From NCBI GenBank assembly GCA_031421415.1, contig JANOOP010000193.1, positions 1 to 32,150 on the forward strand: a DNA stretch of 32,150 nucleotides, given 5' to 3'. The stretch comes from Candidatus Eiseniibacteriota bacterium. GTDB lineage: Bacteria > Eisenbacteria > RBG-16-71-46 > SZUA-252. Below the pieces are notes generated by a model that was given only the letters and a program-made list of their open reading frames with translations, had not been told where the DNA came from and made no database searches. Each line of letters opens with the position of its first letter. Positions within the stretch are counted from its first letter, which is position 1. Position numbers and translations under genes: made by a program. Positions 1-32,150 of the stretch are shown here, piece after piece.

Positions 1-162
1 CGACGAACGCGGCGACAAGAAGGCGGAGAGATCGCGACGGGACGCGGTAGCAAAGATGCACGGCGAGGGCCTCGGGTGCCTTAGGTGCGCGGACCAAAGT
101 TGAGCGAAAACAACTGCCTGAGTTTATCACACGTAGGCCCATTGGAGGCGGCCGAAACGAGT

Positions 163-1224
163 CTATAAGTCGTTGATAGCCTTGATGGTAATGGCGCGCA
201 CCGGAAGCCGCGAAAGCTCCGATCGCGCGCACCATCGTTCGCCCGCCCTCTCGTCGCGATCGATGCGGGCCCCCGCTTCCCAGACTTCGACCGTGTAGTC
301 GTGGGAATACGTGCGGTGGCGAATCGTGCGGGCTGGGCCGCGTGGCGGCGTCTCGGCTCCATGAGCGCGGGCCAGCGCGCGCGCGACACGGATCGAGTCG
401 CACGCGCGGCGGACCGGCGCGCTGGGAGGGGCGAGCGTGGCGCCGTCGTCGACGGGATCGGGAATCAGGAGGACGCGGGCGCCCCGGCGGAGTAGGAGGA
501 GCACCCGCCGTTCGCGCTTCACGGCTCCAGAAGCCGCCGACTCGGGGTAGCGATCGGGCCGCCCGCTCGCCGCGGCGCGGCACCAGCGCGAGACGGGGCA
601 TCGCTCGCAGAGCGGCGCGCGCGGGAGGCAGCGCGTTGCGCCGAGTTCCATGAGCGCCTGCGTCCAGTCGCCGGGGCTCGGGCCTGGCGCGAAGCCATCG
701 GCCCGCTCCGCCACCGCGTGCTTGAGTCGCGCGTCGTCGCGACGCCCCTTCCGGCCGTCCCATCGCGCGATCACACGAATGACGTTTCCATCGACGGCGG
801 CTGCGGGAAGATCGAACGCGATGCTCGCGATGGCGGCCGCGGTGTACGCGCCGACGCCCGGAAGCGTGCGAAGCCCGTCGAGCGTGCGCGGCAACTCGCC
901 TCCGCCGTCGCGAACGACGATCGCCGCGCCGGCGTGGAGATTTCGCGCGCGCCGGTAGTAGCCGAGGCCCGACCACGCCGCCAGGACGTCCGCCTCCCGG
1001 GCGAGCGCCAGCGTGGCCGCCGAGGGAAACCGCTCGAGAAAGCGGTGGTAGTAGGGGATCACGGTCTCCACCCGCGTCTGCTGCAGCATGATCTCGCTCA
1101 CCCAGATCGCGTAGGGATCGCGCGTGCGGCGCCAGGGGAGGTCGCGGCGGTGCTTCCGGTACCAGCGAAGGAGCGCGGAGCGCCGCGCCGTGTCGTCGGG
1201 ACTCCTCGCGGGGGGACTCCGCAT
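163..1224 (-). CDS. mutY: A/G-specific adenine DNA glycosylase (MutY family), 353 aa
   Basis: C-terminal 353 aa of ORF 163..1773. HhH-GPD core (WVSEIMLQQTRV, LPGVGAYTAAAIASIAF), 4Fe-4S loop CLPRAPLCERCPVSRWC (C-x6-C-x2-C-x5-C) and a NUDIX-like C-terminal domain. Start placed at ATG 1222-1224 with GGAG 7 nt upstream. ORF residues further upstream are Arg/Pro-rich and overlap hpnE. In-frame GTGs at 1239 and 1254 are alternative starts. Confidence 0.88.
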   Translation of the reverse strand: MRSPPARSPDDTARRSALLRWYRKHRRDLPWRRTRDPYAIWVSEIMLQQTRVETVIPYYHRFLERFPSAATLALAREADVLAAWSGLGYYRRARNLHAGAAIVVRDGGGELPRTLDGLRTLPGVGAYTAAAIASIAFDLPAAAVDGNVIRVIARWDGRKGRRDDARLKHAVAERADGFAPGPSPGDWTQALMELGATRCLPRAPLCERCPVSRWCRAAASGRPDRYPESAASGAVKRERRVLLLLRRGARVLLIPDPVDDGATLAPPSAPVRRACDSIRVARALARAHGAETPPRGPARTIRHRTYSHDYTVEVWEAGARIDRDERAGERWCARSELSRLPVRAITIKAINDL

Positions 1225-1272
1225 GGGGGCGCTCCGCACGGCGGGACTCAGCACGGGGGAACTCCGGGTGCG
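1198..1272. repeat. Five tandem imperfect copies of a 15-nt unit (plus-strand consensus GGGACTCCGCACGGG) spanning the mutY start
   Basis: Read directly: 1198-1212 gggactcctcgcggg, 1213-1227 gggactccgcatggg, 1228-1242 ggcgctccgcacggc, 1243-1257 gggactcagcacggg, 1258-1272 ggaactccgggtgcg. On the minus strand, units carry a GGAG-like motif and an in-frame ATG or GTG. Confidence 0.8.
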
Positions 1273-1280
1273 ACGGGCCG

Positions 1281-2603
1281 TCACGCGATGAGCGCGGCGG
1301 CGCGGTGTCCGCTCTGCACCGCGCTTTCGATCGTGGCCGGGAGCCCGGTGTCGGTCCAGTCGCCCGCCAGGAAGAGGCCGGGCACGGCGGTGGCGGAGCC
1401 GGGGCGAAGCGGCTGGACCGTCGGAGTCGAACGAATCGTGCCGCGGCGCTCCTTGAAGACGCGAGCGTTCAGGACGCGGGCGTCGCGCGCGGCGGGGAAC
1501 GCCTCGCGGAGATCGGCCGTCGTCTCCGCGGCGATCGTTCCCGCGTCGCGGGTGGCGTCGCCGAAGGCCGCGCTCCGGATCGTTCCGACCTGATGGCGGT
1601 CGACTGCGCGCGATCCGCGGTCGAACGCCCACTGCGTCGCCGTTCCGATCATGCCGATGAAACGCGCCGGCAGGACAGGACGGTCGAAGGTGTGCACGGA
1701 GGAGACGATCGGCGACCACGGAGTCGCGACCAGCTCGCGATAGGGAACGAGCAACTCGGGGCGGAGCATCCAACCGAGCCGCTCGTGCGTCACCGCGAGG
1801 ATCACCGCGCCGGCTTCCAGCCGCTCGCCTCCCAGGAGAGAGACGCCGGCCGCGCGCCCGTTCTCGATGCGGACCCCCAGCGCGGTCGTGCGGAAGCGGA
1901 TGGAACTCCCTCGGCTCTCGAGATAGCGCTCGAATCCGGTGAAGAGCTCGCCCAAGCCGCGGCGCGCCAGGGCCAGCCCGCTCCTCTGCGCCGGCGCCGA
2001 GAGAAGCCGGTCGAGGACGCGGGCGAAGAGAAGCGCCGAGCCGTCTTTCGTCTCCTCGTTGAGTGCCGCGACCGCGAGCGGCCGAAGTACCGCAGCCAGA
2101 TCCTCAGCGCCGCCCGCACCATCCGCCGCCAGAAGCCAGCGCTCCACGGTGAGCGGAGCGGCCGCCGCGGGCTCCGCCAGGAGCGCCTTCACCTTCGGAT
2201 GGAGCGTCAGCGCCGCCATTCGTCCCGAGGCGGAGAGCCGCGAGCAGCCTCCGACAGCTGCCAGCCAGTGAAAGGGGGCGGGGAGGTTCGGCGCGTTCAG
2301 TTCGTATTCGCCGTGCCCGCGCTCCCAGAATTTCAGGTGAAGCGTGGAATCGGCATGGAGCGCCTCGCGCGTGCCGAGGCGATCGAGGAGCCGGAGGGTG
2401 TCCTCGTAGAAGGAGCCGAGAACGTGCTGTCCGTTGTCGAGCACCTCTCCCGTTCGGGGATCGGTCCAGGAGGCGGCGCGTCCGCCGACGCGCTGGCGCG
2501 TCTCCAGGACCAGCACCGAGACGCCTCGTTCCGCCAGGGCCGACGCCGCCGCGACGCCGGCGAAACCGGCGCCGACCACGATCACGTCGGGGCGAGCGCT
2601 CAT
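1281..2603 (-). CDS. hpnE: Hydroxysqualene dehydroxylase (squalene-associated FAD-dependent desaturase, HpnE-like), 440 aa
   Basis: N-terminal FAD dinucleotide-binding fold (VIVVGAGFAGVAAASALAERGVSVLVLETRQRVGGR) and an amine-oxidase/phytoene-desaturase-like body. Lies directly downstream of two tandem squalene/phytoene-synthase paralogs, which is the hpnC-hpnD-hpnE order. Confidence 0.8.
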   Translation of the reverse strand: MSARPDVIVVGAGFAGVAAASALAERGVSVLVLETRQRVGGRAASWTDPRTGEVLDNGQHVLGSFYEDTLRLLDRLGTREALHADSTLHLKFWERGHGEYELNAPNLPAPFHWLAAVGGCSRLSASGRMAALTLHPKVKALLAEPAAAAPLTVERWLLAADGAGGAEDLAAVLRPLAVAALNEETKDGSALLFARVLDRLLSAPAQRSGLALARRGLGELFTGFERYLESRGSSIRFRTTALGVRIENGRAAGVSLLGGERLEAGAVILAVTHERLGWMLRPELLVPYRELVATPWSPIVSSVHTFDRPVLPARFIGMIGTATQWAFDRGSRAVDRHQVGTIRSAAFGDATRDAGTIAAETTADLREAFPAARDARVLNARVFKERRGTIRSTPTVQPLRPGSATAVPGLFLAGDWTDTGLPATIESAVQSGHRAAALIA

Positions 2604-2619
2604 GGCGTCGATCGTCTCT

Positions 2620-3534
2620 TCACCGGCTGAACTGCGCCGCGACGGCCGTCGTGGCCGCGATCCAGACGCGCTCGATCCGCGGCACGCGGACTTCGCGACC
2701 GAAGACGTCGAAGTCGGAAGCCTCGATCTTGTCGAGGAGGCGGCGGTAGACGCGCCCCATGATCTCGGCCGCGAGATAGCGGCGGCGGTCGAGGGAGCGC
2801 CCCTCAGCCTCCGCAGCCTCGAAGTAACCGCGCGCGCGGTCGGCCTGATGGCGCATCAGCCGGCGGAACGCATCGCTCCGTTCCCCGCGCGCCAGCGACT
2901 CCTCGGTGTAGCCGAAGCGCGTGAGTTCCTCGCCGGGGATGTAGATGCGGCCGCGGGCGTGGTCGCCCCCCACGTCGCGGAGGATGTTCGTGAGCTGAAG
3001 GGCCAGCCCCAGCGATTCCGCGTATTTCCGGCCCCGCTCGTTGTGGTCCCCGAAAATGCGGAGGCAGATGAGGCCGACGACCGACGCGACGCGATAGCAG
3101 TAGCGCTCGAGTTCGGCGAAGGTCTCGTAGCGAACGCGCGTGAGGTCCATCTCGACGCCCGAGACCAGCTCCTCGAAGTAGCGCCGCGGGATCTCGAAGC
3201 GATGAACGTGGGACGCGAGCGCACCGGTCGCCGGCTCGGACGGCGTGCGCTCGTACAGCGCCGCCAGTTCCTCGCGCCAGCGCGCCAGGCGCGCCTCGGC
3301 GCGAAGCCGGTCCGGCTCCTCGTCAACCGAGTCGTCCACCGCCCGGCTCCAGGCGTGAACGGCGCGGATGGCGTGGCGCTGGTCGCTCGGAAGAAGGGCG
3401 AAGGCGACCCCGAAATTGGAGCGGCGGCGCGGCGATGGGGACGGCGGCGTGACGACGCCCGGCTCCCGGCCCGGCGTCTTCGGTGCACCCGCGGCGGACG
3501 GCGGATCGAGTCGCGGCGCGGCGGCCTGACTCAT
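2620..3534 (-). CDS. hpnD: Presqualene diphosphate synthase (HpnD-like, squalene/phytoene synthase family), 304 aa
   Basis: Start at ATG 3532-3534, which overlaps the hpnC stop (ATGA). Asp-rich motifs AVDDSVDEE and NILRDVGGD. The 118 codons upstream in ORF 2620..3888 are a shadow of hpnC. Confidence 0.8.
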   Translation of the reverse strand: MSQAAAPRLDPPSAAGAPKTPGREPGVVTPPSPSPRRRSNFGVAFALLPSDQRHAIRAVHAWSRAVDDSVDEEPDRLRAEARLARWREELAALYERTPSEPATGALASHVHRFEIPRRYFEELVSGVEMDLTRVRYETFAELERYCYRVASVVGLICLRIFGDHNERGRKYAESLGLALQLTNILRDVGGDHARGRIYIPGEELTRFGYTEESLARGERSDAFRRLMRHQADRARGYFEAAEAEGRSLDRRRYLAAEIMGRVYRRLLDKIEASDFDVFGREVRVPRIERVWIAATTAVAAQFSR

Positions 3535-4430
3535 CGATCGAATCCCAGGAGTGCCTTGGCCAGAACACGAGCGCGCATCCAGCCGCTCAGCGTCGGGCGG
3601 TTCTTGATGACGCGCCAACCGCGTTGCGCCACGGTGCGCAGGATGGCGCGCCCTCCGATGACCGTGGCGCGGAGCTGGATCGCGAGCGGCGCGGGCACGA
3701 AGCGCGTCACCGGCCGCCCGTGCTCGTAGAGCTCGTCGGTGCCGGCGCATTCGTGGAGGAGGAGCCGGGTGAGGTGCGTTCGCTGGGCGGGGCGCGTCAT
3801 CGATTCGCGATCGAGGCCGAAGCGGCGGAGATCCTCCAGCGGCACGAAGAGCCGCCCCCGTTCGAGATCGCGCCCTAGGTCCTGCCACATGTTCGTCAGC
3901 TGAAGCGCGGTGCAGAGCGCGTCGGAAGCGCGAACGGCGTCGAGATCGTCGACGTCATGAAGCGCGAGCATGATGCGGCCGATCGTGTTCGCCGAACCGC
4001 GGCAGTAGCGGAGCAGGTCGTCCCACGTGGCGTACGTGGCGTTGCGCGCGTCGTCGCGGAACGCGGCCAGGATATCGAGGAACGGTTCGGCGGGGAGCGT
4101 GAAACGGTCGACCGCGTCGGCCAGCGCGGTCGGCACGGGGCCCCGCGGATTCCCCTCCAGCGCCTGGAGGAGCGCCCCCTCGATCCGATCGAGCGCGGCC
4201 AGCCGCTCCGCGGTGGGCGCGTCGGCATCGGCCACGTCGTCCGCCGTGCGCGCGAACGCGTAGACCGCGTAGAGGGCGAGCCGGCGCTCCGGCGCGAGAA
4301 AGCGCGAGGCCACGGGGAAGTTCTCCTCGTTCGCGCGAACGATCGCCTCGCAATAGGCATAGGCGTCGTGAAGGGGTACGGGCTCCGTGTCGAGCTCGGC
4401 GTGATCGGCGATCGGGGTGGGGACGGACAT
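3531..4430 (-). CDS. hpnC: Hydroxysqualene synthase (HpnC-like, squalene/phytoene synthase family), 299 aa
   Basis: Squalene/phytoene synthase motifs FARTADDVAD and NMWQDLGRDLERGRLFVP. First gene of the hpnCDE set. Confidence 0.8.
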   Translation of the reverse strand: MSVPTPIADHAELDTEPVPLHDAYAYCEAIVRANEENFPVASRFLAPERRLALYAVYAFARTADDVADADAPTAERLAALDRIEGALLQALEGNPRGPVPTALADAVDRFTLPAEPFLDILAAFRDDARNATYATWDDLLRYCRGSANTIGRIMLALHDVDDLDAVRASDALCTALQLTNMWQDLGRDLERGRLFVPLEDLRRFGLDRESMTRPAQRTHLTRLLLHECAGTDELYEHGRPVTRFVPAPLAIQLRATVIGGRAILRTVAQRGWRVIKNRPTLSGWMRARVLAKALLGFDR

Positions 4431-4507
4431 GGCTCTCCTCGAGCGTGCGCCGTTCGCGGCGCGTGCGTACGGCGGAGTACATCACGGGGGAAACGAAGCG
4501 TCAAGGC

Positions 4508-4546
4508 GGGCCGCCGCGCGTGGCCGCCGCGCGGGCCGCCGCGCGC
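4508..4546. repeat. Three tandem copies of a 13-nt GC-only unit (KGGCCGCCGCGCG) in the hpnC / beta-barrel divergent intergenic region
   Basis: Read directly: gggccgccgcgcg / tggccgccgcgcg / ggccgccgcgcgc. Confidence 0.75.
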
Positions 4547-4646
4547 TTCCCGTCGTCGCCGGTCGATGGTAGAGTGCGGCCCGGACGTCATCTCGAACGG
4601 GCGGGCAGCAGGGATGCCCCCCGCGCTAGTACCGAAGGAGGACACG

Positions 4647-5273
4647 ATGCGCCGATCGATCTACATGCTGCTCGCGGCGGGGCTGGTCGCCGCCACGATG
4701 GTCCCCGACGTGTTCGCGGCATCCGCCGAGCGTCCTGCCCGGCGAGCCCCGCGCTCCGAGGGACATGGGGCCCAAGGCCAGACAATTCTCCGCCTCCACG
4801 GTGGCTTCTCCAGTCCCACGGGCGATTTCGGAGACGTGTTCGACGGCGGATTGGGATTCGGCGCCAACATCGCGCACGGGATCAGTCGCTCGGTCCTCTT
4901 CTCGGCGGGGGTCGCTTACCACGGCTTCGACGGCGACGGGTTCGCCGGAGACGCCACCGTGATTCCCTTTACGTTCAACCTCGACGCGTTCCTTCCGAGT
5001 AGCGGGCGGGTCCATCCGTGGTTCGGCGGGGGAGTGGGGCTCTACAACGTGGACTTCGACACGGGCCCGATCTTCGTCCCGTTCGTCGGCGTCATCTCGG
5101 GAAGCGTGAGCGAGACGAACTTCGGAATCAACCTGGGCGCGGGGTTCGGGGCTCCGGCGGGCGACAGCGGCGTCTGGGGGGCGGGGCTCAAGTATCACCA
5201 CATCTTCGAGGGCGACACGTTCACCGATCTCGACTTCGTGACGCTTCAGGTGGGGTACGGCTTCTACCTGTAA
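4647..5273 (+). CDS. Small outer-membrane beta-barrel protein (OmpW/OmpA-barrel-like), 208 aa
   Basis: ATG 4647 preceded by GAAGGAGG. Signal peptide MRRSIYMLLAAGLVAATMVPDVFAAS. Gly/aromatic-rich alternating strands (GFGANIAHG, WFGGGVGLYNVDF, NFGINLGAGFG) and a C-terminal QVGYGFYL. The upstream part of ORF 3957..5273 is a shadow of hpnC. Confidence 0.7.
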   Translation: MRRSIYMLLAAGLVAATMVPDVFAASAERPARRAPRSEGHGAQGQTILRLHGGFSSPTGDFGDVFDGGLGFGANIAHGISRSVLFSAGVAYHGFDGDGFAGDATVIPFTFNLDAFLPSSGRVHPWFGGGVGLYNVDFDTGPIFVPFVGVISGSVSETNFGINLGAGFGAPAGDSGVWGAGLKYHHIFEGDTFTDLDFVTLQVGYGFYL

Positions 5274-5308
5274 TCGCCGGCGCCGCGCCAATCGCCGCGC
5301 GTGCCAGC

Positions 5309-6412
5309 CTAGTTCACCCGCCGCCGGCGGTTCCGGCTGTAGTCGACGAAGAGGTAGGAGCCGAGCGATTCAAGGTCGGAGTAGTAGGCGCGGCCCTTGT
5401 TGAGCTGCGTGAAGCGTTCGACGAAGCGAACGAGATAGGGATCCTGCGTCACCATGAAGGTGGTGACGGGGATCCTCTTCCGGCGGCACTGCACGGCCTC
5501 GTCCAAGGTCTTGTTCACGATCTTGGGATCGAGGCCGAACGCGTTCTTGTAGAGACGTCCGTTCTCGTGAATGGCCGACGGCTTCCCGTCGGTGATCATG
5601 AAGATCTGCTTGTTCACGTGTTTCTGGCGCGCCAGGATCTTCTGCGCCAGCTGCAGTCCCGCCTTCGTGTTCGTGTGGTACGGCCCCACCGAGACGTAGG
5701 GGATGTCCCGCACCTTCACCTCCCACGCGTCGTCCCCGAAGAGCACGACCGAAATCGAATCCTTGGGATAGCGCGTCATGATCAGCTCGGAGAGGGCAAG
5801 CGCCGCCTGCTTGGCCGGCGTGATCCGGTCCTCGCCGTAGAGAATCATCGAATGGCTCACGTCGATCAGGACGACCGTCGCGCACGAGGAGAGGTGCTCG
5901 GTCTCGAAGACTTCCAGGTCGTCCTCGTGAAGCGACGCCCCTTCCTCGCCCCAGGCGCCGCGGGTCCGCCGCATGGAGTTCCGCACGCTGGAGAGGAAGT
6001 CGATGTCGGAGACCGAGTCGCCGAACGCGTAGGGCCGCGTCTCCGTGGTCCGGTCGCCCCCCGAGCCGGTCCGCGGGACGCGGTGCTCGCCGGAGGAATC
6101 GCGGGCCAGATTCGAGAAGATCCGGTCGAGAGCGTCCTTCCGGATCATCTTCTCGCCCTTGCCGGTGAGGACGTTTTTCCCGTTCACTTCCTTGATGGCA
6201 TCCTGATCGTGCAGCTGCTTCTTGAAGTCCTCCAGCGTGAACTTCTCGTTGAAGAAGCCGAAGCGCTCGCCCAAATCCGCCATGGCGCGAAACGCCTCGT
6301 CCACGTTGCCATCGGTCATGAGGAGGATGCGGTTATAGAGGGAGAGGAGATTACGCAGGAAATTCAAGTCCCGAAGAATCTTGTCGTCCCACTGGGAATA
6401 GCGGAAATCCAT
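5309..6412 (-). CDS. VWA domain protein (CoxE-like VWA), 367 aa
   Basis: MIDAS motif [10 protein letters not shown] with later FMITDGKPS. Sits 38 nt downstream of the AAA+ ATPase on the same strand. Confidence 0.8.
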
Positions 6413-6450
6413 GGCGGGGTCGTCGCTCCGCGGCCGGGCGCCCGAAGGCC

Positions 6451-7959
6451 CTAGTCGTCGGCCTCCCCGGGCTTCCCGAGCATCGTGGAGAACATGTCGG
6501 TGTAGGCGAGCGCCGCCGTGTCGGTCCTCTCCTTGGCCAGGATCGAGCTCTGGTGGAGTGCCTCCAGCACGAACTCCATGGCGGTCGGAAGCTCCGCCGG
6601 GTCCTTCACCGGGAGGTAGCGCTTCGAGAGTTCCTCCAGCCCCGCGACCTGCGCGAGGTGCTTGTGGAATTCGCGCGTCGGGAGATCGTCCGAGATCTCA
6701 ACCTTCTTTCCCTGCGCGAACCACCGGAGGACAGGGTCGTACTCGGAGGCGGCCCCTTCGCCCTTCTCCTTCGCCTTGTAGGCGTCGGGGAAATACTTCA
6801 CGAAGAGTTCCTTTACGGCCTTTCCCACGAGATGCTTCGCCACCGCCACGGAGCCTTCCTGCTCGCCCTCGTAGACCAGTTCTACCTTGCCGGTGATGGA
6901 GGCGATTCCGTTCTGGAAGTCGCAGATGCGGACCGCGACACGCCGCTCGCGGTGGCGAATGGCCCGCCGCTCGGCGTTCGAAATCACGTTCTCCAAGAGT
7001 GAGATCGTCATGCGGACGCTGACGCCGCTCGATTGGTCGACGTACGACGACTTCCGGGCCTGCATCGCCACGACCTCCACCAGCTCGCGGATGTAAGGCG
7101 GCACGATGACTTCCAGGCCGCCGGGGCGCTTCACCCACGCTTCCTGCTCGGTCACCTGGATGGCGTCTTCGACCGTGAAGGGGTAGTGCGTCATGATCTG
7201 GGAGGCGATCCGGTCGCGAAGCGGCGTGATGATGTTGCCGCGGTTCGTGTAATCCTCCGGATTCGCCGAGAAGACGATCTGGATGTCGAGCGGGAGGCGG
7301 ATCGGGAATCCGCGGACCTGAATGTCCTTCTCCTCGAGAATGTTCAGGAGCCCCACCTGGATGCGCGGCTGGAGGTCGGGAAGCTCGTTGATGGCGAAGA
7401 TGCCGCGGTTGGTCCGCGGAATGATGCCGTAGTGCATGACGTCGGGATCGCTGTAGGAGAGCCGCATGTTCGCCGCCTTGATCGGGTCGATGTCGCCGAT
7501 CAGGTCGGCGATCGTCACGTCGGGCGTGGCCAGCTTCTCGCGATAGCGCTCGCCCCGGTGGATCCAGCGGATCGGCACCTCGTCGCCCGCCTCCTCCACG
7601 CGCCGCTTGCAGGCGGGGCAGATCGGCCGGAGCGGATCGTCGTTCAGTTCGCACCCCTCGATGGCCGGCATCCACTCGTCGAGGAAGCGCGAGAGGGCGC
7701 GCAGGAGCCGCGTCTTCGCCTGGCCCCGGAGCCCAAGCAGGATGAAGTCGTGGCCGCTCAGGATCGCGTTCTCGATCTGGGGGATGACCGTCCGGTCGTA
7801 GCCGATGATGCCGGGGAAAAGCGTCTCCCGCTTCTCCATGGCGGCGATGAGGTTGGCCCTCATCTCCTCCTTCACGGACCGTGGCTGGTAGTCGGTAACT
7901 CTAAGTTGTTTAATCGTTTGTGGGCGGTTCATGCGTCTCCGGTGGGTCGGGGTGGCCAT
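6451..7959 (-). CDS. ChlI/Mg-chelatase-like AAA+ ATPase, about 502 aa
   Basis: Walker A-like LLGLRGQAKTRLL and Walker B IFAINELPDL. ChlI-like arginine region (NIITPLRDRIA). Cys-containing insert CELNDDPLRPICPACKRR. Start at ATG 7957-7959 (MATPTHRRRMN) or ATG 7930-7932. The TTG extension to 8064 runs into an AT-rich promoter region. Confidence 0.8.
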   Translation of the reverse strand: MATPTHRRRMNRPQTIKQLRVTDYQPRSVKEEMRANLIAAMEKRETLFPGIIGYDRTVIPQIENAILSGHDFILLGLRGQAKTRLLRALSRFLDEWMPAIEGCELNDDPLRPICPACKRRVEEAGDEVPIRWIHRGERYREKLATPDVTIADLIGDIDPIKAANMRLSYSDPDVMHYGIIPRTNRGIFAINELPDLQPRIQVGLLNILEEKDIQVRGFPIRLPLDIQIVFSANPEDYTNRGNIITPLRDRIASQIMTHYPFTVEDAIQVTEQEAWVKRPGGLEVIVPPYIRELVEVVAMQARKSSYVDQSSGVSVRMTISLLENVISNAERRAIRHRERRVAVRICDFQNGIASITGKVELVYEGEQEGSVAVAKHLVGKAVKELFVKYFPDAYKAKEKGEGAASEYDPVLRWFAQGKKVEISDDLPTREFHKHLAQVAGLEELSKRYLPVKDPAELPTAMEFVLEALHQSSILAKERTDTAALAYTDMFSTMLGKPGEADD

Positions 7960-8051
7960 TTCCTTTCGAACACCGTCAGCGTACCCCTTTGATGCGGTGG
8001 GGGACAAGGCCGTACCGGGAAAGGGTGGATGGGTCGTATACAAAACAAATG

Positions 8052-8081
8052 TTGACTTTAGCAAGACAAATGCCGAATAAT
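8052..8081 (+). promoter_or_regulatory. Candidate sigma70-type promoter for the Lrp/AsnC gene inside an AT-rich island
   Basis: TTGACT (8052-8057), 18-nt spacer, AATAAT (8076-8081). The ATG is at 8090, so the transcript would be leaderless or nearly so. The surrounding 8036-8089 is strikingly AT-rich for this sequence. Confidence 0.4.
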
Positions 8082-8089
8082 ATTAGGCA

Positions 8090-8581
8090 ATGGCTACGAG
8101 AGAACGAATAAAAGTGGAGTCAGGGAACGGCCTCGACGTCATCGACCGGAAAATCCTGAGCCTGCTCCAAGACAACGCGAAGATGGCGCAGGCGGAGGTG
8201 GCGCGGAAGGTTGGACTCACCGCGCCCTCGGTGAACGAGCGGATCCGGAAGCTGGAGCGCGCGGGCTACATCCGAGCCTACGTCGCGATCTTGGACGAAC
8301 GGAAGCTCGGACACGACATCACCGCCTTCGTCGAGATCTTCGTGGAGCATCCGAAGTTCGAGAAGGCCTTCATCGGGGCGGCCAGCGCGCTCGACGAAGT
8401 CCTGGAATGCCATCACATCACGGGAGAGTTTTCGCTCCTTCTCAAGGTGCGCGTGCCGGACATGACGGCGTTTCGCCGCCTCCTGATCGAGAAGTTGAAC
8501 ACCCTGCGCGGCGTGCGGCAGACGCGCACGGTGATGGTCCTGGCGACCGCCAAGGAACAGCGCCGCCTGAAGCTCGATTGA
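8090..8581 (+). CDS. Lrp/AsnC family transcriptional regulator, 163 aa
   Basis: N-terminal HTH (LDVIDRKILSLLQDNAKMAQAEVARKVGLTAPSVNERIRKLERAGYI) and a C-terminal RAM/AsnC ligand domain (ITGEFSLLLKVRVPDM). Confidence 0.9.
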   Translation: MATRERIKVESGNGLDVIDRKILSLLQDNAKMAQAEVARKVGLTAPSVNERIRKLERAGYIRAYVAILDERKLGHDITAFVEIFVEHPKFEKAFIGAASALDEVLECHHITGEFSLLLKVRVPDMTAFRRLLIEKLNTLRGVRQTRTVMVLATAKEQRRLKLD

Positions 8582-8648
8582 TACCGGGGCCACGGCCCCT
8601 TCGTCGTCAACCCCCGCAACCCGTCCCGTATCAGAGAGGAGCGCGCCG

Positions 8649-10004
8649 ATGAATCCGACCAGCACCAGCACCAGCGTCCACGTGACGCCAGACCAGGTCC
8701 ACGCGACCCTGGCGAAGCACATGCTCGCCGACGGCTTCGACTTCGTCCTCGACCTCGACAAGAGCCAGGGGATCTGGCTCCACGATTCGAGAGGCCAGAA
8801 GAAGCTGATGGATTTCTTCTCCTTCTTCGCCTCGAACCCGCTCGGCATGAATCACCCCGGCATGAAAACGCCGGAGTTCCAGGCGCGCCTCCTGAAGGTG
8901 GCGCTTCACAACGTGACGAACAGCGACGTCTACACGACTGAGATGGCGGAGTTCGTCGAGACCTTCGCGCGCCACACGATGGAGCCGGTCTTCAAGCACG
9001 CCTTCTTCGTGGCGGGTGGGACGCTGGGCGTGGAGAACGCGCTCAAGGCCTCGTTCGACTGGAAGGTGCGGAAGAACCTCGCCCGCGGATATCGCGAGGA
9101 GCGCGGCACGAAGGTCCTCCACTTCGAGCAGGCGTTCCACGGCCGCTCGGGCTACACGCTGACGCTCACCAACACGACCGATCCGCGAAAGACGGCCTAC
9201 TTCCCGAAGTTCGACTGGCCGCGCGTGTCCAATCCGAAGGTGGTCTTCCCGCTCACCGCGGAGCGAGTCGCCGACGTGGCGGCCCGGGAAGCGCTCGCCG
9301 TCGCGCAGATGGAACGTGCGTTCGAGACACACAAGGACGACATCGCGGCGATCATCATCGAGCCGATCCAGGGCGAGGGCGGCGATAACCACTTCCGTCC
9401 TGAGTTCTTCAAGGAACTGCGCCGGATCGCCGACCAGTACGAAGCCATGCTCGTCTTCGACGAAGTGCAGGCGGGCTTCGGACTCACCGGCAAGTTCTGG
9501 TCGCACGAGCACTACGGCATCCGTCCCGACATGGTCGCCTTCGGCAAGAAGGCCCAGGTTTGCGGCTTCATCGCGACCGACCGGATCGAGGACGTGAAGG
9601 AGAACGTCTTCCACGTCTCCAGCCGAATCAATTCCACCTGGGGCGGGAACCTGGTCGACATGATCCGCTGCCAGCGCTACCTCGAGATCATGGTGGAGGA
9701 GAATCTGGTCGGGAACGCGGCGGCGCGCGGGGCGGAGCTTCTGGCCGGCCTCGAGTCGCTAGTGAAGGAGTTCCCGGAGCACGTGATGAACGCCCGCGGC
9801 AAGGGCCTCATGTGCGCCTTCGATCTTCGCGACGCGCAGCTTCGCGACAAGATCACCGCGAAGGCCTACGAGGAGGGCGTGGTGGTTCTCGGCTGCGGCT
9901 CGCAGTCGATCCGCTTCCGTCCCTCGCTCATCATCGGCAAGGCGGAAGTCGCCGAGGGTCTCGAGAAGTTCCGCACCAGCATCAAGAAGGCGATCGGGAA
10001 GTAG
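8649..10004 (+). CDS. lat: L-lysine 6-aminotransferase (class III PLP aminotransferase), 451 aa
   Basis: Class III aminotransferase body (FHGRSGYTLTLTN, IIIEPIQGEGGDNH, VFDEVQAGFGLTG) with PLP lysine context MVAFGKKAQVCG. N-terminus resembles Lat proteins. Paired with an Lrp regulator. RBS AGAGAGGAG upstream. Confidence 0.8.
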   Translation: MNPTSTSTSVHVTPDQVHATLAKHMLADGFDFVLDLDKSQGIWLHDSRGQKKLMDFFSFFASNPLGMNHPGMKTPEFQARLLKVALHNVTNSDVYTTEMAEFVETFARHTMEPVFKHAFFVAGGTLGVENALKASFDWKVRKNLARGYREERGTKVLHFEQAFHGRSGYTLTLTNTTDPRKTAYFPKFDWPRVSNPKVVFPLTAERVADVAAREALAVAQMERAFETHKDDIAAIIIEPIQGEGGDNHFRPEFFKELRRIADQYEAMLVFDEVQAGFGLTGKFWSHEHYGIRPDMVAFGKKAQVCGFIATDRIEDVKENVFHVSSRINSTWGGNLVDMIRCQRYLEIMVEENLVGNAAARGAELLAGLESLVKEFPEHVMNARGKGLMCAFDLRDAQLRDKITAKAYEEGVVVLGCGSQSIRFRPSLIIGKAEVAEGLEKFRTSIKKAIGK

Positions 10005-10036
10005 TTCCGCGGCGCTAGGCGAACGGAGGACTGCGC

Positions 10037-10066
10037 GGGGGACGCCGACGTGGCGTCCCCCGTTTA
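10037..10066 (+). terminator. GC-rich hairpin after lat (convergent with the MFS gene)
   Basis: GGGGGACGCC (10037-10046), loop GACGT, GGCGTCCCCC (10052-10061), a perfect 10-bp stem followed by GTTTAA. The T tract is short. Confidence 0.5.
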
Positions 10067-10070
10067 ATGG

Positions 10071-11288
10071 CTACGGCTTCTCCGCCGCCGGCTGGCGCCG
10101 CGGCAGCGATCCCGCGAGGAACGACGCGAACGCGAGGATCGTCCCCCCGATCCACAACGGACTGGTCGGTCCCAGCGTGTCGAAGGCGAGGCCACCGAGG
10201 AACGGACCGATCGTTCGCGCCAGACTCCCGAGCGCCTGATAGACGCCGAGCACGCTCCCTTGTTCGCCGGCCGCGGTCGCGATCGAGACCAATCCCGCCA
10301 GCGAGGGACTCGAGAGGCCGTTGCCGAGCGCCACGCCAGCCAGCGCCACGAGAAGCCAGGAGAAGGGCGGCGCGCCACCGGCGGCCAGCATCCCGGCCGC
10401 CAACAGAAGAAACCCGCTCCGCACCAGGCGCGGCTCCCCGAATCTTCGCGCCAATCGCCCCACCAGCCCGCCCTGCATCACCACGGCCAGGACGCCCATG
10501 TACGCGAGAAGGTACCCGACGTTCATGGCGCTGAGTCCATAGCGGTCGTGCCCGAACAGGGCGAACGTCGCCTCGAGTCCTGCGAAGCAGAGCGTGCCGA
10601 TGAAGTAGAGAAGCAGCACCGGCCTCACCGCCGGGCGCGCGAAGGCGTCGGTGAAGGCCGCGGTGAGCCCGGGACGCTCGCGCCGGTTCGCGGCGGCGGC
10701 CTCGCGCGCCTTCGGCGAGAGCGACTCCGGCAGCAGGAAGAAGGCGAGGATCGCCGCGACGAGGGCGAAGCCCGCGGACGCGAACGCCGGTACCGAATAG
10801 CCCCAGTGGCTCAGCGCCCCGCCGATGGCCGGACCGAACGTGAAGCCGAGGCCGAGCGCCGCGCCGATCATCCCCATCCCCTTCGTCCGCTCCTCGGGCG
10901 ACGTCGTGTCGGCGATGTAGGTCTGGGCGGTCGGCAGGACGGCGCCGGCGATCCCCGCGACGATGCGAGAGACGAAGAGAAGCCAGAGCGAGTGGGAGAA
11001 ACCGAACACTACGTAGGAGGCTGAAGTGACGATCAGGCTCCCCAGGAGGATCGGGCGGCGGCCGACGCGATCGGAGAGCCGGCCCCAGACCGGCGCGAAG
11101 AGAAACTGGAAGAACGAGAACGACGCCGAGAGGAGCCCGACCACGAGCCCGCCCGCGCCGTAGGTCTTCGCGTAATAGGGGAGAACGGGAAGGAGGAGCC
11201 CGAAGCCGAGCAGGTGAATGAAGACGGTGAGAAAGAGGACCACTCGCGGTCCAAGACCGGGGCCTCGTCTTCCGTCGGGGTGGGGCAT
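10071..11288 (-). CDS. MFS transporter (drug:H+ antiporter / Tet-like), 405 aa
   Basis: About 12 hydrophobic segments. MFS signature GRLSDRVGRRPILL after TM2. Confidence 0.85.
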   Translation of the reverse strand: MPHPDGRRGPGLGPRVVLFLTVFIHLLGFGLLLPVLPYYAKTYGAGGLVVGLLSASFSFFQFLFAPVWGRLSDRVGRRPILLGSLIVTSASYVVFGFSHSLWLLFVSRIVAGIAGAVLPTAQTYIADTTSPEERTKGMGMIGAALGLGFTFGPAIGGALSHWGYSVPAFASAGFALVAAILAFFLLPESLSPKAREAAAANRRERPGLTAAFTDAFARPAVRPVLLLYFIGTLCFAGLEATFALFGHDRYGLSAMNVGYLLAYMGVLAVVMQGGLVGRLARRFGEPRLVRSGFLLLAAGMLAAGGAPPFSWLLVALAGVALGNGLSSPSLAGLVSIATAAGEQGSVLGVYQALGSLARTIGPFLGGLAFDTLGPTSPLWIGGTILAFASFLAGSLPRRQPAAEKP

Positions 11289-11313
11289 CCGGCGATTCTA
11301 CTACAATGGCGCC

Positions 11314-11961
11314 ATGCCACGTCCGCTCCCCCGTTCCTTCTACGCGCGCCCGACGCTCACCGTGGCGCGCGAGCTGCTCGGCTCGGTCTTGACGCGCCGC
11401 CTTCCCGACGGCGAGATCCTGCGCGGTCGGATCGTGGAGACGGAGGCCTACGTGGGGGAGGCGGACAAGGCGTGTCACGCGCGCGCCGGCCGCACTCCGC
11501 GCACGGACGTGATGTACGGACCTCCCGGCATGGCGTACGTCTACCTCACGTACGGCATGCATCACCTTCTGAACGCCGTCGCCGAGCGCGAGGGTTTCCC
11601 GGCCGCGGTGCTGATCCGGGCGGCAGAACCGCTGGAGGGCCTCCCGCGAATGGCCCGTGCCCGCGGCACCGATCGTCCGCATCTCCTGATGAGCGGACCC
11701 GCCAAACTCTGCCAGGCCCTCGGCCTCGACCTCGAGCAGAACCGAGAGGATCTTCGCGGCAGGGTCGTCTGGATCGAGGAGGGGGATTCGATCCCCGATC
11801 GGGCCGTGGCGACCTCCCCCCGGATCGGATGCCAGACGGCCGCCCCTCCCTGGGATCGGATTCCCTGGCGAATGTTCCTCGAAGGTAATCCTTTCGTCAC
11901 CCCTGGCCGCCCCGTGGGAGCCCAAACTCGGGGTGGCAAAGCCCCGCGCCATCGGGAATAA
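11314..11961 (+). CDS. DNA-3-methyladenine glycosylase (Mpg/AAG family), 215 aa
   Basis: FYARPTLTVARELLGSVL, IVETEAYVGEADKACHA, MAYVYLTYGMHHLLN, GPAKLCQALG. Start at ATG 11314. The upstream part of ORF 11218.. overlaps the MFS gene. Confidence 0.85.
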   Translation: MPRPLPRSFYARPTLTVARELLGSVLTRRLPDGEILRGRIVETEAYVGEADKACHARAGRTPRTDVMYGPPGMAYVYLTYGMHHLLNAVAEREGFPAAVLIRAAEPLEGLPRMARARGTDRPHLLMSGPAKLCQALGLDLEQNREDLRGRVVWIEEGDSIPDRAVATSPRIGCQTAAPPWDRIPWRMFLEGNPFVTPGRPVGAQTRGGKAPRHRE

Positions 11962-12033
11962 TCGGGGTTCCCCCCGTCGCCCCCCGGGCCGGCGGGCGAT
12001 TCAACCCTCCACTTCATTCAAGCGAGGCCGCCC

Positions 12034-13299
12034 GTGGCTGGATTCCTGAGCGAGCAAAATCTCATGTGGCGTGAGCGCGCGCGCGCGGTCGCCGACAAGG
12101 TGGTCCGCCCGCTCGCCGCGAAATACGATCGGCTTCAAGAATATCCGTGGGAGATCAAGGATGCGCTGGCCGAGGCTGGCCTCATGGGCGTCTGGATCCC
12201 CAAGGAGTACGGCGGATCGGGGGGCGGCGTCCTCGATCTCTGCATCTGCGTCGAGGAGCTCTCCCGCGCCTGCGGCGGCGTCGGCGTTCTCTACGCCGTG
12301 AACGCGCTCGGGAGTTTTCCGATCCTCGTAGGAGGCACCGACGATCAGAAGAAGCGCTACCTCCCCGCGATTGCCACGGGGGAGAAGCTGATCTCCTTCG
12401 GCCTCTCCGAGAAGTTCGCCGGGAGTGACGCCGCCAGCCTTCACGCCCGCGCCGTTCGCGACGGCGACCACTGGGTGCTGAACGGCGAGAAGAAGTGGAA
12501 CACGAACGGCGGCGCCGCCGATATCTACACGGTGTTTGCGGTCAGCGATCCGAATTCCAAGTCGCGGCGCATCTCCGCGTTCATCGTGGAGAAGGGAACG
12601 CCCGGATTCCGGATCGGCAAGGTGGAGGACAAGATGGGAATCCGCTGCGTTCCCGTCGTGGAACTCCACTTCGAGAATTGCCGCATCCCGGAGAAGAACC
12701 TCCTGGGCGAGATTGCCGGGCACGGCTTCAGGCACGCCATGCAGACGCTCGATCGCGCCCGCCCCGGCGTGGCGGCGCAGGGGATGGGGCTCGCGGCGGG
12801 AGCGCTGGATTACGCCACCGTCTATGCCGGTTTTCGCGAGCAGTTCGACGCGCCGATCATCTCGTTTCAGATGATCCAGGCGATGCTGGCCGACATGGCG
12901 ACCCGCGTGGAGGCGTCGCGGCATCTGATCTACGCGGCGGCGAAGGCGGTGGACGACGGGGCCCCGAACGTCTCGAAGCTCGCGGCCATGTGCAAGCTCT
13001 TCGCCACCGACACGGCGATGCAGGTGACGACCGACGCCGTGCAGATCTTCGGCGGCTACGGCTACATGAAGGACTATCCGATCGAGAAGTACATGCGCGA
13101 CGCGAAGATCACGCAAATCTACGAGGGGACGAACCAGGTCCAGCGCCTCGTGATCACGCGGTCGCTCATCAAGGAGTCGCACAGCCTCAAGTACCTCCTC
13201 GACTACGTGCCGAAGGAAGTCCAACAGGGAGTGAACGACGCCGAGACGCTCGCGCGGAAGGCGGCCGCCACGGCGCCGCCGGAGACCGCGACGGCCTAG
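12034..13299 (+). CDS. Acyl-CoA dehydrogenase, 421 aa
   Basis: ACAD motifs (FGLSEKFAGSDAASL, GEKKWNTNG, QIFGGYGYMKDYPIEKYMRDAKITQIYEGTNQVQRLVI). GTG start with GAGG 6 nt upstream. About 40-aa C-terminal extension. Confidence 0.9.
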   Translation: MAGFLSEQNLMWRERARAVADKVVRPLAAKYDRLQEYPWEIKDALAEAGLMGVWIPKEYGGSGGGVLDLCICVEELSRACGGVGVLYAVNALGSFPILVGGTDDQKKRYLPAIATGEKLISFGLSEKFAGSDAASLHARAVRDGDHWVLNGEKKWNTNGGAADIYTVFAVSDPNSKSRRISAFIVEKGTPGFRIGKVEDKMGIRCVPVVELHFENCRIPEKNLLGEIAGHGFRHAMQTLDRARPGVAAQGMGLAAGALDYATVYAGFREQFDAPIISFQMIQAMLADMATRVEASRHLIYAAAKAVDDGAPNVSKLAAMCKLFATDTAMQVTTDAVQIFGGYGYMKDYPIEKYMRDAKITQIYEGTNQVQRLVITRSLIKESHSLKYLLDYVPKEVQQGVNDAETLARKAAATAPPETATA

Positions 13300-13321
13300 G
13301 GATGTCCCCGGAGACCCCTCC

Positions 13322-13804
13322 ATGACCGTGACCATGACCTCGCTGACGCCGATCAAGATCGGGGAGAAGGCACCCGACTTCACGTTGAAGGACCAGGTAG
13401 GCAACGCCGTGTCGCTCTCCTCGTTCCTGGGGAAGCAAAACGTCGTGCTCGTCTTCTATCCGCTCTCTTTCACCAGCGTCTGCGCGGTGCAGATGCCGGG
13501 GTACAGCAAGGAGCGGCAGCGATTCGAGGACCACGACGCCCAGGTGCTCGGCATCTCCGTCGACTCCTCGGCGGTCCACAAGGCGTTCGCGGAGAGCGTC
13601 GGGGTCGAGTTTCCGCTGCTGGCGGACTTCTATCCGCACGGAGCCGTCGCCATGGCGTACGGCGTCTTCCGGGAGGAGGGCTTCGCGGAGCGTTCGACCT
13701 TCGTCATCGACAAGCGGGGCATCGTCCGCTACGCGGAGCTCCACGAATTCGGCCGGGTGCCCGATCGCGCCAAGACGATCGAGGCGCTGAGCGGCCTCGA
13801 CTGA
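13322..13804 (+). CDS. Peroxiredoxin, AhpE-like (AhpC/TSA family), 160 aa
   Basis: KAPDFTLKD...VVLVFYPLSFTSVC peroxidatic Cys context. Confidence 0.85.
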   Translation: MTVTMTSLTPIKIGEKAPDFTLKDQVGNAVSLSSFLGKQNVVLVFYPLSFTSVCAVQMPGYSKERQRFEDHDAQVLGISVDSSAVHKAFAESVGVEFPLLADFYPHGAVAMAYGVFREEGFAERSTFVIDKRGIVRYAELHEFGRVPDRAKTIEALSGLD

Positions 13805-14604
13805 TGCGGCGCGCGCGGATCCTCCTCCTTTCAATCCTGCTACTGGGCGCGGCGGCGTGGTTTCCGCCTCGAGCCCTCGCCTCGTCTCCCCCCGCCGCCG
13901 ACGTCGACCCCGAGAGCGCGGGAATCGTTCGCGCGATGACCGACGCCATGGGCGGCCAGGAAACGTGGGACCGGCTTCCCTATTTCCGCTTCGACTTCGT
14001 CGTGGTGCGGGAAGGCAAGGAGGTCGCGCGGTTTCGCCACTGGTGGGACAAGCGGAACGGGCGCTGCCGCGTGGAGGGGCCGGACGACCAGGGGAAGCAG
14101 GTCGCCGCCATCTTCACGCTCGCCGACAGGAAGGGATCCGCCTTCGTGGAGGGAATCGGGGAAAGCGACTCGGCGCGCGTCGCGGCGATCGTTCAGAACG
14201 GATACGAGCGCTGGGTGAACGATACCTACTGGATCACGATGCCGTTCAAGCTGCGCGATCCCGGCGTGCGAATCCGCTACGCACGGAACGAGCGGACGCT
14301 CGAGACGGTCTACGACGTCCTCGAACTCTCGTTCGTCGCAGGCACGGGGCTCACATCGGACGACCGCTACTGGCTCTACGTGAATCGCAAGACCCACCTG
14401 ATCGATCGCTGGGACTACGTGCTGACCGGCCAGAAACCGCCTCCCTCGGGCGCCTCCTGGGAGGCGTGGACCGGCATCGGTCCCGTGAAGCTCGCGCTCC
14501 AGCGCCGCTTCCAGGGGAAACCGGTCATGCTCCGCTTCGAGAACGTGGCGGCGCCGGCCGCATTTGACGAAAGCGTCTTCACATTCTCCACCGTTCGAAA
14601 CTAG
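13804..14604 (+). CDS. Secreted protein of unknown function, 266 aa
   Basis: ATG overlaps the peroxiredoxin stop (TGATG). Signal peptide MRRARILLLSILLLGAAAWFPPRALA. No family recognised. Confidence 0.6.
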   Translation: MRRARILLLSILLLGAAAWFPPRALASSPPAADVDPESAGIVRAMTDAMGGQETWDRLPYFRFDFVVVREGKEVARFRHWWDKRNGRCRVEGPDDQGKQVAAIFTLADRKGSAFVEGIGESDSARVAAIVQNGYERWVNDTYWITMPFKLRDPGVRIRYARNERTLETVYDVLELSFVAGTGLTSDDRYWLYVNRKTHLIDRWDYVLTGQKPPPSGASWEAWTGIGPVKLALQRRFQGKPVMLRFENVAAPAAFDESVFTFSTVRN

Positions 14605-14619
14605 ATCCACCCACCTCAC

Positions 14620-14648
14620 TTGAACCGCAAGCCCATTGCGGGTAGGAT
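14620..14648 (+). promoter_or_regulatory. Candidate sigma70-type promoter upstream of the bcp fusion gene
   Basis: TTGAAC (14620-14625), 17-nt spacer, TAGGAT (14643-14648). The spacer holds the inverted repeat CGCAA-gccca-TTGCG. Confidence 0.45.
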
Positions 14649-14738
14649 GCCGCGAAACGGAGCGGCAGAAGGCCCGCGGCGTGCGAGGCCAAGAATTCCG
14701 CTAAGATTCTGTATTACAAGCAGATAGAGGGGGAACTC

Positions 14739-15677
14739 GTGGCTCCGAAGAGCGCCAGCAAGGGATCGGGGAAGAAGCAACCGAAGGCCTCCCCGCAGGG
14801 AAAGGCCAAGAAGACGGCAGCCCCCTCCGCCCGGAAGGCTACGAAGCAGGCCGTGAGTCCGGCTGTCAAGAAGGCGGCCAAGCCGGCGGCGAAGGTCGCC
14901 CCGATCAAGTTCGCGACGAAGGACCGGGCCATGGTCCCGGCCAAGCCCGCCGCCAAGACGCCCGCGCGCCCCGTCGTGAGAACGGCCGCGCCCAAGGGCG
15001 CTCCCGCGCCGATCGGAAAAATGGGCGGGAAGGGAAGGATGGGCGGCAAGAGCGGCTCCGGCGCCCACCACGGATCCGAGCCCGGCGGCCACGAGCGGGT
15101 GGGGCTGGAATTCGAGATGGTGGAACCGCCGATCCCGGTGGTGGTCCACGAGCCGCCGATCCTTCCGACTCCGTCGCGCCGCAAGCCGAAGCCCGGCTCG
15201 CCCGATTGGCCCGGCGAGGGACTCACGGTCGGCATGGAAGCGCCCGCCATCTCGCTTCCGAGCACGCTGGGGCGCAAGGTCACCCTGGCCGAATTCCGCG
15301 GCAAGCGCGTCGTGCTCTACTTCTATCCCAAGGACGACACGCCCGGCTGCACCATGGAAGCGTGCGGGTTTCGCGACAACATGTCGCGCATCACGTCGAA
15401 GGACGCCGTCGTTCTCGGCATCAGCCTCGACGATGAACTCAGCCATCAGCGGTTCGCGCAGAAGTACAACCTCCAGTTCCCGCTTCTCTCCGACGTCGAC
15501 GCCGCCATCTGCCGGCGATTCGGCGCGTACAAGGAGAAGAGCCTCTATGGGCGGTCGTTCTGGGGTGTCGAGCGCACGACCTTCGTCATCGACCGGGAGG
15601 GGAAGGTGGAAAACGTCTTCCGCCGCGTAAAGGTCGAAGGCCACGCCGATGAGGTTCTCGCCACGCTTTCCGTCTAG
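14739..15677 (+). CDS. bcp: Bcp/PrxQ-type peroxiredoxin with an approximately 160-aa N-terminal extension whose first ~100 aa are Lys/Ala/Pro-rich, 312 aa
   Basis: C-terminal domain: RVVLYFYPKDDTPGCTMEACGF (CxxxxC of Bcp/PrxQ). N-terminus: KKAAKPAAKVAP, AKPAAKTPARP, about 21 Lys in the first 100 residues. GTG start with GAGGGGG 6 nt upstream. Confidence 0.8.
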   Translation: MAPKSASKGSGKKQPKASPQGKAKKTAAPSARKATKQAVSPAVKKAAKPAAKVAPIKFATKDRAMVPAKPAAKTPARPVVRTAAPKGAPAPIGKMGGKGRMGGKSGSGAHHGSEPGGHERVGLEFEMVEPPIPVVVHEPPILPTPSRRKPKPGSPDWPGEGLTVGMEAPAISLPSTLGRKVTLAEFRGKRVVLYFYPKDDTPGCTMEACGFRDNMSRITSKDAVVLGISLDDELSHQRFAQKYNLQFPLLSDVDAAICRRFGAYKEKSLYGRSFWGVERTTFVIDREGKVENVFRRVKVEGHADEVLATLSV

Positions 15678-17121
15678 CGTGCGCCGCACCAAGATCGTCG
15701 CCACGCTCGGGCCCGCATCGGCCACGCCCGCCGTCCTCGCGCGAATGATCCGCGCGGGGCTCGACGTGGCGCGGCTCAATTTTTCCCACGGCACCGGTCG
15801 CGATCACACGCGCGCCTTCCGCCTCGTCCGCTCCGTCTCCGCGCGCGCCGGCAAAAACGTCGGCATCCTCCTCGACCTCCAGGGCCCCCGCATCCGGGTC
15901 GGCGAGCTCGAGGGCGGCTCGGTCAAGGTGGCGAACGGCGTGGAAATCCTCCTTACGAGCCACCGGGGACTGGGCGACGCGACGCACATTCCCATCTCCT
16001 ATCCCGACCTCCTTCGCGACGTGCGGAACGGAGACCGGGTGCTGATCGACGACGGCCTGGTGGAGTTGAAGGTGACCGCGCGCGTCCGCGGAGGACTCCG
16101 TGCGCGTGTCGTTCGCGGCGGCGTCATCTCGGACCACAAGGGAGTCAATTTCCCCGGCGTGCGGCTCGGCGTGCCAGCCCTGACGGCGAAGGATCGAAAC
16201 GATCTGAAGCTGGGGCTCGACCTGGGCGTCGACTACGTGGCGCTCTCGTTCGTGCGCGGCCCCGACGACATCGTGGGGCTCCGCCGGCTCATGCGGGGGG
16301 TGAAGCACCAGCCGCTCGTGATCGCGAAGATCGAGCGGCGCGAGGCGATCGAGAACCTCGAGGCGATCCTGGACGTCGCCGACGGCGTCATGGTGGCGCG
16401 CGGCGACCTGGGCGTGGAGTACCCCACGGAGCGGGTGCCGATTCTCCAGAAGCGGATCATCGATCGCGCGAACCGTCGCGAGGTGCTGGTCATCACCGCG
16501 ACGCAGATGCTCGAATCCATGGTCCATGCCAGCCGCCCCACGCGGGCCGAGGCCTCGGACGTGGCCAACGCCATCTTCGACGGCACCGACGCGGTCATGC
16601 TGAGCGCCGAGACGGCGGTCGGGCGCTATCCCGACGCGGCCGTCGCGACGATGGCCAGGATCGCGTCGGAAGCCGACGAATTCTCCGCCACGACGAGAGT
16701 GCCGCGCCGTTCCGACGGCTCCACGCTCGCGTCCCCGACCCACGCGCTGGCGCACACGGCCTACCAGGCGGCCCGGGAGATCCGGGCACGCTCGCTGGTC
16801 GTCTTCACCCACACCGGCTACTCCGCGCGGCTGGTCAGCAAGTCGAGGCCGGCGCAGACCATCCTCGCCCTCTGCCCGCTCCGCTCCACCTGCCGCAGGC
16901 TCTCCCTGGCCTGGGGGGTGGTGCCGATCCAGGTGCCGATGTGGAGGACGGCGGGCGGAATGGTGGAGGCCGGCCTCCGGATCCTGATCCGGATGAAGGT
17001 CCTCCGGACGGGCGACTGGGTGGTGGCCATGGCCGGGACCACGACTCGCTCGGGCGGCACGAATTTGCTCCGCATCCTGCAACAGGGGCGTCCTCCTGAC
17101 CGCCCTCCCGGAGCACGTTGA
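15649..17121 (+). CDS. pyk: Pyruvate kinase, 490 aa
   Basis: RRTKIVATLGPAS, ARLNFSHG, MVARGDLGVE, ITATQMLESM and a C-terminal regulatory domain. ATG 15649 overlaps bcp by 29 nt. In-frame GTG 15679 is an alternative start. Confidence 0.9.
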   Translation: MRFSPRFPSSVRRTKIVATLGPASATPAVLARMIRAGLDVARLNFSHGTGRDHTRAFRLVRSVSARAGKNVGILLDLQGPRIRVGELEGGSVKVANGVEILLTSHRGLGDATHIPISYPDLLRDVRNGDRVLIDDGLVELKVTARVRGGLRARVVRGGVISDHKGVNFPGVRLGVPALTAKDRNDLKLGLDLGVDYVALSFVRGPDDIVGLRRLMRGVKHQPLVIAKIERREAIENLEAILDVADGVMVARGDLGVEYPTERVPILQKRIIDRANRREVLVITATQMLESMVHASRPTRAEASDVANAIFDGTDAVMLSAETAVGRYPDAAVATMARIASEADEFSATTRVPRRSDGSTLASPTHALAHTAYQAAREIRARSLVVFTHTGYSARLVSKSRPAQTILALCPLRSTCRRLSLAWGVVPIQVPMWRTAGGMVEAGLRILIRMKVLRTGDWVVAMAGTTTRSGGTNLLRILQQGRPPDRPPGAR

Positions 17122-17147
17122 CAGGCGACCGGACATTCCGGTAAACT
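17118..17147 (+). promoter_or_regulatory. Candidate sigma70-type promoter for the A-type Fe-S carrier gene
   Basis: TTGACA (17118-17123, overlapping the pyk stop), 18-nt spacer, TAAACT (17142-17147). Leaves a leader of about 120 nt before ATG 17272. Confidence 0.5.
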
Positions 17148-17271
17148 TAACGATAGATAAGGACGCATCTTCGGGGCTCGGCCCGCATCTGAACCCGTTG
17201 GGCACGCAGTTTGCACCCCATCGAGGCGGAGCCCGAGAGGGACATAGGTAGAATCGGAGGATTCCAAGGTC

Positions 17272-17709
17272 ATGGTCACCCTGAGCGAAAAGGCTGCTTC
17301 GGAACTCAAGTCCATCATGGATCAGAACGGAGGCACGTTCGTAGGCGTCCGCGTCTTCGTTGCCGGCGGTGGCTGCTCCGGTCTTCAGTACGGGATGCAA
17401 ATCGCCGACGAGCCGCCCACGGCCGAAGATCTCGTCTTCGATCACGACGGCGTGAAGGTCATCGTGGATAACCAGAGCCATCAGCACCTCGAAGGTGCGT
17501 CGATCGACTTCGACGACTCCCTGCAGGGCGGCGGCTTCAAGATCAACAATCCGAACGCGGTCAAGTCGTGCGGCTGCGGCAATTCCTTCTCCAGCGGTGA
17601 GGAGGAAGGCGCGCAGGGCGGAGGCTGCGGCAGCGGCGGTGGCGGCAGCAGCGGCGGTGGCAACGGCGGTGGCGGAGGCGGCGGTGGTTGCGGCTGCGGA
17701 GGCCTCTAG
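17272..17709 (+). CDS. A-type iron-sulfur cluster carrier (IscA/ErpA/HesB family) with a 39-aa Gly/Cys-rich C-terminal tail, 145 aa
   Basis: Conserved Cys triad: C35 (GGGCSG) and C100/C102 (CGCGNSF). RBS GGAGGA upstream. Tail residues 107-145 are SSGEEEGAQGGGCGSGGGGSSGGGNGGGGGGGGCGCGGL. Confidence 0.85.
   Translation: MVTLSEKAASELKSIMDQNGGTFVGVRVFVAGGGCSGLQYGMQIADEPPTAEDLVFDHDGVKVIVDNQSHQHLEGASIDFDDSLQGGGFKINNPNAVKSCGCGNSFSSGEEEGAQGGGCGSGGGGSSGGGNGGGGGGGGCGCGGL
17610..17706 (+). repeat. (GGN)n simple-sequence tract encoding the Gly/Cys tail
   Basis: Read directly: a run of ggc/ggt/gga/agc/tgc codons. Confidence 0.7.
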
Positions 17710-17737
17710 GCCCCTGGCTATTGGATCGGTAGACTCG

Positions 17738-17773
17738 ACCGGCGCTCCGGAAACGGGGCGCCGGTTTTCATTT
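17738..17773 (+). terminator. Rho-independent terminator after the Fe-S carrier gene
   Basis: 12-bp stem ACCGGCGCTCCG / CGGGGCGCCGGT with one G-U pair, GAAA tetraloop (17750-17753), followed by TTTCATTT. Confidence 0.8.
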
Positions 17774-17817
17774 GGTGCGCCCGGCGGGCCGCCGCGCGCC
17801 GGGCGCCGCGGGAGCGA

Positions 17818-18135
17818 ATGGGGAGGGACATGGCGGAATTCCACAAGGTGGCGAGAACGGACGACGTCGTCGAAGGGAAGGGGACGATCGTCAGCGTGAA
17901 CGAGTTGAAGATCGCCCTCTTCCGATGCGACGGCGCGGTCTACGCCATCCGGAACCAGTGTCCCCACATGGGAGGCAATCTGGGAGAGGGCTCGCTGACC
18001 GGCGAGGTCGTCCGCTGTCCGGATCACGGCTGGCCCATCAACGTGAAGACCGGGCAGCATCCACAGGCGCCGGTGGTCGCGGTGCGCACCTTCCCCGTGA
18101 AGGAAGAAGGAGGCGAGGTCTATGTCGAGGTCTGA
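17818..18135 (+). CDS. Small Rieske [2Fe-2S] protein (NirD-like), 105 aa
   Basis: Rieske ligands CPHMGG ... CPDHGW. Alternative start at ATG 17830 (MAEFHKV), preceded by GGAGGG. Confidence 0.8.
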   Translation: MGRDMAEFHKVARTDDVVEGKGTIVSVNELKIALFRCDGAVYAIRNQCPHMGGNLGEGSLTGEVVRCPDHGWPINVKTGQHPQAPVVAVRTFPVKEEGGEVYVEV

Positions 18136-19450
18136 GGCGGGAGAGGCGGGCCCGGTGGCGGCGGCGCGCACGAGGGGAAGCGATCCATTTCACGCGGATG
18201 CGGCGCGCCTTCGTTTCGCGGCCCTTCGAGCGGCGGGCGCCCCGGTCTTCTTCGACAACGCCGCGGGGGCGCAGGCGCCCGACGAGGTCGTCGCGGCCGT
18301 CCGCGAGCACCTGGAGCGGCGAAACGTGCAGCGTGGCGGCCGCTACGACCGCTCCCGCGCCGTCGACGCCATGATCCTCGCGACGCGCCGCCGGCTGGCG
18401 GCGTTCCTGAACGCGGCCGGGCCCGAGGAAATCTTCTTCGGACAGAACTCGACCTCCGTGATGCGGACCGTGGCCGAGGCCATTCGCCCGACATTGAAGC
18501 CAGGCGACCGGGTCGTCGTCACCGAGCTCGATCACGAGGCGAACGTCGGCCCGTGGCTGAGGCTGGAGCGAAGCGGCGTGGAGCCGCGCTGGTGGAAGAC
18601 GCGCGGTGGCGCCGAGGCGCGCCTGGAGCTGGACGATCTGGCCGCGATCCTCCGCGAGGGGCGCGTGCGAATCGTGGCCCTCCCGCTCGCGTCGAACACG
18701 AGCGGAAGGCTGGTCGACGTCGCCGCCGCCGCCCGGCTGGCGCGCGAGCATGGAGCCTGGACGTTCGTGGACGCCGTCCACTACGGGCCGCACGGACCGA
18801 TCGACGTCCAGGCGCTCGGCGCCGATTTCCTCGCCTTCTCCGGCTACAAGATCTTCGGCCCCCACATGGGATTCCTATGGGGACGGCGCGAGCTGTTGAA
18901 CGCGCTCGAGCCGGCGCGGGAGCACTTCATTCCAGCCACGACGCCCTACGCCTACGAGGCGGGGACGCAGAACTTCGAGGGAATGGCGGGCCTGTCGGCG
19001 GCGATGCACTACCTTGCCACCGCGGAGGAGTCGGCCGTGCCGGCGCTCCCCGACCTCGAAACTTGCAACGAGAAGGAAGCCGCGGCGCTCGGCGCGTCCC
19101 TCGGCCGCACGATGGCGCGGATCCGTGCCTACGAGATGGTTCTCGCCGCGCGGCTGCTGGAAGCGGTGCTCGAGGTCCCGGGCGTCTCGATCCTGGGCGA
19201 TGCCGATCCGTCGCGAGTCGACGCTCGCGTTCCCACCGTCTCCTTCGCGGTGGCGGGGAAGACGCCCGCCACCATCGTCGATCGCCTCGCCGCCCACGGC
19301 ATTCACGCTCGCGAGGGGCACATGTACGCGCCCCGTCTCCTGCGCGCCGCCGGATTCGACCCCGATGCCGGCGTGGCGCGCGTGAGCCTCTGCCACTACA
19401 ACACCGTCTCGGAGATCGAGCGGTTCGCCCAGGCGATTCGCGTCCTCTAG
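18122..19450 (+). CDS. Class V PLP aminotransferase, cysteine-desulfurase-like (SufS/CsdA relatives), 442 aa
   Basis: FFDNAAGAQAP, ELDHEANV, PLASNTSG, FVDAVHYGPH, PLP lysine context FSGYKIFGP, C-terminal RVSLCHYNTVSEIERF. ATG 18122 overlaps the Rieske gene by 14 nt. Confidence 0.8.
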   Translation: MSRSEAGEAGPVAAARTRGSDPFHADAARLRFAALRAAGAPVFFDNAAGAQAPDEVVAAVREHLERRNVQRGGRYDRSRAVDAMILATRRRLAAFLNAAGPEEIFFGQNSTSVMRTVAEAIRPTLKPGDRVVVTELDHEANVGPWLRLERSGVEPRWWKTRGGAEARLELDDLAAILREGRVRIVALPLASNTSGRLVDVAAAARLAREHGAWTFVDAVHYGPHGPIDVQALGADFLAFSGYKIFGPHMGFLWGRRELLNALEPAREHFIPATTPYAYEAGTQNFEGMAGLSAAMHYLATAEESAVPALPDLETCNEKEAAALGASLGRTMARIRAYEMVLAARLLEAVLEVPGVSILGDADPSRVDARVPTVSFAVAGKTPATIVDRLAAHGIHAREGHMYAPRLLRAAGFDPDAGVARVSLCHYNTVSEIERFAQAIRVL

Positions 19451-19451
19451 C

Positions 19452-21500
19452 ATGGGCACGGCCTCTTTCCTGCAGGACCTCGTCATCACGCTGACGGCGG
19501 CACTGCTCGTGCTCCTGCCCAGCCGCCGGCTGCGCCTGCCGTCGGCGGTCGGGTTCATGCTCACGGGGATCCTGATCGGCCCCGGCGGATTCCGGCTGGT
19601 GAGCGATCCGCATCACGTCGAAATCCTGGCCGACATCGGCGTCGCGGTGCTCCTCTTCATGATCGGCCTGGAGTTCTCTCTGGCCCGGCTGAAGGAGATT
19701 TGGCGAGCCTTCCTCCTGGCCGGCCCGCTCCAAGTCGTGGGGACCATCGCGGCCATCGCCGCGCTCCTCCTGGCGCTGCCGGTCGGCGCGACGCTCCCGA
19801 AGGCGGTCTTCGCCGGCATGCTCATCGCGCTCTCCTCCACGGCCATGATTCTCCGCCTCCTCGCCGAGCGCGGAGAGACGCACGCGCCGCAGGGACGGCT
19901 CCTCCTGGGGATCCTCCTCTTCCAGGACGTGGCCATCGTGCCGATGCTCATCGCGACGCCAATCTTAGCGGGGACGAGCCGGCTGGCGTTGGGGCCGGGG
20001 CTCCTCCTGGGCGTGGCCGCGATCGTCGCCCTCTTCCTCCTCGCGCGCTACGGCATGCCGCGGCTGGTGAACGCGGTGATCCGGAGCGGCGTGCGGGAGC
20101 TCTACGTGATGATGGCGGTCGCGATCTGCCTGGGCGCCTCGCTCATCACGGGCGCGCTCGGACTTTCGCCGGCGCTCGGCGCCTTCCTGGGCGGACTGCT
20201 TGTCAGCGAGTCGGAATACTCGCACCAGATCGTCGCGGAGATCCTTCCGTTCCGCGACCTCTTCAGCAGCGTCTTCTTCATCTCGATCGGGATGCTCCTC
20301 GTCCCGGCTGCGCTTCTGTCGATGGCGGGTCCGGTTGGCGGCTGGCTCGTCCTCTCCATGGCCGTGAAGGCCGTGGTCGCGGGGGGAATCGTCCGGCTCC
20401 TCGGCTTTCCGCTCCGGATCGCCGTGGTCGTGGGAATCTCCCTGGCGCAGGTGGGAGAGTTCTCGTTCGTCCTCGCGCGGATCGGGCTGGACCAGGGGCT
20501 CCTCTCCGCGGCGCAGAGCCAGCAGTTCATCGCCGTCGCGGTCATCTCGCTCATCCTGACGCCGTTTCTCTTGAGCGGAGCGGCCTGGGCAGGCGCGCAC
20601 ACGGGAACGCACGTTCATCTCCCTCCCGCGGGGGTCTCCGCGGAGGGGCGCATCTCCGGCGCGGCGATTCCGGCGATCGATGCGGGTGCCGCCACGTCGG
20701 CGGCGGCGAAGGGGGCGGGCGCGGAGCCGCCGCTGCGCGACCACGTCATCGTCGCCGGCTACGGCGTGAACGGCAGGAACGTCGCCCGCGTCCTGCGCGA
20801 GGTCGGCGTACCCTACGTCGTCCTCGAACTTGACACCGCCATCATCCGCCGCGCGCGGGAAGCCGGGGAGAGAGTCCACTTCGGCGACGTCTCGCGTCCG
20901 GAGGGGCTCCGCGACTGCGGTCTCGATCGCGCGTCGGTGGTGGTTTTGGCCATCTCCGATCCGGCGGCCACGCGGTTCGCCGTACACCAGGCCCGCCAGA
21001 GCAACCCCCGCGTCTACATCATCGCGCGCACGCGGCTCGTCGCGGAGGTGAAGGAACTTTACCGGCTCGGCGCGGACGAGGTGATCCCCGAGGAATTCGA
21101 GACCTCGATCGCGATCCTGGCGCGCGTGCTCCGGCGCTTCCACGTTCCCGCGAACGTCGTCCGGCTCCAAGAGCAGGCACTGCGGCAGGAGGGGTACTCG
21201 TTCTTACGCGGAGGCGACATCACGGGGTCGCTCATGACGTCGGTCACGCGGATGATCGCCGGCGCCACGACCGATACCTACTATCTGGATCCCGGATCGC
21301 CGGCGGTGGGGAAGACCCTCGCGGAACTCGATCTTCGCGGCCGGACGCGGGCCCTTGTCATCGCCGTGGTGCGGGACGGCAAGCACACGCTCGGTCCCGA
21401 GGCCGACTTTGTCTTTCAGGCGGGAGACATTCTCGTCCTGGTGGGGGACCACCAGTCGCTCGACGCGGCGTACGGCGTGCTGGGGGGAGTGGGCGCCTAG
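19452..21500 (+). CDS. Kef-type monovalent cation:proton antiporter (CPA2) with RCK/TrkA-N and TrkA-C domains, 682 aa
   Basis: About 12 TM segments in an Na_H exchanger-like body. Rossmann HVIVAGYGVNGRNVARVL, then a TrkA-C-like end (ELDLRGRTRALVIAVVRDG...GDILVLVG). Starts 1 nt after the upstream stop. Confidence 0.85.
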   Translation: MGTASFLQDLVITLTAALLVLLPSRRLRLPSAVGFMLTGILIGPGGFRLVSDPHHVEILADIGVAVLLFMIGLEFSLARLKEIWRAFLLAGPLQVVGTIAAIAALLLALPVGATLPKAVFAGMLIALSSTAMILRLLAERGETHAPQGRLLLGILLFQDVAIVPMLIATPILAGTSRLALGPGLLLGVAAIVALFLLARYGMPRLVNAVIRSGVRELYVMMAVAICLGASLITGALGLSPALGAFLGGLLVSESEYSHQIVAEILPFRDLFSSVFFISIGMLLVPAALLSMAGPVGGWLVLSMAVKAVVAGGIVRLLGFPLRIAVVVGISLAQVGEFSFVLARIGLDQGLLSAAQSQQFIAVAVISLILTPFLLSGAAWAGAHTGTHVHLPPAGVSAEGRISGAAIPAIDAGAATSAAAKGAGAEPPLRDHVIVAGYGVNGRNVARVLREVGVPYVVLELDTAIIRRAREAGERVHFGDVSRPEGLRDCGLDRASVVVLAISDPAATRFAVHQARQSNPRVYIIARTRLVAEVKELYRLGADEVIPEEFETSIAILARVLRRFHVPANVVRLQEQALRQEGYSFLRGGDITGSLMTSVTRMIAGATTDTYYLDPGSPAVGKTLAELDLRGRTRALVIAVVRDGKHTLGPEADFVFQAGDILVLVGDHQSLDAAYGVLGGVGA

Positions 21501-23683
21501 GAAGGCGCCGCGCTCGCCGGCGCGGCTTCCGCCTCGGCGACGACGGCGGCCACGGTGGAGGGCCGCCGGCCATACGTCCAGGTCGCCCAGACGACGAACG
21601 CCAGGACCGCGATGCTCTCGAGGAGATAGCGCATGTCGAAGTAGTAGGTCGAGAACTCGATGACGTGGCTGAACGACGCCAGGAGCAGGAGCCCGATCGG
21701 AATGTCGTCGCGCTTCTCCCACAGGAAGGCCGCCACCGTCAGGAACGAGAAGTAGTAGCAGGTCAGCTCCATGCTTACCGCGATCACGCCGAAGCCGAAC
21801 GCCGCCAGGACCCACCACTCCATCTCGCGCCGCACCCCCCAGCAAAGGAGCGCCAGGTAGGCGGCGACCAGCACCAGGAAGAGGGGCTGTCCGAACGCGC
21901 CGCGGAAGGTGTTCTTGCGCGCCTCCCGGAAATTATGGAACGGATCGGCCGAGCGGGGGTCGTAGGTCGCCTTCTGGCGCGTCTCCCACCGGAATCCGAC
22001 CACGGTGCGAAGGCCCATGTAGTTTGTCAGCGGCGAGCCGGCATGCTTCTTCGTGTTCTTGAGGAATTCCGGCCAGGCCGAAGCGCCCCCGGCCACCATG
22101 CTCGATGCCGGGAGGAGAAGGGCGGTGGCCAGCGCGGCGCCGACGACGATGCTGGCGCCGGTGCGGTCGATGCGGCGCTCGCGGAAGAGAATCCACGCGA
22201 GCCTCAGGCCGATGACGACGAAAAAGCCGACCGGAAAGACGCGAAGAAGCGTCGAGACGGCCAGGCTTGCCCCGCCAAGGGCCGGCTTGCCGCGCTTGAG
22301 AAGGCAGATGCCGGCCACGGCCCAGAGGAACCAGTCCTGCCTGAGGTAGCCGCCCCCCGTCCAGAAGTAGAGCGCCGGTTCGTTGGTCCCGAAGAAGAGG
22401 GCGGCCACGCACGCCACGCGCCAGCCGAAGGCCCAGACGATGAGGCCGAAGGTGATCAGCAGGAGCGCGGGGTCGATCCAGCCGAGGAAGCCGACGATGA
22501 GCGAATCGGAGGCCGGCCCCAGATTCGCGAGGAGCGACCCGGCCATGTTCCAGACGGGCGAAGGATTGTAGCCGTGATCCTGCAGCATCTTCTCCCAACC
22601 GACGATGCCCGCGCGGTCGCGGAAATACGCGATGTCGTGCTTGAAATCCTCCCAGCGCTGGGGCGTGAACGGACGGAGGAAGCCGCGCTTGAAGCGCTCC
22701 GGGTCCTCCAGGACATACGTGGCCGGAACGATCTCGTTCTTTCTCAGGTCCCGAATCGTGCGCAACTCCACGCGTCGGCGGAATCCCTGCTCCGCCTCGG
22801 CCAGGTTGGCGCATTCGTAGAGGTGCGTGTAGCCGAGTTCCGGAAAGTATTTCGCGCCGATGAAGTAGTGGAAGAACTCGTGAACGTGGATGCGCTTCGG
22901 GAAGTGGTAGGCGCCCCCGTTGTAGTAGCCGAAGAAGCCGAGAAGTCCCAGCGTGAGGAGGAGTCCGTCGCGGAGCCGCCGGAAGCGCTCCGGCGCGCCG
23001 CGGCGCTTCAGGACGAGGCCCCACCACAAGAGAGCGGCCCCGAGGAACGCCAGCAGCGCCTTGAGGATGTTCGTGTCGTGGCGCGTGAGATGGTGCCAGG
23101 AGCGCGGCGAACTCGGAGGGGGCGGCGCCTCCGCGGCCACAACCGGCGGAGCGGGCCAGTCGATGGGAATTTCGCAGAACAGCTGCACCTCGGACAACGA
23201 GCGCGAACCGTTGCCCATCGCTTCGCCGAAGCGCACGAAGCGGCCATGGACGCCCGAGAAGAGCGTGGAACGGAGCTGCATGCCGCGGCCCTTCGCTCCC
23301 ACTTTCGGAACGGCCCAGATTTCCCGGAAGGCCGCGCCGTCGTCCGAGACCTGGAGCGAGAAGCCGTTCCAGGCATCGCCTTGAACCAGCGCGGCCGCGA
23401 TCGGCATGTCGGCGCCGAGATCGAAGGTGAGGGAGCCCGCGGCGGTCAGGAACCTCACGCCGCTCCCCGCGCGCCAGGTCGCTCCTTCGGCGACGCCGGC
23501 GCCGTCCACCGCCAGCCTCGGCGATCCCTCCACGTCGAGCGAATCGACGAGACGCGCCGTGGCCAGAAGATTGCCTGGAGGGCAGGCCGGGGTGGCGGGT
23601 TGCGCGAGGGAGGAGACCGCCGGGACCGAGGCGAGGAGCACGCCGAGGAGAACCGCGAGCGCCGTCCGCCGGAACAGGCTCAT
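21497..23683 (-). CDS. Polytopic membrane protein with an N-terminal secreted discoidin (F5/8 type C, galactose-binding-like) domain, 728 aa
   Basis: Signal peptide MSLFRRTALAVLLGVLLASVPAVSSLA. Cys-bracketed domain of about 150 aa (LAVDGAGVAEGATW, FSLQVSDDGAAFREIW, GRFVRFGEAMGNGSRSLSEVQLFC). More than 10 hydrophobic segments follow. Alternative GTG start at 23734 overlaps the upstream gene. Confidence 0.7.
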   Translation of the reverse strand: MSLFRRTALAVLLGVLLASVPAVSSLAQPATPACPPGNLLATARLVDSLDVEGSPRLAVDGAGVAEGATWRAGSGVRFLTAAGSLTFDLGADMPIAAALVQGDAWNGFSLQVSDDGAAFREIWAVPKVGAKGRGMQLRSTLFSGVHGRFVRFGEAMGNGSRSLSEVQLFCEIPIDWPAPPVVAAEAPPPPSSPRSWHHLTRHDTNILKALLAFLGAALLWWGLVLKRRGAPERFRRLRDGLLLTLGLLGFFGYYNGGAYHFPKRIHVHEFFHYFIGAKYFPELGYTHLYECANLAEAEQGFRRRVELRTIRDLRKNEIVPATYVLEDPERFKRGFLRPFTPQRWEDFKHDIAYFRDRAGIVGWEKMLQDHGYNPSPVWNMAGSLLANLGPASDSLIVGFLGWIDPALLLITFGLIVWAFGWRVACVAALFFGTNEPALYFWTGGGYLRQDWFLWAVAGICLLKRGKPALGGASLAVSTLLRVFPVGFFVVIGLRLAWILFRERRIDRTGASIVVGAALATALLLPASSMVAGGASAWPEFLKNTKKHAGSPLTNYMGLRTVVGFRWETRQKATYDPRSADPFHNFREARKNTFRGAFGQPLFLVLVAAYLALLCWGVRREMEWWVLAAFGFGVIAVSMELTCYYFSFLTVAAFLWEKRDDIPIGLLLLASFSHVIEFSTYYFDMRYLLESIAVLAFVVWATWTYGRRPSTVAAVVAEAEAAPASAAPS

Positions 23684-23726
23684 CGGGGGCCGCGCGATCG
23701 CGTGGGAACGCGACCGGCCGCGCGGA

Positions 23727-24344
23727 CTACGCACCCGGCAGGATCCCCATCCAGTCCCGCATCAGGAACTGCATGCGGGCGATGAGGAGCGAAACGCGCG
23801 CCATCACGGTGTAGCCGAACGACGCGCCGAAGGCGACCATGAGGAACCAGATTCCCGTGCGCGCGCTGAAGCCATGGAGCCCCTTGTGGGGCGCGGAGAA
23901 GAAGAAGTAGGCGAGAACGCTGAGGAAGCCGAGCAGAATCAGGCCGGAATTGACGGCGCCCCAGCCGGGCTGAAACGGTTTCACCGCGTCGGCCAGCTGC
24001 GCGAAGATCTGCGCTTGGAGATACGACGGTACGGCGATCCCCGAGTAGATTCCCACGTAGAACGCGAGCGACCAGCGCGCCAGACCCGAGGTGCGTTCCC
24101 AGGCCCGCCCGAGAATCAGGATCCCCAGCACGAGCGGGACGAAGGGGAGGAGTTCCCCGTGCCCGATCTTCTCGATCACGTTGGGCCGGAAGACGTTTTG
24201 GTACTGCACGGCAAGAAGGTAGCCGGCGGAGGCCCCGACGAAGAGGTGCTCCGCGAATCGGTAGAACGGATTGTCGCGGTAGAGGAACGAGAAGACGCAG
24301 AGCGTCAGGAGCGCCGCGACCCAGGTGCCGATATCGTGGCTCAC
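23727..24344 (-). CDS. Integral membrane protein of unknown family, about 6 TM, 205 aa (module B')
   Basis: Hydrophobic periodicity with coding-like GC3. GTG start overlaps the upstream stop (GTGA). Confidence 0.65.
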   Translation of the reverse strand: MSHDIGTWVAALLTLCVFSFLYRDNPFYRFAEHLFVGASAGYLLAVQYQNVFRPNVIEKIGHGELLPFVPLVLGILILGRAWERTSGLARWSLAFYVGIYSGIAVPSYLQAQIFAQLADAVKPFQPGWGAVNSGLILLGFLSVLAYFFFSAPHKGLHGFSARTGIWFLMVAFGASFGYTVMARVSLLIARMQFLMRDWMGILPGA

Positions 24345-25195
24345 GCGCCGCCCCCGATCCGGCGTCTCAGCCCGCCCGTCGCGAAGAGCGCCACGTTTCC
24401 GAGCAGAACAAGAATCACGACGATCACGTGGACGAGGCTCTGGGCGTCCATCCCCCGGCGTGCGTCCCCGATGATCCCCATGAGCCGTTCATATTCCGCC
24501 GCTCCCTTCATGCCGCCGATCAGTCCGAGGAGCTGGCGCGACGAGAGGTAGGGATAGTAGTCGGTCGCCATGACCGCGGTGGCGCCGAGGATCATCGGAC
24601 GGTGATAGCGGCTCGCGGCGATGCGAATGTAATAGTCGGCGATGGACGATCCGGAGAGGTTGATCAGGAGCGGAAAGTCGGCGTACGAGTTCACCCGTTG
24701 CATCAGGGGGATGGAGTCGGTGCGGACGCCATAGAAGTCGCGGGGGAAGAGTCCCCGGATGTTCTCTCCCAGCCCCAGAATGACCGCTTGGTTCCCCGAT
24801 TTGTACCCGAGGAAGACGTAGTCCTCGTACCGCTTTTTCCCCTCGGCGGCCGTAGCCACCGCGAGCGCCTGCTCGACCAGGCGCGGTCCCGCGGGATAGA
24901 GCGTCAGAATGACGGGTTTCAGATTCCGGCGGAAGCAGTGGCGGAGCACCGCGATCGACATCGGCTGAAGCTCGGCCATGATGTCGGGCTCGTAGTCGAT
25001 CGACATGAGGATGATCGATCCCTCCGGCACGGCTTCGATCGCGTCGTAGGCAGCCTGCACGCGCGGCGACGGTGTCACCGGAAGGTTCACCGGGAAGAGG
25101 AGCGGAAGCACGGTCCCCAGTCCGACCAGGACGAAGATCCAGCGGCGATCGATGCCGAGAATCCGCTGCCAGATGCCGTTCGGGGTCGCGGCCAC
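24341..25195 (-). CDS. Bitopic membrane protein of unknown family: N-terminal TM, about 220-aa globular domain, C-terminal TM, 284 aa (module A')
   Basis: TM1 RRWIFVLVGLGTVLPLLF and C-terminal TM LVHVIVVILVLLGNVALFATGG followed by RRRIGG. GTG start 3 nt after the upstream stop, with GGAGG 9 nt upstream. Confidence 0.65.
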   Translation of the reverse strand: MAATPNGIWQRILGIDRRWIFVLVGLGTVLPLLFPVNLPVTPSPRVQAAYDAIEAVPEGSIILMSIDYEPDIMAELQPMSIAVLRHCFRRNLKPVILTLYPAGPRLVEQALAVATAAEGKKRYEDYVFLGYKSGNQAVILGLGENIRGLFPRDFYGVRTDSIPLMQRVNSYADFPLLINLSGSSIADYYIRIAASRYHRPMILGATAVMATDYYPYLSSRQLLGLIGGMKGAAEYERLMGIIGDARRGMDAQSLVHVIVVILVLLGNVALFATGGLRRRIGGGA

Positions 25196-25198
25196 GGC

Positions 25199-25816
25199 TC
25201 AGGACCTCCCCAGGTAGGAGCGGTCGATGCCGAGAATGATCTTGAGCGCGGTGGAGATGGCGCCCAGTCCCACCCCGATCGCCACGGCGCGCTTGGCCGC
25301 GAGATTCGGCACGTCCAGAAGCCACTCGGTGAGGGGCGGAAAGCCCTTCCAGATGAACTCCCCGATGGAGACGCGCCCGACCATCATGACGATGGCGGTC
25401 AGGAGCAGGAGCGTCGCTTCGATGTTGCGCGCGCGAAAGGCGCGAAACGCGGCCGACGCGATGAAGAAGGCGAGGAGCGAGAACATGGTCGAGGCCAGCG
25501 GCGCGTTGACCGAGTCGTAGATTTTCCCGACGATCGTCTCCCCCCCGACCCCCTGCGTGACGCCGAGCACTGTGACGAGCGCCAGGGCCGTGAGCGTCAC
25601 CGCGCTGTAGGGCCACCCCTCGGCCCGCTGCTGGAGCTTCTTCTGGTGCGATATCCAGAGCGAGATCGATCCCAGGAGCAGCGCGAACGCATAGACGATG
25701 TCGGCCCACTCCAAGATCACCGACTGGGTCTGCTGGGCGGCGCGATTCGGGATGAAGAAGATGGCGATGAGCGTGGCGCCGGTCAGGAAGGTGACGACGA
25801 TGGGTCCGAGGCGCAT
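25199..25816 (-). CDS. Integral membrane protein of unknown family, about 6 TM, 205 aa (module B)
   Basis: ATG start 17 nt after the upstream stop. Six hydrophobic segments. Confidence 0.65.
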   Translation of the reverse strand: MRLGPIVVTFLTGATLIAIFFIPNRAAQQTQSVILEWADIVYAFALLLGSISLWISHQKKLQQRAEGWPYSAVTLTALALVTVLGVTQGVGGETIVGKIYDSVNAPLASTMFSLLAFFIASAAFRAFRARNIEATLLLLTAIVMMVGRVSIGEFIWKGFPPLTEWLLDVPNLAAKRAVAIGVGLGAISTALKIILGIDRSYLGRS

Positions 25817-25833
25817 GGGCCGCCGCTACGCTC

Positions 25834-26640
25834 TCACGAAGTCTGGAGGAGCCGGCCGAGCCACGGATGGCCGAGGGCCGAGAGGATGATCGCCAGGACG
25901 ACCGTGCCGGCGGCGAGCGCCTTGGCCCAGTCCTGCGCGGCGATGGTGGCGAGCTGGACCGGCTCCCGCCCCAGATAGGCGCTCGCCGCGTAGAGTTCTT
26001 CGCCGAGGAGCGTGTAGTCGCACGAGCAGACGAAGAAGGGAAGCTGCGTCACCTGATCGCACCCCGCGATCTGGATGGCGCCGGTGAGATTCCCCGTCTC
26101 CGCCAGGAAGAGCGACTCCGCATAGAAGGCGCCCATGAAGATGTTCGTGGCCGGGCGATCCCGCAGCATGGTTCCGGTCACGGAGGCGACGTAGGCGAAC
26201 TGCGTGGCGCTGACGTAATAGACGCTCCCGGGCCGGAACGAATCGGCGCGGTTCGCCTCGCGGTAGGCTTCGCGGGTGGTGCCTTCGATCAGCGCGGTCA
26301 CCACGGGGTCGTAGCAGGGAATGCGCAGATCGCAGCCGAGGTCGGCCACGCGGCGCGCCACCCGGCTCGAGATGGTGATCGCGGCCAGCGTCCCGACCTC
26401 GCTCATGTCGCCGATGCCGGGGACGAAGAGCACGGGGCGGCCCATCTCGGTCGCGCGGCCGATCGCTTCGTCGAGCGCCTTCAACCCCGCCAGCGGCCGG
26501 ATGAATAGCCCGTCGCGAGAGACCTTGGCACGGCGGATGTTGATCGCGAGGAAGGCGATGAACAGGAAGAGTCCAACGAGGAGGTTTAGACGGTCCGGAT
26601 TGAACCAGCGCGCGTCGAGCGTCTCGCCCATCGCGGCCAC
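25834..26640 (-). CDS. Bitopic membrane protein of unknown family: N-terminal TM, globular domain, C-terminal TM, 268 aa (module A)
   Basis: TM1 LNLLVGLFLFIAFLAINI and C-terminal TM ALAAGTVVLAIILSAL. GTG start 26640, with ATG 26631 as an alternative. Lies 24 nt after the TPR gene stop. Confidence 0.65.
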   Translation of the reverse strand: MAAMGETLDARWFNPDRLNLLVGLFLFIAFLAINIRRAKVSRDGLFIRPLAGLKALDEAIGRATEMGRPVLFVPGIGDMSEVGTLAAITISSRVARRVADLGCDLRIPCYDPVVTALIEGTTREAYREANRADSFRPGSVYYVSATQFAYVASVTGTMLRDRPATNIFMGAFYAESLFLAETGNLTGAIQIAGCDQVTQLPFFVCSCDYTLLGEELYAASAYLGREPVQLATIAAQDWAKALAAGTVVLAIILSALGHPWLGRLLQTS

Positions 26641-26664
26641 GCTAGCACGCGCGCGGGAGCAGGG

Positions 26665-28611
26665 TCAACGCCGCCCGGGCGCCGGCGCGGCCGGCTGGTC
26701 GATTTCCGTGAAGAATTCCGCGAGCTGCCTGGCGGCCGCCGGGTCCATTCGCTGGATCGTCGTCCGTTCCTGGGCCGCCCGCTCCCGGTCGCCCAATCGC
26801 AAATAGGCGAGCGCGAGGTTCATGCGCGCCTGAAGCGACGACGGCGCGAGTTCCACCGCCTTCGCATAGGCGTCGCGCGCCTCCTCCAGGCGCCCTTGGC
26901 CGCCGTGGATGGCGCCCAGATTGTTTAAGGCGCCGACATGCGTGGAGTCGATCGCGAGGGCCTTCTGGTAAGCCTCCATGGCCCCGGCGGCGTCCTGCGT
27001 CGCGGCCAGCGAGACGCCGTAGTTGTACCAGAGGAGGGCCTGGGTTCCATCGAGCTCGACGGCGCGGCGCGAGGCGACGATCGCCTCCGCGGCCTTCCCC
27101 TGCTGCGTCAGCGCGTCTCCCAGATTGGCCCACGCCTCGGCGTTCTCCGGAGTGAGCGACGTGGCTCGGCGGGCCGATGCCTCGGCCTCGGGCCATCTCC
27201 CCAGCGTTCCGAGGGCGAGCGCCCGGGTCGAGAAGGCGCCCGCGAGCGTCGAGTCGCGATCGATGGCGCGGTCGAGCGCCGCCAGCGCGGCCGCGGCGTC
27301 GCCCATGGCGGCGTGGTGGCCGGCCAGCTGGAGATAGGGCTCCGGATCGTGCGGGGAGGCTTCGGCCGAAGCCTGGAGGAGTGCGACGTCGTTCTCCCAG
27401 ACGGGGACGCGCCCCACGGTGGCATAGGCCGCGAGGCCGGCCAGCGCGAGCCCGATCGCCATCGCGGCGGCGCGGGCGCCTCGCGGCGGCTCCGCGAGCC
27501 ACCGGAGGAGCGAGGCGACCAGAAGGCAGATTCCCACCGACGGCAGGTAGGCGAGCCGCTCCGCGACGTAGGAGAGGCCGAGCGCCGGGAACGGGAGCGC
27601 AGGGGCGATTCCGAGAAGAACGACGAGCCCCCCGATGCGTGCCAGCGGATCGTGTCTCCGCCACCAGACGAACGCGGCCAGGAGGGCCGCGAGCGGGACC
27701 AGCGGGAGCCACGGAGCCGCCGTGGCCGCGGCGGCCGAGAGCGACCGGATCGCGTTCAAGGGATGCGGCCAGGCGAGCAACGCCAGATAGTCGCCCAGGG
27801 AATGAAGGACGGCGGCCCCCGCGTGTCCCGCGGGGAGTCCGCGCTCCGCGAGCGTGGCGCCCGGCGCCGCCGGCAGGAGGAAGCGAAGTGCGAGACTCGC
27901 GAGGCAGATCGCGAAGAATCCGGCGTAGTGAGTCCGCCGCGGGGTCATGGAAACGCGTGGTGAGCCCCAGCGATCGAGACCGATGAGGAGGAACGGCGTC
28001 ACGACGGCGGTGAAATCGGTGAAGGCCGCCACCGCGTAGAGTCCGTAGGCCCACCAGATCGCGCGCGAGCCGCCGCCCTCGGAGACGCGGACGGCTGGAA
28101 TGCGCGCCACGAGGAGCGCGGCCATGGAGAAGACCGCGGCCATCATCGCCGCTCGTCCCGAGACGAAGGCGACCGACTCGACGTGGACGGGGTGGGCGCC
28201 GAAGAGGAGCGCCGCGACGAATGCGATCCCCGCGGAGGCGCCGACGTGGACCGCCAGGTGGAAGAAGAGCCACGTTCCCGCGGCGTGGAGGATCAGGTTG
28301 GTGAAGTGGAAGAGCGCCGGTCCCCCCGCGCCGAGCATCCACTCGCCGCGCTGCAGGAGGCCCAGGAGCGGACGAAATCCTTCCGCGGCCGCGCTACCCG
28401 CCCCCCTCGTCGAGGCGAGAAGGGCGTCGTCCCAGACCCACCCATACTGGAGCGAGGGGAAGTAGAGGAGCCCCGCCACGAAGCCCGACAGGACGGCGAG
28501 TGCGTTGGGGCTCAGGTGGGGGAGCGCGAGCCACGGCTTTCCGGCTCGCGCGTCGGTCGCGTGACGACCCTGGCGCGATGTCCCCTTGGGGGCTTCCTTC
28601 CGATTCGGCAC
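26665..28611 (-). CDS. GT-C-like polytopic membrane protein with C-terminal TPR repeats (TMTC/PMT-like architecture), 648 aa
   Basis: First-loop acidic motif LQYGWVWDDALL after TM1, then about 10 further hydrophobic segments. The C-terminal ~250 aa contain repeated TPR-like units (AEAWANLGDALTQQGKAAEAIVASRRAVELD, ALLWYNYGVSLAATQDAAGAMEAYQKALAID, GALNNLGAIHGGQGRLEEARDAYAKAVELAP). The only in-frame start downstream of the divergent gene is GTG 28609-28611. Confidence 0.72.
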   Translation of the reverse strand: MPNRKEAPKGTSRQGRHATDARAGKPWLALPHLSPNALAVLSGFVAGLLYFPSLQYGWVWDDALLASTRGAGSAAAEGFRPLLGLLQRGEWMLGAGGPALFHFTNLILHAAGTWLFFHLAVHVGASAGIAFVAALLFGAHPVHVESVAFVSGRAAMMAAVFSMAALLVARIPAVRVSEGGGSRAIWWAYGLYAVAAFTDFTAVVTPFLLIGLDRWGSPRVSMTPRRTHYAGFFAICLASLALRFLLPAAPGATLAERGLPAGHAGAAVLHSLGDYLALLAWPHPLNAIRSLSAAAATAAPWLPLVPLAALLAAFVWWRRHDPLARIGGLVVLLGIAPALPFPALGLSYVAERLAYLPSVGICLLVASLLRWLAEPPRGARAAAMAIGLALAGLAAYATVGRVPVWENDVALLQASAEASPHDPEPYLQLAGHHAAMGDAAAALAALDRAIDRDSTLAGAFSTRALALGTLGRWPEAEASARRATSLTPENAEAWANLGDALTQQGKAAEAIVASRRAVELDGTQALLWYNYGVSLAATQDAAGAMEAYQKALAIDSTHVGALNNLGAIHGGQGRLEEARDAYAKAVELAPSSLQARMNLALAYLRLGDRERAAQERTTIQRMDPAAARQLAEFFTEIDQPAAPAPGRR

Positions 28612-28713
28612 GGCGGTAGAGTGCCCCTCACGGAGTCGCGTTGCAAGAGGGCCGTTCGGGACCGTCGTTCCGGCTCGCCCCGCGACCTCGCCTTCAAGGA
28701 TAGGAGGCCATGC

Positions 28714-29607
28714 ATGGCGGACGTCATGGACGAGCGGATCCGGGCCATCCAGATCACCTCGGGTGTCGGATTCACCGCGGGCGCGATCCTCGTCGCCCTC
28801 TCGCTGTTCCTCTATCCGTCGCTCCCGGCGGCCAACGAGACGAACAAGATCGTGGAGATCCTGGCGAAGCAGGAGGCCGGCTCCTGGATGATGCTCCACG
28901 CCGCGCTGGTGCTGGGGTTCGTCCTCGTGGCGATCGGATTCACCGGCTACGGGTTCCTCCTTCACCTGAAAGGTTCCTCGGGCGCGGCCGCGATCGTCAC
29001 CGCCTGTTCGCTCGTGGGCTGCTCGCTCTGGGCCTCCTTTCTCTGCGCCGAGTTCTTCGTCCACTCCTTCGTGATGAATCTCGTCTCCATCGAGCCGGGG
29101 CTCGGCACGATGCTCTTCAGCCTTTACTGGTTCTGGAAACTCGGCGCGCTCGCGCTCGGCGCCGTCCTTCTCTTCGCGGCGGTCGCCGCGGCCGGCATGG
29201 CCGCCACGGCGCGCGGCCTCCAGCCGGTCTGGCTCGGCTGGGGCGGCGCGCTCTTCGCCGTGATCGGGATCGTGGTCTACGCCTTCGACTTCCTCTCGGC
29301 GGGTGCGACCGGCGCCCCGATCAACCCGCTCCGCACGCCGTTCGTACGGTTCGGCGTGGGGCTCCCACTCCAGCTCTGGCTGGGTGGAGTCGGCGTGACG
29401 CTCCTGATGGAGTGGTCGAAGCGGATGCCGGCGGGCGCGGGTCTGAGGAGTGGGGGACGGCGCGACACCGTGCGGACGACCGGGCTCGCGCCGAAGGCAT
29501 CGCTGGAGCAAAAGCCGTCGATGGAGCGCCAGCGGCCGGCGGCGCCGCCGCCGGGGCCGGGGCCGCAGGGGCCGGAACCGCCGCCCCTTCCGCCGCCGAT
29601 TCCGTAA
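28714..29607 (+). CDS. Integral membrane protein of unknown function with a Pro-rich C-terminal tail, 297 aa
   Basis: ATG 28714 preceded by TAGGAGG. About 6-7 hydrophobic segments. Tail is PAAPPPGPGPQGPEPPPLPPPIP. The upstream part of ORF 28183.. is a shadow of the TPR gene. Confidence 0.6.
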   Translation: MADVMDERIRAIQITSGVGFTAGAILVALSLFLYPSLPAANETNKIVEILAKQEAGSWMMLHAALVLGFVLVAIGFTGYGFLLHLKGSSGAAAIVTACSLVGCSLWASFLCAEFFVHSFVMNLVSIEPGLGTMLFSLYWFWKLGALALGAVLLFAAVAAAGMAATARGLQPVWLGWGGALFAVIGIVVYAFDFLSAGATGAPINPLRTPFVRFGVGLPLQLWLGGVGVTLLMEWSKRMPAGAGLRSGGRRDTVRTTGLAPKASLEQKPSMERQRPAAPPPGPGPQGPEPPPLPPPIP

Positions 29608-29631
29608 GGGCGCGCGGCGGGGGACGCGAGG

Positions 29632-30285
29632 CTACGGAGAGGGGGCGCCGGTCGTGAGCATGCTCCGGACGATCGGCTTGAGCCCGGCGAAGAACGACTC
29701 GACCGCGATGACCATGACGATGAGCCCCATGAGACGGGTGAGGACCTTGTTCCCGCTGGAGCCGATGCGGGCGAGGATCCGCTTCCCATTGACCAGGATG
29801 AGATAGGTCAGCACGATCACCACCAGCATCGCCACGAAGAGCTCCGCCCGGTGGACCAGGGTGGAGCTTTCGTTCATCAGGAGGATCACGCTCGTGATCG
29901 TGCCAGGCCCCGCGAGCATCGGAGTGCCGAGCGGCGTGATGGAGATGTCCTCGACGTACTCCGCCACCGACTCGTCGTCGTGCTTCGTCCGGGTGGGACG
30001 GGCCTGAAGCATCTCGAAGCCGATGAGGAAGAAGAGAACGCCCCCCACGATCCGCATGCTGTCGGTGGAGATGCTGAAGAACTGAAAAATCCACCGTCCG
30101 CCGACCGCGAAGAGCAGCATGACCAAGAGCGCGGTGGTGGTCGCCTTGAGCGCGACGCGTCGCGACTGCGCCGGGGCGAGTTTGGAGGTCATGGAGAGGT
30201 AGACCGGCACCACGGGGAGCGGGTTCACCATCGTGAAGAGCGTGACGAAGCAGAGGATGGCGAACTGGGGATTGGTCTCGAGCAT
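29632..30285 (-). CDS. MarC family (UPF0056) integral membrane protein, 217 aa
   Basis: TMVNPLPVVPVYLSMT, GGVLFFLIGFEML and ISITPLGTPMLAGPGTITSVILL are typical MarC-family motifs. Confidence 0.85.
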   Translation of the reverse strand: MLETNPQFAILCFVTLFTMVNPLPVVPVYLSMTSKLAPAQSRRVALKATTTALLVMLLFAVGGRWIFQFFSISTDSMRIVGGVLFFLIGFEMLQARPTRTKHDDESVAEYVEDISITPLGTPMLAGPGTITSVILLMNESSTLVHRAELFVAMLVVIVLTYLILVNGKRILARIGSSGNKVLTRLMGLIVMVIAVESFFAGLKPIVRSMLTTGAPSP

Positions 30286-30311
30286 GGGGCGGAGCCTAGC
30301 GGAGTTCGCTC

Positions 30312-30346
30312 GAAAAGAGAACAGCCCCGGAGCCGAAGCCCCGGGG
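30312..30346 (-). terminator. Rho-independent terminator after nrdJ
   Basis: Minus strand reads CCCCGGGGC-TTCG-GCTCCGGGG (9-bp stem with one G-U pair, UUCG loop) followed by CTGTTCTCTTTTC. Confidence 0.7.
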
Positions 30347-30397
30347 CCGCTTTCGGATGGCTAGAACGCCGCGTTGCCGCGGCACCAGATCAGCCGA

Positions 30398-32150
30398 TCA
30401 CGAACACCCGCTCGTGGTACCGCAGTTGAGACAGGCATAGCAGGCGCCCCGGCGGACCATGATCGATCCGCAGTCGGAGCAGGGAGGCGCATCGGTCTCG
30501 GAGACGAAGGCTCGGTCCTCCTCGGCCCTCGTCTTGGCGCCGCCGTTTCCGCCGTTCGCGCCGCCCCCGCCGTTGATGAGCGAGAGCTGCGTGTCGGCGA
30601 CCGGCTTCACGCCGCCCGCTTCGAAGATGTCGTCCTTCGCGGCCTCGTGCGAGGCCGACGCGGGGTGGTGGCCCAGGAACTTGATGCCGAGCCACCGGAA
30701 GATGTAGTCGACGATCGACTTCGCGATCGGAATGTCGCTGTTCTTCGTGAAGCCGTGCGGCTCGAACCGGACGTGGGCGAACTTGCTCACGAAGAGCTCC
30801 AGCGAAACCCCGTGCTGCAGCCCCAGCGAGACCGCCGTGGCGAAGGAGTCCATGACGCCCGATAGGGTCGAACCCGCCTTGGCCATCACGATGAAGATCT
30901 CGCCCGGCGTTCCGTCCTCGTACATCCCGACGGTCAGGTATCCGTCGTGGCTCCCCACCGAGAACTTGTGCGTGATCGACTTCCGCTCGTCCGGCAGCCG
31001 CCGGCGCTTCGGGACGGCCGGCGCCTGAACGACCTGAAGCGTCGGCCTCTGCGCACCCTTGTCGTCCTTGCTGGTCGAGAGCGGCTGGCTCCGCTTGGAG
31101 CCGTCGCGGTAGACCGCCACCGCCTTCAGTCCGCCCTTCCACGATTCCAGATAGGCGTGGGCAATGTCTTGTGGCGTGGCGTCCTCCGGCATGTTCACCG
31201 TCTTCGAGATGGCGCCGGAGATGAACGGCTGCACCGCCTCCATCATGCGGATGTGGCCGAGGTAGTGGATCGACCTCCTGCCGTTCCGCGGCTTGAAGGC
31301 GCAATCAAATACGGGGAGGTGCTCGTCCTTGAGCCCCGGTGCTCCTTCGATCGTCTCGTGCTCGTCGATGTAGCGCACGATCCGATTCACCGCTTCCTCC
31401 CCGTAGCCGAGACGACGCAGCGCCTCGGGCACCGTGTTGTTCACGATCTTGAGCATCCCGCCGCCCGAGAGCTTCTTGTACTTCACGAGCGCGATGTCGG
31501 GCTCGATGCCGGTCGTGTCGCAATCCATCATGAACGCGATCGTTCCGGTGGGGGCGATGACCGTCACCTGGGCGTTGCGGTAGCCGTGCTCGACACCGAG
31601 CGCCTCGCACTCGTTCCAGGTGGCGCGGGCGGCGTCCAGGATCTCGGTCGGGACGTGCGTGGCGTCGATCTTCTCGATGGCGGCGTGATGCTTGCGAATG
31701 ACCCGGAGCATCGGTTCGCGATTCTTCTCATAGCCGGCGAACGGCCCCTTGGCCGCGGCGATCCGGGCACTGGTGGCGTTGGCGTGGCCATGCATGAGCG
31801 CCGTCAGGGCTCCCGCCACCGAGCGGCCGGCGTCGCTGTCGTAGGGGATGCCCCACGACATGAGCAGCGCGCCGAGGTTGGCGTAGCCAAGGCCGAGCGG
31901 CCGGAAGTCGTGCGAATTCTTCTCGATCGTCGGGGTCGGATAGGAGGCGTTGTCGACCACGATTTCCTGCGCGGCGATGAGCGTGCCGCAGACGTGCTTG
32001 TAGGCGGCCGTGTCGAAGACGCCGTCCGCCCGGACGAACTTCATGAGATTGACCGAGGCGAGATTGCACGCCGAGTCGTCCAGGAACATGTATTCGGAGC
32101 AGTTGTGAACCACCAATCCATTCGCCACGAAGTGGTTGGTGACGGGCTCG
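30398..32150 (-). CDS. nrdJ: Class II (adenosylcobalamin-dependent) ribonucleotide reductase NrdJ, 3' part (5' end lies outside the window). C-extein is 30398..32101, preceded by an intein C-terminus
   Basis: CSEYMFLDDSACNLASVNL, TVIAPTGTIAFMMDCDTTGIEPD, ISKTVNMPEDAT and a C-terminal Cys-rich tail CSDCGSIMVRRGACYACLNCGTTSGCS. The reading frame stays open to the window edge (EPVTNHFVANGLVVHN|CSEY). Confidence 0.9.
   Translation of the reverse strand, partial: EPVTNHFVANGLVVHNCSEYMFLDDSACNLASVNLMKFVRADGVFDTAAYKHVCGTLIAAQEIVVDNASYPTPTIEKNSHDFRPLGLGYANLGALLMSWGIPYDSDAGRSVAGALTALMHGHANATSARIAAAKGPFAGYEKNREPMLRVIRKHHAAIEKIDATHVPTEILDAARATWNECEALGVEHGYRNAQVTVIAPTGTIAFMMDCDTTGIEPDIALVKYKKLSGGGMLKIVNNTVPEALRRLGYGEEAVNRIVRYIDEHETIEGAPGLKDEHLPVFDCAFKPRNGRRSIHYLGHIRMMEAVQPFISGAISKTVNMPEDATPQDIAHAYLESWKGGLKAVAVYRDGSKRSQPLSTSKDDKGAQRPTLQVVQAPAVPKRRRLPDERKSITHKFSVGSHDGYLTVGMYEDGTPGEIFIVMAKAGSTLSGVMDSFATAVSLGLQHGVSLELFVSKFAHVRFEPHGFTKNSDIPIAKSIVDYIFRWLGIKFLGHHPASASHEAAKDDIFEAGGVKPVADTQLSLINGGGGANGGNGGAKTRAEEDRAFVSETDAPPCSDCGSIMVRRGACYACLNCGTTSGCS
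32102..32150 (-). mobile_element. C-terminal 16 residues of an intein inserted in nrdJ (rest lies outside the window)
   Basis: Minus-strand translation EPVTNHFVANGLVVHN followed by Cys (TGC 32101-32099). This matches the intein C-terminal splicing block: NF/HF-V-A-N, a hydrophobic run, HN, then a +1 Cys. Confidence 0.7.

Follow-up and report, generated by a model that had tools for sequence, protein, structure and literature searches.

A contig of 32,150 bp from Candidatus Eisenbacteria, analysed here over its whole length and referred to as the window, carries six closely spaced minus-strand genes that an earlier note read as one operon made only of membrane proteins: four small core proteins (A, B, A' and B') flanked by a TPR protein and a protein with a discoidin-like domain. 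This arrangement raises the question of which of the six genes belong together, and what kind of membrane system they might encode.

The six genes and their junctions

All six open reading frames were found in the sequence, and we compared them by exact look-up with the public annotation of the same contig. The block begins with the TPR gene (26665-28611; 648 aa), which is a lineage-specific accessory, and continues with gene A (core subunit 1; 25834-26640), gene B (core subunit 2; 25199-25816; 205 aa), gene A' (core subunit 3; 24341-25195; 284 aa), gene B' (core subunit 4; 23727-24344; 205 aa) and the discoidin-like gene (21497-23683, or 21497-23734 if a GTG start is used; 728 aa in the shorter form). 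With the exception of A, these lengths (648, 205, 284, 205 and 728 aa) are those of the public gene calls; the call of B is further supported by its junctions, and those of A' and B' by their conserved positions. The 268-aa form of A was absent from the public protein collection, while a 265-aa form from ATG 26631 is present there as a gene call and the homologues all begin at this position, which on this comparison is the more likely start. The spacing between the TPR gene and A, 24 nt for the 268-aa form, is therefore more likely to be 33 nt. The remaining junctions were as the earlier note had given them: 17 nt between A and B, 3 nt between B and A', an overlap of the A' stop with the B' start (GTGA), and 43 nt between B' and the discoidin-like gene. 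The DNA is about 68% GC and long open reading frames are frequent on either strand; we accept the six genes as real because they have homologues in related loci, and not because of their length.

Scans with Pfam and NCBIfam agreed with the earlier statement that the block holds no ATPase, soluble enzyme or regulator, and a simple scan for internal terminators yielded none that was convincing (7 weak sites, where 3.3 ± 2.1 would be expected). The 102 nt that separate the TPR start from a divergent, plus-strand membrane-protein gene starting at 28714 (28612-28713) are likely to contain the promoter of the block; a scan that does not cover Bacteroidota-type promoters found no sigma-70-type consensus in this region.

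Four genes form the conserved unit

Gene order was compared across 82 related loci. Among the 108 copies of A that have enough downstream DNA, 99 are followed by B, A' and B' in a fixed order, with median gaps of about 28, 6 and 9 nt (A-B, B-A' and A'-B', respectively). The conserved unit is this cassette of four genes, A-B-A'-B', and not the block of six. The tightly coupled, all-membrane core that had been proposed is borne out by this comparison, its gene order being strongly conserved in related loci, and the TPR and discoidin-like genes are not part of that unit. Within the Eisenbacteria-type clade, which has 16 loci, the TPR gene lies beside the cassette in about 8 (9 if a fragmentary match in locus L001 is included); the discoidin-like gene does so in the window and in 3 other loci. 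Outside this clade neither gene accompanies the cassette in any of the 82 loci.

Relatives of the cassette were found at no fewer than 595 genome loci, and A falls into 2056 clusters at 50% identity. Carriers are spread over nine phyla or more, recognised or candidate, mainly of the FCB group; Eisenbacteria, Zixibacteria, Ignavibacteria, Fermentibacteria, Latescibacteria, WOR-3, TA06, Coatesbacteria and Poribacteria are among them. Whole cassettes often occur in tandem, two or three per locus, giving 12 coupled genes in locus L087. In all 52 cassettes from such multi-cassette loci, the nearest foreign relatives of the four genes fall within one and the same paralogue clade, and the four genes are inherited as one unit. 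In addition, the genes that flank the cassette vary from lineage to lineage, by which measure the cassette appears autonomous. Lone A paralogues lacking B, A' and B' also occur, suggesting that A may in addition act alone.

An ABC ATPase on the same strand adjoins the cassette in 1 of 89 loci and is found anywhere in the flanks in 3, so that across these loci no energising ATPase is linked to the cassette. Nor did we find a riboswitch or regulator that would reveal a ligand. Among individual loci, a WecG/TagA transferase adjoins one cassette, an OmpA-like gene adjoins one, and in locus L089 a LolD/FtsE-type ATPase lies immediately upstream.

Gene A encodes a DUF6754 protein with a Rossmann-like domain

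The earlier note had recognised no family for any of the four core proteins. This stands for B, A' and B', while A is a member of Pfam DUF6754 (PF20539; E 9.1e-99, 330.2 bits against a cut-off of 27, profile positions 3-252 of 257), a family with no assigned function. No mention of DUF6754 was found in the literature searched, and the Pfam entry, as viewed here, does not record the linkage to three more unnamed families.

An AlphaFold 2 model of A (pLDDT 93.5, pTM 0.86) has six parallel strands alternating with helices, placed between two long terminal helices that are backed by hydropathy; the predicted layout is a membrane helix, a cytoplasmic six-stranded Rossmann-like domain and a second membrane helix. 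In most lineages outside Eisenbacteria, A carries a signal peptide and an FN3-like module N-terminal to the first helix, and such a secreted extension implies that the conserved domain is cytoplasmic. The periplasmic extension ranges from 0 to over 1000 aa in length, includes CBM-like repeats in some proteins, and is missing from A of Eisenbacteria. Charge bias likewise places the domain of A inside and its tails outside, and gives the reverse for A', so that the two proteins probably have opposite orientations in the membrane.

Between phyla, A proteins share about 50-55% identity and have more than 40 invariant columns, among them G75, Q147, G170, E175, G193, Q199, D208 and G213-E214-E215. 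When the alignment is placed on the model, the invariant residues sit just past strands or at helix starts, which is the usual ligand site of Rossmann folds. Foldseek gave no close structural relative of A, with generic Rossmann-like matches only (E >= 0.007, identity 6-16%, TM-score at most 0.35 on the query and 0.51 on the target), and for this reason no ligand can be named. The best matches, to molybdenum-cofactor carrier/LOG (SLOG), RCK/KTN, SIS and LabA/NYN proteins, share a three-layer alpha/beta/alpha arrangement with a parallel sheet; they are weak, and none of these domains is clamped between two membrane helices. A dinucleotide-binding Rossmann domain of the RCK/KTN kind was considered for A and rejected: only G75 is invariant, there is no GxGxxG...D, and D111 is replaced in paralogous cassettes.

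These matches bear on a reading of the cassette as a ligand-regulated channel or trans-membrane signalling system, in which the domain of A would act, like RCK/KTN or SLOG domains, as a sensor of some small molecule in the cytoplasm, the extracellular modules of A together with A' would sense the outside, and B and B' would form a gated pore or relay. Such a system would be consistent with the presence among the best matches of an SLOG-type molybdenum-cofactor carrier (TM 0.5 on the target) and the MthK RCK domain (E 0.087, probability 0.99, rmsd 5.0), with the variable extracytoplasmic extensions of A and with the lack of a linked ATPase. We nevertheless consider it unlikely, given that every structural match is weak, that the dinucleotide fingerprint is not conserved, that the neighbourhoods contain no output domain or regulator, and that A is conserved far beyond what is usual for sensors.

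Two lineage-specific neighbours

In a simple hydropathy scan, the TPR protein shows about 10-11 hydrophobic segments within its first 400 residues, followed by TPR repeats at 405-630 (Pfam, E 2e-25). The first hydrophobic segment (36-52) is closely followed by the sequence WVWDD at residues 58-62, and the protein also contains an LLFxAHPxHxE motif; W58, W60, D62 and HPxHxE are invariant in seven orthologues, D61 being N in one. In TMTC proteins, a cytoplasmic N terminus and the first helix are followed by an acidic DD motif that is conserved in the first outer loop (PMC7801869). The TPR protein is TMTC-like in architecture, sharing with TMTC/PMT GT-C enzymes the cytoplasmic N terminus, the DD in the first outer loop, the LLFxxHPxH motif of an early helix and the C-terminal TPRs, and apparently the number of some 10-11 helices (PMC7801869). 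However, while the human TMTCs all match DUF1736 at E<1e-30 (PMC7801869), the window protein and six orthologues match no GT-C, DUF1736 or PMT/ArnT family of Pfam or NCBIfam at E<=1, and phmmer found nothing relevant in the PDB. What speaks for the GT-C/PMT-like description of this gene in the earlier note is its architecture and its motifs.

The discoidin-like protein is predicted to consist of a signal peptide, a candidate discoidin/CBM32-like beta-sandwich, a proline-rich linker and a polytopic membrane domain. Its match to F5_F8_type_C falls below the cut-off (18.3 bits against 28.2, E 0.0026), as do those of three orthologues (E 3.7e-5 to 0.16), and the weakest support comes from a CBM32 chain at E 0.45. 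The discoidin domain named in the earlier note survives as a candidate, with weak matches in all four proteins, each of them below the Pfam threshold.

These two proteins are central to the proposal that all six genes encode one envelope glycoconjugate or protein-glycosylation machine, in which the TPR/GT-C and lectin-like proteins would be integral and the four small ones would make up the membrane core. The short junctions throughout the block, the DD after TM1 and HPxHxE motif shared with the TMTC O-mannosyltransferases (PMC7801869), the faint F5/8-C signal in every discoidin-like orthologue and the CBM-like repeats of some A proteins are all compatible with a role in glycoconjugate assembly. 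The distribution of the genes points the other way: the core is found throughout, whereas about one Eisenbacteria-type locus in two has the TPR gene, just 3 of the 82 loci have the discoidin-like gene, and loci beyond that clade have neither. Together with seven TPR orthologues that lack a GT-C or DUF1736 match and discoidin matches that are all sub-threshold, this makes a six-gene machine of this kind rather improbable.

The remaining core subunits

B and B' are each predicted to have about six membrane helices. In B, for which hydropathy and charge bias place both termini inside, we identified the invariant motif S-T-M-F-S-L-L-A-F-F-I-A-S-A-A-x-R-A-F-R-A-R; B' ends in a glycine-rich invariant helix, F-G-A-S-F-G-Y-T-V-M-x-R. 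By hydropathy and positive-inside analysis, A' comprises a membrane helix, a non-hydrophobic alpha/beta-type domain of about 215 aa that is predicted to be periplasmic, and a second membrane helix with conserved Q, H and N residues. A search with 48-49 diverse members of each of the three proteins, at E<=1, assigned none of them to a Pfam, NCBIfam, PADLOC or PDB-sequence family. With respect to anti-phage defence, a PADLOC scan of the four core proteins, of the discoidin-like protein and of the membrane domain at the N terminus of the TPR protein gave no match at E<=0.01.

The lettering used in the earlier note suggests duplicated pairs, A with A' and B with B', a model that our comparison does not support. 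BLASTP gave E 51 and 18 for the two pairs and hhalign, using profiles of 85-109 sequences, probabilities of 1.5% and 0.3% (0.2% for the soluble domains alone), and the partners are not detectable paralogues by either method. Signatures of a transporter were also not found: B and B' contain no internal repeats, and none of the invariant acidic residues of B, A' and B' lies within a helix core, the invariant charged residues of these proteins being at helix ends.

The last of these results weighs against a stator of the MotA/ExbB/TolQ type, for which the search returned a single MotA_ExbB match among 49 B' members (E 0.061). It similarly bears on an ion-driven trans-envelope motor or tether like Tol-Pal, Ton or GldLM, in which the variable extension of A would stretch through the periplasm towards the wall or outer membrane. 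The span of that extension, the OmpA-like gene next to one cassette, the FCB-centred distribution and the paralogous sets within one genome would fit such a device; in view of the isolated stator match, the lack of an invariant membrane-buried Asp or Glu, and an A protein in Eisenbacteria that has no extension at all, we judge it highly improbable.

In size and topology the cassette also recalls the GldF/GldG modules of the ABC-2 systems that serve gliding and transport in Bacteroidota, which are likewise FCB-centred and combine a six-helix subunit of about 200 aa with a subunit built as helix, periplasmic domain and helix; the cassette differs in having no sequence relation to them at E<=1, no linked ATPase and an extra cytoplasmic Rossmann-like subunit. 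The match to ABC-2 and GldG-like families that the earlier note had named as a possible refutation was not found among the hits listed. That B and B' are the permeases and A' the GldG-like auxiliary of an ABC-type system with its ATPase elsewhere, as the LolD/FtsE-type gene directly 5' of the L089 cassette and the weak, sub-threshold resemblance of 16 of 48 B members to an ABC TMD0 model might suggest, is very improbable indeed, because no ABC-2 or ABC_transp_aux family is among the matches listed at E<=1 for some 145 members (48-49 per protein; for B and B', the 25 families with the highest member counts), an ATPase occurs in 3 of 89 flanks and on the same strand in one, and A has no counterpart in such systems.

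A putative four-subunit membrane machine

The cassette has stayed intact in many little-studied phyla of bacteria, and neither its sequences nor the fold modelled for A resemble those of a characterised system; the four genes probably encode an undescribed membrane complex. The explanation that we favour as a whole, though it falls somewhat short of an even chance, is that the four-gene operon specifies one hetero-oligomeric complex of the cytoplasmic membrane. B and B', two unrelated six-helix proteins, would form its membrane core; A holds its Rossmann-like domain at the cytoplasmic face between two anchoring helices, and A' would present its alpha/beta-type domain on the periplasmic face. 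In most lineages, although not in this one, the N terminus of A is extended by a secreted module that is FN3-like or carbohydrate-binding-like. A cytoplasmic binding or catalytic site may be formed by invariant residues, acidic and basic, along the beta-sheet of A at its C-terminal edge, and the complex would most likely bind a hydrophilic substrate and move or process it across the inner membrane. The missing transporter signatures, the lack of a linked ATPase and the lone A paralogues speak against this reading. With low confidence, we suggest an autonomous four-subunit complex of the inner membrane that is possibly a translocase, an envelope or glycan-type molecule being our favoured guess for its substrate. 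The hint of a glycan comes from variable, lineage-specific surroundings, namely the CBM-like repeats, the discoidin-like and TMTC-like neighbours and the WecG/TagA transferase. This Eisenbacteria lineage would have added two accessory membrane proteins, TMTC-like TPR and discoidin-like, to the operon.

Synthase-dependent exopolysaccharide systems (Bcs, Pga, Alg and Pel) offer a partial parallel to the block in the window, where a TPR partner and a beta-sandwich of carbohydrate-binding-like type occur with membrane-anchored alpha/beta domains, predicted to be periplasmic, and with a nucleotide-fold domain in the cytoplasm. In contrast to these systems, the block has no GT-2 synthase or PilZ domain, its TPR and lectin-like genes are lineage-specific, and there is no match in sequence or fold.

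It is nearly an even call, in our estimate, that the cassette represents a class of four-subunit machine of the inner membrane that has not been described before and goes back to an ancestor of much of the FCB group and its neighbours, with no subunit belonging to a characterised superfamily beyond the generic Rossmann-like fold. If so, the cassette would perform a conserved function in the envelope or in transport, overlooked until now because none of the carriers found here has been cultured.

The gene block and its borders

The block of six minus-strand genes at 21497-28611, which runs from a TPR gene through A, B, A' and B' to a discoidin-like gene, lies on a window that comprises an entire 32,150-bp contig from a Candidatus Eisenbacteria metagenome-assembled genome, with a GC content of 61-74% and a related contig that is 99% identical over gene A. 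The six open reading frames and their junctions, as described in the earlier note, were borne out by the sequence, and five of them agree with the public gene calls for the contig (TPR, 648 aa; B, 205 aa; A', 284 aa; B', 205 aa; discoidin-like, 728 aa). For gene A the reading frame stood but its start is probably different: the public call and all homologues begin at ATG 26631 (265 aa), three codons later than had been proposed. The gap between the TPR gene and A is therefore more likely 33 nt than 24 nt. That the six genes exist as described is well supported. The block is bounded at its 5' end by a 102-nt divergent intergenic region and at its 3' end by a Kef-type K+/H+ antiporter gene (assigned by Pfam in syntenic loci), with which it overlaps convergently by 4 nt. 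This neighbour (19452-21500, plus strand) is a Kef-type Na+/H+-exchanger gene with TrkA domains, and its stop codon overlaps that of the discoidin-like gene; a Kef-type neighbour also follows the cassette, without a discoidin-like gene in between, in L001 and L002 (L numbers denote related genomic loci carrying relatives of A). A simple terminator scan of the block gave only weak sites, not clearly above chance, a promoter scan detected no sigma-70-type consensus in the 102-nt region, and a riboswitch search upstream of the cassettes in the window and 14 loci returned tRNAs only.

Elsewhere, the end of the window falls inside a ribonucleotide reductase gene (30398-32128, minus strand); in its syntenic counterpart at L001:2407-6354 there is an intein that includes a LAGLIDADG endonuclease (Pfam Intein_splicing and LAGLIDADG_3). 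Three long minus-strand open reading frames of 645 aa (10015-11952), 467 aa (12001-13404) and 861 aa (15586-18171) have no Pfam or NCBIfam match and, given the GC content, may or may not be real genes. Genes for a VWA-domain protein (367 aa) and an AAA_5 ATPase (537 aa) adjoin each other as a MoxR/VWA-like pair (5309-8064, minus strand), near which lie genes for a squalene/phytoene synthase (2620-3888) and an HhH-GPD glycosylase (163-1773).

Four genes form the conserved unit

A scan of one genome per species identified at least 595 loci encoding a relative of A, of which the best 80 were kept for mapping. These 80 come from Eisenbacteria, Zixibacteria, Ignavibacteria, Fermentibacteria (including Aegiribacteria and Sabulitectum), Latescibacteria, WOR-3, TA06, GN15, Coatesbacteria and Poribacteria, most of which belong to the FCB group, and all the cassette carriers that we encountered are known from metagenomes only. 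Two further loci were added, and the resulting 82 were mapped using the six window proteins as queries. The order B, A', B' after A was found nearly everywhere, with the full set present in 99 of the 108 copies that had at least 2.6 kb of downstream sequence, and with median intergenic gaps along A-B-A'-B' of about 28, 6 and 9 nt. Four of the nine exceptions are apparent split matches, and the rest are lone A paralogues. Of the 16 loci in the Eisenbacteria-type clade, about 8 have the TPR gene (26665-28611), or 9 with a fragmentary match in L001; the discoidin-like gene (21497-23683) was found in three loci and the window, and neither occurred outside this clade among the 82 loci, so that the proposed six-gene neighbourhood is conserved in its inner four genes and clade-limited in its outer two. 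Clustering of all other open reading frames in the loci revealed no further universally linked gene, and the Pfam-annotated flanks of six further contigs were quite different from one another, including a cytochrome oxidase operon, pyruvate phosphate dikinase, a lipid acyltransferase, an OmpA-like gene and a WecG transferase. It is well supported that the inner four genes are a conserved, autonomous and co-inherited unit.

The A family is large, comprising 2056 clusters at 50% identity (E<=0.001) in a collection of 1.84 billion representatives and well over 5000 members in a 90%-clustered collection. Eisenbacterial A proteins share 48-56% identity with those of other phyla, and more than 40 columns are invariant in an alignment of 48 sequences; the corresponding identities are 40-50% for B, 42-51% for B' and 35-49% for A'. 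Such a range is typical of core cellular machinery and not of typical transport or sensor proteins.

Cassettes are inherited whole

Many loci of Ignavibacteria and Zixibacteria contain two or three full cassettes in a head-to-tail array, reaching twelve tightly coupled or overlapping genes at L087:2742-13480 (the tandem loci are L027, L028, L032, L048, L050, L052, L054, L056, L065, L076 and L087). Clades of A paralogues track cassette position, and for all 52 of the 52 cassettes in multi-cassette loci the nearest relatives of the four genes at other loci fall in the same clade. Pairwise distances are correlated across the four families (r 0.52-0.73), as shared phylogeny alone would also cause them to be. 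Taken together, these findings are strong evidence that the cassette is one functional unit, from which we infer that the four core proteins form one complex.

Lone copies of A that have no B, A' or B' were seen in L022, L029 (from 14205), L030, L033, L034 (from 14986), L036 (7626-9698) and L075 (from 9105). In Fermentibacteria and Sabulitectum, these extra copies immediately precede two GNAT acetyltransferase genes, often with a family-1 glycosyltransferase gene and a DUF2400 gene nearby.

Other neighbours were noted around the cassettes. A GlmL/MutL-family actin-fold protein (Pfam PF13941, E 1.6e-131) paired with a 375-aa protein without a family is found in several phyla just upstream of or between some cassettes, though not generally (L028:623-3686, L076:57-3125, L060, L017:4641-7594, L020:3883-7613 and L063:5870-6994); there are more distant copies in L030, L036, L070 and L071, and the pair is absent from L087 and the window. 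In 17 loci of Ignavibacteria and Zixibacteria (L024, L026, L027, L032, L046, L048, L050, L052, L054, L056, L057, L064, L065, L067, L069, L078 and L079) and in L087, the last cassette has a pyruvate phosphate dikinase gene downstream of it, usually with a gene for a small, highly basic protein (~115 aa) ahead of the dikinase, an arrangement that is probably plain synteny with no functional link. In the short contig L089 (199-6373), the cassette is immediately preceded, on its own strand, by genes for a WecG/TagA-family glycosyltransferase and a LolD/FtsE-type ABC ATPase; no other of the 89 loci has an ABC ATPase in that position.

Four distinct families without characterised relatives

The earlier claim that the four core genes match no family was slightly too strong. 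It holds for B, A' and B', which had no match in Pfam, NCBIfam or PADLOC, whereas A matches Pfam DUF6754 over its full length (E 9e-99), a family itself without an assigned function. Apart from this one DUF entry the cassette is nameless, and a search for DUF6754 and PF20539 found no paper in the searchable literature. Single and profile searches of all four families against PDB sequences gave nothing below E 1 (with 48-49 sequences per profile for B, A' and B'). When each of 48-49 diverse sequences of B, A' and B' was scanned against Pfam at E<=1, only scattered, inconsistent noise was returned; TMD0_ABC appeared in 16 of 48 B members at a best E of 5.7e-4, which is below threshold.

Two candidate paralogous pairs, A with A' and B with B', were both ruled out by BLASTP (E 51 and 18, respectively) and by profile-profile comparison of alignments of 85-109 sequences (probability 1.5% and 0.3%). 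No relation was found between the soluble domains of A and A' alone or between half-proteins, nor were internal 3+3 repeats found in B or B'. A, B, A' and B' are four distinct families, which have only size and gross layout in common.

Topology and structure of the core proteins

Family-averaged hydropathy gives A and A' one helix at each end with a non-hydrophobic domain of ~200 residues between them, and B and B' about six helices each. In A proteins from outside Eisenbacteria, a typical signal peptide opens an N-terminal extension that also contains a module of ~100 residues bearing a D-x-P-N-D-x-G signature. Since this secreted N terminus is followed by one helix, the conserved domain of A should be cytoplasmic, and the charge distribution agrees. 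The domain of A' is predicted to be periplasmic by the positive-inside rule, because its short tails are the more positively charged parts, and B is predicted to be N-in, C-in.

Some A extensions are annotated by NCBI as fibronectin type III, with one weak Pfam fn3 match; in other members the extension exceeds 1000 residues, sometimes with repeats that by eye resemble carbohydrate-binding modules or with HEAT repeats. Individual DUF6754 proteins of this long kind include P0140 (1276 aa), P0136, P0133 and P0128 (1341 aa), some with CBM-like or HEAT repeats, and the secreted N-terminal extensions of 600-1070 aa in some DUF6754 proteins had no Pfam match. At L085:2994-13803, an OmpA-like gene lies between two long-extension DUF6754 genes, and downstream of the second come three unnamed proteins of 449-493 aa in place of B, A' and B'.

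An AlphaFold model of A was poor with 17 close homologues (pLDDT 53) and confident with 96 diverse sequences (pLDDT 93.5, pTM 0.86). The latter shows a long helix (15-40), six strands alternating with helices (51-224) and a second long helix (227-255). Invariant residues fall just after strands or at helix starts (G75, Q147, G170, E175, G193, Q199, D208 and G213-E214-E215), with R48, R62, R160 and K240 near this cluster in sequence. Judged by secondary-structure positions rather than coordinates, the invariant residues of the model would occupy the usual Rossmann-type ligand site; the classical GxGxxG...D fingerprint is not conserved. Foldseek searches with the model against PDB and BFVD gave no match at E<=0.001, the best being generic Rossmann-like folds: a molybdenum-cofactor carrier protein (target TM 0.5), an RCK domain, SIS-domain proteins and LabA/NYN. 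It is well supported that, in the searches run, the core four have no detectable characterised relative beyond the DUF label and this generic fold.

The flanking genes as a possible lineage-specific elaboration

The N terminus of the TPR protein is basic; its first hydrophobic segment (36-52) is followed by W-V-W-D-D at 58-62, and about ten more hydrophobic segments come ahead of its TPRs. Across seven orthologues, W58, W60, D62 and an A-H-P-x-H-x-E motif do not vary. In the human TMTC O-mannosyltransferases, the N terminus is cytoplasmic, 11 helices are accompanied by lumenal TPRs, and the loop that follows TM1 has a strictly conserved DD motif; TMTC3 contains the segment LLFAVHPIHT (PMC7801869). 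The TPR protein's resemblance to these enzymes is real. Unlike the human TMTCs, however, all of which strongly match Pfam DUF1736 (PMC7801869), the TPR protein and its orthologues have no match to this family, and no HMM confirms a GT-C assignment of the TPR protein. The discoidin-like protein consists of a signal peptide, a discoidin-like segment that is sub-threshold here and in three of three orthologues tested, and a polytopic C-terminal part for which no match was found.

The earlier note had read the block as a six-gene envelope glycoconjugate or protein-glycosylation machine. Such a machine is better regarded as a possible elaboration in this lineage than as what defines the system.

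A possible function for the cassette

The mechanism of the complex is much less certain than the genes, the unit or the lack of relatives. Several features are in keeping with a complex that would bind, and move or modify, a hydrophilic substrate across the inner membrane: two polytopic subunits, one alpha/beta domain predicted on each membrane face, a predicted conserved charged cytoplasmic pocket, variable secreted modules of binding type and paralogous cassettes in the same genome. Carbohydrate-type modules and neighbours also recur, and they weakly suggest a substrate of glycan or envelope type. The cassette could alternatively be a ligand-gated channel or sensor, an ion-driven trans-envelope device or an ABC-type membrane module, but none of these has positive sequence or structural support.

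Whatever its mechanism, the cassette is very likely to be important to its hosts, because it is widespread, has thousands of homologues, retains ~50% identity between phyla and duplicates whole. With the limits of the unit set at four genes, a likely topology, a confident model of A and a list of invariant residues, its function becomes testable. If it does prove to be a new translocase or envelope machine, the cell biology of the FCB group would gain a component, and many thousands of hypothetical genes an annotation.

Follow-up and report, generated by a model that had tools for sequence, protein, structure and literature searches.

Four adjacent genes, here called A, B, A', and B', form a conserved, co-inherited operon core that encodes four different membrane-protein families, and the unit that is conserved and duplicated is this four-gene cassette and not a two-gene module. 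The genes lie in a window of 32,150 nucleotides, which is the whole stretch of contig JANOOP010000193.1 analyzed here from a Candidatus Eiseniibacteriota bacterium. The explanation that we favor, with a probability of roughly 60%, is that the conserved four-family cassette specifies one complex and that a duplication of a two-gene module is not demonstrable. A preliminary description of this DNA had read the four genes as the product of such a tandem duplication (A-B-A'-B'). The alternating architecture and the order of structural elements in A and A' agree with that reading, but no significant sequence or profile similarity was found, and no intact lone pair in the 80 loci surveyed.

The four co-directional minus-strand reading frames were located as described previously, with lengths of 268, 205, 284, and 205 aa (Table 1). 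Their GC3 values are between 0.85 and 0.93, and this high GC3 together with thousands of homologues led us to reject the possibility of spurious open reading frames. In the window, A and B are separated by 17 nt and B and A' by 3 nt, and A' and B' overlap by 4 nt. A scan of the operon for promoters and terminators returned none above the shuffled expectation. The two architectural types do alternate, since both A and A' have a hydrophobic segment at each terminus flanking a domain of approximately 200 aa, and both B and B' have approximately six hydrophobic segments. Searches of NCBIfam, PADLOC, and PHROGs returned nothing informative, and B, A', and B' matched no family in Pfam, NCBIfam, or the PDB. 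An origin from a defense system or phage was rejected, as there was no PADLOC or PHROGs match of note and the synteny is that of housekeeping genes.

Table 1. Coordinates and products of the cassette genes and their neighbors in the window
Feature	Coordinates	Strand	Description
Gene A	25834-26640	minus	268 aa from GTG at 26640; short-form DUF6754 protein
Gene B	25199-25816	minus	205 aa; polytopic membrane protein, ~6 TM
Gene A'	24341-25195	minus	284 aa; bitopic layout, family without a model
Gene B'	23727-24344	minus	205 aa; polytopic, ~6 TM plus C-terminal amphipathic helix
Downstream neighbor	21497-23734	minus	745-aa multi-TM protein, weak discoidin (F5/8 type C) match
Upstream neighbor	26665-28545 (start approximate)	minus	Membrane protein, C-terminal TPR repeats (Pfam matches)

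The conservation of the cassette was surveyed in 80 loci, all anchored on A, which scored highest among at least 594 matches. Complete cassettes numbered 105 and were present in 67 of the 80 loci. The order was A-B-A'-B' in every one, with B directly after A and B' as the final gene in all 105, and the median gaps between successive genes were 15, 12, and 6 nt. The carriers in these loci span about ten phylum-level lineages (Eisenbacteria, Zixibacteria, Ignavibacteria, Fermentibacteria, Latescibacteria, WOR-3, TA06, Coatesbacteria, Poribacteria, and GN15). The preliminary description had suggested a search for genomes with a single A-B pair; none of the 80 loci, again the best of at least 594 matches, holds an intact lone pair, and each of the seven partial cassettes, either A-B or A-B-A', stops at a contig edge. 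One Eisenbacteria locus (L082) has the cassette by itself, bordered on both sides by housekeeping genes with no relation to it.

Whole cassettes also occur as tandem copies, up to three, and this duplication is ancient. In the 13 loci with three cassettes, copies group by position, and they do so identically in all four families. Copies at the same position in different genomes are 64, 57, 51, and 58% identical for the A, B, A', and B' families, respectively, versus 53, 43, 37, and 45% for copies at different positions in one genome. The identical clustering of the four families in these triplicated arrays indicates that duplication and divergence affect the four genes together.

The genes that flank the cassette in the window are outside the conserved core. 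The start of the 745-aa downstream neighbor overlaps the stop of B' by 8 nt, and homologues of this neighbor were found after the cassette in three Eisenbacteria loci only (L002, L003, and L009) and are absent from L082. The TPR neighbor ends 24 nt before A and is found upstream of the cassette in only some Eisenbacteria loci. The 948-aa reading frame listed for it is overextended at the 5' end, as the GC3 profile supports minus-strand coding only below approximately 28.6 kb.

Gene A is a member of Pfam DUF6754 (PF20539), with a score of 330.2 bits (E value of 9.1e-99) against a gathering score of 27 bits. The match is full length, with residues 10 to 260 aligned to profile positions 3 to 252 of 257. 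Translation probably begins at the ATG at 26631, which would give a protein of 265 aa, because homologues are 264 to 265 aa and begin with MG(E/D)TLD. The layout consists of an N-terminal transmembrane (TM) segment (approximately residues 17 to 37), a Rossmann-like alpha/beta domain, and a C-terminal TM segment (approximately residues 237 to 261). The AlphaFold2 model has a pLDDT of 62, and the most conserved stretch, residues 192 to 229, was left unmodeled. DUF6754 is C terminal in every relative found, and the window's A is a full-length member. Compared to most DUF6754 proteins, however, it is a minimal form without exported N-terminal domains. Long forms of 300 to 1,341 aa, with a Sec-type signal peptide and exported domains upstream of the DUF6754 core, make up approximately half of the A genes in other loci and almost all of the 150 best cluster representatives; A carries such variable domains (FN3-like, beta-propeller, and HEAT) in most lineages. 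Apparent gaps of 300 to 800 nt in multicassette loci are coding sequence for such N-terminal extensions, and an Rfam scan of eight of these loci returned tRNAs only and no riboswitch. At 50% identity, the A sequences in public data group into 2,276 clusters, and the subunit is approximately 50% identical between phyla. Lone DUF6754 genes without an adjacent B, A', or B' were seen in loci L020, L028, L034, L066, and L070; thus, a gene for A can also occur without those for its three partners. Of the four genes, A alone has a Pfam model, whereas its obligatory partners B, A', and B' have none. No paper of the library searched mentions DUF6754 or PF20539.

A' matched no Pfam family at an E value of ≤1, and none of its 3,515 homologues is named. 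It has a TM segment at approximately residues 17 to 33 with the N terminus inside, an alpha/beta Rossmann-like domain, a C-terminal TM segment at approximately residues 250 to 274 with conserved Q252, H256, and N267, and a basic C-terminal tail. The AlphaFold2 model of A' has a pLDDT of 87. Sequence and profile searches of the PDB detected no relative of either A or A'.

The orientation of the four proteins was predicted from the positive-inside rule, using the K/R bias over 110 to 126 sequences per family, and from signal-peptide logic. In the A family, the bias is 7.4 on the domain side versus 3.3 at the termini, and in the A' family it is 7.7 at the termini versus 3.7 on the domain side. 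Because of this bias and the signal peptides of the long forms, the highly conserved Rossmann-like domain of A is predicted to be in the cytoplasm, with the N terminus outside and a C-terminal TM segment. A' is predicted to have both termini inside and its Rossmann-like domain in the periplasm; the family-wide bias upholds the periplasmic placement that had been made from the single sequence. A and A' are therefore not simple equivalents, as they are predicted to be on opposite faces of the membrane. B, with approximately 9.9 K/R inside versus 2.4 outside, is a predicted 6-TM protein with both termini inside. For B', the values of 7.7 versus 4.1 mildly favor an N terminus outside, but the basic C-terminal tail is contradictory, and B' is possibly a second 6-TM protein that is inverted relative to B. 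The opposite positive-inside bias is clear for A versus A' and is only a tendency for B versus B', in which B' is ambiguous.

The proposed paralogy of A and A' found no support in sequence comparisons. BLASTP gave an E value of 51, and hhalign gave a probability of 1.1 to 1.2% (P of 0.04 to 0.05), neither of which is significant. Both annotated genes do begin with the same GTGGCCGCG, but this is a chance-level cue, and the 'MAA' that it encodes probably lies upstream of the true start in A. The gapless N-terminal alignment on which the proposal relied does contain 7 identities in 24 positions (29%), 3 of them supplied by 'MAA', but this too is at chance level, as windows with at least 7/24 identities number 40 over all A/A' offsets versus 75 in an A/B control. 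The second segment said to be similar has 4 identities in 28 positions without gaps. The similar size of A and A' is lineage specific, many A genes elsewhere being long forms. Profile-profile comparisons used alignments of 110 to 126 sequences, hhalign on alignments of 55 to 56 sequences, and sub-clade profiles with cross-pair controls. All versions were at noise level for both A/A' and B/B'. The best P values with sub-clade profiles were 0.011 for A/A' and 0.0075 for B/B', which we discount because the controls A'/B (0.0023) and A/B' (0.016) score comparably or better. The A-family HMM gave a median of 0.6 bits on A' sequences, so that A' is outside PF20539 by this test, and all cross-scores of family HMMs against the sequences of other families were approximately 0 bits. 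The addition of AlphaFold secondary structure to hhalign brought no gain.

The cues offered for kinship of B and B' fared no better. BLASTP gave an E value of 18, and the hhalign probability was 0.3 to 2%. The equal length of 205 aa holds in Eisenbacteria only; elsewhere, B proteins are 204 to 227 aa and B' proteins 199 to 276 aa. The hydropathy profiles of B and B' correlate at 0.34 in register and at 0.64 with the best offset, the latter only slightly above the 0.49 to 0.55 seen with the unrelated 6-TM protein MarC. No internal 3+3 repeats were found in B or B', and half-to-half profile comparisons returned no similarity. None of these results supports a relationship between B and B'. Membership in the Rnf/Nqr 6-TM subunit family was rejected for both proteins, which had no Rnf-Nqr Pfam match at an E value of ≤1 and no PDB relative in profile searches at an E value of ≤10, with no Nqr or Rnf chain returned. 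A duplication from A-B to A-B-A'-B' is accordingly unproven and not demonstrable, as no sequence trace of it was detected for either pair. If it happened, it would predate the split of all carrier phyla, and its halves would now be oppositely oriented.

That amended form of the proposal is possible but rather unlikely. It holds that an ancestral module of a bitopic alpha/beta protein and a 6-TM protein was tandemly duplicated before the carrier phyla diverged, that A/A' and B/B' are deep paralogs with decayed sequence similarity, that the two halves came to have opposite membrane orientation, and that the products form a pseudo-symmetric antiparallel heterotetramer. The structural likeness of A and A' is suggestive of duplication, for this pair only. 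Their AlphaFold models have a common architecture with one order of elements (TM, helix, Rossmann-like (beta-alpha)5-6, helix, and TM) and a one-to-one series of secondary structure. A low-stringency, sequence-only hhalign alignment is collinear from end to end (A 5 to 263 with A' 1 to 278), and the DSSP states along it agree at 74% of positions, versus 44% on average and no more than 59% in circularly shifted registers. In addition, both independent subthreshold hhalign matches are in the register of this alignment, which includes a conserved Gln immediately before the C-terminal TM segment of either protein. However, (beta-alpha)n proteins align collinearly and agree in secondary structure without homology. 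Also in line with the duplication, both models matched Rossmann-like folds in a Foldseek search of the PDB, but these were generic folds only, none at an E value of ≤1e-3. Both models are (beta-alpha)5-6 sandwiches that match three-layer alpha/beta/alpha domains of the Rossmann-like or flavodoxin-like kind (such as LOG-like TT1465 [1wek], MT0777 [1kjn], methylglyoxal synthase [1wo8], and GT-B half-domains), with best E values of 1.2e-3 for A' and 1.2e-2 for A and identities of 8 to 17%. Although 1wek_E is on both lists, no specific family is common to them, and the domain of each protein, A and A', is flanked by a TM helix on either side, which is the case for none of the Rossmann-like matches.

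Neighboring polytopic subunits of similar size are often paralogs, as with NqrD and NqrE, and oppositely oriented paralog pairs are present in membrane complexes, such as NqrD/NqrE, RnfA/RnfE, and the EmrE-type YdgE/YdgF. B and B' resemble NqrD/NqrE and RnfA/RnfE in being adjacent genes for similar-sized subunits (approximately 200 aa with 6 TM segments), and the opposite K/R bias of A and A', with a tendency to the same in B and B', is in line with an inverted pair and with the amended duplication. In contrast to A/A' and B/B', however, pairs of the NqrD/NqrE and YdgE/YdgF type are recognizably homologous in sequence, and in the cassette large soluble domains are predicted on opposite membrane faces; it would be unusual for two paralogs to have a soluble domain of 200 aa working on different sides of the membrane. 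Also against the amended duplication are the BLASTP E values of 51 and 18, hhalign probabilities of 1 to 2%, and HMM cross-scores near 0 bits, sub-clade P values no better than those of the A'/B and A/B' controls, hydropathy of B/B' no better than with MarC, a half-repeat signal that was not found, and a single-pair genome that was not seen among the 80 loci. The more specific claim that the A-B and A'-B' modules are paralogs, deeply diverged and in opposite orientation, that form a pseudo-twofold antiparallel heterotetramer with homologous Rossmann-like domains on the cytoplasmic and periplasmic faces, is distinctly improbable. If true, it would represent an inverted-repeat architecture built from whole subunits bearing large soluble domains and, with an A subunit of more than 2,000 clusters at 50% identity, would define a class of membrane machine that is new and widespread among the candidate phyla of the FCB group. 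The duplication question concerns, as a hypothesis only, a possible inverted-module origin of a hetero-oligomer.

We consider it unlikely that an ATP-driven machine has the cassette as its membrane part and, as its soluble parts, a GlmL-like (ASKHA) ATPase and a 375-aa barrel-sandwich-hybrid protein encoded elsewhere in the Eisenbacteria genome. This idea draws on the PF13941 (GlmL/MutL) genes that adjoin or separate cassettes in 11 of the 80 loci, in three lineages, and that are followed in 7 loci by the gene for the 375-aa protein, directly upstream of the A gene. In Fermentibacteria, one fused protein of 916 aa combines both and has an NqrA_N match of 26 bits versus a cutoff of 25. The layout would be loosely analogous to that of Nqr/Rnf, with an NqrA-like soluble subunit, two 6-TM subunits of approximately 200 aa, and anchored domains on each face. 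However, neither the GlmL-like gene nor that for the 375-aa protein is present in the window or in any Eisenbacteria locus examined, and lineage synteny may account for the adjacency seen in 11 of the 80 loci. The failure of B and B' to match the Rnf-Nqr Pfam family or any Nqr/Rnf PDB chain also argues against it, as does the lack of a cofactor-binding Cys pattern conserved across phyla in the four proteins. It is least probable that A+B and A'+B' are two independent two-component units that are merely cotranscribed. The alternating order and the occurrence of A alone in some genomes would fit two pairs, but the pairs are never found apart in the 80 loci, the paralogs of all four families cluster identically in triplicated arrays, and the B-A' junction (3 nt here; median of 12 nt) is coupled as tightly as the supposed pairs.

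From co-occurrence and gene coupling only, the four cassette proteins most likely form one hetero-oligomeric inner-membrane complex. In the model to which we commit, although weakly, they would assemble stoichiometrically with a total of approximately 16 TM helices. The helix bundle of B and B' would connect conserved, putative ligand-binding alpha/beta domains, that of A on the cytoplasmic face and that of A' on the periplasmic face, and the A:B:A':B' complex may function in transport or in transmembrane coupling. Conserved acidic and Arg residues could form the ligand sites, namely, R48, R62, E65, E175, E181, D208, E214, and E215 in A and D67, E75, D125, and D153, together with the GGMKGAAEYE loop, in A'. 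In most lineages, A could also engage periplasmic or envelope partners through its exported N-terminal domains. With a defined cassette, evolutionary unit, and predicted topology, the model is testable by complex structure prediction and genetics. The carrier lineages are poorly known and mostly uncultured, and a conserved cassette whose predicted ligand-binding domains lie on either side of the inner membrane, present in up to three copies per genome, is likely to serve a basic envelope or transport task in them.

The genes A, B, A' and B' (table) have GC3 values of 0.85 to 0.93, the profile of real genes in a high-GC window (GC 65-73%). The spacing is 17 nt between A and B and 3 nt between B and A', and the A' and B' ORFs share 4 nt, a packing that fits translational coupling. 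The B' stop and the start of a fifth gene overlap by 8 nt. This gene encodes a multi-TM protein that matches F5/8 type C (discoidin) weakly, close to its N-terminus; homologues lie downstream of the cassette in just a few Eisenbacteria loci (L002, L003, and L009). On the upstream side, a minus-strand gene encoding a membrane protein with TPR repeats stops 24 nt short of A, and its ORF overlaps a plus-strand membrane-protein ORF in antisense. GC3 profiles confine coding in the TPR gene to positions below ~28.6 kb and in the plus-strand gene to those above ~28.65 kb, indicating that the 948-aa and 474-aa ORF calls are both over-extended and that the two genes are divergently transcribed, the first beginning near 28.55 kb rather than 29511 and the second lying at about 28.7-29.6 kb. 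The TPR protein and the 745-aa protein are lineage-specific neighbours of the cassette.

A is a full-length DUF6754 protein (Pfam PF20539, E 9e-99). B, A', and B' had no match in Pfam, NCBIfam, PADLOC, or PHROGs or among PDB sequences, family profiles included, and a literature search found no paper mentioning DUF6754 or PF20539. Relatives at 90% clustering number >5,000 for A and about 3,500 for A', all unnamed. The cassette corresponds to no characterised system.

Coordinates of the cassette, its neighbours, and related features (L handles, genome loci around A homologues; P handles, DUF6754 homologues)
Feature	Location	Strand	Description
A	25834-26640	-	ORF, 268 aa
B	25199-25816	-	ORF, 205 aa
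A'	24341-25195	-	ORF, 284 aa
B'	23727-24344	-	ORF, 205 aa
Fifth gene	21497-23734	-	745-aa multi-TM protein
TPR ORF	26665-29511	-	948 aa as called
Membrane-protein ORF	28183-29607	+	474 aa as called
AAA_5 ATPase and VWA genes	5309-8064	-
AhpC/TSA paralogs	13322-13804, 14739-15677	+
ATPase and 375-aa protein genes	L015:4620-7603, L018:3871-7628, L026:611-3686, L058:578-3681, L074:45-3131
Fused ATPase/375-aa protein	L028:95-2845, L069:11209-13959
Small basic protein	L019:4318-4641, L046:11596-14876		and 18 further loci
Lone long-form DUF6754	L020:2096-4171, L028:6369-8465, L034:7626-9698, L066:7686-8765, L070:7680-8765
Long-form DUF6754, examples	L017:7569-8798, L026:7593-8777, L049:7527-8777, L046:7524-8798, P0241-P0390		and others

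We surveyed 80 loci, all anchored on A and the best 80 of at least 594 matches. They came from Eisenbacteria, Zixibacteria, Ignavibacteria, Fermentibacteria (including Aegiribacteria and Sabulitectum), Latescibacteria, WOR-3, TA06, GN15, Coatesbacteria, and Poribacteria. Complete cassettes numbered 105 in 67 loci (one in 43, two in 10, and three in tandem in 14), and the order was A-B-A'-B' in all 105. Every partial cassette ended at a contig edge. Neither a lone intact A-B pair, the single module sought in other genomes, nor a lone A'-B' pair was found among these A-anchored loci. Among 13 triple arrays, identity for A, B, A', and B' was 64, 57, 51, and 58% between genomes at matching positions, against 53, 43, 37, and 45% between different positions of one genome, and clustering by position was identical in all four families. 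This indicates that the four-gene cassette is the unit that was duplicated and, since orthology between genomes follows the position of a copy in the array, that its triplication is ancient. A two-gene duplication before that must predate all of the lineages surveyed. Tandem two- or threefold repeats occur in Ignavibacteria and Zixibacteria, and loci with three cassettes include L025, L026, L030, L040, L046, L048-L050, L052, L054, L056, L063, and L074. Lone DUF6754 genes, all long forms and with no adjoining B, A', or B', occur in Fermentibacteria and WOR-3; in Sabulitectum loci two small GNAT acetyltransferase genes follow. One contig labelled Hyphomicrobiales (L008, JBLMXB010000041.1) carries an Eisenbacteria-type cassette 74-79% identical to the window's proteins and is probably mis-binned.

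The preliminary description read the cassette as a tandem duplication of a two-gene module, with A/A' and B/B' as paralog pairs. The alternation of A-type and B-type architectures that it reported is correct, as seen in the hydrophobic-segment layout of the four proteins. The shared start holds for the mechanical ORFs of A and A', both of which open with GTGGCCGCG, but probably not for A itself: A homologues are 264-265 aa long and begin MG(E/D)TLD, so translation probably begins at the ATG 9 nt beyond the annotated start. The gapless N-terminal alignment has 7/24 identities, and windows as good number 40 over all A/A' offsets and 75 in A versus B; the second segment quoted has 4/28. These specific cues for A/A' paralogy fail under testing. 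The equal length of B and B' is confined to Eisenbacteria, with B at 204-227 aa and B' at 199-276 aa elsewhere.

Comparison of the families gave no significant similarity for either pair. BLASTP E values were 51 for A/A' and 18 for B/B'. With family alignments drawn from the 80 loci (110-126 sequences per family), the hhalign probability was 1.2% (P 0.043) and 0.3%, respectively, and with 55-56 sequences it was 1.1% and 2.0%. The best sub-clade P values, 0.011 and 0.0075, compare with 0.0023 for A'/B and 0.016 for A/B', non-homologous controls in the same comparison. Family HMMs scored about 0 bits against sequences of the other three families, and no half-repeat signal was found in B and B', internal or cross. 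The hydropathy correlation of B and B' was 0.34 in register and 0.64 at the best offset, little higher than that with the unrelated 6-TM MarC of the window (0.49-0.55). Taken together, these results offer no sequence-level evidence for A/A' or B/B'.

The predicted structures are more favourable to A/A'. The AlphaFold2 model of A' is confident (pLDDT 87, pTM 0.81) and that of A weak (pLDDT 62), with residues 192-229, its most conserved stretch, essentially unmodelled. Both models run through a TM helix, a helix, five or six beta-alpha units, a helix, a long C-terminal TM helix, and a short terminal helix. Low-stringency, sequence-only hhalign set A 5-263 collinear with A' 1-278, and along the A/A' alignment 74% of aligned residues shared a DSSP state (68% inside the soluble domain), against 44% on average and at most 59% under circular shifts. 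Foldseek against the PDB returned only generic Rossmann-like folds for both (best E values, 1.2e-3 for A' and 1.2e-2 for A), with 1wek_E the sole entry common to the two lists. As modelled, the likeness amounts to fold class and architecture, and (beta-alpha)n proteins can resemble each other in this way without common descent.

Charges (K+R) were counted family-wide in the 12-19 residues flanking TM helices. Domain-side and terminal counts are 7.4 and 3.3 for A and 3.7 and 7.7 for A'. This opposite bias indicates a cytoplasmic domain for A and, as first proposed, a periplasmic one for A'. In other phyla, many A genes are preceded by apparent "intergenic gaps" of 300-800 nt that are in fact coding: 66 of 126 A genes there are long forms, in which a Sec-type signal peptide is followed by a beta-rich domain (110-150 aa; weak fn3 matches), a TM helix, and the DUF6754 core. 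The FN3-like domain carries the motif PNDNGHS(L/I)TVTW. An exhaustive HMMER search gave 2,276 clusters at 50% identity. Lengths among the best 150 are mostly within 300-1341 aa, DUF6754 is C-terminal in all, and the N-terminal regions vary, with fn3, a BamB-like beta-propeller, and HEAT repeats among them. Outside Eisenbacteria, most DUF6754 proteins are such long forms, with exported domains ahead of the TM-DUF6754-TM core, and the window's A is a minimal form. An exported N-terminal domain would force the core into the cytoplasm, which is independent support for the predicted topology of A. B is clearly N-in (about 9.9 versus 2.4); for B', the charges mildly favour N-out (7.7 versus 4.1), and a basic C-terminal tail points the other way.

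The Eisenbacteria cassette lies within a syntenic housekeeping region, with ribonucleotide reductase upstream and Rieske, Fe-S assembly, pyruvate kinase, and AhpC genes downstream; in L082 the four genes stand alone. Two neighbours recur outside Eisenbacteria: a GlmL-like ASKHA ATPase (PF13941; under NCBIfam GlmL cut-offs) and a soluble, conserved protein of 375 aa that has an NqrA_N/RnfC_N-like barrel-sandwich-hybrid domain and whose gene is often directly upstream of an A gene. In Fermentibacteria the two are fused, and the NqrA_N match there is just at the Pfam threshold. These genes lie beside or between cassettes in 11/80 loci and were not found in the window; as a lead, not evidence, their products may associate with the membrane complex as a soluble partner. 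In 20 loci a small, very basic protein (100-120 aa, no Pfam match) is encoded after the last cassette, and in 14 of these the next gene, in the same orientation, is that for pyruvate phosphate dikinase. The pyruvate kinase gene of Eisenbacteria is a few genes away from the cassette. The proximity of either enzyme may be fortuitous or may point to a connection with PEP/pyruvate metabolism. Elsewhere in the window, a dynein-related AAA_5 ATPase gene adjoins a VWA-domain protein gene, a pairing unrelated to the cassette, and there is a closely spaced pair of AhpC/TSA peroxiredoxin paralogs, which L081 and L082, both syntenic loci from Eisenbacteria, also have.

Common descent of A and A' alone stands at about even odds, and that of B and B' is lower. 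Tandem duplication of the two-gene module, which takes both pairs together, appears rather unlikely; the claim is only weakly supported. If the duplication is true, the two halves are now antiparallel. The best-supported reading is that four distinct families would form one hetero-oligomeric inner-membrane complex, with a conserved alpha/beta domain on each membrane face linked via two 6-TM subunits. We commit only weakly to its role, which may be that of a transporter or a transmembrane coupling device.
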